Shown one piece after another: positions 1 to 64,000 of a DNA stretch of 64,000 nucleotides (the stretch's first letter is position 1; each line of letters begins with the position of its first letter). Source of the DNA: Macrostomum lignano. Lineage: Eukaryota. The notes under the pieces are model-generated. The model saw only the letters and a list, made by a program, of their open reading frames with translations, was not told where the DNA came from and did no database searches. The translations under genes were made by a program, and so were the position numbers. Location of the stretch: positions 310,001 to 374,000 of the forward strand of contig NIVC01000150.1 in assembly GCA_002269645.1 (NCBI GenBank), read 5' to 3'.

Positions 1-612
1 GATGCCACATCAAAGATTAACTGCGCCAGCCTGTGCGACTCAAAGCTCGACTGTCAGGCGTTCAGCCTAGCCGACGGTCCGTGCCAGCTGTTCGTGTTCA
101 ACAGGTGCAGCAAGCGCGTGAGAGACTGCGGCTGCACTCGCAGGGCGCCGGTGTTCGTGAGGCAGCAGCCGGGACTGCCGCCCGGAGCTCTGTGCCCTGC
201 CGGATTCTCTAACGACCTGTGCGGCACAAAGTACAAGATGTACTCTGGAGTTCAGGACTGGCTAGTGGCCAAGAATGACATCGACGCGGAGCCTGGAATC
301 ATCATCATGGCTGACGTAAGCGACCTGGAGGAGCTGCACCATATTCGGAGTTTGGCGCCTGACACTGCGGACACCATGGTGATGCTCGGTGGTTGGCAGC
401 TGCCCGGCAGCGAGGAGCCGAGAGGAGGCTGGTTCTGGGCTAGTTGTAACTCCAGCATCGACGGCAGCTTGTGGCAGACTGGCCAACCAGACAACGCCGG
501 GGCCGAGAGCTACGTCTCCGGCGCGCGTACGTTCGACGGCCTGAACGACTACATCAGATCATCGGGCAAATACGTCGGTGCCATTGCGGAGTGCCTGTCA
601 CCGTTTGACTGA
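1..612 (+). CDS. PAN/apple-like + C-type-lectin-like protein (5' partial)
   Basis: Frame +1 is open from base 1 (DATSKINCASLCDSKLDCQAFSLADGPCQLF, PAN-like Cys spacing) into the tracked ORF 94..612. It carries lectin-like WLGG(W), WQTGQPDN, GLND and a terminal C. Confidence 0.65.
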   Translation, partial: DATSKINCASLCDSKLDCQAFSLADGPCQLFVFNRCSKRVRDCGCTRRAPVFVRQQPGLPPGALCPAGFSNDLCGTKYKMYSGVQDWLVAKNDIDAEPGIIIMADVSDLEELHHIRSLAPDTADTMVMLGGWQLPGSEEPRGGWFWASCNSSIDGSLWQTGQPDNAGAESYVSGARTFDGLNDYIRSSGKYVGAIAECLSPFD

Positions 613-1429
613 CGCACTTCGAAGCGACTTTATTGAGCTGACTGAAAAATTGAACCAGACAGGCCGCAGTGAACAACATATTGCGGCATTCCGAATTTAA
701 ATATTGATCGATATTGATTGTTATAAATGCACAGCTGATTGGCTGAATTCACGCGGATGTGCACGGGTTAGAACAAGCGTATATTGATAATATATTGAGA
801 ATATGTCAGACCAGCATACCATATTGTCCAACCGCAATAGCTTTGTAGTTAACAACGCAATAGACAAACGCAAATACAGCTAAAACTACTATTACTAGTA
901 ATATATATAAGTAGAGAAGTGACCACACAGAGAAGTATATACGTATCAAAAATTGTCCATAAGCATTCACAGATAATTATTGAATAACAAAGTAAGTACA
1001 ATCTTTCAAAGAATCGAATGGATCTGACAGAGACAGGAAAAACAGCTTTTAAAAAATCTCTTCGTTACATAAAAAATCTGATAAATAAATGTAAAGAACA
1101 AGCGTACAATAGCATCTTTCATACTTGCGCAGCTGCATACGCAAAATAACATGGCTGGGTTTTCTAACAGCTAGAAGGACGGGTTATAACTTTGTTAACC
1201 AGATCACTTATGAAGCAGCCCCTTCTCTCCTAAATTACGAGTATTATGGTAAAAACCAGGCACATGTCAGACAGAGAGGGCTACTCCTAAGAACACGACG
1301 GTTTTATTTTTCTGAGCTGCATTGTTAAAACAATATTTTTGTTTTAAATGCTGCTATAAAAATTTAAGTTTTTTCTGCAACAGTCTGCAAAATCTTTAAT
1401 TGAAAATTGAAGCAGGGGCGGTGGCGGTC

Positions 1430-1690
1430 AAATGTTCCTGACAATCAGATGTCCCTGACAGTCAAACGTCACTGACAGTCAAATGTCCCTGACAATCAAA
1501 CGTCACTGACAGTCAAACGTCACTGAAAGTCAAATGTCACTGAAAGTCAAATGTCACTGAAAGTCAAATATTACTGAAATTCGAATGTCACTGGAAGTCA
1601 AATGTCACTGACAGTCAAGATGTCACTGGCAGTCAAAGTCATCGACAGTGAAATTTTACTGGAAGTCAATTGTCACTGAAAGTTAAATGT
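1430..1690. repeat. ~21-bp minisatellite (GTCAAATGTCACTGAMA)
   Basis: About 12 degenerate tandem units are visible. Confidence 0.85.
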
Positions 1691-1886
1691 CCATAGTTGT
1701 GGCTATGTGGAATTTCTCTATAATTTCTCTATAAAAGTGACAATCAATAACGTCTCATCCATAAAAAATAATATCAAGTACTGCGCTAGGTCTAATTACG
1801 AATAGCAAATGAGCCAATCCGTTGGGTTATTACTGTTTTCAAGACACCGTGTGATGCTTTCCGAGACTCCTAAACCGTTTCAACTA

Positions 1887-2786
1887 TCAAACGTCAATCC
1901 TTCGCCCGAGCCCGTCGCCGCTGGCTTCTCCCGTCTCAACGCCGGCTGCCGGGTCAGTGACCGGCTCTCTCCGCCTGTAGCAGCGATGGCAGGCAAAAGC
2001 AACCAACAGTCCAAGCGTGGAACCTGCCAGCACGTCCTCTGGATGATGATGGAAGTCAACCAGCCGGCTCAGTGCGATGCCGGAGGCTGCAAGGCAGGGC
2101 GCCAGGCAGGCCAGTAGGCGCACAGATGGCGCCAAACGAGCCGAAGATTTAAACAGTTGAAGCCAATCGGCAAGCAGGAAAGACACATAGGCCAGGCTGG
2201 CGAATGACATGGAAGCGTGACCGGACGGGAACGATTTCCGGCCCTCGGCCACAGTGTCCGGATCGCCAGTGCAAGCGCTCGGCACTAGAAGCAGAAGCTG
2301 CTGCAGTTGCTGAGGCGCAGGTTCGCCATCGTCCGGTACTGCGCCAGACTCGGCGGCGGCAGGCACGAGTCTGGCCTCGCCCGATGGGAAGCAGCGATAG
2401 AAGAAGTCCGGTCTTGGCCGGCCAACTATCAGCTTCACCGCGTCAGTGATGAGGCCGGTGAGCAGGAGGGAGAGCGAGTAGCCTAACAACATCATCTGAC
2501 AGGCTGTTGCTCTTCTAGAAGAGCAACCGGAGCTGCTCGAGCCTTCCGAGTCCAGCAGCTGTGGCTGTTTCTGCAGCTGCTGCCGTTGCTGTAGCAACAG
2601 CATCATTAGGGTCGGCACGACAACTGTCACCATGACAACAACCAACCAGGATGGGAAGTAGGGCGCGGTGGGTTTGTTGCGATAGAGCCACAGCTCCTCG
2701 GGATGGATGTCGCGATCTCGGGGCGCCACGTGCTGAAGGAGGCTGCGCGGGGATGCAGGGGAAAATCTGGTGAGGTAATTTACCAT
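1887..2786 (-). CDS. PAP2-family phospholipid phosphatase (PLPP4/5, DPP1-like)
   Basis: All three PAP2 motifs are intact: KLIVGRPRP, SFPSGH, SRLVDFHHHPED. The N-terminal IHPEELWLYRN matches PLPP4/5. No intron interrupts the ORF. Confidence 0.9.
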   Translation of the reverse strand: MVNYLTRFSPASPRSLLQHVAPRDRDIHPEELWLYRNKPTAPYFPSWLVVVMVTVVVPTLMMLLLQQRQQLQKQPQLLDSEGSSSSGCSSRRATACQMMLLGYSLSLLLTGLITDAVKLIVGRPRPDFFYRCFPSGEARLVPAAAESGAVPDDGEPAPQQLQQLLLLVPSACTGDPDTVAEGRKSFPSGHASMSFASLAYVSFLLADWLQLFKSSARLAPSVRLLACLAPCLAASGIALSRLVDFHHHPEDVLAGSTLGLLVAFACHRCYRRREPVTDPAAGVETGEASGDGLGRRIDV

Positions 2787-2871
2787 TGGATTGCGAATAT
2801 GAATATAATAATTCTTGATTAGAATTTCAGTTCCACAGTATCTTCCTACAAATTCTGCGCTCTACCGGAGT

Positions 2872-3345
2872 CTACCCCCAGATTATGTAGCATTCTACCC
2901 CCAGATTATGTAGCTGCCTACCCCAGATTATGTAGCATTCTACCCCCAGATTATGTAGCTGTCTACCCCCAGATTATGTAGCATTCTACCCCCAGATTAT
3001 GTAGCATTCTACCCCCAGATTATGTAGCACTCTACCCCCAGATTATGTAGCATTCTACCCCCAGATTATGTAGCTGTCTACCCCCAGATTATGTAGCATT
3101 CTACCCCCAGATTATGTAGCATTCTACCCCCAGATTATGTAGCACTCTACCCCCAGATTATGTAGCATTCTACCCCCAGATTATGTAGCATTCTACCCCC
3201 AGATTATGTAGCACTCTACCCCAGATTATGTAGCACTCTACCCCCAGATTATGTAGCACTCTACCCCCAGATTATGTAGCATTCTACCCCCAGATTATGT
3301 AGCATTCTACCCCCAGATTATGTAGCACTCTACCCCCACCCAATC
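2872..3345. repeat. 24-bp minisatellite (TCTACCCCCAGATTATGTAGCAY)
   Basis: About 19 near-identical head-to-tail units with no spacers. Confidence 0.95.
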
Positions 3346-3649
3346 TGTAGTTCTACCCCCGCCATCTGTAGCTGTCTACTTGCACATTTGGTGGAATTCT
3401 ACCCCTAAGCTGTGTAGCATTCTCAACCTGATTTCATAGACGACTCACGCAAACACAACAGCCATAGCGATGCGAATGACCACCTCCAGCAGAAGACTGG
3501 ATGGCACACTGCTGATTAGCTTCATCATTAGTGTCGTTCTGGAGTCACCGCCGAAGCTTTGCATAGCAACTAAAAGTGAGGCATGATTTCGGTCTGAAAA
3601 GTTTAAATTATTAAATAATTAGCATAACACTTGACTTAACACCTGACAA

Positions 3650-3830
3650 ATTTCAACAGCAAATCTACAGTTATAGATGACAATCTTCAGATTTCAACAG
3701 CGAATCTACAGTTCTAGATAACAATCTTCAGATTTCAACAGCGAATCTACAGTAATAGATGACAATCTACAGACTTTTAACAGCAATTCTACAGCTCTAG
3801 ATGACAGCCTACAGATTTCAAACACGAATC
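3650..3830. repeat. ~37-bp degenerate tandem repeat
   Basis: ATTTCAACAGCGAATCTACAG..TAGATGACAATC occurs 4-5 times. Confidence 0.75.
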
Positions 3831-4207
3831 TATTGATCTAGGTATTCGTAAACCACCTACTTACAGCATATAATAACTGAAATACATTGAGCTAAAGTTT
3901 TAAAACTGCTGACACATAAATAAACAGAACAGATAATAGCCAAAATGATGTCAGTTTATATTTGACAGTCAAACAATGGGAGCTTCCTATAAAAACTACA
4001 ATTCTTATCTAATATATTTCTAAGCTAGAAAATTTTAGCCTAAATATTACCCTACGAAGAGACACGGGAGGAGGAAGTTTAGCCTCATAACTGAATATTC
4101 CTAAGCAAAATTAATAAAAGCATCTAACAGTCTAGGTGGGGTAAGTTCACACAGGCATTGGTACACTTTTCAGTAGATAGTTAGATTATATATATGACAC
4201 CCGTGCT

Positions 4208-4561
4208 TTAGAGCGGCCATTTCCATTGGTTGGGCGGCGCCTGGCCAATCAGCGGTTCCCATGGTTTCCAGGAGAGAAAACTTCTAGCTAATTGCAGTTC
4301 CCGCTCGGCCTGCTGTACAACTTCTTCAATCTGGCCGCAGTTGATCCGCTTCTCTAGGCGACTGATGTCGGGCTCTGAGTTCACGGCGGCCAGGCGCTCC
4401 TTCACGATGGCCTCGGTAGACTGTCGGTACTTGGCATCGGCCGGCATGCGAGCCAGCAGCTTGAGGGTGCGATCGTACAGAGCGGTCAGGGAGATATGCG
4501 GCGTGGAGTTCACAGCTAGGCCAGTAAGGCCTGTGGTGAGTTTGCCTGCAGCTTTTGATGC
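4208..4561 (-). CDS. NDUFA5: NADH:ubiquinone oxidoreductase subunit A5; exon starts at a splice acceptor and has no own ATG
   Basis: TTGLTGLAV...YRQSTE...GQIEEV...WKPWEPL...QWKWPL is diagnostic. The frame begins ASKAAGKLTTG directly after TTGCAG on the minus strand. Confidence 0.93.
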   Translation of the reverse strand, partial: ASKAAGKLTTGLTGLAVNSTPHISLTALYDRTLKLLARMPADAKYRQSTEAIVKERLAAVNSEPDISRLEKRINCGQIEEVVQQAERELQLARSFLSWKPWEPLIGQAPPNQWKWPL

Positions 4562-6539
4562 CTGCAATAGATAATTATTATTTCATGTGCTTGCTTGATT
4601 ATTGGTTCTAGTGGTTAAAATTTGCAACAATTAGGCCAATAAATTTATCAGCATAGTCCCCATAGTAGGGACTTATAGTAGAGAACAAATACAAAGTTTA
4701 ACAAACATCAAAGTTATTAAATTTTATTCTGATCCTACTGCTACTACCTAATTTAATGATATGCATATGCATAGACTTAAGATTTATTTTACTTTATAAT
4801 ATAATACCCTAACCAGAAGGAATCAACTAAGGTAAAGGTGCATTAGCCATTATTCATTTTTGCCAAGGAATGATTTTGCTAGAAAATAAATTGGTAAATA
4901 TATACTTTTATCTACCTTATCTGTAATTAAATTCTTTATTATATGAATCAATGTGTGAAATAGCATCTCATTTAAACTATTTATATTTTGTTTGTTATCC
5001 CATTTAATATAATATTCAGCTTTAAAATGTTTGACATTGAAAGTGAAAAATATGACTTTTATATTATTTATAGATAAAATCATTTAAAATATCATAAAAC
5101 AAAGAACTTTGTAGAAAATATATGATTGTTTAACTTTTAAATGAACTTTTAGAGTCCAGTGGCTCCAAAATATTTTTTCTATGGCTAAAAATGCAAGTTT
5201 ATAGCCAACTAAAAGAAAACTAAAAGAGACAGAATCCATTTCAAATCAAACACTGGCTGAAGCTAGGAGTTAAGACATGGAAAAAAGTGCATAATAAACT
5301 GTTTAAAGAGCAAGGCAAAGAAAGAACAGAGGAAGGTAATTGGGATGAAGATGACAATCCAGAAGGTGCAGATGGTCAATGAGAAAGGTCAATAGCCCCA
5401 AACATACAAGATTGGTAACAGCAATAGACACTAGATCAATGGAGCCTTAGAAAGAGGGAAGGACTTTGTCACTTTGGCACAATAGCTGAACATCAAGCGC
5501 ACAACTATGTATACAATTTTGAGATCTGGGAGAGTGGAAAATCTGCCTGAAAGGAACTGCCAAGCAAATCAGGTGTGATCAGTGGCAGATTTAGGAGGGA
5601 GGCACACATGGCATGTGCCCCCATCAAGTTTGAATTTTTTCTATGGAAAATACATAATTGTATACACATACATGTACATGATATATATTAACATATACAT
5701 GCACCTTAGTAATCTGCCTTGCCCCATTCAAATTTTTTTTGGATCTATACCTAAGTGTAATACAAAGATGTAGGAGTTCATTTGTGCTTGGGTGGAAAAC
5801 AATCTTCTGATTACACACAGAAGCAACTCAACTCACTTCTGTGCCAACATCAGAAATAAAAAGGAATTGGCCTCTATTGCTTTAGACTCTGTGCATAGGA
5901 TTTAGAATAATAATTAAATTTGTCTACAAATACCATATGCACACAGCTGCACATACATTATTATACCTAAAATCTCCTACAATCTGCTATAGCTCTAGTT
6001 TTGTATCTTCTCACAAGCCTGCATGTTTAAAAGATTAACTGGGTTATGGTTTTTACCTAACCTAGGATCGGGATCCCAATAGTCAATCCCAGGATTTTCA
6101 AATCTTAGACAAGTGTGATCCAGGATTTAGAATCCTAGGATTCAAGCATAATCAAAATCCCAAGGTTTAGAATCCTGGGATTAGGGTATAATCCTAGGAT
6201 TTTGAGATCCCAAGATTGTATTTCCTGATCCAATGTCTCATTTTTTCCTTTTTATAATGCAATAAATATAATTTAGCATATTAAAAGTTGTTTTTTAATA
6301 CTAACAAGCTGTTGAAACCTGCGGATTTTGAACCCGGGGAATTTCAATCCCTGGAACTATTTTTGCATGTACTCATATTCTAAAATCTGAGGTCAAACTC
6401 AAACAAAAACTTGTTAATAGTTAGGTTAGAATTAAACATAAAATAGAGTACATTCGTGAAAAATTAGGATTTGAGGCAAACATTTATATTGTTGGCTGGG
6501 GTACTGCGAACAGGCAAACTCTGGCCTCTGCCTCTCCTT

Positions 6540-7860
6540 ATGTCCCTTGGATCCTTAGAAACTTCGATCTTCTCTTCTGTTTCCTCTCCTCTCTCTCGTC
6601 TCTGTCTCTTCTCTCTCTCCTCTATCCCCTATTCTCTCGTCTATTCCCTCTCCCTTCTATTCTTTTATCCCTCCTCTCCTCCCTCCTCTCTACTCTCTAC
6701 TCTCTCCTCTCTCTCCTCTCATCTCTTCTCTTCTTTCCTCTCTCCTCTCTCCTCTCTTCTATCGTCTCTTCCCTCACCTCTCTTCTCTCTCGTCTTTGCT
6801 CTCTTATCTATCTCTTCTTTCTCTTCTTTTATCTTTTCTCTCTTCTCTCTTCTCATTCTTTCTGCATGTTCTCTCCTCTCTCTTTCCCTCTCTCTCTCTC
6901 CTTTCTCTCTCTCTCTCCTCTCATCTCTCTGCTCTCTCCTGTCCCATCTCTCTTTCTCCTCTAATCTCTCCCCTGTTTCCTCTCCTCTCTCGTCCTTTCT
7001 CTCTTTCCCCTGTCGTCTCGGTTCTCTCCCCTCCCCTCCTCTCTCCTCACTCACTTCTCTCTCCCTTTGTCTCACCTCTCATCTCTTATTTCTATCCTTT
7101 TTTCTCTCCACTCTCCCATCTCTCGTCTGTTCACTCTCGTCTCTGGTCTCTCATCTCCCCTCTCTCATCTGCTATCTTTACTCTCTTATACTCGTATGTT
7201 TTCTCACCTCTCTCATCTGTACTCTTCTCTTACCCCTCTTTTGACTCCTCTCTTTCCTTTCTCCTTTTTCCCTTCTCTTCTCTTCCCTCTTCTATTCTCT
7301 CCCTCTCTTGTCTTCTCTCTTCTCTCTTCACTCTCCTCTCTCCTCTCATATATCGCGTTCACTCTCATCTTTGCTCTCTACCCCTCTCTCTTCTGTCATC
7401 TTTACTCTCCACTCTCCTGTGTACTCTTCTCTTTCCCCTCTACTGAATCCTCTCTTCTTACTCCTCTTCTCTTCCCTCTTCTATACTCTCTCCCCTCTAT
7501 TCTCTTCTCTTGTCTCTGCACTCTGCTCTTTCTTCCTTCATCTCTCATCTCTACTCTCTCATCTTTCCTTTCATCTCTCTCATCTCCACAATCTCATCTC
7601 TTTCCTCTCTCCTCTTCTTCCCTTTACTCTCTCATCTCTTCTTTCACCTGTTTCCTCTCTGCTCTCCTCTCATCTGCAGCTCTCTGCTCTCTCATCTCTA
7701 CTCTCTCCTCTCGCTTTTCCTCTCTCCCCTCTTCTCCCCTCTCTCATCGTCCTCACCCCCTCATCTCTCCTATTATCTTTTATCTTTTCTTTTATCCCCT
7801 CTGTCGCCTCTCCTCTCTTCGAATCGTCTATTCCTTCTTCTTTCCACTTTCATCTGCCCC
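6540..7860. repeat. Degenerate CT-rich polypyrimidine low-complexity tract
   Basis: About 1.3 kb composed almost entirely of C/T. Confidence 0.95.
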
Positions 7861-8165
7861 TCAGCTATGACGCCTATGAGCTGGATTCTTTATCTGGCCT
7901 TTGAGGAAAAAGTATGCCCATCCCTGCTTGGAAAGCCAGTTTGTGGGACGTAGTACTCTCATGGTTGTTCTCATGCTTTGATCACGTCATCTTTCTTGCC
8001 AATTTGCAGCCCTGAAAGGAATTTGTGTATCTTCAGCTCCACTGCAGTCTGCATCAGTCTAACAACCAAGGAAATACGCATTTCTTAGGAGGCCATTTAA
8101 TATTTACACAGTACCTTTGAAAGAAACCTAAAATTTCCATGGTGTGCCTAATTTAGTAGGGTTGT

Positions 8166-8982
8166 ATTGCATTGCATCGCATCGCCTTTTCATAAATCTT
8201 TCGCTTTTACAAACCCTGCTGGATAGTGGATTCCCTCGATTTGCCAATTGCCAATTGCCATCCACTGTTAAACTGCTGCAGAGTTTGCCAATACAGAGGG
8301 GAGGGCGGGCAGAGGTTAGAATTTCTCACTAAACTGTTATGGCTAAGCGTAGCCTCTCCACTCTCGGGGTGCAGAGAAGGCTATAAATAAAGTTATTCCA
8401 AAACACTGTACATTTGCTATGTACATTCAGTCCTATTGCCTGACCCTTCGTCTGGCTCTGGGAGAATGAGTGAGTGAGTGGCACAAACAACAGAAAAAGC
8501 AGACAAACTTCACATGCTTACAGTTTCTTTTTCGGTTGAGTTACAGAGTTGAAACTTTACATTTAGATAGAGAATGGGTCAATGACTATGCATTGCATCG
8601 CATCGCCTTTTCATAAATCTTTCGCTTTTACAAACCATGCTGGATTCCCTCGATTTGCCAATTGCCATCCACTGTTAAACTGCTGCAGAGTTTGCCAATA
8701 CAGAGGGCAGTGGTTAGAATTTCTCACTAAACTGTTATGGCTAAACGTAGCCTCTCCACTCTCGGGGTGCAGAGAAGGCTATAAATAAAGTTATTCCAAA
8801 ACACTGTACATTTGCTATGTACATTCAGTCCTATTGCCTGACCCTTCGTCTGGCTCTGGGAGAATGAGTGAGTGAGTGGCACAAACAACAGAAAAAGCAG
8901 ACAAACTTCACATGCTTACAGTTTCTTTTTCGGTTGAGTTACAGAGTTGAAACTTTACATTTAGATAGAGAATGAGTCAATG
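8166..8982. repeat. Tandem duplication of a ~400-bp unit
   Basis: 8166-8585 and 8588-8982 are near-identical (TGCATTGCATCGCATCGCC...GATAGAGAATGRGTCAATGA). Confidence 0.9.
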
Positions 8983-8984
8983 AA

Positions 8985-9500
8985 GAATTGTGTCAAGTTT
9001 GAAGTCAATCGCTTTATTTGGAGCAAACTTATGGCAGCTGAAAGTTAGTCAATTTTGAAACCCTTTTACACATCTGGGCCCAGATCGGGAAAGAGAGGCA
9101 GGCGGGCGGAGGTTGGGGTGGCTGCCTCGCTGAAAAAAACAGCCTAACTTTAAAAGTGCACAGCGGCTTTCAGGATTAACTTTGAAACTCGAAATTTTAC
9201 ATGATTGTTCCAAAATAGTTGAAGATTATCTGTGTCAAATTTGAAGAGAATCGGTAAAAGTGGAACGGCGCTATGGAGGATTTAGTGAAAAAATCGCGCA
9301 TTTTGAGCAGTTTTTTGTACTTTTAGGTAGGAAGGCTCAAATTTAGGAAATTTAAAGGTAGCCTAAGACATTCTCCGTAGTGAGTTTAGGGTGGGTGTAA
9401 AATTTGGTGTCATTTGGTTGAGTGGTTTGGGAGTCCATAGCGATCAAAATTGTCCACAGACACACAGACAGAGTTTTGCTTTTTATAGGTAGAGATAAGA
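8985..9500 (+). mobile_element. Possible non-autonomous Helentron/HINE-like repeat remnant
   Basis: Repeated TGTCAA(A/G)TTTGAAG...AATCG motifs, and a CACAGACACACAGACAG...GCTTTTATAGGTAGAGAT end that resembles HINE/DINE 3' ends. Confidence 0.3.
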
Positions 9501-11094
9501 GCAACAAAGCTTATTTGCTAAAGTAAAACTAAAACTTTTGTCAAAATTGTATAGTTTATTTAATATAAAAAGTTGTTAAGAATTACAAAAAAGTTGTATT
9601 GGGTTTATATTTTATAAAGTTTACCATCTTTTTAATAAGCATTTTCTATAAAAAATTAAAAATGATATTTTGTTATTATCCTAATAGAAACCATGTTTAT
9701 AAAGTTTTTTCTTTATTTAGCCTAGGCTTTTTTGCTTTTTATTCTATTTAATTATCTTATAAATTTATAAACATTTGCAAAAAACCTATTATATTATACA
9801 TAGGTATATTAGACTTTTAAGACCCTTATTGCAGTCCCTAGAGCTAACCAGCTAGGCTATTATTGGACTTCCAATTTATTAGATTCATTAATTTATAGTT
9901 GATAATTTATCTATTGATAATTCAATCCATTGAAATTCTAACTCATTAACTTAGGCTATCTATTGAAACCACACTCTGGATCATGTAGTATACACCTAAA
10001 ATGTAGGCATGTATTGGCCTTGCATGCCAAAATAAAGCATGCACAGTTGGCATGCATCACTCCTGAGAAAATAGCATGCGTGCATACCTGGCATGCACTT
10101 TATAGAATCACACGTGAGAGTTATTTTGAAGTAGAAAAAAGATACAAAAAGTTAATTTTTAAGTATAAATTTCAAGCTTTCTGGTTTTTTCAAGCTTGTA
10201 AAAAGCATATAAACAAATCTTTGTGTGTATTAATTTTCTGCTATAAATAGTATTGCCAAAAAGCATAAAAATGAACCAAATTATCCATTAATCAGGGTCT
10301 ATTAACCAATTTAAAAAAGGTTATTTATTGTCATTGTAAAAAAGGTCTTTTATTGTCACAACACTGGCGTTTTTTGAGAATGGGTGTGCACTAACTTTTT
10401 TTGAGCATGCATTTGTAATTATTCAATTTTTGTTCGAGTATGCACCCAGCATGATCTGGACTATGGTACTGAAACTATTATAATATTCATTCGATTGTTA
10501 AATTCAACTTCATCCTATATCCTAAAAATGAGTTGTGTGTCTATGAGATACTCGTAGATTTCAGAAAAAACAGCTCAGCTGATTTTCTTCAAACTTGCAC
10601 CATTCGATCAGAAATTTTCTTGGGACGGTACATGCATCTTGGCTAAGAAATTGCTCAATGTTAAAGGAATTAAATATTAAAAAAATATGCTTTTTTGTAA
10701 AGGTCAGGCAGCTCTTTTGACCTGAAATTCATTGTAAGAATGCTAGAAAAAAAACTGACTGGCTAAATTCCATTTCTGATAAAGATTGAATCACAACAAG
10801 TTGAAAACAGTGCCAAAAATGCACACACAACTTGATTAAAATTGCATAACCAATATTGCTAACTTGCTAAGACTGATACTGGCTGACTGAGAAATGGATT
10901 ATGTCATAACTTTTTACTCTGACTGACTTGCTGTAAGAATTGAATTATAAGGGCAACAGTTCATGTTCTCCAATTGAAAAGGGATAGTCTAGATGCAAAC
11001 AGACTGGACTGCTAATGTAGCAACCTGGGTTTGAATCTTGGTAGTGCAAAATGATTTTTTTATTAAAACACTTCAAAAACACAAAATGCTAAAC

Positions 11095-11935
11095 ATAAAA
11101 GAAGTGCAATGTCAAACATAAAAATGGCACCATGTCAAACATTATAGTGCCACCATGTCAAACATAAAAATGGCACCATGTCAAACATTATAGTGCCACC
11201 ATGTCAAACATAAAAGAGCCACCATGTCAGATATACAAGAGCCACTATGTCAAACAAAAGAGCCATTATGTCAAACATATATATGACACCATGTCAAACA
11301 TTAAAAAGCCACTATGCCAAACATACACATGATTCCATGTCAAACATTAAAGAGCCACCATGTTGTTGAACATTAAAGTGCTACCATGTCAAACATAAAA
11401 GAGCCATTATGCCAAACATAAAAGAGCCACCATGTCAAACATTAAAGAGCCACCATGCCAAACATAAAAGAGCCATCATGTCAAACATAAAATAGCCATC
11501 ATGTCAAACAAAAGAGCCATTATGTCAAACATATATGTGACTCCATGTCAAACATTAAAGAGCCACCATATCAAACATACACATGATTCCATGTCAAACA
11601 TTAAAGAGCCACCATGTCAACATTAAAGAGCTACCATGCATGTCAAACATTAAAGAGCTATCATATCAAACACAAAAGAGCCACTATGTCAAACATAATA
11701 GAGACACCTTGTCAAACATAGAAGAGCCTCCATGTCAAACATTAAAGAGCCAACCTGTCAAACATATATATGACTCCATGTCAAACATTAAAGAGCCATG
11801 TCAAACAACTGAGCCACCATTGTCAAACATAGAAGAGCCACCATGTCAACATTAAAGAGCTACCATGTCAAACATAGAAGAGCCACCATGTCAAACATAA
11901 CAGAGACACTGTGTCAAACATAAAAAGAAGTGTCA
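11095..11935. repeat. ~26-bp minisatellite (GAGCCACCATGTCAAACATWAAA)
   Basis: About 30 degenerate units. Confidence 0.9.
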
Positions 11936-11994
11936 TGCCAAACAAAATGGAGCTACTATAAAGCTAAGGAAATTGTTGCACTATCTACTTGTTC

Positions 11995-12845
11995 TCTGGT
12001 GGATGCTTGCTTTTTAAGGATAGATACTTGCTATCAGGGGGGATACTTGCTATTTGAGAGATGCTTGCTATCTGAGGGATGCTTGCTACTGAGGGGATGC
12101 TTGCTATTAGGAGATGCTTGCTCTTGGAGGGTAGAGGGTACTTGCTATCTGAGAGGGGTTTGCTAGATATCTATCAGGTCTCTTTGTATCCAGGTTATGC
12201 TTGCTATCTAGGGTTGCTTGCAGTTTAGGGGAATGCTTGTTACCTTGGGGATACTTGCTATCTAAGGGATGCTTGCTATCTGAGGGATGCTTCTACAATA
12301 TCTACGAGGTGCTTGCTATCTGGGTGGATGTTTCTACAATATCTGGGGGTGCTTGCTATTTGGGTGGATGCTTCTACAATATCTGAGGGTGCTTGCTATA
12401 TGCAGGATGCTTGCTATCTAGGTAGATTCTTCTATAATATCTGGAGGAGGGAGGTATTTGCTATGTGCAGGATGCTTGCTATCTGTGTGGATGCTTCCTA
12501 TCGGGATAGATGCTTCCTAACTAGGTGGATGCTCACTATCTAGGTAGATGCTTGTTATCTTGGTGGATATTTTTACAATATTTGGTTGATGCTTGCTATC
12601 TGAGTGGATGCTTCTATAATATTTAGGGGATGCTTGCTTTCTGCAAGATGCTTGCTATCTGGATGGATGTTTCAATAATATCTAGGGTATGCTTGCTATG
12701 TGCAGATGCTTGCTATCTAGGATGATGCTTGATATCTAAGTCTAAGTGGATGCTTGCTACGAGTATTAGGGGATGCTTGCTATCTCTGGTTGCTTACTTT
12801 TGGAAAGAGGTGCTTGCTATCTGGAGGGATGCTTGCTGTCTTAGG
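11995..12845. repeat. ~20-bp minisatellite (GGATGCTTGCTATCT)
   Basis: Dozens of degenerate units directly abutting the previous array. Confidence 0.9.
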
Positions 12846-13091
12846 AATATTTTCTATTTAGAAGGAATGTCTATTATCTTTGTAAAAGCTATATTTTGTT
12901 GTCTGTTTATTAATTTAAAAAAAGAGATTCATAGCAAATATCAATGTCTGTGACAATTTTATATTAATAAGATGATTCTTAAAAGTAAAGAAGGAATTGA
13001 TATTAAAGAAAATAGTGCTTTTTTAATTTTTCCATGAACTATTTTTGCTCTTTGCTTATTGTTATTGGGCATCCGAACAGGGGCCATACTA

Positions 13092-13352
13092 GGGCCTTTT
13101 CATATTGCTTACTCTGGTTCCAGAACCAGAACCAATTTGTGAAGTATAACTTTTTGTCTCCATAACTAGAGGGAGATACGTGCTATAAAGTTGAATGACT
13201 AATGAATGACAATCGCCAAGAAGAAAGTGAAAAATTGTGCTAAGTTAGGTTGTTAAGGCAGTCAAATATTAACAGAGTTTAATAGTTATACTGCTGTTTT
13301 TTTGGAATTCCAAATCAATTCTGGTTCTGGAATTGGTAATATGAAAAGGCCC
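13092..13352. mobile_element. PIF/Harbinger-like MITE
   Basis: TIRs GGGCCTTTTCATATT / AATATGAAAAGGCCC, plus inner inverted CCAGAACCAGAA / TTCTGGTTCTGG. Flanks are CTA and TTA (imperfect TWA TSD). Confidence 0.6.
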
Positions 13353-14511
13353 TTAGATTGCTAGTTGTTAAACGGAAAAGAAACTGAAAATTTTAAAAGA
13401 AAGTAATATGTAAAATGTTATTATAATCTATATAGTACTAGGCCTAATATTATTAGTATTAGGGCCTAGGCCCTAATAACACTACATAGTACTAATATGA
13501 TCTCTGATCTAAAATATTGTCTTAGAGTTCTAGCACAAGGCCTAGCAAAGATTTTTTAATAAGATTAAATAAATTAAGATTAATTTCAATTAAATATAAG
13601 AATTATAATTATTGAATGATAATTGCTATATAATTTATTTTTTAATAATTAAGCATAATTAACATTAAGCATAACATTAACATTAACATTAAGCATAATA
13701 GTAATAAGCCTACTACCCATCAATATGAATAGTAGGCCAATATTTTATAATTTATACCATACTATCCTAGACAGACGAGATCCTTTGCAATGTCCTAGTT
13801 TTCCGCGTTAAATTATTTTGACCCGATTTGGACTATTGCCAATAGTATTGGAGCCCAACTTGGATAGGCATAGGCCTACATACATAATTACTAACTAGAT
13901 GAAATTCAAAGATAACTTGACACATTTTTTAGCAAAATTCATTAGTCAAGTTTTCTTATTGGCTGGCTATTAAAGGGGTAACAGTCCACTTCGTTAACAG
14001 CCACTACGGTAACAAAAATGATTAATTGATTACCAATTCGGTAACTGCCATTTTGGTAACAGCCACTTGGTAACAGCAGAGGCTATATCGAAATATTCAA
14101 CAAGCTATCCAGCAAAAATTTGTTGATGAATCATGAATTCAGTTTAAAAATTTATACTTTAGCTTAAAGCCTCAGTACTATCCTATTCTAGCTCGTTAAA
14201 AATATAAGATGAAGTACGAGTTCGGATCTTCCCGGTCCCGGTTCAGTTCCGAAATTTAAAATATTTCATTCCGGATTGCTTCTAAATAGTTAGTGTACAA
14301 ACAAAGTAAAAACATTTGTGCTCTAATTGCACCTGAACATTAAATAAAAAAGCATTGCCCTTGCAAAAAATATTTAAATTGTTTATTTTTTATGATAATT
14401 GTACATTTTATTTTAACTTTTTCGTCAGTAATTTTAGCGCGTATATGAAACTTATATGAAATTCAAAAGCACATTGCTTTCGAAGTCCTTTTAAAATACA
14501 CTTAAGGCAAA

Positions 14512-14698
14512 GGTAGCGGCGCAACCAGGGGGGGGCGACCGCCCCCGCCCCCCCTCTTATAGATGGAGACCCAAAAAATCAGAGGGGGACCAAGCGAATT
14601 TTCGCAAAAAACAGAGCCATCCCTCCGCCGGGCCCCCTCCCGGGACTTTACCCTCCAGAATCCGTCCCACCTCAAAAAATTTCTGGTTGCGCTACTAT
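14512..14698. mobile_element. GC-rich MITE-like insert
   Basis: Imperfect terminal IR GTAGC(GG)CGCAACCAG / CTGGTTGCGCTAC, an internal GGGCGACCGCCC palindrome, and an AT-rich background. Confidence 0.4.
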
Positions 14699-15129
14699 AA
14701 GAAAGTTTCCTTACACACCCTCTCTTCAATATAAATTTATAATTATATAATATTTTTCAGTGTAAAATTATAATAATTATATATGTATAAAATATATACA
14801 TTATTATATATTAGCTTACATGTAGCTCGTATATATAATTATACATTTATAATTAAAATAAAAGATATTTTATTTATCACTTTCTTTAAAAAATTAACCT
14901 CATAAGAATAAATTTTAAGCATAAAAGTCATGCTCAATAGTCTTTTTCTGAGCCAAACTGTCACTCTATAATGATGGTATTAAATTACGCGTAGATGACC
15001 TTTGTTTTAGTTTTTAGTTACTCTTAACACTAGAAAAAAATTTACCTGGGACTATATGAAGTATGAATTGTTTCAACTAATTGTTTTACTTAAATGAATA
15101 AAAAATATATACACTGTAAAAGTTAGCTC

Positions 15130-15960
15130 ATAACAACAACAACAAAAACAAATTTATGCAGCCCCGCAATCAAAGTCACAAAGCAGGGTGCGTCATATGG
15201 CGCGGCAGAGACTGAGAACGGACGAAGTCCGCACCGTTGGCAGTGTCAGACGCCATGGCGTCGTGTAGGAGACAGTCCACGTATCGACGGGTTTCGGCCT
15301 GACCCCGCCTGAGCGGGCCATCTGCAGAGTGAGGAGCAGAACGTCCTGAACAGGTTTTGGGGGCAGTAGCCCTCGGCCCGGATCACGTGTGGCCCGCCAG
15401 TTGAAGTTGCCGCCGGCGCAGGATGGTGGACGGGCGCTGCAGCTTGGCCCGATCGTACAGGGCCTCGGTCCCGACGCTCTCGTCAGCTCGGAAGGCCGCA
15501 CGGAGCAGCCCTGAGTGCGCCGAGTCCAGCTGCCGCTCTAAGCGTAGCCGTCAGTGTCCACGTGTCGGCGTTGTGGAGTACACCGCCTGCCACAGCCGAC
15601 GAGCCCTCTGGCGGTCGGGCAGCACTTCGGACTGGACGTCAGCCCGGATCGAACGGAAGGCCGCCCAGGCAAGTCCTCTGCGCCGCCGGATAGAGGTCTT
15701 CGTCCACGTGAGGCACCAGACCGCCGAGTAGGTGAGCCGCTGCATGGTAGCGTGCGCGCGAGCGTGGTCATCTGCCCGTCTGCGAGGCGACATATCAGGT
15801 CCGCTGGGATGTCGGCCGGCACAGTCAGTACCTCGGTCTTCAGCGTGTGGACAACCAGTCCGACGCTCAAAGCCACCTAGACCAACCTGTCGATCTGGCG
15901 CTGGGCGCCTTCAACGGACGAGGACAGGAGGGCGAGTTCGTCGGTGTAGCCAAGCAAATA
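15130..15960 (-). mobile_element. 5'-truncated, decayed RTE-like non-LTR retrotransposon
   Basis: Minus-strand frames give LLGYTDELALL (decayed YADD), IRRRRGLAWAAF and PVQDVLLLTL, with frameshifts and stops. A (TTG)n-like tail lies at ~15130-15150. Confidence 0.75.
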
Positions 15961-16779
15961 ATAATAAGGCGCTTTTCGCCGTGGCGGCGACCGATGCGTC
16001 TGCGCAGCGCAGGAAGCCGTCGTTAGCCAAGGAGACTGCGGTCCGAAGCACCCAGTGGTGGCAGCAGAACGAAGAGAAACGGCGCCAAAGTGTCGCCCTG
16101 CAGAACTCCTGATGAAGTTTCGAACTGATGATGATTTACATGTATGTAATCGCCCTACTAGTGAACCGTCTTCTCATGGGGGAAGGATCAGATCGTATGA
16201 CTATAGGGATGGCTGCCAGCCGTCTATGACCAGACTATGACCGACAGATCGCCTTCAGGTTGTCCCGCCGATTCATTATTGATAACTTTTTGGTAGTGCT
16301 ATATTTAGAGATGGGGTAAGGACCCAAATGTGCCCCATCGATAGCTAAGGTGCAAATATTGATCATCGGGTTATTGCATGACCCACTGGCTGCCACCACT
16401 CTGTGACCTGGCGAACCTGGATCTACGGTATGACCAGACCTGGCGAGGCCGGAGCCCCGCCTGGGATGGGATCAAGGGTTGGAGCTAGCGGGGAGCAGCA
16501 TGCAGCCGAATAGCTAATAGGAATCTGCTTGGGCACAAAACGGGAACTCCGGGATCATACCGACGGATTTTTATCAGGGGATCCTTTTAAGGCTGTGATG
16601 ACATACGGTTCAGATTGCAAAAAGTACATGTAGTTTATTAAGAGAACACGTAGAACAGCTATACATGTACATCTAGTTTGGATTGATCAATGGGTTCGGG
16701 CCTGGCCCCTCATATGAAAGGTTTTCCTCTCCACATGGAGCACCAGACCGCTGGTGTGATGAACCACTGCTGGCAGCGT

Positions 16780-16925
16780 GCATCTGCGCCGTGGCATGTC
16801 AGGTCCGCTGATACGTCAGCAGACACAGTCAGCATCTCGGTCTTCAATATGCTGACAACGCTTGAATCCATCTCCCTGTGCTTTCAACAGACGAGGAAAA
16901 GATGTCGAGGTTGCCAGCGTTGCCA
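16780..16925 (-). mobile_element. Second short decayed fragment of the same RTE-like RT region
   Basis: Nucleotide similarity to 15780-15940 (ACAGTCAG..CTCGGTCTTCA; SSSVE...KTEMLTV). Confidence 0.55.
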
Positions 16926-17942
16926 AACAAGCTCAGGTGTTTTTTGCCGCTGGCGAACGATGCGTCTCCACAACAGATAAAAAAGCACGAAGAAATCTCT
17001 CCATTTCAGCATTCGAAGTGTACTGTGAAGCTCGCAAATGTTCAATTGAAAATTGATATTTTTGATGTAAGGTCTACTCAGATGTTATATTGCAAAATGC
17101 TTTTAGTTTAATTTTGAAAAGATTTTCCTTGCTGTAGTATACATTTGATTTTTTGTTGATTTAGTTTCGTGGAACTGGACTGGACGGGGAACCGAAAATC
17201 CGGTCATGTACGAGTTAAATCTGAAGTCGCGTACTCCAGTTAAAAGTTTGAAAGCGCGCCAGAATTTTTACGGCATTATTGGACGAAAATTGACGACTAA
17301 CATGCGTCAGACTCTATTTTCAGTAATACATGCAATATCACGTAAACGGCGAGTGATCATTCCATAGTCCAAAAAAACGGTTTTCAAATGTCAATTTAAA
17401 TGCTTAGGCTTCACCCCTTTTCTCTATGTAAAACCACAACGGTCAAGAGACAAAGTCCATCTTCTGATTTTTATCAATAAAACCGGTTTGAAGCTCAAGG
17501 TCGAATGAAATCGTGTATAAATGCAAGCGAAAAATCCGAGCTGAAACCTCAGACTCGGAGCAGCCTTAAGAAATCTTGGGCTTAGCCAAGCTACCAAGCA
17601 AGGCTATATCTCTGAGAGAGACAAACACCAATTGGTAAGCCTTTGTTAGAGTCTTTGTTATTTAAGTCTTTGTTATTCGATTATTGAGAGCTGTGTCATT
17701 GCCGGCCGTTACTGATCAGTCGATTTATTGAGTTATTGATTTTGAGGCCTCCCTATTCCTAAGGGATTGGATAGGATCTGCAGACCGATTCCGATACTCT
17801 TAGTCGATTATTGATTGATTGATTTTGGTACCCTAGAGTAACCGATAGGAGCACACGACTCAGATTCCGTTATTTCTAGAAGAAGACGCCCTTTCGGAGG
17901 ACCTCGTTATTGTTATAGAGTTGACATTGTTATTAGGGCGCA

Positions 17943-18040
17943 TCTCTGCACTCGAGGAATATATTGATTTCTGCACTCGAGGAATATATCGATTTCTGCA
18001 CTCGAGGAATATATTGGTTTCTGCACTCGAGGAATATATT
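17943..18040. repeat. 26-bp tandem repeat x4 (TCTGCACTCGAGGAATATATTGATT)
   Basis: Four direct units are visible. Confidence 0.9.
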
Positions 18041-18363
18041 GACGTCGACGGACTAATTTATTAAGTTATATTCGGCCGATTCTAGAATTCAAGAAGACTA
18101 CTCCGGAGGAAGAAGATTTGAAGAGACGAGCTCGGAAAACCTGCCCGACAAAGAAGAGGAGCCCGCACCATAGCCAGCCCGTAAGTGACACTGAAATTTG
18201 TTCCCCAGGCTTGAGGTCTGGAAGTACATGACCGGATCGGGGCACGAAAGGAAGAAGACTCAATAAGGTAAGGCAGAACATGGACCGAGTTTGATGGTGT
18301 TGGCCGATCTATCCGTGATATCTATATTTGTCCCACACTCACTCAGCTAGCGTATTAAATCGT

Positions 18364-18737
18364 AGTCTATGGCACAAGTGACAACTTTCTGTACTAATTT
18401 TTGCCTGAAGTGAAACTAATGAGGCGCTGACTAATGCATACAACGTGTGTTATCTATAGGCGTGCTTACAACATGGAAGCAAGTGATTTTGACACTGAAT
18501 TCGATTTTAGTGTGTTGGACTCCCTCTTCGAGAGTGAAAAAGTACAGCGGCGTAAACCAACAGAGAATGATCAGCGAGACGCTCAGGATGACGTCTGGAG
18601 TAGCGACAATTACACCTGCGCCTACAGCTCCGCCTGATGCCGACTCAACGTCTGCCGTTGACACTGCGACCCCCAAAAAGAAGACGCGACTAGAAATATG
18701 CGGTGAGACTAACAGAATCAGCATCCACTTTGATTGA
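18364..18737 (+). mobile_element. Internally deleted mini-Crypton (acidic N-terminus joined to the conserved C-terminal tail)
   Basis: Starts with TAGTCTATGGCACAA, as does the Crypton at 27186. Encodes MEASDFDTEFDFSVLDSLFE, then in a shifted frame KKKTRLEICGETNRISIHFD*, matching the tails of the YR copies ending at 28604, 44386 and 48448. Confidence 0.65.
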
Positions 18738-19165
18738 TCATTAATTAATTAATTTAATTAACTTCGATTAACAACAATAAGCGTTTATATACATTTCAAT
18801 GACATCTAATTAGACTTAATCTCCGTTTTTGTTCAAAACATTGCTCGTTTCATCGTTTGCTGCTCGTTTATTTGTAACTCAAAATACATGGTATATTTCC
18901 ACATTTATTTTGTTGTCTAGCGGGCAAAAGCAAGAGGTGTCTCGTTTATTTCGTTCAATGATCGAGACACCGAGGGCTTTTGGCCCTAGACAGCTAAATG
19001 AGTGGGGAATATGATATGTATCCCCGTTCGGTATGTTGGCTGCTAGCGGGGATGAGGGGGCAGATTACTCGCTGGGGGTGTGGGGGCGAAGCCCCCACAT
19101 TTAGGCCACAGACAAACTTGCCACGAACGCACGCCCACTCTCTATATTGAAATTGCAGTAATGGG

Positions 19166-19303
19166 TTAAATGGGGCAAACGCGTCAGTAACTTGATAGTC
19201 TATGGCTGTCTTCCATGCATTTAAATGGGGCAAAGTCGTCAGTAGTGCTTTTAAATGGGGCAGAGTCGTCAGTAATGTTTTTAGCTGGGGCAGACGCGTC
19301 AGT
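19166..19303 (+). promoter_or_regulatory. Four iteron-like direct repeats (TAAATGGGGCARASKCGTCAGT)
   Basis: Copies start at 19166, 19221, 19251 and 19281; the last three have a 30-bp period. They lie just upstream of the Rep-like gene. Function is inferred. Confidence 0.6.
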
Positions 19304-19531
19304 TAGATGGTTTTGAAAAGAATCACTACTGCTACTACTCTTAGTATAATCGATGAATTGATTGATTGACTGCTTTACCTTTCAAAATATAAGTTTTTAC
19401 CTAAAATACTAAGTGTGGATTTAATATTACTGAGCGGCGGCAGCAGCGATGGAGTCGAGCTGGACAGAAGCCTGTACATATGATTTGCCAGTTATTAATT
19501 GGATCACCGCATTGTGTGCTGTCGTAACAGA

Positions 19532-20035
19532 ATGTCTTCTTGGCAAGACGAGTTTACGGACAGCGACGACGAGCGCATCGCAGCTGCATTAGATGAGTAC
19601 GAGCGAGAGAGAGCCGCTGCTGCCCAGAATACGACTGCAGGCCCCGTGTCTTCTGTCCGCAAGCGGGAAGTTTCCGCCGATGGTATCCCACCTGCTGGTC
19701 AGCCGGCACAGAAACGGCGGAACGCCACGACGGACGACGAAAAATCCGACGACGAGTTCAGTGTGCTGGCGTTTAGTAGAGCTACGCAGCGGCTACCACA
19801 GCCGACACTGCCGTCACAGTCAACAATGCAGCAGCAGTCATCCGCCTCCTACGAGCTTGATGAGATGGACTCGGACGACCGGGCGGCCCTCAACGCCATG
19901 CTCGACTACGAGGCGTCCATAAGCCCTGCCGTGCCGCAGCAAAAACCGCCGCCGGAACCTGCTGCAGCTGTCGCCAACCCTGCCGAGCTCTCAACGCTGC
20001 CGAAACCGCCAGCAGTAGCCGCCGAGCTGCATCGT

Positions 20036-20072
<37 letters not shown>

Positions 20073-21796
20073 CTGAAGGGCAGCGATTAACGCAGCAGAG
20101 GGAGCCGTACTCGCAATGGTCAATGCAGACCATGCCTCTGGCGAGCCAACGACGGACCTGGAACCGGCCTGAAGCTCGAGCCGCCGAGGAGCTTCGACCG
20201 GACGAACTGTCCTCGTTAAGCTACAGCCCGCCGTCATCTGCTGCACAGTTAATTCGAATGCTACAGCGCTCGGAGTCTGGCAGTACCATCAGCATCAGCA
20301 GCAGCTCCAGCTCCCGACGCAGCAGAGGCGCAGCGGCAAACGGTCGAGGCAGAGGCGTCGGCGTCCGACAAATCGGCCAGAATCCGCTGCTGCAGGCCGA
20401 CTCGTTCCGCCAACAGTTCACGGTCACTCGATCAGCTAGCCGTTCGCTACCGCTGTATGGTGCCGCTCCGGTACAGCGGCTGGTTGAGGACACCGGAATA
20501 CTAACTGTGCGGCGCTATCTGCACGTCTTCCACATCGATAATTTGCGCTTCATCGGTGAGTAGTAGTAGTAGACTACTCTTCTCCCTGCTTAACTTTATA
20601 CTTATGCATGCAACGCCACAACAATCCCATGTACAGGCCGTGCAAAGGTGTACTTGGGCGAGGCGCTCGAGCCGCACTGCACTGAGTTGCTATTGGCGTC
20701 CAGTCCGGAACTTAACGTCGGCATGGACGAGTCGTGTGACCGCCGGCTAGTGGAGGACCCGCTGGCTGTCGACGAAGAGCAGCAGCAGCACCAGCAGCAC
20801 CAGCAGCATCGCACCTTGTCGGGCTACATTCGGCTTGTGACCAACACCGCCGGCTGGCACGTTTACGAGCTGCTGCACAGACTGCTGCCGGGATCCGAGG
20901 TGGGCCGAGGTTTCGTGCTCAACAACCTCACAACGCTGACAGTCTGCGGTGTGCGTTCCCCTGATACGATTGTGCGAAGTCTCACGCAGCACGATGGATA
21001 CCCGCTCCTGGTCGGCATTGGCGTATCTCAATGCAGCATGCTGGTGCAGGCAACGCGCTGGGTGCTCTCCTACCCGCGGACGGCCAGCCTGCCAAATAAT
21101 ACCGATGGCTTTCTGCTAGCTCACCAGCAGATGCGTGCGGCACTCCTTACGATGTTTAAGGATATCCAGCGCCAGCGTCGCATCCGTCAGGAGCGCCTCC
21201 AACGCTGCTCGGCTTGCTCAGAAGCACTGAAGCAGACAATGCGACACCTGAAGCACCGTCAATGCCCGCTCCGGGTGGCCGTGTGCAATGCCCTACTCCG
21301 GACATCAGGTGTCGTGTACCTTTACGGGCCATCAGGAGTCGGAAAAACCACGGCCGTTGAGCGCCACTGGGGCCTAGAGCGAGTATTCTGCCCAACAATC
21401 AAGCCTTTCGGTGGCAACGACTTCATCTTTGATGGGCTCGACATCAACAGGCACTCTGTCATCTTCATTGACGAAATTCGGCCCCAATATTTTGAAGGGA
21501 GTAGTGACCTACAAGCGACGCTACTGCGGCTGTTGAATGGGAACTCGTTTCTAATTAACGCGAAGCATCAATCGCATGTGTACATCGACTGGGCGCAAAG
21601 ACTCATAGTCCTGGCCGGGCACGCCTCGCCTGAAGAATACAGTCCGGATTTTCAGCGCCGGCTGCGGAACGAGAATAATGTCGCTATAGAAATGGATCAC
21701 GACATTGAAGAATGTCATGGGGAGTGCCAGCCAGTACCTGATGGCGCCTACGCTGCTGACGCCGCCGACGATGAGCCCGACAATGGCATGTACTGA
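19532..21796 (+). CDS. CRESS-Rep-like protein with SF3 helicase domain; spliced join(19532..20555,20637..21796), ~727 aa
   Basis: An 81-nt phase-1 GTGAGT...TACAG intron joins the two tracked ORFs in frame (RFI-G-RAKVYLG). Walker A GPSGVGKT, FDG..Walker B VIFIDE, LLRLLNG and an Arg finger FQRRL are present. Upstream are degenerate RCR-like motifs FHIDN, TLSGY and SLTQHD. The N-terminus is acidic and polyQ-rich. Confidence 0.75.
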
Positions 21797-22476
21797 TCTT
21801 TTGATCGATCGATCGATTAATGTTCTGTTTCTTGACTAATAACTTGGCTACTACTACTATTAGAGACTACTCTGGCCTAATAACGGTTCTTTGTTTAGTA
21901 ATCAATCAATTCATTTATTCAGCTAGCCAGCCAGTCAGTCAGCTTTTCCCCCCTCCCCCGATATTTTTGTCGCATAGTTTAAGGCCTTCTTAAGCCTATT
22001 GTTCCTGTCTATTGACTATACAGTTTTCCGTTGACTAAAAACTGCAGGTATGAAGATTTCTTACCTTGTTGATAATAATAATAATAATCCACAACAATGC
22101 ACAACAGCGATGAGCAGCGGTAGATGATTAACAACAACGGCGGCAGAAGAAAAAGGACGTAAAAAATTCAAATGGCGTGCCAAAGCAGAAAACTTAGTCT
22201 CAATAATAAAATCTCTATATAACTATCAATCGTATAGAAGAAGAAATTAAACGCTAGCTAGCTAGCTGCTGTTAGGGATGCAACTTAAATCTTCCTTGTC
22301 TTTACAGTCGAATACATTAATAGTTTATGGCTTTAAGTTTGATTACATCTATAAATAACTGGTGCATTTACATAATAAATAATAATATAATAATAATAAC
22401 ATCGAACATCTGATCGCGCAATATCAAAAGATGAAAAAATTTATAAACAATGGCTGGCTAACTAACGCATGTCCAT

Positions 22477-22949
22477 CGTACAGTTCATAGTGCGCGCATA
22501 ATTCCCTAAAATAATACGAATAGCTAAATGAATCGAGTCCCTTATAATTTTATAGAGTTTAATGCGCGCACTATGAACTGTACGTAATTTTCATGCTCTC
22601 GAACAATTAACACACTATAGGCAGTGATGAGTATAGCGGTAACAAAAATACGAGCATACAAGCATATCTGATTGCACAAATCGAACGCGTACAGTTTATA
22701 GTGCGTGCACAACTCCTAAAAATATATAAATGTGGAAATTGATTGACATTGCAAATCTCTTAATTATTTAGAGTTTTATGCGCGCACTATCGACTGTACT
22801 AATAATTATATTGCAATACTATAACTGAAAACTATGTCAACAATTAGTACATGCAGAGTCTGTAGCGGTACATAAATAAAAGCACTGCCAAATAAATTAA
22901 TCATTCAAGAACGTATAAGGCGCGCACGTACGTGCGCGCATTATACGTT
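22477..22949. repeat. Three related palindromic sites sharing a GTGCGCGCA core
   Basis: Perfect 23-bp arms at 22477-22499/22562-22584, an imperfect copy at 22689-22709/22779-22799, and a 40-bp palindrome with one mismatched pair at 22910-22949. Confidence 0.85.
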
Positions 22950-22991
22950 ATTGTTATTAATTAATTAATCAAGTTAGTGAGAACATAGCAT

Positions 22992-25643
22992 TCAACGCTG
23001 CCCGCGCATCACCTTAGCCTGCTGCTGCTGCTGCTGCTGCTGCTGCGAGAATTCAGCTGCATCAGTCCTTCTCCTCCGCCGCTGACGAATTCCGTGCAAT
23101 ATGGAATCAGCACGCTGGGTCGGCCGAATCGCAGCGGAATAGTCTTCGCCACAGTCGCCGCCACCGCTGCCATTACTGCCAGCGAACATTGCTGCTCGTC
23201 GGACAACAAGAGCGGAGGATATTGCCGCAGCAGCGCCGCCGTCGACGACTGCTGGAGCAGATACTAGGGCGGCAGATGACGATGTTGACGACGACAAAGA
23301 TGACATTCCCATCGCGGAGCTGTTGCCAACCGCCTGACGTGAGCGGACCACGGCGCCCATTTGCAGAGCTCGGTGCGCATTATAACCGTAATTACGGTAT
23401 ATAACTGCAGCAGAGGTGCCGTGGGCGCGTGCAAATGCGTGCAGCTGCGCAGGCTCCATCGCCAGGACAACGCTGCTCAAGGTCCGGCGCCAGTCTGTCG
23501 CTACATAATGTCTGCCGAGCAATCGCTCTCCTCCGGCGCTGATCATCCGGCTGAAGGCGCTCTCAGTGTAAACCCGGCCGAAGATGTCCAGAAACACCGT
23601 GGACACCTCGACCGCAGGAGCAGCGACTCCGCGCGCAGCCAGGCTCGGCCGGATATAGCAGTCGTGCAGGCGCAGCAGGGCGTCGCAAAACGTATCCGAC
23701 AGCACCATGGTAGCCGGCTCGCCATTGTGCCCGGCCTTGTGCGGAACCTCTGTCAGCGGCATCACCAGGTGCGAGTGACCCTCCAGATCGGACTCCGTGG
23801 CGCTGATCGAGGTGTCCCGAAACAGCTGATCCATGTCGTCAGCTGCCCGGTGTCGCACCCTACGGTCCAGCAGATGCTGTCGCCGCAGATAGATCCACGG
23901 CAGGAGTCGCACTGGCTGTTCGACACTGCAGAAGAACAAGCACTCCTGCACGATGCGGCGGACACAGGCCACCTTGGCGCATAAGTTGTCATCGCCGGCG
24001 TCTGCGTGGTCGTCGGCGGCGGCGGCGCTCCAGTTGCCAGTCTCCGGCAGTCTCTGCCAACTGTGCTCGAAGAGCATCTTAAAGAAGCGGTCGCGCCGGT
24101 CGAAGATGGCGCCGACCTCGCTCCGCTTAACGTAGCTGGCCATGTAGGTCATCTGACGACCGTGATGGCCCAGCTTGTTCAGCTGTTCCTGCAGGGAGCG
24201 GATGGCGGCAAACTCGCCCTTGGCCTCGTTCAGCAACGAAAGCAAGCGTGAGACTGTCAGCTGCCTGGCAGCCAGCGAATCCTTACAGCAGTCGTCACCG
24301 CCGCCGTCATCATCTTTGCTGGCATTTTTTCCCTCGCTCAAAATTTCTGACTGGCGCAGCCCGATTGCGTCGAGCACCTTTTGGAAACAACGGTTGCCGC
24401 GCACATTCAGCCAGCCCTCCAAACACAGAAAAATTGACACCATCTCTTGGCACTTGCGGCCGGCTGTTGAAGGTGCCAACTTTAACTCCTGGGCGACAAC
24501 CTCAAGCCCGAAGACACTGGCGACGAGGTCGGGTCGCAGCACTAAGTCGGCCAGAGTCAGCTGCTTCCGAAGCCAGAGCCGTTCCAGCGTGGCGCCAACA
24601 GAGCAGCAAATTTTCTGCCAGCGACGGCTGTGGCTCTGGTTGGCAGAGACGTGCAGTTTAACTGGTGCGGACCACCAGAGTGCTGTCAATCGACCAAGCA
24701 TGGCATCAATGGACGGTCGATCTGCTGCTACTCCAAGGGCCACCTTTCTGGCGGGGTGCTCTTTCGGTGGTAAAGGTTCCAGCCTGAAATAGCGTCGGTG
24801 CTGTCCTCCTGGTTGCAGCGTTTTTTCCTTTTTCCTTTGTGCTATCTCGCCTTCTTTCTGCGAGGAAGCAGCAGCAGCAGCATAATCAGAGTCACCAACC
24901 TCAGGACTAGTCGGCTGCTGCAACTCGGGCGCCGCTATTTCCAGTGGTTCAGACGCAACGACGGCACTTAGGTCGGAAGCTCTGTCGTTCAACTGAATGC
25001 AATCAGTAGTCGGCTGCTGCTGCGGCGACACAGGTATTAAACTGCTGCAGGCTGCTCGTCCCATTGAATCTGCAGCAACCATCAGACGATCGTAGATCGC
25101 CCCGTCGTCGTAATATTCTGCTGATGCTCTTAACGCAGCAGACCTCATTGCCCCGTCGTCGCCATCCTCTGCTGATGCACTTAACGCAGCAGACCTCATT
25201 GCCCCGTCGTCGCCATCCTCTGCTGATGCTCTTAACGCAGCAGACCTCATTGCCCCGTCGTCGCCATCCTCTGCTGATGATGTCACCGCAGCAGACTGAT
25301 GCTCGGTTGTCACTGGCCGATGGACAGATAATGGGCATAGATGAGCTCGCAGTCGGCGGCGTGACTGTCCGCAGGCGGAACAAACGCCTATCACTTCTAG
25401 ACGATGACTGGCCTTGGTGCTGCGGCTGCATTTGATTGCCAGCCAGATCATGTCTTGCCGCTGTTTGGTAGTTGCGGCCGCCCATTCGTTCTCTGTTGGC
25501 CGCATCCGCTCCGGCATATCACTTAGCGAATAACTTTGAACGATATATTTCTCGTGCCGGTTTTTGTAGTGCCTCTTTAGATTTCCACCGGTCACGCACT
25601 CACAGCACAATGGGCAGACGGAGCTTCTTCTTCCAGAGGGCAT
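22992..25643 (-). CDS. Zn-finger + tyrosine-recombinase-like protein (HK-type, 883 aa)
   Basis: N-terminal C2H2 (CPLC...HYKNRH) and 17-aa x3 coding repeats (51-bp period, ~25110-25290). The C-terminal half aligns by eye to a YR fold: PVR (Arg I), HKAGHNGEPA..L....Y.RP (Lys), VFLDIFG, ATDWRR (Arg II), FARAHGTS...RNY (Tyr). Confidence 0.65.
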   Translation of the reverse strand: MPSGRRSSVCPLCCECVTGGNLKRHYKNRHEKYIVQSYSLSDMPERMRPTENEWAAATTKQRQDMIWLAIKCSRSTKASHRLEVIGVCSACGQSRRRLRAHLCPLSVHRPVTTEHQSAAVTSSAEDGDDGAMRSAALRASAEDGDDGAMRSAALSASAEDGDDGAMRSAALRASAEYYDDGAIYDRLMVAADSMGRAACSSLIPVSPQQQPTTDCIQLNDRASDLSAVVASEPLEIAAPELQQPTSPEVGDSDYAAAAASSQKEGEIAQRKKEKTLQPGGQHRRYFRLEPLPPKEHPARKVALGVAADRPSIDAMLGRLTALWWSAPVKLHVSANQSHSRRWQKICCSVGATLERLWLRKQLTLADLVLRPDLVASVFGLEVVAQELKLAPSTAGRKCQEMVSIFLCLEGWLNVRGNRCFQKVLDAIGLRQSEILSEGKNASKDDDGGGDDCCKDSLAARQLTVSRLLSLLNEAKGEFAAIRSLQEQLNKLGHHGRQMTYMASYVKRSEVGAIFDRRDRFFKMLFEHSWQRLPETGNWSAAAADDHADAGDDNLCAKVACVRRIVQECLFFCSVEQPVRLLPWIYLRRQHLLDRRVRHRAADDMDQLFRDTSISATESDLEGHSHLVMPLTEVPHKAGHNGEPATMVLSDTFCDALLRLHDCYIRPSLAARGVAAPAVEVSTVFLDIFGRVYTESAFSRMISAGGERLLGRHYVATDWRRTLSSVVLAMEPAQLHAFARAHGTSAAVIYRNYGYNAHRALQMGAVVRSRQAVGNSSAMGMSSLSSSTSSSAALVSAPAVVDGGAAAAISSALVVRRAAMFAGSNGSGGGDCGEDYSAAIRPTQRADSILHGIRQRRRRRTDAAEFSQQQQQQQQQAKVMRGQR

Positions 25644-26186
25644 CTTTCTCTAATAATTATTACAAATCATAGGATACAGTGTTGGAAAAAATACCCGGTC
25701 CCCATCCAGCATATATATATGTAGAGATATGTAGAGATAGGAGTTTCATATTTAAAGCATCCTTCCATAACCCGCCTCCTCATATTTCATTGATGGCAAG
25801 CTTATTGGCTTTCAGCTCAGTCAAGTGATCACTATTAAACGATTGACTTAATAACTATTGGTTAAATCAACTGCAGGTCTGGGCTTGGCTGGCTGGCTGG
25901 CTGGCTTGTACTCATCTGACTGAGTAATTTGATGCTTTTTACCATAGACTAAAGTTTACGGTCTCGCCCTCACTAGTGGAATTTTCCGTAGTTTCTTTTA
26001 ACCATAGACTGCTTAACCATAGACTGCTGCAGACCTGTCCGCTTGGGTTTATAAAACTCAGTCAGTCCCTTCCCTCCCTCAAACTGCAAGCATCAGCGCC
26101 CCAGCCTAGCCTACAGTTTCTACAGCTTTTCGAGTAAGTTACATTCATATCTGCTGCTCTGTGCATTATTCTATTACGAAAACAAT

Positions 26187-26505
26187 CAGCTTTCACTACA
26201 GGGCCCTTACAGGTGCTGCAGTTACAGGTGGAGCAGCAGCCTCTCCCTCTCTCTGATATACCCCTTTGTAATTAATTTAAACTCGAACGAATGCAGTTTT
26301 CACTACAGGGCCCTTACAGGTGCTGCAGTTACAGGTGGAGCAGCAGCCTTTCCCTCTCTCTGATATACCCCTTTGTAATTAATTTAAACTCGAACGAATG
26401 CAGTTTTCACTACAGGGCCCTTACAGGTGCTGCAGTTACAGGTGGAGCAGCAGCCTCTCCCTCTCTCTGATATAATATATACCCCTTTGTAATTAATTTG
26501 AACAT
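26187..26505. repeat. 107-bp tandem repeat x3 upstream of the YR gene
   Basis: Units start at 26187, 26294 and 26401 (CAGYTTTCACTACAGGGCCCTTACAGG...). Confidence 0.9.
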
Positions 26506-27328
26506 GCAGCTTTTCTAACATTTTCTATTCGCACTTAATTGCTGCTATGCCTCTAATCAGTATACATATAGTATTGGAGCGAAATAATAAACGTGTCAAT
26601 AATCAGACTGTTGTCAATCAATCGATCCATCGCTTTACACCAAAAGCATGGAACCTGTACTGTACGTATACATACACCGCTGCTCTGATTCGCTGCAATA
26701 TCAACACAGAGAGTGAATTCGTGTGTTCGTGCGATTATAGCGCAAAAACCATAGACTCGTTATTATCAGCTAAGCGAATTACATAAACTGATGCTGCTAA
26801 TCTAAAAATAGCCACAACTGGCTAGCTTATACTTGGTGGAATTTCGTCTTTCATTTCTTGTTATTAAAGAGGCCGGATGAAAATGTTTGATTTCTGAAAA
26901 AAAGCTCGATTCATTATAAACGCTGTTGCTTTCGGTTGCTTCTGCGCTTGGAAATATAAAACTGAAAAATAAGTGTTTTTTTCGCGCCTCTGCAGCTTTT
27001 GATGTGGCTCAAATGAGCCTAGGGAAACCGGATAAGGACCGGATAATTAGGAAAGTAGTATAACAAATTTTAATTTATTTGCATCGATGCAAAGTGAGGC
27101 AAACTAGCAAAAAGTCAAAGGGAACTAAAGTACAAAAGAACTATAAAAAATAACAATAAAAATGAAAAGTATAAATTACGTTTTTAGTCTATGGCACAAA
27201 GCTGAAGGCTAATCTAGAAAGAAATTACTGTACGACGAAGTAAAGTTATTTGTGCAGCAACACTGCAAGCCGGGAGACTTATACGACTGAGAGACGTGCT
27301 GATTTTATCGACAAATAAGCCAAGAGAT

Positions 27329-28604
27329 ATGTCTGGACAGTCTGGTGCTCGACATCAAATCTTGTCGGATGCAGAAGCTGATGCGCTGGTAAGTGCAACA
27401 GTACCACCAAATACGGTCAAGAAGAGTGCGTGGATGATATCGACGTTTAAAGAGTGGCACGAATGCAAAAAAGAAGACTGGGCAAAGAATGGCGGCTCCT
27501 CTCTGATGGTATTGAAATCTATGGACGAATTTACTAGGTCCGACTTGAACTATTTGCTGAAGCTTTTCATCCTTGAGGTAAGGAATAAGAAGCATGAGCG
27601 CTACTCGGCTGGAACTCTCAAGGACTTCGTGTCTATGCTGCAGTATGAAATGCGCAATGTCTACGGAAAGGACTGGAGCCTTTGGACGGATGTTCAGTTT
27701 GCTGAAAGTAGAAAATCGCTGGATGCGGCTATGAAGCTATCAACTGCGGAAGGAAAAGGAGTCGGGCTAAAAAAGTCAGAGCCTGTGACGAAATCTATCG
27801 AAGATGATTGCTGGAATGCTGGTGTGCTAGGCTCCCACAATCCTGAGCAACTAGTTTGCACCGTAATTTGGCTAATTGGCAAGCACTTCGGTCTGCGGGG
27901 TGGTAGTGAGCTACGTGATTTGGAATTCCAGTGCGAGATCAATTTGGATGGCAGTGGGATTAAAGAGTGCCTTGTTTACGAGGAGTGTCGGCGGACCAAG
28001 ACGAATCAAGGTGGCCTGAAAGGAATTCAGAAACAACCGAAAGTAGTCAAAGCTTTCCATGCTGCATGCAGATCCGGAGCAATGCGTTGTGTGCCTATAC
28101 ATCAAGTACGTTTCGTTGCGCCCCGAGAATTGTTCAAAAGCTTTGTTTCTTGCCGCCAAAAAGCACTTGACGGAATCGAACGGAAAAGCCTGGTATAGTG
28201 TTCAGCCTATTGGGAAGAACACTATCTCGACAATTGTGAAGGCCGCAGTGTCTGAAGTTCGGCCAAACAGCACTGCTCGTTTCTCGAATCAGAGCCTGCG
28301 AAAAGCATGTGCTACTCAACTCCACGAGGCTGGTGTCGAACGCGGAGACATTGCTCGGATCACTGGTCACGCTACTACCAAGGCTCTGGAGAAATACATA
28401 GCGCCATCAACAACACGACAAAAGATCCAAAGTGCTATTTTGAGTGGAGACGCCACCGAGGCTTCTGCTGCAAGTATCATACAACAGTCTCATGTTACCG
28501 TGTCCGACGTCAATACCGAGGTTTCTATCGAACCACCTGCTAGTAAGCGCATGCTCATCGAGGCAGACGGTGAAAAAAACGTTGTGAAAATCACATTCTG
28601 TTAG
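27329..28604 (+). mobile_element. Crypton (DUF3504-type) tyrosine recombinase copy A, one frameshift near 28065
   Basis: EVRNKKHERYS, HFGLRG, CVVCLY..Y..LRP, WYSVQPIGKNT, SNQSLRK, ITGH and EKY. ORFs 27296..28198 and 28059..28604 overlap and contain no internal stops. Confidence 0.85.
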
Positions 28605-29199
28605 TCATTATAAGTCCGAAACGAACTTTATATCAGACATTTTGTGTCCTACAGTTGTAATTAAGCTTTTGTGTGCTACACTTTTTTGCTAGTTTTTGTT
28701 AGTCTATGGTTGTTGTCTCGAATTTATCAGCCCGCGGGGCAGCGGGAAATAAATGATTTATTCACCTAGGGAAATAAATGAAAACATGCGTCACATAAGG
28801 CCGTATGAATAAACTGAGCAAATGCTCAAACTCAAGCAAATGCTCAGGTCAATAAGAATAAGTTGAGCTTTTGCTTATGAGCAAATGCTCATGAGTAAAT
28901 GCTCGTGAGCATTTGCTCCGACTCATGAGAAAATTCTCAGCTGCAGAGCAATTACTCCAGTCAGTAAGAATAAAAACATGGCCATAGACAAAAGATCGGA
29001 GCAATTGCTCACAAAATGTTGAGACAGCTGAAAATAAAAATAACAATAAATGAATATCCACATTTTCTAATTTCAGTGTATGGCTATGCACATAAAATAT
29101 AAGAGTACAGCACACAGCACAGCACAAAATTGAAACAGACAGGGGGTTGAATATGTTAAGAGAAAAGAAGAGAGGAATTATTGACTACATACGAGCGTA

Positions 29200-29585
29200 T
29201 GCTATATGAGCTTGATATGAAGTACGAGAAATATTTTTCGATCAAGTAGGGCAAATCTGCCTGTCGAAAGCTTAGCCAACGTAACTAGCAGCAAACTCCA
29301 TCGGATCTCGCGACTCTCTTCATCTGAGAAGGACAAGAATACACCGATCACAGCATCTGGTGAGTTTAGTGGGTGGATGAAATTATCTTTCACTTTCTCG
29401 ATGTGTTTTTTATGATTGAAAATAATTTGAATTTCCCTGATCTTGTTTCCTGTTCCGTGCCGTAGTTAGCAGAGTGCGCGACCGGGAATCGGAAGGGCAT
29501 TCAATGAGCGAGATCATGGCTATTGTGGGTCAACAGTCCGAGAGCACCGTCTGGCGCTACCTGGCGATTAAATGGGACAGTCCTT
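29200..29585. pseudogene. Crypton YR remnants (C-terminal piece on + at ~29470-29585; possible N-terminal piece on - at ~29200-29393)
   Basis: GHSMSEIMAIVGQQSESTVWRYLAIKWD parallels HSMADIVAITSQKCEKTVRRYLSIRRD in copy B. Confidence 0.5.
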
Positions 29586-30412
29586 GCAAAAATTCCAAGA
29601 ACTTAGAATGAGCAAGGCATGAGCGATGGAGCAGGGACTCCAAAGCTCAATCGTGCAAAAAGCGGTGAATGTGTCTGACGGTCTGCAAATGAACGGCCGG
29701 AGTATTTTCATAATGAACAATAGTATTTTTTTAACAATTTCCAACTGAAATGGGTACTGTGACAATTGTGTCGTACTTATGGAGACTAATTCTCCCCATT
29801 AATATTAATTGATATATGCTTTCTAATTCGGGTTTGTTCTTTCTGTTCTAAAAATAACCCACCGTTCTCTCGAGGTCAACACATCCAAAGGTTTCAAATG
29901 AAGGGTGTGGATCAGGCTTGACCATAGACACTTCCATTATCCTAAAGACTGATTTTTTGACAATGGGTGGAGGCGCGAGTGTGCTAGGGGAAGCAACACC
30001 TAGACTACGAGTGCGCGTAGTGTCCATCCATGGCGTTGCTCCACCTTGAAACCCTCGCGCCTCCACACCCATTATCCTGAACTGGGACCTTAGAATAGCT
30101 TTACTGTCGCTCGGAAGATACCATAGACAAAATCTTAGACTGATCTCCAGAGAACAAAAAGGGATGTTGAGGTCAAGCAAGCCAGAATATAGATAAAATT
30201 CTTGATTTTGTAATGTGTTTGTATTTGATTTCGCATGCCAGCTCTGGCGGTGGTGGCACAATAGATCATCCATGTCTATGGGTCGTGACAACCACAGTTA
30301 TTTACATAAAGGCAGGTCGTATGCCACTGAGGAGTTCCTCACGCTTATTTTCTTGCTCACACCAACCCACGGTCTTACAATGTTTTCACGAGTGGCGAAG
30401 CCATGAATTCAT

Positions 30413-30780
<368 letters not shown>

Positions 30781-30934
30781 CTGGGTGATAAGCTATGCCA
30801 TAGACTACAACTCTACGAAGTCAGAAAAAGTCGAGAAGGAGAGGAAGAAAACGAAGACTAGCTCAGTATTTTCTTCGATTTAAACTTCCACTGAGCCTTG
30901 ATCAAGTACGACGGAATAGTGGAAGGGAGATTGT

Positions 30935-32504
30935 ATGCTTGTCGACTGATGAATTGCAATTCGTCACTGGTCAGTCGGTCAACCGCTCTGGAGACATTGC
31001 GATCTCTTTAATTTGCCGAACTCGTGACTCTTGACGCAAGCTTCGTCGAGCTTGACTTACTTGACTTAGCTGCAGGGGGCGTCCGGTGGATGCAGCGAGG
31101 AGGCGGAGGAGACCGCCCATTTCGCTAGCCCCTGGCGACCAATGACTTCCATCGAAGTGATGTCGTTCAGGGGGACCCGTCGGTCTCGCCTGCAGCGCGG
31201 TACTCCTCACCGGCGGTGGGGAAGAAGTCAGCTCGTCCCGTGTCACTGATGTACCGGGCGAGCAGCGGGATGCTCTCGGGCCTGCAAAGGTCGGAGAGAA
31301 CCGGGTTTGGCCCGAGGTGAGTGAGCCTGGCCCTGGTGAAAACCGGACAGTGGCAGATAAAGTGCTCGGAGTTTTCACTGTCTGAGCGGCAGAAGGGGCA
31401 CCGCTCCTCGGGTACCTGGCCCTGAAGGAAGCGGTGGCGAGAGAAGCAGCCATGCCCGGAGAGGGCCATACTGACAGCTCTGAGGTCTCTGCGGTTGAGC
31501 CTGAGGAGGGCTCTACGCAGGAGAGGAGAGGGGCAGGGGACGGCAGCACGGGATTGCCTGCAATTCCGGGTGTCGTACCACCTGCGGAGCTTCGTCTAGC
31601 AGTTTATACAGGGATTGTCAGAGTATCCGGAGTTAAGCGAGAGCGACGTACAGGAGATTCCGAAATTTGTGAAGGATTGCGCTGTGCGATCTATCGCGAA
31701 GCAGACCTAGATCTACTCTGAGAGAGTGAAGGCCTTTCTATCTGAGCGAGGGTTGTCAAGTGACCTCGAGATTATGCCGCCAAGATACGTGTCACTATCT
31801 CCGTTGTTTCTCTCTACCGTCAAGAAGCCCGATGGCACTGCCTACAATTGTAGCACACTTGTGTGCATAAACAGGCTGAAATGCATCGTTTCCTACTGGA
31901 AAATTGAGGCATGCCGCTCATTGGAAATCCGGATTTTGTTGAGCTGGAGAAGACCTTTAAGGCCGCCGCAGACAGCAACCGAGGTCTGTTGTTGACGGTG
32001 AGGTCGGATTTCCGGCAATAAACAGTGAGGAAATGTCTAAGCTGCACGCATACTTCACCATAGCAGATACGAAGAGGCTCCAGTATGAGGTGCTTTTTCT
32101 CATTGTGTTCAATTTCGGCTTTAGAGGTCAGCAAGGTGTGCGAATTAGAAGCAGCTAGACATTCCATGGCCGACATCGTGGCGATAACCAGCCAGAAGTG
32201 CGAAAAGACCGTTCGCCGATATCTCTCAATCAGACGTGACAAGGTGCTAAAGAAGTGCAGCGACGCCGTACGCAAGGTACTGGACATGGAGAAAAATACT
32301 ACACCGGATTTAGATGGTCATGTTATTACGAGCGCGTGCCCATCAGCCAGTACTACAGATAGCCCAGTAGTCAACACAAGCGTCTGCCCAGTCAATATCC
32401 AGAGCTCAACGGTCCAGGAGGCGGTCAACTTCGCAAACGCTCATCCAAATGGCGAGAACATCTTCGTCATGCAAAACTGCATGTTCAACCAATACAGTCT
32501 GTGA
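30935..32504 (+). pseudogene. Decayed, internally deleted Crypton YR copy B, interrupted by a LINE
   Basis: FLSTVKKPDGTAYN, then IVAITSQKCEKTVRRYL and an NCMFN tail. The frame upstream of the LINE continues after it. Confidence 0.65.
31052..31587 (-). mobile_element. 3' end of a LINE (CCHC C-terminus) with a 13-bp TSD
   Basis: [19 protein letters not shown] motif, a (TAAGTCAAG)-like tail, and flanking AGCTTCGTCGAGC (31039-31051) / AGCTTCGTCTAGC (31588-31600). Confidence 0.8.
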
Positions 32505-32805
32505 GAATTCATATGCAACTGACAAAATTGACAAGCCAAAATATTTCAAGAGACTTTAGCCTTCTTGAAATTAGACTGTGTTTCCTAGTGTTTCTTGTCA
32601 CCTTTTTGTTACTGTGCATTGTTGTATTGTATTGTTACTGTGTGATATGCTGTTTTTCTAAATTAATTGTGGACATTTTCCAAGTCGTGAGCATTATCCA
32701 GAAGTGAGGCTAGAACCACAGGCTATAGAGAGAAATCAAAGTTGCGATAGTTTTTACCATGGACAAAATATTATCTAAAAGCACTGACTAGTGACAATGG
32801 TAGAT

Positions 32806-32903
32806 TGCGTAGTAGGTAAGGGACTGAAACAATGGCCAAAGACGAGTGTGCGTAGCGCACGAGTGTCTATGGCCATTATTTCAGTCCCTTACCTACTACG
32901 CAA
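32806..32903. repeat. Long palindrome with a CCA(T/A)AGAC-21nt-GTCTATGG core
   Basis: 39-bp arms with 2 mismatches; the centre contains GTGCGTAGCGC. Confidence 0.9.
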
Positions 32904-33759
32904 CGTCATTGTCTATAACACACATAGAGGCCGTTATTTCAGCATAGCTTAGTCTGGCGGCCAATATTTCAGTGTGTCGGAAGCGGCCATTATTTCACAC
33001 TTTTTATCACGCCTCAATTGGCTGTTTCGAGAGTTATTGTACCCATAGACGACTGAGTTAGCTTGTGTCTTAGTTTGACCATAGACAACACTGTGGTGAG
33101 TGCTGATTTCGTTTGCGTCTTGCAAGAAATTTCAAGACTAGATGAAAGTCTTGACCTGATTTCAGGTCTAGAAAGTCTGAAGAAAGTTTGATTGCAAGAA
33201 ATCAGGAAAGCGGGTAGTACGAGGAAAATTTGTTCCTTGTCAAACTTATTTTTCTTGTCAAACAACTATGGCTGGTGCATCTCGTCAAACAGGCCCGCTT
33301 ATTAATTAGAAAAATCTTCTTGTCGACGACTCAACGAACCGTGCGACCTATGCTTCAGTGGAGGTGACACAGGAGATGCGGGTGAAGTATGGTAAGTATA
33401 ATATGTCAACATTGTAAGTAAATTAGTGGCTATACTAATGGCTATATAGAAACTGTGAATTTTTTACAATGTCCAATTATCTGCAGGTCGGATGGATTCG
33501 GAACGCGCAGTAAGCTTCTCCGAGAACTGCCACTTCAACTATTGCACGTTTCAGTTTTAATGAGCAACTTCCGATGAACATTCTATGACTACTGTGTTGT
33601 TTTTGTGCTTAATGTGCGCGTTTTCCATTGTTCAAAATGTCTATGGTAATTTAGTTCAAGGCAATGACATTCATACAATGATCGGTCATTGTTTGGATTT
33701 TTTAGAAGTGGTATAATTTTTTAAGTTAACGCGTATATTTTAAACTTAACATCTAACAA

Positions 33760-34308
33760 TCAAAGGACACTTTTAGCTATAGTTAATTCGTCGCACAAAT
33801 GTCTCACAAAATTTAGTTCAACTTGCCACAGGGTTGTCGTGACTATTGAAGCCGGTAAAGCATAGGCCCGATTGGATGGAGACAGTGGCATCCGAGCCAG
33901 GAGCAGGGAATATGACTTTCCATCCTGCCGCTTCAATTTAAAGTAGAAGTACCTTAAGTACTGATTGAGGGTTTCGGCCGGCACTTCTGAAACGTCTCGT
34001 AGTTTCTCACTTGCTAGGAAATTAAGGAAGCGTTCACCGTGAATGTACATCTGCTTCCTCGTTTCGGCAGGTAGGCTTTCAATTTCTACTCGATCCATCT
34101 CGTTAACATCAAGTTGCTCGCCATCTAGGCACGGCAGTTCATCGTTGGAACGATCACTTTGAATGTAGTCAAGGAACGCGGCAAAGTCGTCGTCGCGTCG
34201 GTCGATGTTTGAAGTCTCGGAAATAAAGTTCAGTTCGAACGAGTCGACATTGCCTAATTCGTCGATAGGCAGATTGCGCCAATTGATTGGAAAATGAATG
34301 CCTTCCAT
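33760..34308 (-). pseudogene. Crypton YR copy C, N-terminal part only
   Basis: LNQYLRYFYFKLKRQDGKSYS is followed by an abrupt loss of homology. Confidence 0.7.
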
Positions 34309-34579
34309 TCTATCGCGACTCTATGAAAATGATTCTACTCTCCCGATGAACAGCGACTCTTTAAAACTCCGTCATCTTGACCATAGACATATCATTCTCT
34401 GTGATTTCGTGTGTTCTGCCGTTGTCTGGAACTGAACTAACTGACTTTTTCTAACCCTTGGCCTTTACCATAGACGTGGCAGATATTAAGATGTGGGGGC
34501 TTCGCCCCCACACCCCCATTTCCGTCCCCCACCCACTTTGATTTCTAACCCCTAGCTGACAATTTGGACAATGATGTCG

Positions 34580-34668
34580 TCTGGAATTGAGATTTCAGTT
34601 AATGGCCATAGACACGAGCGTGCGTAGCGCTCGTGTCTATGGCCATTAACTGAAATCTCAATTCCAGA
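34580..34668. repeat. Perfect palindrome: 41-bp arms and a 7-nt loop, with a CCATAGAC/GTCTATGG core
   Basis: 34580-34620 is the exact reverse complement of 34628-34668; the loop is TGCGTAG. Confidence 0.95.
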
Positions 34669-34919
34669 AAACAACCCATTGTTTGGTGACTAAAATGTCT
34701 TGCCTATCCTTTTTTCTTGTCAATATATTCCAGAATGCCATGTAGACCATTTGCGAACATTATTCTCTTATGTCAGTTAATAAATGCATAGTTAACTAAT
34801 CGTCTATGATTCAAACGCCTGCTAAAAAGCTGAAATAATGGCCAGTTCAGTTTGTCATTACGCCAGGCTGCGTCTTATGAACAATAATTGATTTTTTCAC
34901 GATAGATTTGAATCTGTCA

Positions 34920-35220
34920 CCATCTGCAATACAACAATGCACAGTAACAAAAAGGTGACAATAAACACTAGGAAATACAGTCAAATTTCAAGAAGGCTAA
35001 AGTCTCTTGAAATATTTTGGCTTGTCAATTTTGTCAGTTGCATATGGATTCTCACAGACTGCATCGGTTGAACATGCAGTTTTGCATGACGAAGATGTTC
35101 TCGCCATTTGGATGAGCGTTTGCGAAGTTGCCCGCCTCCTGGACCGTTGAGCTCTGGATATTGACTGGGCAGACGCTTGTGTTGACTACTGGGCTATCTG
35201 TAGTACTGGCTGATGGGCCC
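34920..35220 (-). repeat. Inverted copy of the copy-B 3' end (~32340-32640)
   Basis: Reverse-complement near-identity, for example GAACATGCAGTTTTGCATGACGAAGATG. Confidence 0.85.
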
Positions 35221-37780
35221 GCGCTTGTAATAACATGGCCATTTGAATATACACATACCGCACGCGAAATACCGCCGATATTGTCGTTTGAGTAACTTTA
35301 AAAATTACACTTACTGACGCATAGCATCCTAAAATTTCAAGTTTAACACAATTACTTGATGCTCCCACCATCTCGTTCTACGTAGTCCCTCATCCCAACT
35401 GTTCCTTTTGTTCGATGTTTAATGCTTGACATGAAATGCTTGTCAATGAATATTACACCCAGTTTTATCCTGCGAAATTTTCTATGGCACTTGAAACTGG
35501 ATGTCAATGCTACATTGTTTTGTAACCTTTGTAAGCTTGTACTCTCTTATATGCAGCTATAATTGCCGAGCATATCCATGAGCACGTACTCATACGAGCG
35601 TAGACTGCTATTTGCACTAGCTAGCTAAGTAAATTTACTCACTAAAGCAAGTGGGGAGGGAGCTGGCCTAGTCTTGCAGATAAGCCGCCGGCTTTTGGTA
35701 CTGCCAGGCGCTGTTATCTTTAGTTCAACTTAGAGGCACCCTGGCACTGCTAAAGAAGACTCTTGAATGTCAGTGAATATAGCAAAATATCAAGTCATAT
35801 TCATTTAAATTTACTACTGAAACAGTAATACTGTACGTCAGTACATGTTTGCGTCCAGCAATTACCTGCTTTCATTTTAGTATTTTTTGTCGAATTCGTT
35901 TAAGCTTTTCATTTGGAGGACAAACAGTGAGACAACCCGTCTCGAATCTGAGTTACCTGATAGGGCTGGCTATCAAGCCAGCCGACTTGAGCCGTTTTGT
36001 ACTGATTTAAGCGAAAAAGCTGCTGTCAAGCTGCTGTCATGCTGTGTCTGCATGAACTGCCCTCTTAACAGCCTACGAGGGCATTTCTGAGACGAGTACA
36101 GTTTATAGTGTACGGTCTCCGAATTCTGAGTCCCGACTCATGCTCGGCTCTCTCTGTTGTAATCTTTCCCCAGGCTGTAACTGCCGCTTAGCAGTCTATT
36201 CCGTAATTTTATTGCTCAGCCCAAGCCTATTTCCTTCTAGTCTTCTTCTCTCACTTCCGAAAGAAGACTATACTCGTAGCTAATTAAATAGTGTACCAAG
36301 AACTTTAAAAGAATAGACGTGAATTGTATAAACATATTCACTAATCATTAAGGGCCGATCGGTTTTTCATATGCAAATTCGTATTTAAGCCTGCATACGC
36401 AGGCTTTGATAAACCGGGTAAATGAAATAACATAAAATTGTTTTCGTTTTCGCCATGAGTCCGAATTCGAATTAGCACAATAGGGTTGAAGTGCATGCTG
36501 CATTGAAAATTGACCACCTAGTCTAGTCCAGACAATCGCAGAAAATGCCCTTCGGCTGCTATTTACTAAATAGCTGAAATTTTACAATGTCTCAAAATCT
36601 AGGTACGAGTATAAAGGCCGCGTCGGCAGTATCAGCTCTGCGCAGAGCAAATATGGGGCTGCTTTTATTGCAATTTTTGTCAATAGACGCTCTCCGCCGT
36701 CTTTTATATAGCCCCACAAGCACCCAAAGCGTGATTGCTTCGATCGGAAGCGAAGCGCAAATTCTGTTTTTAGATTTATGAGCTACAATAGTGGACCATC
36801 TGGAGGTCATTCGCGTTTGACTCATACGATTCAATTGACTCGCACAGGCTTACTTTTAGCGTTGAGCTTAAACCCAGTTAACCTGTGGAGCCAATTTATT
36901 GTGAGCAAAAATAGTGGAAATGATTAAAAAAATCTTTTTTAAAGTTTTAGTTGGTACAGAAACACATTGGCATCGATGTTCTAGCAGTGGGGACATGATT
37001 ACGAGCCTTAGTTATGAGTTGCAGCACTATCCTATAGATGTACGTAATGCAAATTCAGCGGCATAGTGCATTGCTTTGTGCTGAAGCAAGATTGATGGAA
37101 AAGTTTTTTTTCAAAGAAATTCAATGCATTGTGTTTCTCCGAATTAAGTGTATTCTTATGGAACACCGCAGCACCGTTTTGATGCTCGGGTGTTGCACCG
37201 CATTACGTATTCCACTAAATCCCGCTGCCTCATGCAGTTTCTTTATTTCTCTCATTTTCTTCGAAAAGCATCAGAATGTCACTGACAGTCTTCATTTGCC
37301 TCTCTATACCAGTCTCTCTCTCTCCGCTTCTTTTCTTATTATTATTCACTATAAATCTTTTTGTGTAAAATTTAGCTTTTCTAAGGTTTCATTGGGTTTG
37401 CAACACTTTAATGCAAACTGCAGGATAGATAGGGTGGAGGAGAAAGAAAGAAAAAAAGAGGGTAAGAGAGAAACGGTGCGCACAGACAGGCAAGGTAGTG
37501 GCGGTCTCGCCCCTGGGTAGGGTTAGAGTTTCTCGAGACCCCTGCGCTGGGCTTTGACTGGCTAGTTGTCGCCAGCGTGAGAGAGATAAAAAGACAAATT
37601 CAACTGACTGGCTGCTATAGCCATGCAAGTCCCTTAGTTTTCATTTCGAGACTGTCAAAATACAATATCGTCACATGAAATAGGAGTAAAACGTAAAACA
37701 TATTTTGCAGAAGATTTGGACAATAGTTTGCTTTAGCAATGAAAATCGCCAAATAGAATCCTGATAAAAAGCCCTAATTA

Positions 37781-38767
37781 ATGGCTTATAGTCTGCTGCC
37801 GCTGCTGTTGCTGCCGATCCTGTTTCTGACAATAGTGTCGGCGGATTGCGACTTCTTCCCCTGGAAGAATCATGATGACCTTCTGATTGTCTACTCAAGC
37901 CAGCAGGAAAAGGATCTGCGCACCTGGCAGACGGAGCTCTTGGCGCAGTACTCGCCGGCCACCTCCCAGCTGGTCGTCCTGTTCCGAACGCCGCCATCAA
38001 GAGAAAGGCTTGGCCAAGTGAGGCTTTCGTTCGACGCTACCTGTAACTTCAACACAGTATACCATCACCTGCTGTCGCTGAACGATACGGAGTCAATAAG
38101 CGAGAATGTCACCCTAGCAACAGTGGACAAACTCGATCTACCCCAATCGAGCGAGTTCTGCCTCCTCTTAGAGGTGTACACCTACCAAAATGGAGACAGT
38201 GTAAAGCAGCGAGCATTTAGCCCCATGGCCAGAGGCTGTCACGTGAATCTTCATGCAACCGACGCTGCTCACTTCAGCAACCGATCGGCTCTGCCTTTGC
38301 CAGTTGCTCAACTGTTGAAGCACCGATACGGTCTATTCGTAACTGACAACTGCTGCCTGCAGTACGCCGGATCTTCAAACCATCAAATGCAGCCATCGCA
38401 AGCGTCTCCGCTAACATCGAAGACGCTGACTTCAATGCGAGTTTCGCCGCAGTTGCTAACTGGGCTATACGCTCTGGTTGCTGTGCTCAGCCTGCTGAGT
38501 CTGATGCTGCTCATCTGGCTGGCTCGATATCTAGTTGCTTCGTTAAAAAAGTTCAAAGCCGCTTGCAAAGCGCAATACAGAGAGCTGGCGCTACGGCAGC
38601 GTCTGCGAGCTGCACAAATGCCAGTCTGCCGAGCGCAGGAGCTGCTCCCTGCTGACCTGGCCGGACCTCCGTACCACCACCTGCTGACCCACTGTAAGTC
38701 GGTGCGCACCCGGCAGAGAATCGCAACAATGGTACCTCCTAAGCATGAACGCCTGCCGAATGTTTAA
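37781..38767 (+). CDS. Putative single-pass type I membrane protein of unknown family (328 aa)
   Basis: Signal-peptide-like N-terminus, Cys-containing ectodomain, TM segment LYALVAVLSLLSLMLLIWLA and a basic stop-transfer segment. The ORF is uninterrupted. Confidence 0.65.
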   Translation: MAYSLLPLLLLPILFLTIVSADCDFFPWKNHDDLLIVYSSQQEKDLRTWQTELLAQYSPATSQLVVLFRTPPSRERLGQVRLSFDATCNFNTVYHHLLSLNDTESISENVTLATVDKLDLPQSSEFCLLLEVYTYQNGDSVKQRAFSPMARGCHVNLHATDAAHFSNRSALPLPVAQLLKHRYGLFVTDNCCLQYAGSSNHQMQPSQASPLTSKTLTSMRVSPQLLTGLYALVAVLSLLSLMLLIWLARYLVASLKKFKAACKAQYRELALRQRLRAAQMPVCRAQELLPADLAGPPYHHLLTHCKSVRTRQRIATMVPPKHERLPNV

Positions 38768-41099
38768 ACACTATACGCGTATGAGGTTGAGCACAGTATG
38801 ATTCGTAACAACTTTTAATTCAGCTCAATCAAGAGCATTCGAAGCTGTTGCGCTTTACTTTCAGGTAGACTATACCGAAAACTTTTCGTCAGGGAAAGGA
38901 GACAAAAGATTTTGCGTGGCTTGTTTTAACGGACGATTTAGTAAAGTAATGCTGCTTGTAATTTAGGAATTTGTAAATGGAATTCGTATTCTAGTGATGT
39001 TTTTATCCAAAAATTCAGGCGAAGGTTGTTGTTTATTATTAATAAAATGACCAACACCAACTAACCAACCAAACCTAAAACCAACTAAAAAGGAGCGGTA
39101 TATTTAGTTGGGGGAAAGAAATACGCAGTTTAAATTTTAATTAATAAAGAACTACTTGCACACCTCACAACAGAATGCCCTGTCAAGACAAAACAACGAA
39201 TTCAATGCTTGAATGTATATCTAAAATCATTATCAGTACATGTCAGTTCGCGAATCTATATTGTTGCTTTGTAAAAGTAGAAAAAGCTTTTTTGTAAAAT
39301 ATAACAAATCTTAGTGTTCACTAAATAATTAAGTTATTATTTTGTTATTCCTGATAAGTAATGGTTTTAGCTTTGCTAAAATTTTGCGTTCAAAACCGTA
39401 TTTTGAGCGATTTAACGCTTAAAGTTGAGTGATCTGTAAATTATTAACTGGTGGATTGTGCTGGGTCACTACCCAATATCAGTTCGATATCAATCAATAT
39501 AAACTGATCTGCACTCTGCACATGACTGACAGTTTATTTGATTCAGCAATAAAAGCTGGTCTCGTAAGAAGGTCGAAGAACTGTTGTTTGCAGATTAAAA
39601 ATTCAAACTTTAAAAGGTTATGGCTTTTTAAATTAAGATAAAAATTTCTTATGATAGAAATTTTATAGCAATTTTAAATTAATTTTCGAATGTAAAAATA
39701 AGAGTGGCTGAAAATTTGATAAAACTTAAACGATTTGTCCTAGGGGGCACGGGTATATCAGTTTAGGAGATCTTGGCGCGGTTCCAAAAAGGGCCGGGAC
39801 AGAAACTTGTGCTTTTGCAGAAACTGTCAGTAGCGGGGGGGCTGTTGGATGTTTCTTACAAATTGTTTATTCAGGCGATGTGAAATTCAAGTGTGTGTTG
39901 GAATTCTATCTGGTGAAATGCTCTTAATGGACGCACGGAACTTACCATTATCATTATTATTCCGTTGGATGACTAGATCACATGATTCGTTTGGTGAAAT
40001 AATGGTGGTGCCGACAGTGAAGTGCCCATTGTGGGACAGTCAAGTGCTGTCTGGGAGTTTCACTATGCAAGCATATTTGTACTATTTATATCTGTTGTAT
40101 TCGAATACTATTGGAGAAGCTGAGCGGTGTAGAAACTGTAAAAGTACAGCGTTTCAGTTCGCTTGCACCAACAAGCTGCCCAATGTAACTGAGAGGCATC
40201 AGGTGCAAATAGATATTAGTTTAGCTGTCACATCAATCCGAGTTTACTTTCAAATGATAGGTTCATTGGCTTCAAGCAAAATAGCTGGTCTAACAGTTAA
40301 CAGCAGAAAAGCAAGTTTAAATAAAAACGTTTATCGATGCTTGCGCTTTCCTTTCTATTGGGAATTTTCAACAAACAAGTGTCCCAAAATTTTGCGAAAT
40401 TCTCCTCCTTTACTCTTAAATGTAAAATCGATTTTCCGGAGATACGGGGGCTAATTACAACATCGGAAATTCAAAATAGAACTGCAAATTTAATTTGGTC
40501 AAGACAGGCCATTTGAAAACAAGTTGTCAGTCTAAATGGAACGAAAGCAACGCTTGAATGTTTAATACAAACGAGCGTTTCTGTATTAAATCAACTAAAA
40601 GTCATCAATCAAAGTCAATCTTTTTTCTTTCTAATTCCTTCTATTCTGTCCGCTGCTCATTTAAAAGCGACCGCTTTTAGACAAAACAAACAACTGTTTT
40701 CATATCTATTTAATGAAGAGATAGTGCACGGCTTGAGATTATTGCAAGATCAAGTCGTGCATCTATCACATTACCGACTGGTATAGCCAACTGTGGAGAA
40801 GAATTCAAATTTACCAATATCACTTAGCGTGCATTAATGCGCGATTGTCTGCACGCCGATTGACGCTTTAGTCGATCAGCTTGAAATAATGATATATTCT
40901 TCTGCACTATTTTTGAGTGTTATTGTTATTAGCGCGCGAGCGCGATACCGACCGCTGCATATGGTAGGTAGTTTGACCTGTACTTTTGCCCACCATATTC
41001 GTGTCTCTGTGAACACATTTGATTCTAGACAAATCAGTTGCCAACTTTTCTTAAACTGCAGAGTAACTAGAGCGTGCCACCTGGATACCTGTGGCCAGA

Positions 41100-41230
41100 C
41101 TATCCAGGAGATCTTGCTCATCACTGGGCGAAGGTGTGAGCGAACTGTTAAGTGCTACTTATCGAGGCGACGTGATCGCAGTTTGTATAGGGCATCTCTG
41201 GCTGTGGATCAGGCGCTGAATCATACAGTT
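41100..41230 (+). pseudogene. Crypton YR C-terminal remnant
   Basis: ITGRRCERTVKCYLSRRRD parallels the GH...RYL..RD box of the other copies. Confidence 0.5.
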
Positions 41231-41623
41231 TCGGAAACTAATGTCAATAAGATCGTTAAGCTAGCTCGTCCAAAATCCAATCACAATAAGCGAGGCTACG
41301 ATGGAGGAATGTGCGGATGTTTATCAAGAGCCTGTCCAGACCGACGGCGCACTACGTGTGCAGGCTGCTCCATCAAAGAAGATGAAAGTGACCATTGGCG
41401 GCAGTCGCAATCTGATCGATATTCTTTTTGAGTGACGTTTCTGTGTAGGCCTGGTATTAACTGATTAACATACGATTTCTTTGTTTAACAGTTTTTGATG
41501 TTTTTCTAACATAAAAAAATAAAATTTACCCTTTGTTATTGTTTAAATTGCCGTTGCGTGTTAATGTCCAAAATGAAATTAACACGCATCCCACGCGCGT
41601 GTTATTGTCACCAAAAGTGCATA

Positions 41624-42530
41624 GCAATGGATAAATAATCAGCGGTCCCAGTGCGTGACAACGATTGTCTAGCGAGCACGCACTGTAGGCCGGTAGGCGC
41701 TGTGCGACTGTGACTGAGACTGCGCACTCTATCATTTTATTTTCGACTCTAGCCTCAAGGTTAGCAGTCAAGCAAAGACTGTATGTGTGCGTGTTTCTGT
41801 CTATGTCATAGAATGCGATATATTTTGTATTCACTGTATTTTCTTTCATGCTGAGAGCCAAGCCCGCAACTGAGAAATATAAGAGCCTGGAACAGAGGAA
41901 TCCCAGACAAGACTAACGCAGGCAGACTTGCTGCTACAATATGGAAGACCCGATCTCTTTGCCTTCCGATAGCTGAATCACAGCCCGCTTCATAGGCAAC
42001 AGGCGTGAGCCAGAAAATCGTTGTCACGCACTGGACCGCTGATTATTTGCATTGTTTTTCTATTTGACGATCCTACAGACAATGCATTGCTTGTAGTAAT
42101 AGATTGTTCTGCATTAAAAATGTGAATAATGATCGTCAAATTGCTAGACAATGCGCGATTGTCTGCACACTGATTGATCTGCCAAGTATTTTTGTTCAAA
42201 GTATTTTAACGTCTATGGTAAAAACCATGATTATCTGCATTCACTTGTTGGCTCTACCATTCGGCAATGGATAAATAATCTTCGGTCCCAGTGCGTGACA
42301 ACGATTGTCTGGCGAGCGCCGGTAGGCACGCACTGTAGGCCGGTATGGCACTGTATGGCGCGAGCCATAGGCACTGTATGGCGCGAGCCATAGACAAATC
42401 GTTGTCACGTGCTGCGACCGCTGATTCTTTACATTGTTTTTCTGTTTGACGATCCTACAGACAATACATTGTTTGTAGTAATGGGTTGTTCTGCATTAAA
42501 AATGTGAATAATGATCGTCAAATTGCTAAA
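41624..42530. repeat. Cluster of alternating inverted/direct ~40-130-bp repeats
   Basis: GGATAAATAATC..CGGTCCCAGTGCGTGACAACGATT at ~41628 and ~42269, with reverse complements at ~42017 and ~42397. The 42017-42150 block repeats at 42397-42530. Confidence 0.8.
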
Positions 42531-42788
42531 AAATGGAGAGAATCTGTCGTTGAGTTGCACTGTTGGCTAGTCAATATGACAATGTGATAGAAGCACGTCT
42601 TGCAAGTGCAATAATGCCTAGACCACGGGTGCGAGTTTCTATGGATTTTGCCATAGACGCACGAGTTTGCGTGTAGGAAAATCATTGTCTTTTGACCATA
42701 AACAAAGTCATTCCTGCACGGTTTTCGAGAAACGTTAAGAAGAGATGAAAATTGAGTGGAGAGTTTATAGAAAAGTGTATAAAGCTTA

Positions 42789-44386
42789 TTGACTATGGCG
42801 TCTGTAATCGACTCGGCTCTGAATCCTCCATTAATTGATTTTCGCTACGCTACGGTGTCTGGATTAAGTGGCGACGAAATGTTTATTGAAAGTGTGTCCA
42901 GCAACTTTGAGAGGACGGGCGACGATTTGACTGCACTGATAGCGGATTGCACGTTCAGCGAGGAATTAGAGAAACTTTTCAGCTCGATCCGGAAACCTTG
43001 TGTAACCTTGACGAATTGGAAAGTCTGCCGCTCAACTGGAACGCGACAACGAATGTCATTCGACTGTCTCTAAGGAGAAAGCTGTGATCAACCGCTTGAC
43101 AGCCTGGTTGGCGGAGAATAATTTAAAAGTGGATTACGCGACTGCTTCGGTGGAGGAAATTTCCAAATGGGTCCGCTACTTCTATGCGACTCTGCGTAAG
43201 TCAGACGGCAGCTTCTATTCGCCGAATACAATCGTAGGAATTCGAGCCGCACTGTTCAGGTACTTTATGAAATTACGTGGCCTGAATATCATCGCTCATA
43301 AGGCTTTTGAGGAATTTGATGGTGAAGAATGTTTGCAATGCGTATTTGAAGTCCGGTGGTCGAGTGCAGCATTACGAAGCCATTGAGTCGGACGACCTTG
43401 TCAAGCTTGCTTCTTACTTCGACAGAAGCACTCCAACACGTTTGCAAGAAGAGGTATATTTCAATGTGTTATTTTATTTCGGCAATCGCGGCAGAGAATG
43501 GCTACGAGGTCTCACTGTTCGTTCATTCCGAGAGAAGGCCCTATCAAACGGAGCTATGGCGATCGAGTTGCAAGGCAGCACCTCAAAGAATGTAAAAGGC
43601 TGAGTGACATGCGACTCTGCGACGACAATAAACAGGCCTTGATGGTGGCCAAGCCGGAGTCAAGGCACTGTCCAGTTCAGGCCTTCCAGCTTTATTTGTC
43701 GAAAATTACTGCCGTGCCGGGTTGGAATCAGTCCGAGGACTTCTTTCTGCGTCCGAAACCACGAGTGAATGCCGATGGCATCTGGTACACCAAAGTACCA
43801 GTTGGAATCAACACTTTGGGGCCGTTGCTCAAGAAGATCTCTTCGAATGCTAACCTGTCCAAGCTGTACACTCCGCATTGTGTGCAACCTACAGTTGTTA
43901 CGGAGCTGCATGAAGCTGGCTTTTCTGTCGAAAAAATTGCGAAGGTGACAGGTCACAAGGTGAGCAATTCTTTATTCTTAGTAAGTTTATTGACACATGG
44001 ACAAGGAATTTATTAAACACCACCTCTATTCACAGAATAGCGCGTCGGTAGAACGATACATCCGGAGAGGCAAGAAGAGGGACTCGATCATGGCAGGGAT
44101 GAGTGATCAGCTGACAGTCGCTCTAGCTGGAACTATGCCGGCACCAAGTTCTACATTGAGCGAAGCTCCTGCAAGGGCTGTTACAACTACCGACCCGTGC
44201 GCCCTGAGCGACGCTCCTACAAGGGCTGTTGCGACTACCGACCCGTGCGGATCAGCGTCAATGTCAACTGTCAAGAAGTCACTGGTTGTTGAAGAATCGA
44301 CCACCACACTTGTAGCAGCCCCCACTAAGCGGATGAAGATTTTGGCAAACGGCGAAACGAATGTTGTGCAGTTTATTTTCGAGTAA
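42789..44386 (+). mobile_element. Crypton YR copy D, frameshifted, with a 76-nt intron (43960-44035)
   Basis: YFYATLRKSDGSFYS, FYFGNRGREW, CPVQAF..YLSK, WYTKVPVGINTL, TPHCVQ (Arg II is Gln), VTGHK|intron|NSASVERY. Confidence 0.85.
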
Positions 44387-44817
44387 ATGCCGAGAGGGGT
44401 GTGAGTAGGTCTATAGACTCATTAACTGTTTCCCTAGTTCCACTTATTATCCTTTTTGTTCTTCCATATTGTTATTGATTACATATTCAGTTGCTTCTAA
44501 AAATAAATTGTTAAATCGTGCAGGAATGAAGTCATTCCTGCACGATAAGCTAACGTATGTCAAGTGATTTCTACCATAGACACAGACATTCCTGCACTAT
44601 AATAAATCGAAAAAATCATTCCTGCACGCTGTGGTCAAACGACAATGCTGACTCGGTCATAGACAGTTGTGGGCGTAAATTTATTTAACAAAGCAACGGT
44701 AAAATATTAAGCGCGACAACAGTTTAGAGTTTTTTATTTAAAGCAGTAAGTTTGAATTTTAGATGCCGGTGAACCATCACTTAGAAAAAGTAAAAGAGCA
44801 GTTCTCGAACTTGCACT

Positions 44818-45620
44818 CTATGAATATAGATCCCATGGAACTCGTGACACCGATTGATCGATTGGATATCGATTGGATTGCTGCCGGCGTAGCAACCACA
44901 GGTTCAAGTGATTCGCCGTAGGTAGGCTCAGTTGCCGATGCTGAAGTTGACGACGGACCAGCACGCTTGCAGACTTCACGAGAGCCTGGCCGATGGACGA
45001 TGACGCCTCCCGTACGACATTGTCACGTTTCCGTGATAGGTAGCGTCGCATAGTTGCTTCGTTTTGCATTTATCATTTTCAATTTTTCGCTTGACAAGAA
45101 AAAATAATGTCAATGGTGTCTGTCTGTCTGTTATCGTATAAATAGTACACACAGGCTCTTACAAGCTTCGATCTGACCAAGAAAAAACTTGTCTATGGCC
45201 TCAAGAAACCGAAATTTCTCGTATTTTTAGCGTTGAACAATCAGATTCGCTTTATCGTTGAACAATGATGGATTGCAGCTTTCGCAGTGTGTCTTCATTC
45301 AATACCATGCTTAATTTTTTCAATTCCCCGACAACTGTATTACTAGCTTGACTGAAGCAGAAATTGCAGCATGCTAAACGTTATACCTATCGTCATTTTT
45401 GAGTTGCATGAACCTGGCTTTCGCTTGGAGCAGATATCAAAAATCAAAAACTGTCCACCAGTAAATTATTACATTTGTATTATATTCTTTACTTAAAAGT
45501 GATTCTACATACATACATTCATGCATAATTTCTTTAGTTACCTAACTAACGGCAAGCGAAAGGCAAATAAACTGGGCAAGATGTCAGACGGTCTGTCTAC
45601 TTCGCTATACGGAGCCAGTT
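44818..45620. pseudogene. Two further Crypton C-terminal remnants (- at 44818-45069; + at ~45400-45620)
   Basis: NEATMRRYLSRKRD and FELHEPGFRLEQISK...YLTNGKRK. Confidence 0.5.
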
Positions 45621-45725
45621 CGTCGTCTGTAACTAACGAGACGTGTGTAGCCATAGTCAAACTATGTGATGATAAGATTCTGCGGGGGACTCAATGTCTA
45701 TCTCCGGTGTTGTGTGTATAAGAAA

Positions 45726-45829
45726 ACACATAGAGTTGAGGGATGTATTTTTCTTAAAGCCCTCGGGCCTTAAGTTAAAACAAAGCGGCCCTCGGAGCAT
45801 AAATAAATACATCCCTCAACTCTATGTGT
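45726..45829. repeat. Inverted repeat with 25-bp perfect arms enclosing two GCCCTCGG boxes
   Basis: ACACATAGAGTTGAGGGATGTATTT / AAATACATCCCTCAACTCTATGTGT. Confidence 0.9.
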
Positions 45830-47065
45830 CATCTCACTTAAATTCATGTGCTAAAAATACAACCCGCTAATTTATATAACAGCTAGTAAGAAATCTCCGG
45901 GTTGTATTTAATTACAACCCGCAAATTGGCCATAGACATCAATACTGTATTGGGGTGTGGGGGCAAAGCCCCCACATTCTGTACCATAGACATATTTTAT
46001 AAAGACAGACAGATAATGTGACAGATAAATAGCATGAAAGCCTCACTGAAACAAATTTAACTTCAATTAATTGACTCTAGTTAATTTCACTTTAACTGAA
46101 ACAAATAATGGCAGACCGAAGACTTTTTTTAAACCCGTTGGTTGATTTTTCCAAAGACTACGTCGGAGACTGTGATCCAAATGTCTGGGCAGAGAAATGG
46201 ACATCTGTTGGGGATAAAGAGGATCAGGAGGACCACGGCATACGAAATCGTGCCCGCTGTGCTGCAAGCTCCCGCCGCCCATGTCCAGATACCTAACCTA
46301 ACTAATGTGTATTCGTAAGACGGTTCGTTCCGTCTAATCGTATATTTGTGTTAAAAAAGGAGCAGAAATAATTCGTTATCGTAGGAGCCCTTGTCTCGCT
46401 CCGCTCCTTCGTTAGTTAATTCCATTTTCTCTAGTGCGCCCAGCTCTTTAGTAACTGTCTGGGTCTTGGAGAATTATGACCATAGATAGTTCAATCGCAT
46501 TCGTAAAGTTTACAGTTAAAATCCATATCACATCTAACCTAGATGTGACCTAGAAATAGGTCACCTAGATAACCTAGAAATCTAACATCTGCGTGTTATT
46601 TAAAAATACGAGTACAATACTTCTTTTGAACCATTAACAGTGCTACGTGTTTACGGTATTTTTCTGAAACATACACAACCAAGAACAGACGTAATAAGGT
46701 AGCAGTCAAAACTGATTGTAAACTGTTCAATATTGATTAGGAGTTGTCAAAAATGAAGCGGACTTTTGGGGTACACAAGCCATAGAGTGTCAGTTTTGAA
46801 GCAACTCTGTCAAAATAGAATCGGACTTTGCGGCCCAACCAGTCAGGCTATTTTAGTTTGTGTGTAAAAGGATGGAGAAAAATTTCCTTTCTTATAGACA
46901 GTCCTCAGCCGTTCCTAGGCCAAAGAAACGAAATCAAGTGGGGATTATAATATTTAATTGCCGCAGCCAGCGGGAGGAAATGAGAACTAAGCCTCGGCCA
47001 TAGACTATTGGCTATAAAGCTCTATAAAGCCGAATATTCTGTGTAAGATCAGAAAAGCTTCAGTT

Positions 47066-48448
47066 GTGTGTAGCTTGGTACCGAATATGGGTGACACCTC
47101 TGCTGCTGTCGTTGTTGAAGCCCCGTATATGGAGATTTCGCCGGACCTACTGGATTTCATCCTGAAGCCCGGGGATAACGCTGGACCTATTGAAGCCTCT
47201 CTCACTGGCTGGTTCGAGCAACTTTCGGAGAATGAAATTGCCAGACACATTGAAGAGACCGTGCCGAAGACCACCAAGAAAAAGGCGCAGTGGGCCTTTT
47301 CCGTCTTCCGCGAGTGGCATGACGAGAAGAAGCGTGCCTGGCGATGGGTGAAGGCCCGTCACTTATGGTTCTCGCTGAGCTGGAGGATGCTAGCAAATGT
47401 GACCTGAATTACCTGCTGAAATTTTTTGTTATGGAGGCCCGGAACAAAGATGGTGAGCGCTACTCTGCGTCGACGCTGAAGGATCTGTATTCAATGCTAC
47501 AGTATCACTGGCAAAACACGTTCAAGAAGAATTGGAGCTTCTGGCTTGACAAAGAGTTCGCCGACAGTAAACGTGCTCTAGATGCAGCCATGAAAATCTC
47601 GACCAAGGCTGGAAATGGTGCAGGATTGCGGAAGGCAGATGTGATCCCCGAGTCTATTGAAGAGAAGCTTTGGATCGAAGGTGTGCTTGGAGTGAAGGAA
47701 CCCAAGATGCTGGTGATCACGCTTGTTTGGCTCGTTGGCAAACACTTTGCATTGCGTGGTGGCCAGGAGTTACGAGATCTGCTGTTCGATCGCCAAATCA
47801 AGCTTGAGACGGTTGACGATGAAGTGTCTGAAGTATGTGGACAATGCCGTGACCAAAACTCATCAGGGCGGCTTACAAGGACTACGAAGGGACCCCAAAG
47901 TCGTTCGTGCTTTCCACACTGAGAATCACCAAAAATGCATTGTGTGCGTCTACAAGCAGTACGTCTCTGTGCGTCCTAATGAGTGCAACGAGGCGCTGTT
48001 TCTGGGATGGAATCGAAACTGGAATGGCCAGTCTGGATCTGCCTGGTTGACAAGGGCACCGATTGAACGTCATTCATTGGCAACCGTCGTCAAGGACGCC
48101 GTGGCCGTGGTTGCTCCCTCTGACACGGGACGCTACTCGAATCAGAGTCTCCGTAAGAGTTGCGCAACCCGCCTCCGCGAGGCTGGTATAGAACGGGCGG
48201 ATATCTGCCGTGTGACTGGCCACAGCTCCAGTGCAGTGGAAAAGTACATCGGTACCTCGGTGACCATGGAGAAACGCACGAGTGCACTGTTGAGTGGTTC
48301 CTCAACCGGCCAACCGGTGAGTGAGTCTCGGGTGACTGCAGCGCAGGTGCAAGTGCCCTTGCCTCCTCTGGAGGTGCAGGCTCCTACGAAGAAAATGCGC
48401 ATAGAGGCTTTTGGAGACAGCAACAGAGTGGTGTTCCACTTTGATTAG
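47066..48448 (+). mobile_element. Crypton YR copy E (same subfamily as A), two frameshifts
   Basis: EARNKDGERYS, HFALRGGQE, SNQSLRK, VTGH and EKY. Frameshifts at ~47342 and ~47825. Confidence 0.85.
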
Positions 48449-48767
48449 TTTCATCCTCCCTCCTTCGCTGACTCCCTCTGACACCATCTGATACAAGACT
48501 GCTTATAACTGTTCGTTGTTAGATTTTTCACTTTCGATCCCCATTTGTTGCTATTCAGTGTTGTGAAACCGGTCTTGTTTCAAAAGTATAACAGCATCTT
48601 TGAGTTTCTACCATAGACAATTATTTCTTGGCCTCCAAGAAACGCCTGATGGGAGTCTCAACTCATTTGAAAGAATGTTTTTTTTGCCATAGACAATTAT
48701 TTCTTGGAGTCCAAGAAATGAAAATACACAGAGGAGATAGGCAGCTGGCCGGGCCAAAGCGGAGATT

Positions 48768-50268
48768 AAATAGATGCGCGCTCACACTACTTTGTCGATG
48801 AAGAGGGAATGACTAGCCATAGGTTTGTCTTTAGCCACTCGGGGTTTTCGCGAGCTCCTATGAGGCGAAAGCTTAGTATGTTGCGAGAGTCTAAAGTTAC
48901 CCATCTAGATAATATAAAATCTGTGCTTTGGACTGCGTGGTTTTGAGTTTGAAGAGAGGAAGAAGAATTTTTGCTAAGCAAAATGCAGAGAAGCTACTTT
49001 GCTTTATGACATCTGCAAAATCACGGACACAGTGATTGGAATCACGGTCTACGACTGCCCAAACTACGCTTTTGAATGTCCACCTGGAACAGATTCCACA
49101 GGTTTCCATCAGACCGTGATCGGTGGGTTGCAGATTACTAAATGACCAACTTCGTCATTCTCTCTATAGAAGCCTTCGTACCTTTCGTACTTTTATCTAC
49201 ATTTAGCATCTGCGACTGAAATAATTAACATTACAGGTGTGAAGATTAAGCTTGCCGGATATTCCGAGCTGATCTTATGCGCAAGAAGTTCGAGCACAAA
49301 TGGGCGAATGCTGTTGTATGCAGTCAGCACTTCGAGGACCACATGTACATGTGTCCGAAAAATCGTCACGAGGCTGACAGTCGACTTGCTTGGAATGCAA
49401 TTCCTACGCTAAAGCTCTACGAGCAAGCCGTAACAAAGCAAATACATCGGCCGCCTCCAAAGCAGAGAACTGATTCTCCAGCATCTCTGCATCAAACTCG
49501 CGTAAGTGACAAAGTGCAAAACGAAAACGAAGTTCCTAGTTTTGCCGAGACTGCAAGTGAGCGGCATGATAAGCCAAAGGGAAGGAAACCCGTTCCAAGA
49601 GCAACTTTGGGGTTCGCCTGCTAAAAAAGCCGGAATAATGAAAAAACTAAAGCGGCGAGTTTCTAAGCTGGAGCAAGATGCAAGATGAAATCTGCATAGG
49701 TGGCTTCCAGTCGCAATTCTGCAAAAATTTCTAAATTCTCCGGCTTCAATCATTTGGTACAGGATTTCATCGAAGATCAAAAGAAAAATGCTAAAAGGCT
49801 TCGTCCAAGTTGGTCACGGTCTTCACTCCGAATTGCAACAGGTCTACTACACTTCAGTCCTAGATGCCACCGTTTCCTCAGAGATTGGATTCAAACTTCC
49901 AAGCCGCGTCACGATTCGGCGAAAGATCGGAGGCTGTCTACGCCAACCTGGCGTACTTGCCTGTACTTGCTTTCACCGTTTTCTTGTATTGCATTGCCTC
50001 CATTGTTCTTATGACGGACTTTATCAAAGTATGTTTTCCTTTTATGAGCATGCATACTTGCATCATTTATATAAAAAACGTACATTTAAACCGTTTAAAG
50101 CATTATAATACATAGAAAGATATGATACCTTGAGTTAGTATTTTTTGTACTGAAAAATCGACTATCGTATAGCAGTTTTATCGCAAATCACAGCTATAGT
50201 CGATGGCTACTCATTCCTCTTCATCGACAAAGTAGTGTGAGCGCGCATCTATTTCTACTCAGTTCTAT
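48768..50268 (+). mobile_element. Truncated THAP/P-like DNA transposon with ~50-bp inverted repeats
   Basis: IR AAATAGATGCGCGCTCACACTACTTTGTCGATGAAGAGG at 48768 and its reverse complement ending at ~50254. It encodes THAP VCSQHF...AIPT and P-type WS..SL...SPR...LPSRVTIRR; the catalytic domain is absent. Confidence 0.7.
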
Positions 50269-51643
50269 TCTTAAAAAACGCTGACTGAGAATTCTGTGTA
50301 AGTTCTGTGCATTATTCCCCATTGGTTTTTATTTATTTTGACGACCTGAGAAAGCGTATGTTCCAAATAAAGGCGTCCAAGCGTTTTTAATCGAAAACGA
50401 GCTGTCGTACGATCTGATTTGAGTGCCACCAACTATTTTAAAAACTATTTGCGCCTTTTCTAATCAACACAGAGAACCCAGGGGGTCTGTTCTGTGCACT
50501 CTAAACATTGATTTGCTTTCGAGCTGGTCTGAATTGGTTCTTCAACCTTAACCGTCCAGGTGTAAACATTATTGGAGACACCGTGTTTTCTGCTGCCAAT
50601 CGAATGCTACGGTCTATGGAGCAAAAATTAAAACATGTCAACCATCTAATCAACCAAAGACTCGAGATGAGTTTTCTGCTATCGAGAATAACGATCTGGT
50701 CAAAATCATGGGCTACTTTGTTTGGGAAAATGGCGAAGTACTTCAGCAGGAGATGATATTCCACCTTATCTACTACAATTACGAGTAGGACTACGTGGAG
50801 GAGAGACGTTGCCATTGCTATCCAAGACAAGCTTCGTCTTTCTGCGAGTAGAAGACTCGAAAGGCAAAGAGTATGTGGTCATAAATTATGACATCATCAG
50901 CAAAAATTCGAAGGCTTCGTTGAAATCGAGCGAGTTCAAGGATGCCAAGAAAGCACGCATGTACACCACCGAGGGCTCGACGAATTGTCCTGTGTCGGCT
51001 CTGCGTATGTATATACAGCGCTTGAATTGAACATCGATACTCTCTTTCCAAAGCCGTGCATGAACATTTCTAACGGCCTGGCCAATCAACGCTGGTACTG
51101 TGGTACACGTCATCTGGGCAAAAATTCAATCGATCAACTGATGAGTAATTTGTCTACTAAACTTGCCCTCTCTAAGCGTTATACCAACCCAGGGACTACT
51201 CAATTCTCCGGACGGGAAACGGCCAAATCATGCAGAAAAAAGATGGAGGCCGATTTTCTCTGTTCTCTGCTGATCTTATGTTTTATCGCAAGAGCTTCAG
51301 CTTTTCACTATGTACACAAAATTTATCCCTCTTCAACTTCCTGTAGCCTGTTTCTACTCAAATAATTTCGGATAAATGCTAGGAGACATTTTATACAGTA
51401 CCCCTTTAATACACAAACTCGATGCTTGATAAGCCAAGTGCATCTGTTGTAGAAGTCTATGGGAAACATTGAAGCAAGAAGTGAAAGCCTGTATTATGTG
51501 ATGGCCTATAAGGACTGATACCATAGAATGCAAATAAATAGTCAACTTTGGACTCCCCTGTGAGTTAACTTGGCTGGGTAGCCACGACACGACAGAAATT
51601 TTCATTTGCTCTTCCTAATTTTGCTTTGCGTTTTTTCGCATTC

Positions 51644-53449
51644 ATGCCAAGGAAATGCTGTGTGCAATCATGCAAGTCGAACTATTTGAACGAAAAAACT
51701 TCTGTTAAAGTCTTTACTTTCCCAAACGATCCTATAGAGAAGGAAAAATGGCGACTGGCTCTACCAAATGTCATCAAGGTGAGTCGAGCAGTAAACTGGT
51801 AATAATGAAATTCGTGATTTTACTCTCTACTGGGCAAGTTGGAGAGACAGTGCATTGTCTCTCTTGTTCGGAAGGACAAGTTTTGCGAGGTATTGTTTCT
51901 GTAGCACACCGCTCATAATTCTATCATTCGACGGTTCCGCTGAGAGATCTGCTAGGATTCCAGCCTACATTGAAGTATTTTTCACAACTCGATGCCATTA
52001 TCGTTCGATGCATGAATTTTCAACTTGAGTTGAAAGCGATGTCGTCGTCATTTCTTCAAGTGGTGGAATAAGAAAATACTGTCATCACGAATCCATCGAT
52101 ACAGTTTTTAATTTCACAACTACAGCTAATTTCTACAAGTCCAGTGAGTCGTCGGTACGACATTGCCACACTAAGGCAGTCAGCTCTTATCTATTTAATC
52201 AGCAGTTCAGCTTACTCTCAACTTCGCACTCTGTTGCCACTGCCACATCAAAGAACTCTCCGTACAAATTTGGCCGGTCTTGGAGAGATTGGAACTGCAG
52301 CCGATTCTGATGAAACTATTCGAACAGTTTTTTCTGCACTTCGCGGCACCCAGCTGAACTGCGTTTTACTATTTGACGATTCCACGATACTGCAAAGTTT
52401 GTAGAATCTATTGTTAAGTTTTGGAAAACAGTTAATTGCTGCAACCCTTATTTGCACATACGACTGAACGATCCTGATCGAAAGCCAATTTCCTCGATTT
52501 CGAACGAACGTTTAGTATTCTTAAGTGCCTTGGCGCAGGCTGTGTCTGAACGTGGCGGTGGTAGAGGACGAAGTCGACATCAATGCCTTACGACCGAGAC
52601 CAAAAACGCATTATGTAACAGTCTGTTCGGTGTGGTAGAAATGTGTCACCAACTGCTGGAAACCGGTGCTATGCAGTATGTTCTGCTATCTGAATTCAAC
52701 ACTGATCCTTTAGAAGGTGAATTCGGAGTCTATCGCCAAATGAGTGGAGGCAACTATTTTATTTCAGTCGAACAAGTTTTTCTTAGCGCCCGACTGAGAC
52801 GAATGAAGCTCTTTACATCGCTTGAATTGTCCGACTTCAGTCACCAACAGAGCCACTGCTGCGACAGTCAACTATCAGATGAGGAATTAGGGACAGTCGA
52901 CAGTTGCTGCATTTCTGCGGAGAATTTGACATCGCATGAGAATGCTGCCCTATATTACATTTCAGGTAAGTTTCAAATTGCTTCTTCAAGCAATTTTGTA
53001 TTCTTGCACGAGTATAATAATATTCGTATATATATATATATATATCTACTTTCATTTATCTTTTTGGTTTTAACTACCTAGGCTACGTTGCAGCAAAGGA
53101 AGGAATTCCCGCTGACGCAGAAGCAGCACGAAATGAACCATGCGAATTTACGGAGCTTGTTTCCCGTGGAAAGCTAGCGCATCCACCAGAATGGCTTTTC
53201 CAATTCTCACGCCTTTGTTATGCTAGCTTCACATCATATTCACCAAGCTGTGCAACCCGTGTGCAACAGATATTCAATGCTATCGCCGAATATTTCTTTC
53301 CAGATAAGGACATTCATACCACTTCGGTGACTCGTCGCCTATCAAACTGCTTTTTCAAAGGACTTGTGCGAAACTGCAAAACTGCAGAACAAACACCAGA
53401 CGCAAGTGATCGTAAAATCACAAAGCTACGCAGTTCGTCTCGTTTATAA
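51644..53449 (+). pseudogene. Internally deleted multi-exon THAP/P transposase
   Basis: MPRKCCVQSC...FTFP...KW (THAP), SSSAYSQLR..LPLPH.RTL, LLFDD, FNTDPLEGEFGVYRQMSGGNY, YYIS|GYVA. The central catalytic region is missing. Confidence 0.85.
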
Positions 53450-54221
53450 GCGCGATTGATACCGACTGAGACTACTGGATTACGAATTCGATTTGTCGCA
53501 TTGCTTATATTTGCTTATGTTGTGTCACTACACGTGATCGAAACAGCCCCCTAAGAACGCTCTGCAGTGATCGAGCCTGGAGATGGCGTCAGCCCACTGA
53601 CCGGACTGACTCCGTAACTGAGCGTGGGGTCGCGTCGAGGTAGGGTAGTCAGTCCGTCCCTGAGGTGTACAGTACCCACTTCGCACGAGGCCCAAATGAG
53701 TAATGAATGCGGGCGCAGGTCTTACTTTGATTTCCAATCTGCTCGACGATGGGCAAGGCAGCGAATTCGTCAATTTGTAGAACTGAGATTCTTGCTGTTG
53801 AAGTTTGTAGGTTCTGAAGAGTAGTCTAGTGTCAGGCGTCAACAAGCGCGCTCGCCCTGCCTACCGCCAGCAATTCTCTATTTATTTGGACTGCCTGGCG
53901 TAAGCCCTAGGGTCTCACGCCAGACAGCATTATCAAAACCCAACTTATTGGCCAATCACCAATTGACAAGGGCTAACAAAAGGGGGAGAGAGGGGCCAGA
54001 CCAGCCAATCCGGCTGGGTACGCATAAAGAAAAGGGGCAGGGCATAAGAGCTGATACACAACTGGGGGGGTTAGCGCAGGCAGAAATGGGGGGGTTGACA
54101 CAAACAGAATGGGGGGGGGGGGGCGCAGGCACACGGCCAGGAGGGGTGGGAGTGCAGTGCCGGGCGCACTTGACCGAGAGCCAGAGATTGCTCATCGGTG
54201 CAAGTGCACCCGGGCACAACA

Positions 54222-54233
54222 CCCTCCCCCTCC
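54222..54233 (-). promoter_or_regulatory. Polypurine tract
   Basis: GGAGGGGGAGGG immediately 5' of the 3' LTR on the minus strand. Confidence 0.85.
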
Positions 54234-54319
54234 ACGAAAAGAGGGTTCGTACCATAGACGAAGGACTGTGCAATGACGACATGAGCATTTGTTATTGTCA
54301 GCTGGCATTTTACACACAG

Positions 54320-54970
54320 TTAAATATTATAAAATTCACGCGCAGCCGCAGCCAGTTGACCAGGTAGAGCCCCGTCGCTTCGCTTCTCAGCCAGCCAGGC
54401 CGCCGCCTTCCGGACATCAGTCGGCTTGCCCGGGTTTCCCGCGAATGGCGCTGACGAAGCGACTAGCAGCCGGTCGGAAGGTATCGCTGCGACGCGTTGG
54501 GCATGCCATCGGCTGTTGACGACCCGGGCGGTGACTTCAAATTTCAGTCTTGGCAACGACGCTAGGTACAGGTTGAGAGTGTCTTTGGGCCAGTCGGAAG
54601 ATTCGACAACTAGAATGCGACAGTTTGCAAAGTCCGACGCCACTAGCAACCGTAAGAACTGGTGCCAGGCCGAGCCACCGGGTTCGACTGGACTACGTCT
54701 ACGCTCTCGCAAACGAACCAGGAGGGGTAGATCCCGTTTCTTGGCTAGCCGAACCTGTAGCTCCAGGGCTGCCATTTGTTGCTCCACACTGATCGCAGTA
54801 TTCTGGACGTCCAACTCGGCTTCGCCGACAGCCACTACCCTTGCCCATCCTTGCCCAAAATACAATTACAACTGCATGAAAATACGAACCCGTACTGTAC
54901 TCAGCAACTTGGAGGCGCGATGAGAAGGGTGAGAATTAAACGTTCCAGAGCGATTGATAGACAGATTGGT
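54320..54970 (-). CDS. TatD-derived extra ORF inside the Gypsy, with one in-frame TAA at 54866-54868
   Basis: NSHPSH...VVAVGEAELD...LAKKRDLPLLVRLRE...IPSDRLLVASSAPF aligns by eye to TatD GxHP, VAIGExGLD, LPVVIHxR and IPLDRLLxETDxP. Several metal ligands are substituted. Confidence 0.75.
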
Positions 54971-54975
54971 ACAGA

Positions 54976-57900
54976 TTAATAGAGGATTGGGTCTCCGAAT
55001 CGACGTGGTGCAACTCCTCGATTCGCACGAACAGGGCGACGATTCAATTCTTGCTCGGGAGGAGCGGCTACAAGAGGCTGATGGTGTGTGACGCGCTGTG
55101 CCCAAATGGGCTCTGGTTCCAATTCAGCGTCACTGTTCTGCTCAGAGTCAAATACCGGCATCGGGGGATCAGGAGCTTCCGGGCGGGAATATCGCTCACG
55201 TGACCTGATTCCCGCCGCTGCTTGAGTCCTCCTCTGGGCAGGGACGTGGAACCTAGAGCTGGCATCGATTTTCCTTAGGTTGTTGAAATGGACTACTCTA
55301 GGCCTTCGCGCACCATCGTGCAGGATTCTGTAATTGACATCGGAAAATTTTTTCAGGACTTTGGCCGGGCCTTTCCAATAGCGGTGGAACTTCGGGATTT
55401 CATTCGGTTTAATGACGGGATCGTATTCTAGAACAAGATCACCTTCATTGATCTGAGTGCCACGAGCTTGGCTGTCATAAAGCTTCTTTTGCTTCCTCTG
55501 ATAGGTTCTGAGATTCTCCCTCACGGCCTCGTGTGCTTGCTGAAGGTCTTCAGCCAGTCGACGAGTGAACTTGGAGAAACTCTCTGGCACCCTCTCAGTC
55601 GGATTCTCAATGTCGATCGGGAGCTGCATCTCCCTACCAAACAGAATGTAGTGCGGAGTGTAGCCTGTGCCTCTATGCACGCTAGAACGATAGGCTAGCA
55701 AACCGGGCGCAATGAAGTCTTCCCAATCTTTGTCCTCCTGCTCTAACTGACACGTTAACATGTGCTTTAGAGTCCTATTAAAGCTTTCTGCTTGCCCATC
55801 CGCCATCGGATGATACGGAGTGGTTCGACACTTGCGGATGTCTAGCAGAGAACAAAGGTTCTTCATCAATGCTGATTCAAAGTTTGATCCCTGATCAGTG
55901 ACTATCTCCTGTGGACAACCGAATGATGAAATCCAGTGCGTGAAGATTGCACGGGCTACTGTCTTGGCACGCTGATTGGTTAACGGGATTGCACACGGCC
56001 ATTTACTGAATGCGTCTTGGATTGTCAAAACAAATCTCGACCCATGCTTGGACTTCGGCAAAGGACCAATGACGTCGCTCATGATTCTTTGGAACGGAAA
56101 TGAGCTCGGGATGGGTTGCAGTGGTGCCCTGCTTCTTGGCGATGGTTTGCACTTTGAGCACACTAGACATGTTCGGCAGAACTCTTCAACTCTCCGAGAC
56201 AGACCAGGCCACCAAAGCGTTGCTTAAACTTTCCTTGAGTCTTCTTAACTCCGAGGTGGCATCCACTGACGCCATCATGAAGAATTTTGGCGGCTTCCTC
56301 AAACAGGGAACTCGGAAGGAGGATTCTCTTCTGTGAGCTCTCCGGCACTGTCAGGAGCAGTAGCCCATCTTCTACGACTATTCGAGCCCTATGGGCCCAG
56401 ATCTCTCTCTCGACTAAACTACTGATCGGCTCATTTTGCAGCGCTTCACCTTCCAGGAGCTGCCTTACTCGTTTTAGAGCCGGGTCAATTCTCTGAGCCT
56501 CTCTGATGCACTTGACGCTGAGAGGTGATGCTAACACTGCAGCGTTCACCTGTTCAGGTGCTTGTGGCGAACTGTTACAGGAAGGGCACGACTCTTGGGC
56601 CCAATGCTTTCGAATTTTACGAGACAGACTGTCCGCATTCTGATGGAAAATTCCCTTCCTGTGCGAGATCTCAAAGTCGTAACGCTGTAGCGTCTCAAGC
56701 CATCTAGCACATTGCCCCTCGACGTCCTTAAGACTTGTCAGCCACGAAAGAGCGCTATGGTCTGTCCGTATCTTAAATTTCCTTCCCAGCAAATAGTACT
56801 TGTACAGCTTTACGAAGTGTACTATTGCTAGGAGTTCAAGTCTGGTAGTGCAGTAGTTCCTTTCACAATCTGCTAGCGACCTGGATCCATAGGCAATGAC
56901 GCGCTCTGACCCATCGGGTTGGCATTGCGACAAGACTGCACCGATCCCAATCTTCGAGCTGGCGTCGGTGTCCAGCACAAACGGTCCAGCTCCTTCGGAA
57001 AAGTCTGGATAGGCCATGATCTCCGCTGATGTTAGCGATTGCTTGAGTTCGGAAAACGCCTGCTGTTGCTCTGGGCCCCAAATATACTGTGAGTCCTTGC
57101 GCATGAGCTTGAACAACGCGGCTGCCTTTATTGAGAAGTCATTCACGAAATTTCTGTAGTAAGAGCAGAGGCCCAAAAATGACTGCAGTTCTTTTATATT
57201 CTTGGGTGTGGGCCAGTTTCGAATTTCTTCTGTCTTCGCAGGATCTGTCGCAATACCTTCAGACGATACGACGTGCCCTAAGAACTTGGCTTCCTTGGAC
57301 AGAAAATGGCATTTCTTGGCTTTCAAGCGGATCCCAGCAGTTCGTAAGCGATCGAAAACATGCTGGAGCCGCTCAAAATGCTCTTCGTAGGACTTTGAAA
57401 AAACTATTATATCGTCAAAATATACAAGACACTCTCTCCATGTCAGACCAGCCATAACAAGGTTCATCAGCTTGACGAAAGTCGCAGGGGCATTTCTTAG
57501 CCCAAAACTCACATATCGCCAGGCGAACTGACCTCTATTTGGAACTACGAATGCCGTCTTAAGTTGATCTTTAGGATCTAGCGGGCACTGGTGATAGCCT
57601 GAAGCCAAGTCCAGAGTTGAAAAAATAGCATTTCCTGCAAGTGCCTCTAAAGTTTCATCCATTCGCGGCGGCGGAAATGGGTCAGGATTGGTTACTTCAT
57701 TTAGTCGGCGATAATCCAGGCACAGCCTGATGGATCCGTCCTTCTTCCGCACAGGTACGACCGGGCTGACCCACGGGGATTGACACTCGTAGATCCTACC
57801 GCAGTCTATTAGCCTGTCAATTTCTTTATCGATTTCTGGCCTTATGTGCGGTGGGATGCGGCGTGGTGGTTCTCTAGTTGGCCTGGCGTCCCCGGTGTCT

Positions 57901-58757
57901 ATGGTATGCATTGCCTGGTCCGTTGAACCCAGCTCGCTATCGTCCTTGGCGAAGACATCTCTGTTCTGACGGATCAACTTTATGAACGACACCTGCTGGT
58001 CTTCGGACAAGTCCGGCGAGTCCCAACTGCCCAGATGCTCTACAGGATCCCAGTCTTTGTCGAGAGAAACCCGGTTAACTTGTGCTTTGGGTTCTTGATC
58101 GTGATTTGGTTGGCTGTCATGGACGGGCGAGAACCAGCCAATCTGCTTCCCTTTTGTTAGTACTACAGGTTCTCCCGACACATTGGTGATCTTGACAGGG
58201 ACGGAACCGTCAGCAGAGGGTACGACAACTGACCTAGCCAGCATCACGTGGCCTTCAGTCTGGGAGCGGGTCTCTGCCATTCCTAAGAACCGAAATTCCT
58301 TCACTCCTCTCCGACTCAGCTTAGCTCGAATGATTTGAGACCGATTTGCAGGAACTGTTTCCGATTTCGAAATGACTATCCGGCAGAGGATGGGTCGCTC
58401 AGAAGTCATACGAAAAGGAAAAGTTCCTACTGAAGTGACGATCTGAAGGTTCGCAAAATCCAATTTGGCTGCTTGGCAACGGAAAAAATCTGCACCAAGG
58501 ATGCAGTGATGCAGTATGTGTGAGACGACGACAAAGGTGTGGCAAAATCTATGCGAGCCAATCGAAAATTCCCCAACGCACTCACCCAGCACATTTATGA
58601 CATCGCCATTTGCAACTTGAATACTCTCTCCTATGTAGCTTGGCTTCAACACGGCTCGATTCGAGTTCCTCTTCCACGCGGCTTCACTTAACAGTGAGAT
58701 ACTCGAGCCGGAATCTAGCAAACATGCCATACTACTTGTTCTGCCTTCAAATATCAC
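54976..58757 (-). CDS. pol: Gypsy pol (protease, RT, RNase H, integrase) with a 1-nt frameshift near 56215
   Basis: LLDSGS, LCLDYR, YFDD, LDTDAS...TDH, zinc-binding H..CH...C..C, IVTDQGSNF, YHPMADGQAE. Confidence 0.95.
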
Positions 58758-58816
58758 ATCAACAAAACCAAGTTCTGTACCTTGTGCGGGTTGGCTCGGT
58801 GCGCTGGGTTGGGCCT

Positions 58817-59785
58817 CTACTGCTGGTTCGGGTGGGTGCCTGGGCGGCCCTGCCTCCAGGTCCCCTGACCGTTTCCCGTCTGCTGCTGGTCTCTCTGCAG
58901 TTTAAAACACCTGGCCCGTTTGTGACCGGACCGGTTGCAGTAATTGCAAACTATAGGATTTCTGCATTGCTGGGTCGTGTGGGTGGTCTCGAGGCAGCGA
59001 CCACACTGGAAAGTTCTCTGAGCTGGTGCTGCAGCCTGGGCAGGTTGGGGATTAGGGTGCTTATGATAGCGGACTCCAGTTCCCGATCCAGCCTTCAGGA
59101 CTTGCAGCTCCGCCCTCAGTTCTTTCAGCTCTTCGCGGAGCCTGACTGCCTCATCTTGCGTGTTACTTGCGGATACGTTCGCTGAGGGCCAAGGTTTCTC
59201 AGTGCTCGATTGAGCTGTGCGGAGGGATGCCATACCCTGTCTTACACGCCTACAAGCTGCGTCGAGGGTACCCGGTTCCTCCAATAGCAAGTGTTCACGA
59301 ATTCTATCGGCGATTCTGGCACCTAGCAGGAACCGGTCTCTTGCTAGCTCATCTCTCTGTTCTACCGGCAGGTTTGGGTAGGCCCGGCGGACAATTTCTC
59401 GAAGAGCGTCGGCATAATCTTCCACAGATTCATCCTTCTTCTGGTCCCGACCCCTCAGTTCGATCTTACTGTCCTGTGGGGTGTGATGCTGATTAAACCG
59501 CTGTGAAAGGCGCTCAACAAAATCGTCAAACTCTAGATCGTCCGGTAACTCAAGGTTGGCAATGGCTCGGTAAGCTGAGTTGAAGTCCATCATACTAAGT
59601 AGGTGCTGCTTCCTATCTTCCTCGGGGATTTCTGCAGCCTCACAATACGCTGTAAACTGCTGCATCCACAGAGCAAAATCCTGACTCAGCACAAACTTGG
59701 ATAGTCGGGGCACTCTTTGCCCTACGTTCAAATTATTCTGCACTCTAGCTGTAAGCGCATTGATGAGGTCGTCAACGTTGGCCAT
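58817..59785 (-). CDS. gag: Gypsy gag with two zinc knuckles
   Basis: QKKDESVEDY, CGRCLETTHTTQQC and CNYCNRSGHKRARC. Confidence 0.92.
   Translation of the reverse strand: MANVDDLINALTARVQNNLNVGQRVPRLSKFVLSQDFALWMQQFTAYCEAAEIPEEDRKQHLLSMMDFNSAYRAIANLELPDDLEFDDFVERLSQRFNQHHTPQDSKIELRGRDQKKDESVEDYADALREIVRRAYPNLPVEQRDELARDRFLLGARIADRIREHLLLEEPGTLDAACRRVRQGMASLRTAQSSTEKPWPSANVSASNTQDEAVRLREELKELRAELQVLKAGSGTGVRYHKHPNPQPAQAAAPAQRTFQCGRCLETTHTTQQCRNPIVCNYCNRSGHKRARCFKLQRDQQQTGNGQGTWRQGRPGTHPNQQ
58871..58877 (-). promoter_or_regulatory. -1 ribosomal frameshift slippery site G GGA AAC (gag-pol)
   Basis: The heptamer is in the correct gag phase, and the -1 frame reads open into ...ELGFVDVIFEGR of pol. 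Confidence 0.8.
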
Positions 59786-59934
59786 CGGGATTCGAAAGAC
59801 AACTTCAGGAAGAAAAGACTAAGAGATTGACTGGGATAGAGAAGGAGACAGACTAACAGTGCATAGATCTAAGAGGCGCGCAAGCTGCTAACAAATAAAC
59901 GTACAACCCAGGTTACAGTAAACTAAACTCCTAA

Positions 59935-59952
59935 ATCCTGGTCACGGCACCA
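59935..59952 (-). promoter_or_regulatory. Primer-binding site, tRNA-His-like
   Basis: TGGTGCCGTGACCAGGAT adjacent to the 5' LTR, complementary to the 3' end of tRNA-His(GUG) from memory. Confidence 0.75.
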
Positions 59953-61605
59953 GTGTTGTGTCACTACACGTGATCGAAACAGCCCCCTAAGAACGCTCTG
60001 CAGTGATCGAGCCTGGAGATGGCGTCAGCCCACTGACCGGACTGACTCCGTAACTGAGCGTGGGGTCGCGTCGAGGTAGGGTAGTCAGTCCGTCCCTGAG
60101 GTGTACAGTACCCACTTCGCACGAGGCCCAAATGAGTAATGAATGCGGGCGCAGGTCTTACTTTGATTTCCAATCTGCTCGACGATGGGCAAGGCAGCGA
60201 ATTCGTCAATTTGTAGAACTGAGATTCTTGCTGTTGAAGTTTGTAGGTTCTGAAGAGTAGTCTAGTGTCAGGCGTCAACAAGCGCGCTCGCCCTGCCTAC
60301 CGCCAGCAATTCTCTATTTATTTGGACTGCCTGGCGTAAGCCCTAGGGTCTCACGCCAGACAGCATTATCAAAACCCAACTTATTGGCCAATCACCAATT
60401 GACAAGGGCTAACAAAAGGGGGAGAGAGGGGCCAGACCAGCCAATCCGGCTGGGTACGCATAAAGAAAAGGGGCAGGGCATAAGAGCTGATACACAACTG
60501 GGGGGTTAGCGCAGGCAGAAATGGGGGGGTTGACACAAACAGAATGGGGGGGGGGGTGGCGCAGGCACACGGCCAGGAGGGGTGGGAGTGCAGTGCCGGG
60601 CGCACTTGACCGAGAGCCAGAGATTGCTCATCGGTGCAAGTGCACCCGGGCACAACACTTACTACTATTGGGATACTTTGTTATGCTTACTTTGTTTGTT
60701 CTGGTTCATGTGCGTTTTGCACTTACTTGTGGTTCTCTTGCCTTTCGCTCTTATCGTGTTTACTGTTCTTAATATGCTTGTTGTGAATGTTCTGTTTCTT
60801 GTGCTTATGCATTTGGTGTTGTTGAATAATTCTAGTGCACAATAGTGTGTATTCTAGCGCGATCGTTTTCCAAATCTTGGTATACATGTATTGACTATAT
60901 ACAACAGTTTTGTTAATCTTATATCTTATGTTGCATAACTTCTCGTATAATACAAGCTTTCACTTCTTGCTTCAATGTTTCCCATAGACTTCTACAACAG
61001 ATGCACTTGGCTTATCAAGCATCGAGTTTGTGTATTAAAGGGGTACTGTATAAAATGTCTCCTAGCATTTATCCGAAATTATTTGAGTAGAAACAGGCTA
61101 CAGGAAGTTGAAGAGGGATAAATTTTGTGTACTCGTACATAGTGAAATGCTGAAGCTCTTGCGATAAAACATAAGATCAGCAGAGAACAGAGAAAATCGG
61201 CCTCCATCTTTTTTCTGCATGATTTGGCCGTTTCCCGTCCCGAGAATTCAGTAGTCCCTGTACCAACCACTGCATTAGAGTTACGCACGTGACGATACTG
61301 AAGGAGAATGGTTTCTCAAACACTGTTATCGCGTCTAATACTGGCCACAAGAATCCGGAAAGCATAGAGGGCTACACACGAGTGAGGCGCGATGCCGACT
61401 TCCAATGTCCTCAGCACTGAGCGTGGCTTTTATCACATTGTCATATTGACTAGCCAACAGTGCAACGCAAAGCATTATGGTGCACGCTGACGAATCGATA
61501 AGCATCCATGATTAATTAGTCAATGGTTCTATCTATCGTCCAGTACAACGGTTTAAACAAGTTGAGGGACTGTTGAAAGAGCTGAGCTGCAAAGCTGTCT
61601 CAGTG

Positions 61606-63387
61606 GGGTACCTCTCATTTCGCCAATTCTCGTTTCGCCGATTCTCGTTTCGCCGAATCTCATTTTGCCGATTCTCCTTTCGCCGACATTCTCATTTCGC
61701 CTAAATTAATTTCATAACCATCTGGACATTAGACCATAGACAACTACACTAATGCAAGTGTGATTTAGATGTCTATGGCTTGAAAATAAATTTAAAATTA
61801 AGAATTCTTTCTTCTGCATAGTCTATGGTAAAAAGTCTATAGCCAGTGGTATATATGTATGGTAGTAGGTTAGGAATAACATCCAACTTTCAAGCAAATA
61901 TTCACTAAAACGCACCATGGCTCAAGCAGCACTACAATTAACTACTTTAGTTCAAAGTTCGCGTGGAGGGCAGCTGCTTCACATTATGGGATATTTGTAC
62001 CGGCTCGATAAGAAGACTGAAGCAAAAGCATTTTACAAGTGTCGCCGCGAAGGTTGCAATGCCAGGGCCATCGTCGACGGTGGATATATTTCGCACAAGA
62101 GTGGACAGCATCGTCATGCGATTGATGAAACTGAAGCCCAGAGGATGAAATTTGTGCAGCATATCAAGAACGAATATACCAACAACAACGCTCCAATGCC
62201 TCAAGTATACCGGCAGGCCATTGCTATGGACGCCTTTCAAGCAAACCCGGCGACATTGCCGACATTCGGTAGTATCAAGGATGCAGCATACCGTGCTCGG
62301 CACAAGAACTTGCCCCTCTTCCGGCCACTCGAGCTGATTATATCGTTGATCCAGAGACTCAACAAACTCTGTGGGTTTTTGACATCAATGGAGGCACACC
62401 GAATCGCATCGTTGGGTTTTCATCGAGCGAGCTGATCCGCGCACTCGCAGAAACTGATCGCCTTCAAATTGACGGGACCTTCAACTGTTTTGCGAATATA
62501 TTTGAGATGCTGACAATCTCCATGGCAAGGTGCTTGGAGCGTGGGAGCCCCTGGCTTTTTTAAGGTTATAATAATTCCTGAACACTTGGTTGCAGCCAAA
62601 CGCTCGCTATAACCGACAAATGTGGAACCATTTCAATGAAGATGCAGACAGAACTATCAATGCCGCGGAGAGCCGACACCATGCGCTAAATTCGATAAGT
62701 CGCAACCATCGGCTCAATGTCCACAAATTTTTAAAGGAGTTGCGAGTTGAAATTGTCAATGCAGAGACGCGCATTCAGCAGCGAGCCGGGGGGACTGTAC
62801 CACCGCAGCCGAGGCTCCGAACCCGGCAACTAGCGAATGCTCTAGCGACCTTCAGAGGGCAGTTTCTCAACGGCCAAAGAAATCCACGGGACTACGTGGA
62901 TGCTTACAGCTACACTTTGCACGACGCGGTTGTCTAAGTTTCAACTGAACTGAACTCGTAATGATATTAACAGTTTAAAGTTTATTGGTAAAATGTCTGC
63001 TTCTGTGGTCTGTTATTCGACTTCTTACTGTTTGTGTTAGGTCCAGTATGAATGAAAAATAGAATAAAATTGATTGCGAATGTGAAATACAGAAATGCCG
63101 ATTGAAATCGTTTCTGGTGGCTTTTCTGGTAAAATAAATAATTGGTTTTATTGCATTGATTTCTGAGTTGATTTCTGAGTTCGTAATGCTGGTAAGCTAA
63201 CGAAATTAAGCTGCAAAAAGGCTATGGTAGGTAAATGCTCGTGCAATATTACTAATACAATACTTTATTTTTCAAGCCATAGACATCTAAATCACACTTG
63301 CACTAGTGTAGTTGTCTATGGTCTAATGTCCAGATGGTTATGAAATCAGTGTCGGCGAAACGAGAATCGGCGAAATTAGAGGTACCC
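61606..63387 (+). mobile_element. Internally deleted FLYWCH-MULE (Mutator) with ~180-bp TIRs and a 9-bp TSD
   Basis: Ends GGGTACC / GGTACCC. TSD GTCTCAGTG at 61597-61605 and 63388-63396. FLYWCH ORF 61917..62435, a short IDGTF remnant at ~62465, and a WNHF...RTIN.AES.H ORF at 62590..62937. Confidence 0.9.
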
Positions 63388-64000
63388 GTCTCAGTGTGTC
63401 TTCATTCAACACCATGCTTCATTTCGCTACTGGGCCATAGACAATGAAAAACAGTCTTCAATAGCTTGATTCTCCCAATAAGGATTAAATTGCTTGTTCC
63501 TATGCTCAATTGGCTTGGAAAATGCTGTAATATACTTGTTTTTTACACTGCTTGGTGCTGAGCTGAGCAAAAAGAGGGGAGTTACCATAGACAGTGGAAA
63601 CTTCGAGACGAAATTTCAATCCTTTTCACTCTGAAAAAGGGACAATAGAATCGGAATTTGCAGCCCAACTCATAGATCTTATATACACTAGATAGGCCAC
63701 TCAGTGGCACCCAGCCAAACCATTGAGTCTATGGGAAGCACTCCAAGAAGCGGTGATTTTCAGTTACGCCCGTAGTTTTCAGTAGTTTGTGCGCATATTT
63801 ATCAGTAGCTGAAACGAGCATTAAATTAACTTTTTATTTAGCTGTGTCAGCGTCAGACTTAGGATGCCTTTGCATGACCAGTGTAAGGTTATAATCAGCA
63901 GAGTGAGTTCAGAGAGAAAGAAATCGTCTATACATTTTTCTGGGTCAGAAGGCTGTTGGACAGCAGTGTATTTTTTAAAGAAAACTAAAAGACGTTGGCT

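Follow-up and report, generated by a model that had tools for sequence, protein, structure and literature searches.

What does a 6.8-kb stretch of the Macrostomum lignano genome encode, in which two genes point at each other, and is it a mobile element? We analysed a window of 64,000 nucleotides that contains this stretch. The gene on the plus strand (gene A) encodes a helicase-like ATPase and the gene on the minus strand (gene B) encodes a recombinase-like protein. Between 19.1 and 26 kb these two are the only genes. The original prediction described the cassette as an undescribed integrative element that combines a CRESS-type Rep with a tyrosine recombinase. Its observations on the sequence are partly confirmed and its interpretation is partly supported. 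Tentatively, with slightly less than an even chance, we read the region from 19111 to ~25950 as a Crypton-like recombinase element of a new type with an accessory ATPase, or as what is left of such an element, and not as a CRESS-Rep element. Both open reading frames are intact and convergent, as predicted. The common GC-rich style is also found. Both genes have a GC content of 0.56–0.60 compared with 0.41–0.45 in the flanks, and CAG/CTG runs are present in both. No capsid or other viral gene is found in the cassette, and an Rfam search of 17–30 kb gave no match.

The gene pair recurs at a second M. lignano locus (L001), again in convergent order, and there both genes are broken. L001 is an unrelated locus, as its flanking DNA bears no resemblance to that of the window copy for at least 8 kb to the left and at least 3 kb to the right. 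The comparison of the cassette is thus one of two copies, the window and L001. On the left side the edge of the shared unit is sharp: the DNA upstream of 19111 and that upstream of the matching position in L001 are unrelated. On the right side the blastn homology fades by ~25950 and no sharp edge is found. The GGCT repeats and CCATAGACTAAAGT in the region upstream of gene B are the last trace of the shared unit. Of the span 19116–26760 that was originally proposed, the left end therefore agrees with the homology, while the right end at 26760 does not. The 107-bp tandem repeats are real (26187–26507), but they lie outside the shared unit as well, since the homology has faded before them. We rejected them as part of the unit. 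No target-site feature, empty site or right end was found by comparing the two copies. The features of the cassette are collected in the table.

Table. Features of the two-gene cassette, in coordinates of the window
Feature	Position	Strand	Basis or remark
Left edge of the unit shared with L001	19111..19160	+	blastn of window against L001; homology begins at 19111
Iteron-like array, 4 direct repeats of ~30 nt	19161..19305	+	core AAATGGGGCARAS...GTCAGTA
Gene A, exon 1	19532..20555	+	N-terminal half: low-complexity, acidic, polyQ, Ser-rich; without family match
Gene A, predicted 81-nt GT-AG intron, phase 1	20556..20636	+	read from sequence; same boundaries in L001
Gene A, exon 2, including stop codon	20637..21796	+	no domain detected before the ATPase domain
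Predicted P-loop ATPase domain, AAA+/SF3-helicase-like	21260..21700	+	Pfam and motifs
Palindrome 1, 40-nt arms, GCGCGC core	22477..22584	.	DNA-fold z = −11.2
Palindrome 2, related to palindrome 1	22688..22803	.	DNA-fold z = −3.4
Palindrome 3, 24-nt arms, no spacer	22891..22966	.	DNA-fold z = −7.3; just past the gene B stop codon
Gene B, 883 aa, Zn-finger and tyrosine-recombinase-like	22992..25643	−	intact open reading frame, intron not needed
Catalytic-like C-terminal domain, aa 560–772	23328..23966	−	family alignment, hhalign, XerD spacing
All-helical middle domain, aa 355–545	24009..24581	−	conserved in the family; low-confidence model
In-frame 51-bp tandem repeat, 3.9 copies, within gene B	25099..25296	−	L001 homolog without the repeat
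N-terminal region, two small Zn-binding motifs	25329..25622	−	46% identical in L001
Region upstream of gene B	25644..25954	.	weak L001 homology (GGCT repeats and CCATAGACTAAAGT)

Gene A is read from two open reading frames, 19499–20563 (+) and 20648–21796 (+), which fuse in frame across the predicted intron. The spliced translation contains no internal stop, and its product from the first ATG has 727 aa. In a word-indexed protein search the sole match was the M. lignano protein of L001, 97% identical to the gene A frame. The gene model at L001 was taken from an M. lignano annotation that is based on RNA-seq and left out annotated repeats. Protein, viral-contig and metagenome-contig searches found no relatives of gene A outside M. 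lignano.

From its motifs and profile matches, the gene A protein is predicted to carry an AAA+/SF3-like P-loop ATPase domain, which is preceded by ~430 low-complexity residues. The Walker A motif GPSGVGKT is found at residues 572–579 and the Walker B motif VIFIDEI at 616–622, with a spacing of ~43 residues. A KH dipeptide (651–652) and an RR pair (682–683) are also present. At the expected site of motif C/sensor 1 the sequence VLAGHASP (666–673) reads AGH, and the Asn is absent. When the ATPase domain alone was searched against Pfam, AAA was matched at 9e-6 (26.6 bits, cutoff 21.2). Two SF3 families, DUF5906 (7e-4, profile positions 1–106 of 114) and RNA_helicase (8e-3, 1–86 of 105), gave weak but full-length matches, which are below the Pfam cutoff. 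All three matches span the complete ATPase core. All other matches stay at the level of the P-loop. This holds for Pfam, PHROG, NCBIfam and PDB sequence searches with the protein and its sub-domains, where the best PHROG match is a Mu B-type 'DNA transposition protein' (P-loop only, E 0.013). It also holds for tblastn against phage and plasmid collections, where only the P-loops of terminases and ABC transporters were matched. The assignment as an SF3 helicase is thus favoured by the Walker motifs and the weak AAA+/SF3 matches, but not by motif C with its missing Asn.

The nuclease half of a Rep protein is not detected. Neither the 205 residues before the ATPase domain nor the last part of exon 1 matched any Rep or nuclease family at E values up to 10. 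The only pentapeptide that resembles motif I is FVLNN (aa 434), and no HUH/HUQ or YxxK motif is found at the expected distance from it. No match to an origin-binding domain was obtained for the gene A protein. Because no HUH nuclease is detectable, the designation as a CRESS-type Rep is unsupported; the lack of any Rep family match and the missing motif C Asn speak against it as well.

Gene B has an N-terminal region with the Zn motifs C-x2-C-x11-H-x4-H (aa 10–30) and C-x2-C-x8-H-x-C (aa 88–103). Its middle domain is possibly the counterpart of the core-binding domain of recombinases, judged by its predicted secondary structure alone. In the C-terminal domain the residues of interest are R579, K636, D717-x-x-R720, T743 and Y752. 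We compared them with the XerD residues R148, K172, H244, R247, H270 and Y279, of which R148 is invariant in the recombinase alignment. hhalign pairs R579 (QPVRLLPW) with XerD R148, and 5 of 7 family members retain this Arg. K636 (EVPHK), with a predicted strand on either side, is the same in all 6 members that cover it. It is not paired with XerD K172 by hhalign; the distance from Arg to Lys is 57 residues in gene B, 38 in one relative and 24 in XerD. R719 and R720 are invariant among the members that cover them, and the RRT sequence is aligned to the XerD LRH that contains R247. The HxxR motif itself is absent, its His position being occupied by Asp (D717) in most family members. At the His/Trp III position a Thr is found (T743, LGTS), and T743 and S744 are invariant among the covering members. 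Y752 (NYG) is kept in 5 of 6 members. The exceptions at R579 and Y752 include the broken L001 copy. The spacings from R720 to T743 (23) and from T743 to Y752 (9) are identical to those from R247 to H270 and from H270 to Y279 in XerD.

A profile of the C-terminal domain was aligned by hhalign with a profile of five bacterial recombinases, chosen by accession, which gave a score of 26.8 (P 0.0028, probability 11%). Column shuffles scored 13.0 ± 2.0 (0 of 150 reached 26.8) and block shuffles 13.5 ± 2.3 (0 of 100), with a shuffle maximum of 20.6; both profiles are thin (Neff 2–3) and the shuffles are a lenient null. Reversed profiles scored 13.3 and 10.7. To be noted, lambda Int as a query against IMG/VR returned near-identical copies only. 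Gene B has no match as a recombinase in Pfam (including PF00589 and PF12012), PDB, PHROGs or NCBIfam. Nor does it resemble the Crypton-type recombinase encoded elsewhere in the window (hhalign probability 0.3%). Structure models were of limited help for either protein. The single-sequence AF2 model of gene A, made with no alignment, has a pLDDT of 36 and is unusable, while the model of the gene B core, made from a 10-sequence alignment, reaches a pLDDT of 50. With the latter, the top PDB match in Foldseek is the integrase 3nkh at a non-significant E of 2.9, and no significant match was found in BFVD. The claim of a tyrosine recombinase is thus backed by the signature R579/K636/R720/Y752 and by a profile score above the shuffles, but Pfam, PDB and the structure model do not confirm it. 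The C-terminal domain of gene B may be a very divergent tyrosine-recombinase-like domain with Asp and Thr at two His positions.

By sequence comparison, gene B belongs to an orphan family. The word-indexed protein search gave no match with either the 883-aa protein or the family profile. Exhaustive HMMER among 1.84 billion proteins identified nine fragmentary relatives with E values from 1e-19 to 4e-4. All nine lie on short contigs from metagenomes or SRA data, and one sample contributed several diverged copies. At least two of these contigs have interrupted frames. Multi-copy, interrupted relatives are a pattern typical of decaying repeats. The contigs are 0.6–2.4 kb long, too short for neighbours, and no ATPase homolog is found on them. 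Scans of viral contigs (IMG/VR) and metagenome contigs found no relatives of either protein. Between gene B and its L001 homolog, dN is 0.185 and dS is 1.07 in the core. Judged from this dN/dS of 0.17, gene B is a real gene under purifying selection.

Several repeats of the original prediction were recovered. The iteron-like array is located 200–340 bp upstream of the gene A start. Its core occurs three times in the window, all within the array, compared with 0.33 expected. The array is conserved in L001, where an insertion of ~220 bp splits it. The three related palindromes between the 3′ ends of the genes are all present. These hairpins are 3.2 kb away from the iterons in the linear map, and no stem-loop adjoins the iterons. 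Comparison of the two copies yielded no nick-site motif. The inverted boxes TAGTCTATGG / CCATAGACTA, which had been proposed as ends, are not specific to the element. The window contains 44 copies of the 8-mer CCATAGAC compared with 1.5 expected; they lie on both strands between 18.3 and 63.7 kb, and the boxes are therefore not termini. Nor does the hairpin GTGGGGGC-NNN-GCCCCCAC at 19080 mark an end of the element, as it is a dispersed motif.

No described family was matched by the cassette in Pfam, PHROGs, NCBIfam, PDB and literature searches. Cryptons are DNA transposons that encode a tyrosine recombinase (Goodwin 2003; Kojima & Jurka 2011, PMC3212892). Like a Crypton, the cassette is a eukaryotic DNA unit in which a tyrosine-recombinase-like protein is the only recognisable enzyme for breaking and joining DNA. 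Neither has a reverse transcriptase or terminal inverted repeats, and introns are possible. The differences are also clear. Gene B shows no detectable similarity to Crypton recombinases or to PF00589/PF12012 and contains no DUF3504. Crypton recombinases have a complete R-H-R-Y tetrad (PMC3212892), while the signature of gene B is R-D-R-Y. In addition, gene B has N-terminal Zn fingers and the second gene of the cassette is an ATPase; the Crypton survey does not mention a helicase or ATPase (PMC3212892).

[quoted passage not shown] It further shares with CRESS-type replicons an upstream iteron-like array and the convergent layout of two genes known from small ambisense replicons. It differs from them in that gene A has no HUH motifs II/III, no Rep family match and no motif C Asn, carries the long low-complexity region upstream of the ATPase domain and a predicted spliceosomal intron, and is not accompanied by a capsid gene. 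The bacterial transposons IS21 (IstA/IstB), Mu (A/B) and Tn7 (TnsB/TnsC) combine a recombinase with an AAA+ ATPase. The cassette would follow the same principle, a recombinase gene plus a helper gene for a P-loop ATPase. However, the recombinases of IS21, Mu and Tn7 are DDE enzymes and not tyrosine recombinases, there is no significant homology, and the cassette is eukaryotic with an intron in gene A. Polinton-like viruses and virophages reportedly carry a tyrosine recombinase and a primase-S3H helicase (Yutin 2015, PMC4642659). They are like the cassette, as we read it, in combining both enzymes, a tyrosine recombinase and an SF3-type helicase, within one integrating element of a eukaryote, but they are 14–40 kb long with capsid and packaging genes, whereas the cassette has ~6.8 kb, two genes and no capsid. 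Helitrons have a Y2 HUH Rep fused to a PIF1-type SF1B helicase; Helitron_like_N, PIF1 and SF1 gave no match in the cassette proteins.

In the reading that we favour, the stretch from 19111 to ~25950 would be a copy of a two-gene unit that is present in low number in the M. lignano genome, and in this copy both genes are intact. Gene B would be a DNA-binding Zn-finger protein, whose C-terminal domain would be a very divergent tyrosine recombinase with R579-K636-(D717)xxR720-T743-Y752. It would cut and rejoin DNA via a 3′-phosphotyrosine link, like Cryptons and other tyrosine-recombinase elements. Gene A, whose product would be disordered in its N-terminal half and end in an AAA+/SF3-type ATPase, would be an accessory motor. 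It could act as a helicase or remodeller at the iterons or palindromes, or as a target or assembly factor. Catalysis by gene B, movement of the unit, a circular form and the role of the ATPase are the parts of this model that we infer.

The unequal divergence of the two genes has to be explained by any model. The left block of 3.4 kb (19111–22550), which comprises the iterons, gene A and its 3′ flank as far as palindrome 1, is 85–96% identical to L001 with a dS of 0.01–0.065. The dS of about 0.04 for gene A is ~25-fold lower than the 1.07 of gene B, and therefore the cassette was not simply copied or transposed as one unit. The switch in divergence occurs at palindrome 1: high identity sets in abruptly at 19111 and breaks off just as abruptly inside this palindrome, at ~22550. 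Such a pattern would fit two separate neighbouring units, a reading we consider unlikely. The left block would be young and would duplicate, move or convert alone, and gene B would be old and independent, an element in decay or else a recombinase domesticated as a DNA-binding factor. Crypton recombinases are well known to lose catalytic residues upon domestication (PMC3212892), and the His positions of gene B are not His. However, R, K, R and Y are kept in the intact members, unlike in domesticated DUF3504 proteins. Furthermore, both loci are identically convergent despite the anciently diverged gene B copies, which points to an old linkage followed by gene conversion and not to two chance insertions. 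The young left block could also be explained without any transposition, by recent duplications in M. lignano, as 180 Mb of the assembly are in duplicated blocks of at least 95% identity. This would fit with ordinary, immobile host genes of this lineage, which we regard as rather unlikely. They would have gone through an old segmental duplication with decay of one copy, and the left part would be homogenised by gene conversion or stem from the recent genome duplication. The predicted spliceosomal intron of gene A, its transcript-based gene model with no repeat flag, the apparent purifying selection on gene B and the termini and target-site features not found between window and L001 are all in line with it. 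The unrelated flanks of the two loci, the multi-copy and interrupted gene B relatives elsewhere, the recombinase-like signature of gene B and the transposon-rich window are against it.

The original prediction, an integrated small replicon, appears quite improbable. Here the recombinase would integrate and excise a circle of ~6.8 kb, and the helicase-like protein would bind the iterons and unwind the origin so that the circle is copied, as by a Rep, E1 or large T initiator. The layout does resemble an ambisense small circular replicon, in which the iterons would be placed between the two 5′ ends upon circularisation. The Walker A–B spacing, two SF3 Pfam families that are matched over their full length and the strong hairpins also agree with this proposal. 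It is opposed by gene A, where HUH motifs II/III, any nuclease or origin-binding domain match and the motif C Asn are all missing, and by the cassette, which has no capsid or other viral gene and no IMG/VR relatives. In addition, the boxes proposed as termini belong to a motif that occurs genome-wide, and the spliceosomal intron and very unequal gene divergence do not fit a recently integrated replicon. A related proposal would be an undescribed class of eukaryotic integrating elements, in which a recombinase is joined by a nuclease-less E1/large T-like ATPase that acts on the iterons to copy a circle, with modules swapped between lineages at the palindromes. We consider this one highly doubtful.

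Eukaryotic DNA elements that move by a tyrosine recombinase are few, namely Cryptons, Starships and the recombinases of DIRS-type retroelements. We know of no described eukaryotic tyrosine-recombinase element that pairs its recombinase with a helicase-like ATPase. If the reading as a Crypton-like element with an accessory ATPase is true, the family would extend this list; so far it is seen as a flatworm copy that is intact, a paralogue that is decayed and a few metagenome fragments. A recombinase as divergent as this, with Asp and Thr in place of two His residues, would also be of use in comparing catalytic pockets. For M. lignano, a regeneration model whose genome repeat annotation threw out unclassified elements, the unit would be an uncatalogued repeat type. 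Should the genes instead be domesticated, they would add to the known cases of co-opted recombinases. The window as a whole is rich in transposons, and remnants of true CryptonA-type elements (DUF3504 and Phage_integrase) are found within the same 64 kb.

BOX15_Mlig013629g1, a hypothetical protein of M. lignano, shares 97% identity with the ATPase ORF, a match that identifies the window, by its sequence, as flatworm nuclear DNA. Both long genes of the cassette are intact in the window as the original prediction described them, with a short intron joining the two ATPase ORFs in frame to give a product of 727 aa from the first ATG. They have a GC content of 0.56-0.60 (background 0.41-0.45) and both contain CAG/CTG runs. 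The iteron-like array, the three palindromes, which are related to one another, and the 107-bp repeats are all found where they had been placed. The cassette is a real feature, corresponding to its earlier description in genes, intron, repeats and palindromes but not in the inverted boxes proposed as its ends.

Features of the cassette and its right-hand surroundings, in window coordinates
Feature	Position	Strand	Description
ATPase gene, two ORFs	19499-20563 and 20648-21796	+	in-frame join across intron
ATPase gene intron	20556-20636	+	81 nt, GT...AG, phase 1
Recombinase-like gene	22992-25643	-	uninterrupted ORF, 883 aa
Iteron-like array	19161-19305		4 copies, ~30 nt each
Palindrome 1	22477-22584		fold z -11.2
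Palindrome 2	22688-22803		fold z -3.4
Palindrome 3	22891-22966		fold z -7.3
107-bp tandem repeats	26187-26507

The predicted pairing of the two genes in convergent order recurs at a second M. lignano locus, L001 (NIVC01001938.1, the contig encoding BOX15_Mlig013629g1), where iterons, the ATPase gene with the same intron, a palindrome-bearing intergenic region and a homolog of the 883-aa gene are laid out as in the window. The flanks of the two cassettes are unrelated; COG7 and EME1/MUS81 genes lie upstream of the L001 cassette, and no further L001 matches occur in the 64-kb window outside the cassette. The shared homology begins abruptly at window 19111 and continues on the right only as a weak trace to about 25950. 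Therefore, the 107-bp repeats and the right end at 26760, both originally counted as parts of the element, lie outside the shared unit. Unlike the window copies, both L001 genes are broken, the ATPase gene by one frameshift and the recombinase-like gene by one frame change and one in-frame stop. A 2.6-kb insertion in the L001 intergenic region includes a GA-rich tract (L001 12.9-14.5 kb) resembling the long CT/GA-type microsatellite at window 30213-30861, which reads as (LS)n ORFs.

The boxes TAGTCTATGG / CCATAGACTA, originally taken to flank the cassette, are instances of the 8-mer CCATAGAC (reverse complement GTCTATGG), which has 44 sites in the window against 1.5 expected, a ~30-fold excess. 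These sites are dispersed on both strands over 18365-63734, with none within window 1-18 kb. Thus, the boxes are not specific to the cassette and cannot mark its ends. The CCATAGAC sites are often clustered or inside small palindromes (e.g. 34606-34642) and are also seen in L001 at 17.6-20.7 kb, with a 35-bp tandem array at L001 20591-20726. The 8-mer could serve as a promoter or transcription-factor motif, or could be a fragment of some short repeat dispersed in M. lignano. A hairpin motif, GTGGGGGC-NNN-GCCCCCAC, is found three times in the window (0 expected) at 19080-19098, 34493-34511 and 45957-45975, each copy near CCATAGAC sites and one of them 12 bp left of the cassette's left edge, and again in L001 at about 20720-20746; it probably belongs to the same dispersed repeat. 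Downstream of a CCATAGAC cluster, a plus-strand donor-like G|GTAAGT site is present in both loci (window 26040-26140, L001 18690-18820), preceded by a TATA-like box in the window only. A plus-strand transcript heading away from the recombinase-like gene may have its divergent promoter and first exon here.

The 883-aa protein has no match in Pfam, PHROGs, NCBIfam or PDB sequences, and a word-indexed protein search was empty. Exhaustive HMMER searching of 1.84 billion representative proteins with residues 290-775 identified nine relatives (E 1e-19 to 4e-4), all fragments on 0.6-2.4 kb contigs whose sources are an SRA run and two metagenomes, one from JGI and one from ENA. One sample yields several diverged copies, and the frame is interrupted on at least two of the contigs (one frameshift, one in-frame stop). 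Comparison of the gene core with its L001 homolog gives dN 0.185, dS 1.07 and omega 0.17, values that mark it, at the sequence level, as having evolved as a protein-coding gene. Two small Zn-binding motifs at the N-terminus are kept in L001.

Five positions are conserved in the family alignment of the C-terminal domain: R579 (motif QPVRLxPW), K636 (EVPHK), D717-x-R719-R720-T721, T743-S744 (LGTS) and Y752 (NYG); two of the five are substituted in L001. The spacings R720-T743 (23 residues) and T743-Y752 (9) equal those of R247-H270-Y279 in E. coli XerD, residues invariant across XerD, XerC, FimB, FimE and lambda Int. Profile-profile alignment of the domain with these five recombinases by hhalign (P 0.0028, probability 11%) puts R579 on XerD R148 and RRT on LRH. 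The real score of 26.8 was reached by 0 of 150 column shuffles (13.0 +/- 2.0), 0 of 100 shuffles of 10-column blocks (13.5 +/- 2.3) and neither reversed profile (13.3 and 10.7). An AF2 model from the ten-sequence alignment is poor (pLDDT 50); at this low confidence it has the helices in the expected order and, around K636, a hairpin of two strands. An integrase is the model's best PDB match (E 2.9), and a BFVD fold search with it gave nothing significant. The two His positions of the recombinase signature are Asp and Thr. The predicted tyrosine recombinase is backed by its spacing and above-shuffle score but not by family or fold matches or by either His; our reading, a plausible one, is a very divergent tyrosine-recombinase-like domain.

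In the 727-aa protein, residues 1 to ~430 are low-complexity and have no family match, and the C-terminal 150 residues form a P-loop ATPase. The ATPase domain alone matches Pfam AAA above cutoff (E 9e-6); matches to two SF3 helicase families, DUF5906 (E 7e-4, profile 1-106 of 114) and RNA_helicase (E 8e-3, profile 1-86 of 105), fall below the curated cutoffs. The gap from Walker A to Walker B is ~43 residues, which we take to suit SF3 better than classic AAA, and the motif C/sensor-1 position is AGH, without Asn. No HUH nuclease family is matched at E up to 10, and an FVLNN pentapeptide stands isolated, with no HUH/HUQ or YxxK downstream. The label 'CRESS-type Rep' is therefore unsupported, and the proposed Rep-like helicase is reduced to an AAA+/SF3-like ATPase. 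A word-indexed protein search and viral/metagenome contig scans found no relatives beyond M. lignano. The annotation behind the L001 gene model was guided by RNA-seq and left out any transcript that overlapped an annotated repeat, which suggests transcription of the ATPase gene and absence of the unit from the published repeat library.

The block 19111-22550 is 85-96% identical to L001 and terminates inside palindrome 1. Between the loci, dS is 0.01-0.065 for the ATPase gene against about 1.07 for the recombinase-like gene; on these values, the two cassettes are not simple copies of each other. Left halves of old paralogous cassettes could have been swapped at the palindrome by recombination or gene conversion, or the 3.4-kb ATPase unit could spread independently. 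The latter would fit two independent units side by side, the recombinase possibly domesticated; with the same convergent layout at both loci, we consider this unlikely. Next in likelihood, and also improbable, are lineage-specific host genes duplicated segmentally. The transcript-guided gene model would suit them, and a recent genome duplication in M. lignano, whose assembly contains numerous blocks that are >=95% identical, could explain the age of the young block but not the unrelated flanks.

Ahead of these we tentatively place a Crypton-like DNA element built on a recombinase, or what is left of one, in which the recombinase-like protein would break and join DNA and the ATPase would be accessory. 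The integrating replicon originally proposed is the least probable, with the recurring gene pair on its side and the nuclease result and dispersed boxes against it; that interpretation is partly supported. Catalysis, movement and any circular form of the cassette we infer.

Cryptons surveyed by Kojima and Jurka (PMC3212892) carry a recombinase alone with an R-H-R-Y tetrad, without helicase or ATPase, whereas the cassette has R-D-R-Y and an ATPase gene. Given this tetrad and the lack of sequence similarity between the 883-aa protein and the window's own Crypton-type genes, we do not file it as a Crypton. With no HUH match it differs from CRESS Reps and Helitrons, and it is without the capsid genes of Polinton-like viruses. 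Our literature searches turned up no described eukaryotic element, small and capsid-less, in which a tyrosine recombinase is paired with an SF3/AAA+ ATPase.

Several genes or gene remnants for CryptonA-type tyrosine recombinases (Pfam DUF3504, Phage_integrase, QRICH1; mutually 44-47% identical) are located at 27296-28604 (+), 47165-48448 (+) and 43690-43974 (+), with a possible further remnant at 33760-34308 (-); the one adjoining the cassette (27296-28604) has one frameshift. At 54976-59785 (-) lies the coding region of a Ty3/gypsy-type LTR retrotransposon, in which a gag-like frame (322 aa; PNMA/Retrotrans_gag), a protease-RT-RNase H frame (864 aa) and an integrase frame (395 aa) are all long and open. 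Window 6000-9000, with extreme strand asymmetry (GC skew -0.58, AT skew -0.48) and several overlapping plus-strand ORFs of 200-270 aa, probably consists of low-complexity or satellite sequence. The 299-aa ORF at 1887-2786 (-) strongly matches a PAP2 phosphatase domain (E 6e-28) and is an ordinary host gene.

Follow-up and report, generated by a model that had tools for sequence, protein, structure and literature searches.

We observed that one gene in the stretch of Macrostomum lignano DNA analysed here (the window, 64,000 nucleotides) is a CRESS-type Rep in which the HUH and catalytic Tyr motifs are replaced and the SF3 helicase motifs are kept, an identification confirmed by the comparisons below. 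The gene resides in a mobile element of ~8 kb (19112–27070 of the window), together with a divergent tyrosine recombinase (YR). Our preferred reading, to which we give a probability of about 0.6, is that the YR moves this capsid-less element as a double-stranded DNA circle and that the Rep, devoid of the nicking residues, serves as an origin-binding helicase in the manner of E1 and large T. One database protein with 97% identity also carries the name of this free-living flatworm. The features of the element are given below in window coordinates.

19112–19119, plus strand: left 8-bp core ACAAACTT, at the left junction; predicted crossover core
19532–21796, plus strand: Rep gene, ATG at 19532, stop at 21796, 727 aa by count
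19532–20555, plus strand: first exon of the Rep, which encodes an acidic, low-complexity extension of the N-terminus and, at its end, the strand of motif I
20556–20636, plus strand: spliceosomal intron, 81 nt, GT-AG, phase 1, with in-frame stops inside
20637–21000, plus strand: rest of the HUH-derived domain, lacking the catalytic residues; predicted origin-binding domain
21001–21280, plus strand: helical region, the match of the post-nuclease domain of intact relatives, and then a Cys-rich linker
21281–21796, plus strand: SF3 helicase with Walker A, Walker B, B′, motif C and Arg finger
22477–22584, about 22688–22803 and about 22891–22966: three palindromes with AT-rich spacing, between the convergent genes
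22992–25643, minus strand: divergent YR with an N-terminal C2H2-like finger
23915–23895 (Arg), 23747–23736 (Lys), 23495–23484 (Arg) and 23396–23385 (Tyr), minus strand: YR residues
27063–27070, plus strand: right 8-bp core ACAAATTT, the same sequence as the one core of the empty sites

A query with the helicase found 51 places in the 764-Mb assembly, and the Reps fall into at least four families (A to D, the window element being of family A) with mutual identities of 30–50%. In the window protein, motif I reads FHIDN (20528–20542), motif II TLSGY (20813–20827) and motif III SLTQHD (20978–20995). The preliminary description of this DNA had called these motifs degenerate and devoid of the catalytic Tyr, and all the motifs that it quoted are present. 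A search of 1.84 billion representatives returned 18 matches, some of which carry an intact HUH and YITKED; after a further search the HUH-intact set comprised 18 proteins, where motif III is invariantly Y-x-x-K-E-D (18/18), and five of these match Gemini_AL1, weakly. The HUH-intact group (P0014–P0036) consists of unnamed CRESS-like Reps with almost no Pfam annotation, residing on contigs of 1.2–4.5 kb. When the profiles of the Tyr-less and the intact groups were compared, the match extended over the whole length (99.8% probability over 248 columns). The N-terminal parts alone, with the helicase removed, were also aligned to the HUH-intact Reps, a check that the preliminary description had put forward, and matched with 97% probability (E 1e-10), with SLTQHD opposite YITKED and TLSGY opposite the HUH strand. 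As these parts align on their own, the motif assignment goes beyond chance; the profile alignment stopped short of motif I, and FHIDN is taken as motif I from its position and from the first strand of a family-B model. The helical region that follows has a counterpart in the intact relatives that is likely an oligomerisation domain.

The Tyr of motif III is missing from all nine Tyr-less rows covering it, which represent families A to D and five outside proteins (P0004, P0006, P0009, P0010 and P0011); the latter sit on contigs of 1.3–2.1 kb. No substitute nucleophile is conserved, because the Tyr near motif II aligns with a position that is merely hydrophobic in character, and families C and D have Phe there. 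YxxKE is absent from all six frames of the element. One motif III pattern search could return Tyr-less rows only and was left out of the evidence. No HUH-intact Rep was found elsewhere in the genome with one intact query, a limited test. In the tree, a 99/98 branch sets the Tyr-less group apart; the tree is midpoint-rooted, 5 of its 9 Tyr-less rows are partial and it includes no E1 or large T. The dead domain had no match in Pfam, PHROGs and PDB sequence searches and none in the ESM Atlas. A search for loci related to the outside proteins gave none, save one weakly related CRESS contig of 2181 nt with a likely capsid ORF, which was set aside as too distant.

Structure prediction, which the preliminary description had also suggested, agreed with an HUH fold. 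The model (pLDDT 75) is of the family-B dead domain, where no intron is present, and not of the window protein, and 13 of the 21 rows of its alignment are HUH-intact. Each of its eight best structural matches was either an HUH nuclease (Reps of nanovirus, circovirus and vientovirus) or an origin-binding domain of the E1/large-T type (HPV18, BPV and SV40), with Z scores of 7.5–8.1, values near 8 being moderately above background only. Against viral structures, five matches had E ≤ 0.001, the named one being a cressdnavirus Rep, and Foldseek on the PDB gave nothing at E ≤ 0.001.

The helicase part was also as first described, with Walker A, Walker B and the Arg finger kept and motif C reading VLAGH, all located within 21326–21661. 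Walker A (GPSGVGKT, 21326–21349), Walker B (IFIDE, 21461–21475), B′ (NAKHQ, 21557–21571) and the Arg finger (FQRR, 21650–21661) are retained, whereas motif C (VLAGH, 21608–21622) has His in place of Asn; it is AGH in families A to D and has Asn in the intact relatives. This His may alter ATP hydrolysis. Across the four families the protein retains all three parts together: dead domain, helical domain and complete helicase, Arg finger included.

We then compared dN/dS by domain among the copies, as had been proposed, and observed that the dead domain is under purifying selection, with dN/dS of about 0.15–0.2. It was 0.20 for a family-B pair (136 codons) against 0.63 in the linker, 0.16 for a family-C pair and 0.15 between C and D, where dS is saturated. 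Within C, and between C and D, the amino-acid identity of the dead domain is near that of the helicase. Rows with saturated dS, near-identical A pairs and the helical-domain row of C3789b (frameshift) were left out, and so was the family-B helicase row, where a dS of 0.06 against 0.46 next door suggests exchange between copies. Since the same losses occur in four divergent families and in five outside proteins, and since the domain is under purifying selection, the loss of the nickase is old and the dead domain is maintained, which is neither decay nor domestication.

The Rep gene is made of two in-frame ORFs, 19499–20563 and 20594–21796, flanking the intron. Motif I is preceded by ~330 acidic and low-complexity residues, and exon 1 is stop-free in all four of the other family-A copies that hold it. 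Repeated acidic amphipathic segments were seen in the Rep N-terminus of families A (19532–19950 of the window) and C and in a separate ORF of family B (L045:7533-8555; L050:8160-9089); from their look we take them to be candidate host-factor-binding activation motifs. The intron, which the preliminary description had placed near motif I, is skipped exactly by one contig of the RNA-like run X1, one of four runs compared over 20080–23000 of the window. In contigs of X3 and X13 it is retained, and X9 has no cover there. The RNA status of X1 is a guess of the tool, and its cover ends by 22235, unlike that of X3 and X13; X3 was also guessed to be RNA, yet covers the whole intergenic region. In five family-A copies the intron measures 81, 80, 78, 78 and 78 nt, with donor and acceptor conserved. 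Its position in A is after the first strand, as splicing showed; from sequence, introns are predicted to follow the second strand in C and D and to interrupt the helicase in B. The introns of families A to D look as if each family had gained its own. Introns are also present in the Reps of exogenous geminiviruses and genomoviruses, as a preprint describes (bioRxiv 10.1101/687855). Because of this, and because the positions differ between families, the intron is no proof of long residence in a genome, and the earlier idea that it signals long nuclear residence is not upheld.

The ends of the element were defined from homology between copies and from empty sites. Family-A homology spans about 19105 to 27071. 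At four loci the flanks of the window element are joined around one ACAAATTT, whereas in the filled site of the window the left core is ACAAACTT and the right core ACAAATTT. The core ACAAACTT is also found at the left end of an independent insertion at C283, whose empty site has one ACAAACTT and whose filled site has ACAAACTT and ACAAAATT. A family-D insertion at C957 carries GCTATCTT and GCAAACTT, and GCAAACTT is the core at its empty site. Each of the three insertions for which an empty site was found thus turned a single core into a pair differing at 1–2 positions. TATCTT begins all three family-D insertions, the flanks of which are unrelated, and the variant left core of this family must therefore come from the element. 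Terminal inverted repeats are absent, the ends being 8-bp imperfect direct cores. A target-site duplication would leave two copies of the target, whereas here one copy can be that of the element. As far as the sequences go, the junctions fit a crossover between a core on a circle and a similar core in the host. Family-D copies are 99.0–99.9% identical at unrelated sites, and therefore the movement was recent. One of them, at C957:80449-88537, lies within a repeat, the second copy of which on the same contig is identical over ~200 bp and empty, suggesting that this insertion is very recent. Matches to the ends in the assembly included no head-to-tail junction. Stops or frameshifts are present in many copies, and copy numbers are low.

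The ORF at 22992–25643 is predicted from its model and conserved residues to be a tyrosine recombinase. Its R..PW, HK, R and Y positions are invariant in representatives of the four families (A to D) at 25–30% identity, and the His of H-x-x-R is absent; in the C1938 subfamily the first Arg and the Tyr are lost. No match was obtained in Pfam (including DUF3504 and Phage_integrase) or PHROGs, the PDB sequence search did not see it, none of 7999 candidates was a homologue when its alignment was used as the query, and no relatives were found in viral contigs. The model (pLDDT 66) had tyrosine recombinases and topoisomerase IB throughout its top ranks (best Z 8.6), with Foldseek E-values of 0.01–0.1 only, and in the ESM Atlas it scored 0.96 to a cluster that has Phage_integrase on 17% of its members. 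The preliminary description had supposed that cutting and joining were handed to a neighbouring YR. As the partner, this ORF fits; the Crypton-type YR at 27.2–28.6 kb is situated beyond the element and unrelated to it in sequence. As to the function, a handover is likely for excision and integration. YRs make a 3′-phosphotyrosine and free a 5′-OH, which cannot prime synthesis; hence, the YR is no stand-in for the nickase as the primer-maker of rolling-circle replication, and that part of the supposition is not supported.

Between its defined ends, family A has two long ORFs only, Rep and YR, in convergent orientation; the two are in tandem in C and D and variable in B. No capsid gene was found in family A, scanning of 11 ORFs for capsid families gave no match, and phage records did not match the element. 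The YR is near the Rep in 15 of the 18 fetched Rep loci, some of which are haplotype duplicates, and at the other three (C84, C267 and C2240) there was none within the fetched stretch. At C3789:52000-72000 and C2956:60000-80000 a C-terminal piece of the YR is upstream of the Rep and its N-terminal part downstream, which suggests tandem or permuted copies. Family B is far larger, at more than 20 kb (C157:498000-538000, C2367, C267). It contains palindromes and tandem arrays, a second ORF with a zinc finger, and several other ORFs that match nothing in Pfam. The palindromes at 22477–22966 gave a z of −7.5, with equally good folds in none of 100 shuffles, and their arms are less than 100 nt apart; families C and D have only single counterparts. 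By position and fold, they are candidate origin or termination signals.

The window copy is inserted in the upstream flank of a DUF3504 Crypton. The Crypton-type YR (27187–28709; DUF3504, QRICH1 and Phage_integrase matches) is split over two frames and flanked by direct copies of TAGTCTATGG, outside the Rep–YR element. The 8-mer CCATAGAC occurs 44 times against 1.5 expected, between 18365 and 63734 of the window and never before 18365, and some copies are within the Rep–YR element and in long palindromes. It includes, in reverse complement, the TATGG that PMC3212892 reports as a terminus of CryptonS. At 32308–35248, inverted arms of 322 nt surround two near-perfect hairpins (32805–32903 and 34575–34673) on the CCATAGAC motif; these structures are possibly non-autonomous Crypton-like elements.

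From the loss of HUH and Tyr across the lineage, the kept helicase motifs, the selection, the Rep–YR linkage and the core-type junctions that we observed, we infer the circles, their replication and all the enzyme activities in the following scheme. The predicted YR would excise the element as a double-stranded circle. The former nuclease domain would bind an origin on the circle, the SF3 ring would unwind it, and host primase and polymerases, perhaps recruited by the acidic N-terminus, would copy the circle with neither a nick nor a single-stranded stage. The YR would then reinsert the circle by crossover at a short core. Replication of the circle would supply the gain in copy number that cut-and-paste YR elements lack and, if true, it is one route by which a recombinase-based transposon gains copies.

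Alternatively, the Rep could be an accessory of a YR-mobilised element (a regulator, a helicase for excision or integration, or a factor for circle maintenance) and not initiate replication of the circle. The evidence on mobility all points to the YR, motif C has an altered residue, an activator function would suit the long acidic N-terminus, and dead Reps under selection for unknown non-canonical roles exist (PMC10193959). However, the dead, helical and helicase domains kept together in four families have the architecture of E1 and large T, whereas captured poxvirus Reps have mostly lost domains, according to the same paper. On balance, we consider an accessory role unlikely, though the likeliest of the alternatives. 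It is improbable that the element is an integrated small dsDNA virus or satellite, with a capsid encoded by a different segment or a helper, or overlooked in family B. The nearest intact Reps are CRESS Rep-like and on contigs of 1.2–4.5 kb, and the >20-kb family B has unannotated ORFs, but family A has just two long ORFs between defined ends, the 11 scanned ORFs gave no capsid match, and viral contigs offered no relative of the YR.

The long palindromes between the genes and the tight linkage of Rep and YR could also mean that the YR replaced the HUH in a rolling-circle scheme, or that, by recombining inverted repeats, it makes a rolling circle out of a theta fork, which is what Flp does for the yeast 2-micron plasmid. 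This appears even less probable: YR cleavage leaves a 5′-OH and no primer, the palindrome arms are under 100 nt apart, and the terminal cores already account for the role of the YR. Finally, splicing of the Rep in the RNA-like run X1, purifying selection on the Rep and the three of 18 loci without a YR in the fetched stretch would suit a domesticated host gene, as the preliminary description had offered, or a decayed endogenous CRESS virus beside an unrelated YR by chance. This is very improbable and largely refuted by the empty sites of three insertions: the gene is in a mobile element with independent insertions, family-D copies at unrelated sites are 99.0–99.9% identical, and the many copies with stops or frameshifts are typical of a mobile family.

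The origin-binding helicase reading can be placed among known systems, and each part of it has precedent (E1 and large T; Cryptons; apvRep and U94; Replitrons). The intact CRESS group P0014–P0036 shares colinear nuclease, helical and SF3 domains with the window Rep at 20–25% identity; the latter lacks HUH, Tyr and Lys, carries His in motif C, has a long acidic N-terminus and is partnered by a YR. With respect to Cressdnaviricota, the Rep has the HUH-type plus SF3 architecture but not the active HUH/HUQ and YxxK. Like Replitrons and Helitrons, the element is a eukaryotic transposon with a Rep-family protein; those use an active HUH transposase, whereas this element combines a dead HUH with a YR. 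Replitrons are described as having short terminal direct repeats and no helicase (PMC10288648). In the avipoxvirus apvRep and HHV-6 U94 the nuclease motifs are inactivated, the helicase is partly kept and selection is purifying; with a dead nuclease plus helicase, they are not known initiators in that account (PMC10193959). They are captured passengers of large viruses having their own replication machinery, whereas the Rep here is one of two genes. With Cryptons, for which a circular intermediate and crossover insertion were proposed (PMC3212892), the element shares a YR, the lack of terminal inverted repeats and short terminal direct repeats. Of the Crypton R-H-R-Y, its YR keeps Arg, Lys, Arg and Tyr in a predicted YR fold, with the His absent; unlike the adjacent Crypton, it has no DUF3504 or Phage_integrase match in Pfam, and the second gene of the element is for a replication helicase; the word helicase is absent from the main text of PMC3212892.

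The closest functional parallel is with E1 and large T, which likewise have an inactivated HUH before an SF3 helicase (PMC13595969), and whose origin-binding domains tie for the top structural match of the family-B model. By sequence the window Rep belongs with the CRESS-like group, its closest sequences being CRESS-like Reps, and unlike papilloma- and polyomaviruses, the element lacks a capsid gene, has a YR and lives integrated. In Papovaviricetes the inactivated HUH recognises the origin and there is no single-stranded DNA stage (PMC13595969; PMC6668415), and E1 and large T are proposed to descend via parvoviruses (PMC6668415). In the literature searched, which lay outside Repbase and most subscription papers, no description of a Rep–YR pairing in an animal mobile element was found. 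The element is possibly a new class of YR-mobilised element, the Rep–YR linkage being known from one genome, and with it a laboratory flatworm yields a divergent YR whose matching of 8-bp cores is relaxed. We put forward only tentatively, at slightly below even odds, the wider view of a class of self-amplifying animal DNA transposons extending beyond one species, with an independent nickase loss, a Rep acting as origin helicase of a dsDNA circle and their own YR lineage, that is, a capsid-less, integrating, papova-like replicon. A 2026 taxonomy review recognises one HUH inactivation among small DNA viruses, behind papilloma- and polyomaviruses (PMC13595969), and the forces behind it were called obscure (PMC6668415). 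If the helicase reading is right, the change in this Rep would be a separate switch from rolling-circle replication, and as the dead lineage can be aligned residue by residue to intact relatives, the turning of a nickase into an origin binder could be studied directly.

What the first reader, a model, noticed from the sequence alone, without database searches (positions are those of the whole stretch)
54320..55105. The Gypsy carries a TatD-derived ORF in the env position
Between the integrase and the PPT lies a TatD-like frame with the family's scaffold motifs but substituted metal ligands (HxR reads RLR; ETD reads ASS). The homology runs through a single TAA (54866-54868) up to the integrase stop. 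TatD is established as a TIM-barrel exonuclease/AP endonuclease and is not a standard Gypsy gene. Inference: a captured pseudo-nuclease that binds nucleic acid, possibly for cDNA protection or as a counter-defence decoy.
Basis: partly seen in the sequence, partly recalled or inferred. Interest (0 to 1): 0.75.

Follow-up and report, generated by a model that had tools for sequence, protein, structure and literature searches.

The report
Gypsy element carrying truncated dead TatD
A young jumping gene, probably from a flatworm genome, carries where retroviruses carry their envelope gene the last two-thirds of a TatD DNA-cutting enzyme with most active-site residues replaced, likely old cargo kept as a non-cutting helper protein, though it may by now be a passenger.

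Summary
Core observation confirmed. A complete, very young Gypsy (704-bp LTRs without mismatches, 4-bp target duplication, empty allele in 3 of 4 runs) carries a stop-free 181-codon frame (54320-54865, minus) between integrase and PPT. It matches Pfam TatD above the cut-off (E 7.6e-8), from strand 4 to the natural C-terminus. The bridging Glu is kept; both His and the E-x-D are replaced. The nearest relatives (34-36% identity) are Macrostomum lignano gene models and a Logan protein with the same losses, so the enzyme probably died long ago while the fold was kept. The claim that homology runs through the TAA is weak: upstream there is no alignment signal (z about 0), only two isolated motifs. 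The TAA is present in one other run's contig and probably a second, so it is not private decay. Conservation starts at a candidate 3' splice site just after it. Best reading: old, truncated pseudo-nuclease cargo made from a spliced RNA (0.45); main rival: now a passenger (0.35). No junction was seen; selection is untested. Nuclease ORF3s are known from rotifers, and this scan noted an intact TatD ORF3 in a sea-urchin Gypsy on other DNA.

The parts
53514..53517 (.). Target-site duplication, left copy (4 bp; right copy 60658-60661)
   Evidence: identical 4-mers; empty-site joint 53513 to 60658 with 4 shared letters in 3 of 4 runs
53518..54221 (-). 3' LTR, 704 bp, TG...CA
   Evidence: 0 mismatches, 2 gap columns against the 5' LTR; ends checked
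54222..54235 (-). Polypurine tract abutting the 3' LTR
   Evidence: sequence
54320..54865 (-). ORF3: 181 codons, TatD strands 4-8 and C-terminal helix; Glu of GE kept (near 54825), His-x-Arg reads RLR (54715), strand-6 His reads Glu (near 54605), ETD reads ASS (near 54460); first in-frame ATG at 54775 (codon 31)
   Evidence: Pfam, NCBIfam, PDB sequence, ESM Atlas; profile alignment; positions
54849..54870 (-). Candidate 3' splice site (AG before 54849; phase 1 into ORF3), preceded by a T-rich stretch and the TAA; conserved homology begins at Trp7 (54847). Inferred, no junction seen
54866..54868 (-). TAA that bounds ORF3; an in-frame ATG (54877) and a second AG acceptor (before 54871) lie just upstream of it
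   Evidence: unchanged in the X17 contig and probably in the X3 contig
54869..54975 (-). 107-nt T-rich spacer between integrase stop and TAA; GC1/2/3 0.39/0.47/0.50 against 0.68/0.48/0.58 in ORF3; holds the isolated GTFNSHP motif (54926-54946)
55103..55123 (-). IGTRAHL, a TatD strand-1-like motif in the ORF3 frame, overlapping the integrase tail in another frame; vestige or chance
54976..56223 (-). Integrase frame (zinc finger part, rve core, C-terminal domain, disordered tail)
   Evidence: Pfam
56163..58901 (-). pol: protease, RT, RNase H, start of integrase; one frameshift near 56213 in this copy, not shared by the three runs that cover the place
58871..58877 (-). GGGAAAC heptamer in the gag-pol overlap, predicted -1 frameshift site
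   Evidence: sequence and frames; the slippery pattern is recalled
58817..59785 (-). gag with zinc knuckle; GTRAG donors in phase 1 at 59643 and 59469
59935..59952 (-). Primer-binding site; resembles the complement of tRNA-His 3' end (recalled, not tested)
   Evidence: sequence
59954..60657 (-). 5' LTR, 704 bp; no canonical heat-shock element by a simple pattern

Best explanation
A young multi-copy Gypsy retrotransposon carries a stop-free third frame that matches the last two-thirds of TatD with the two His and the E-x-D active-site residues replaced; this is likely old cargo of the element's lineage, likely kept by selection as a predicted non-cutting, nucleic-acid-binding accessory protein, and likely made from a spliced subgenomic RNA that enters just after the TAA. 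Steps: (1) shown: position, TatD homology, ligand losses, presence in other copies. (2) Inferred: catalysis was lost before this ORF and its Macrostomum relatives diverged to about 35% identity, and the fold was conserved afterwards. (3) Inferred: the N-terminal third dropped out of selection long before the rest, so the TAA marks the 5' edge of the conserved unit and is not the event that killed a whole gene. (4) Guess: a phase-1 gag donor (59469 or 59643) joins the acceptor before 54849 and gives a Gag-N-terminus/pseudo-TatD fusion that would be packaged with Gag and would bind RNA or cDNA ends through a basic, metal-free pocket (His replaced by Arg).
For: TatD match above cut-off, ending at the family's natural C-terminus. 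Three best TatD-like relatives among 1.84 billion representatives include two M. lignano gene models and a Logan protein; they share the His-to-Arg change and loss of E-x-D and group with ORF3 at 100/98. No relative above 36% identity was returned although M. lignano proteins are in the library, which argues against a recent copy of an annotated host gene. Sharp boundary: 4 of 4 downstream blocks align to P0003 (z 2.7-12), upstream does not (z -0.4, -0.6); it falls at a candidate acceptor in phase with two gag donors. ORF3 has coding-type GC1>GC3>GC2, the spacer does not. TAA unchanged in the X17 contig (2 differences, both elsewhere) and not among the 32 listed of 40 differences of the 5,807-nt X3 contig. 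None of the 12 shown of 27 indel rows lies in ORF3. LTR-retrotransposon ORF3s are typically expressed from spliced messages (PMC5408684, passages).
Against: No splice joint into ORF3 in the three runs guessed to be RNA; the X3 contig crosses the whole interior unbroken (low depth, contigs only). Visible polymorphisms in ORF3 are 4 non-synonymous to 1 synonymous against 11 to 18 in gag-pol-int (37 of 344 rows; p 0.15), the direction expected of relaxed selection. Five strands do not close a TIM barrel; the single-sequence model is poor (pLDDT 43) and the good model (76) leans on a TatD alignment. The tree warns of long-branch attraction and lacks animal TatDs. Whether the relatives P0003/P0004/P0007 sit in retroelements is unknown; P0003 has a full barrel behind a J-like domain. 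Two upstream motifs hint at a former full-length gene. X11 and X13 contigs break around the TAA, so some copies may differ there. Binding is untested.
Confidence: 0.45

Rival explanations
1. Passenger relic: ORF3 was once selected cargo (a pseudo-TatD, perhaps full length and overlapping the integrase tail), but the present family cannot translate it; the TAA was fixed before the recent burst and the frame has not yet had time to decay.
For: No ATG before strand 4 inside the frame; an in-frame ATG lies three codons upstream of the TAA and an out-of-frame ATG at 54848 precedes the first in-frame one. The AG before 54871 is the more pyrimidine-rich acceptor and leads straight into the TAA; the M. 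lignano spliced leader ends in ATG and operon spacers peak near 100 nt (PMC8629364, passages), which fits a former trans-spliced start there. 4N/1S polymorphisms. Two upstream TatD-like motifs in frame. Copies compared differ by under 1% (X3: 40 of 5,807), too little time for decay.
Against: The upstream codons are far more eroded than the downstream ones, which a single recent stop would not produce; the polymorphism skew is not significant.
Confidence: 0.35
2. Neutral transduction of a host fragment: the last exon of a host pseudo-TatD gene, with the end of its upstream intron, was copied into the element and never served it.
For: The unit begins at an acceptor-like site after a T-rich spacer and ends at a natural stop; M. 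lignano gene models hold a full-barrel pseudo-TatD with the same ligand losses.
Against: Nearest relatives are only 34-36% identical; a neutral insert of that age would not stay open for 181 codons. The scan's note of an intact TatD ORF3 in sea-urchin Gypsy elements (unchecked) suggests the cargo is not a one-off.
Confidence: 0.12
3. Still-active, atypical nuclease: the kept bridging Glu and a new strand-6 Glu hold metal, and the protein trims cDNA or RNA ends.
For: In human TATDN1 only loss of the bridging Glu112 cut both activities; single changes at Asp222, Glu220 or His174 had little effect (PMC10085689, passages). That Glu is kept here.
Against: Here the equivalents of His149, His174, Glu220 and Asp222 are all changed at once, and the N-terminal motif and His77 equivalent are outside the frame (mapping inferred from motifs).
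Confidence: 0.08

Closest known systems
Juno and Vesta LTR retrotransposons of bdelloid rotifers with DEDDy-exonuclease or GDSL ORF3 (PMC5408684; passages read)
   Same: Enzyme-derived, non-envelope ORF3 downstream of pol; auxiliary role proposed, not shown; no clear departure from neutrality within the genome.
   Different: Different fold (DnaQ-like or SGNH, not TIM-barrel TatD); catalytic residues intact there, replaced here; ORF3 here is truncated and lacks its own start. The paper has 0 occurrences of TatD.
TatD/TATDN1/TATDN3/YcfH/YjjV nucleases (PF01026, TIGR00010; PMC10085689, passages)
   Same: Strands 4-8 and helices align; VAVGE, Q..L.LA....LP, P.DRLLV..AP motifs and C-terminal helix kept; alignment-guided model matches TatD structures best.
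   Different: N-terminal third absent from the open frame; His149, His174, Glu220 and Asp222 equivalents replaced; far below NCBIfam full-length cut-offs (30 vs 206 bits); carried by a retroelement.
Macrostomum lignano pseudo-TatD in UniRef gene models A0A1I8I457 and A0A1I8I0H8 (P0003, P0004) and Logan protein P0007
   Same: 34-36% identity; shared His-to-Arg change and E-x-D loss.
   Different: P0003/P0004 hold the whole barrel behind a J-like domain; their genomic context is unknown; P0007 (166 aa) begins at about the same place as ORF3.
Sea-urchin Gypsy with intact TatD ORF3
   Same: TatD as third gene of a young Gypsy.
   Different: Reported as intact and catalytic there; common origin with this element could not be tested because no sequence was available.
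Envelope genes of errantiviruses (recalled)
   Same: Position between integrase and PPT; likely spliced expression.
   Different: No transmembrane segment (best 19-residue hydropathy 1.25) and no envelope profile hit.

Membership tests
Ty3/Gypsy LTR retrotransposon | PR-RT-RH-INT order with Ty3-type RT | tested here: met
Ty3/Gypsy LTR retrotransposon | TG...CA LTRs, PBS, PPT, target-site duplication | tested here: met
   tRNA identity of the PBS is recalled only
Ty3/Gypsy clade (Mag, CsRN1, Gmr1/Osvaldo, Mdg3) | RT phylogeny against reference clades | not testable with these tools
   no reference RT set in hand; locus searches returned none
TatD family (homology) | PF01026 score above gathering cut-off | tested here: met
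   32.5 bits vs 27
TatD family (active nuclease) | Complete eight-stranded barrel with N-terminal HxH or (G/A)xN motif | tested here: not met
   open frame covers profile 85-233 only; no N-terminal third found in six frames of the element by profile or by P0003
TatD family (active nuclease) | Bridging Glu (TATDN1 Glu112 equivalent) | tested here: met
   VAVGE
TatD family (active nuclease) | Two metal-binding His and the E-x-D motif | tested here: not met
   read Arg, Glu and A-S-S
TatD family (active nuclease) | Exonuclease or AP-endonuclease activity | not testable with these tools
   needs biochemistry
Functional retroelement ORF3 | Present in other copies of the family | tested here: met
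   covered in 4 of 4 runs; one 5,807-nt contig joins it to gag-pol
Functional retroelement ORF3 | Purifying selection among copies | tested here: inconclusive
   4N/1S vs 11N/18S, p 0.15, 37 of 344 rows
Functional retroelement ORF3 | Own spliced or subgenomic transcript | tested here: inconclusive
   no joint into ORF3 in low-depth contigs of runs only guessed to be RNA
env-like ORF3 | Signal peptide or transmembrane anchor, fusion-protein homology | tested here: not met

The most novel reading that the evidence does not exclude
A widespread, undescribed lineage of animal Gypsy elements carries TatD as its third gene; in flatworms it became a dead enzyme, then shed a third of its barrel, and is now expressed by splicing (onto Gag, or with the host's ATG-ending spliced leader) as a nucleic-acid-binding accessory factor.
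Probability: 0.3. Interest if true: 0.72.

Novelty: new variant of a known kind. Interest (0 to 1): 0.5.

Why it matters
It adds a new fold to the short list of enzyme-derived, non-envelope third genes of LTR retrotransposons and shows an enzyme-to-pseudoenzyme step in such cargo. If the host is M. lignano, a model with transgenesis and much RNA data, the open question of what these accessory genes do becomes testable. It also warns that some TatD-like 'host genes' in invertebrate annotations may be element cargo.

Tried and rejected
No whole genome was held, so copy-wide dN/dS and a search for a host donor were impossible. Word-indexed protein searches: none for P0002 among longer proteins, none for the P0003 barrel among shorter ones; the three-sequence profile returned P0007 and 31 ordinary TatDs of 8,000 candidates. 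Locus searches found no ORF3 relative in viral or metagenome contigs, no RT relative in viral contigs, nothing for P0006 in genomes; 2 distant integrase loci had no TatD signal (one has only about 400 nt downstream, the other is 1,055 nt). No RNA holder on record was listed. ESM Atlas: TatD clusters only for ORF3, no usable hit for the P0003 region. BFVD fold search: one giant-virus protein at E 1.8e-5, not pursued, model is alignment-led. P0005 (leucine-rich repeats) judged a chance hit; P0024 is an ordinary bacterial-type TatD and was left out of the tree and the folding alignment. The plus-strand 187-codon frame (54360-54923) has no Pfam hit. Envelope role rejected. Read-through of the TAA and initiation at the following TTG were considered; nothing here supports them. 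Depth was not used as copy number. Literature: searches TatD+retrotransposon (21 listed), TatD+transposable element+LTR (1), TatD+Gypsy (2), retrotransposon+trans-splicing+spliced leader+ORF3 (1) showed no paper on TatD cargo by title or abstract start; I opened only PMC6962438 from these (passage: a TATDN2-annotated gene in a squid Hox scaffold). PMC12801592 (first sixth of the text, term search, supplement 1, first of 8 parts of supplement 5) and PMC8775202 (term search) have 0 occurrences of TatD. Repbase, GyDB, subscription papers and the unread supplement parts were not seen and may already record this ORF.

Full report
The element. The finding lies in a complete minus-strand Gypsy of 7,140 bp. 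Its LTRs (53518-54221, 59954-60657) have no mismatch and two gap columns, begin TG and end CA, and are flanked by a 4-bp duplication. Pfam gives gag with zinc knuckle, protease, RT, RNase H and integrase in Gypsy order; the RT is closest to Ty3 RT among solved structures. Pol has one frameshift near 56213 that the three runs covering the place do not share. Three of four runs hold the empty site, and run X11 shows 10 and 7 contigs with unlike flanks at the LTR end, so this is a recent insertion of a multi-copy family. No genome was available. The host is probably Macrostomum lignano, inferred only from the names of the nearest proteins.

The frame. From 54865 to 54320 there are 181 codons without a stop (16 of 2000 shuffles reach that length). 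They match PF01026 at 32.5 bits, over the cut-off of 27, across profile positions 85-233 of 253; NCBIfam, PDB sequences and ESM Atlas agree on TatD. In a profile of 32 TatDs the frame aligns from VAVGE to the last helix and stops where TatDs stop. The bridging Glu is kept; HxR reads RLR, the strand-6 His reads Glu and ETD reads ASS. By motif these are the equivalents of TATDN1 Glu112 (kept) and His149, His174, Glu220, Asp222 (changed), named in PMC10085689 (passages). That paper found single changes at several of these tolerated, so inactivity is likely, not proven. An alignment-guided model (pLDDT 76) matches TatD structures, but it leans on its alignment; the single-sequence model is poor (43). 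There is no transmembrane segment, so this is not an envelope gene.

The TAA. Upstream codons add nothing to the Pfam score, and forced alignments give z near 0 against a TatD profile, where the same part of P0003 gives 3.3, and against P0003 itself, where all 4 downstream blocks give z 2.7-12. No N-terminal third was found in six frames of the element. The 107-nt spacer is T-rich and lacks ORF3's coding-type base pattern. Against this, two short motifs in the same frame, GTFNSHP and IGTRAHL, sit near the places of TatD strands 3 and 1; 13 of 106,100 control anchors reach their joint score, but I chose them after looking, and the second overlaps the integrase tail. They may be vestiges of a full-length ancestor. 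The TAA is not private: the X17 contig 54831-55088 has two differences, both elsewhere, and none of the 32 listed of 40 differences in the 5,807-nt X3 contig falls on it. X11 and X13 contigs break around the site, so they do not decide.

Relatives. A search of 1.84 billion representatives gave 5 hits: two M. lignano gene models with a shared J-like domain plus full pseudo-TatD barrel (P0003, P0004), a Logan protein starting at about the same place as ORF3 (P0007), an ordinary TatD, and one repeat protein taken as chance. P0003 and P0007 share the His-to-Arg change and the E-x-D loss, and the three group at 100/98 in a 34-row tree that warns of long branches and has no animal TATDN (P0024 and P0004 left out). 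So the enzyme likely died before these diverged to about 35% identity, and the fold was conserved afterwards. I could not see whether the relatives lie in retroelements.

How it could be expressed. There is no ATG before strand 4 inside the frame; one lies three codons upstream of the TAA, an out-of-frame one at 54848, and the first in-frame one at 54775. Conservation begins at Trp7 (54847), two bases after an AG (before 54849) that is in phase with gag donors at 59643 and 59469. I therefore favour a spliced subgenomic RNA, as is typical of ORF3s (PMC5408684, passages), giving a Gag-N/pseudo-TatD fusion. A second AG before 54871 would suit the ATG-ending spliced leader of M. lignano, whose operon spacers peak near 100 nt (PMC8629364, passages), but leads into the TAA; this fits the rival that the family's ORF3 is no longer translated. 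No joint into ORF3 appeared in three low-depth runs guessed to be RNA; contigs drop minor forms, so this is weak. Of 40 shown of 344 difference rows I classed 37 (3 LTR or flank rows dropped): ORF3 4 non-synonymous/1 synonymous, gag-pol-int 11/18, 3 non-coding (Fisher p 0.15). This leans towards relaxed selection without showing it.

Comparison and novelty. Nuclease-derived ORF3s are described in rotifer Juno and Vesta elements (DEDDy fold, active sites intact). I found no paper on TatD as retroelement cargo in four searches, and the M. lignano LTR survey does not mention it in its main text; Repbase and GyDB were not searchable. This scan noted an intact TatD ORF3 in a sea-urchin Gypsy, unchecked by me. 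The frame is a TatD homologue but fails the tests for an active TatD; the element works like the rotifer case and is a new variant of it: different fold, dead active site, truncated barrel.

Verdict. Real feature; core observation confirmed, continuity across the TAA not established. Kept, spliced pseudo-nuclease cargo 0.45; passenger relic 0.35; neutral host fragment 0.12; active atypical nuclease 0.08. Interest 0.5.

Noticed in passing
window 51190-51497 and 60947-61260: Inverted arms of 126 and 186 nt at 98-99% complementarity enclose the Gypsy and a transposase-like gene; probably the ends of another DNA element in a nested pile.
   Followed up: no
window 49250-53449 (+): THAP domain and a fragmented P-element-like transposase with an apparent GT-AG intron near 52967-53082; the Gypsy sits just after its stop.
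   Followed up: partly
window 27218-28604, 47323-48448, 50692-51365 (+): Several DUF3504/tyrosine-recombinase (Crypton-like) frames; Pfam confirmed for 47717-48445 only.
   Followed up: partly
window 19499-25649: Three long frames: a P-loop protein with GPSGVGKT and a DE motif (20594-21796, +; looks like an SF3 helicase or Rep, recalled) facing an 885-codon frame (22992-25649, -) with a possible recombinase-like end; may be an unclassified mobile element.
   Followed up: no
window 61869-62937 (+): FLYWCH zinc finger and a MULE-like transposase remnant.
   Followed up: partly
window 59786-59934 (-) and 60161: The leader has a strongly pyrimidine-rich AG site upstream of the gag ATG, and the LTR has a GTAAG donor at 60161; possible leader intron or trans-splice site.
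   Followed up: no
window 58189-58740 and 58864-59177: Other copies carry internal deletions across protease and the gag-pol junction (joints in X11, X13).
   Followed up: no
P0003 residues about 330-775: A J-like domain, a helical stretch and a full-barrel pseudo-TatD with Lys and Arg in place of active-site His; shared by two M. lignano gene models, no Atlas hit. Host gene or another element's cargo, unknown.
   Followed up: partly
window 1887-2861 (-); 6425-7953; 30171-30883: A long frame resembling a PAP2-type phosphatase (recalled motif) and two long CT-rich low-complexity tracts.
   Followed up: no
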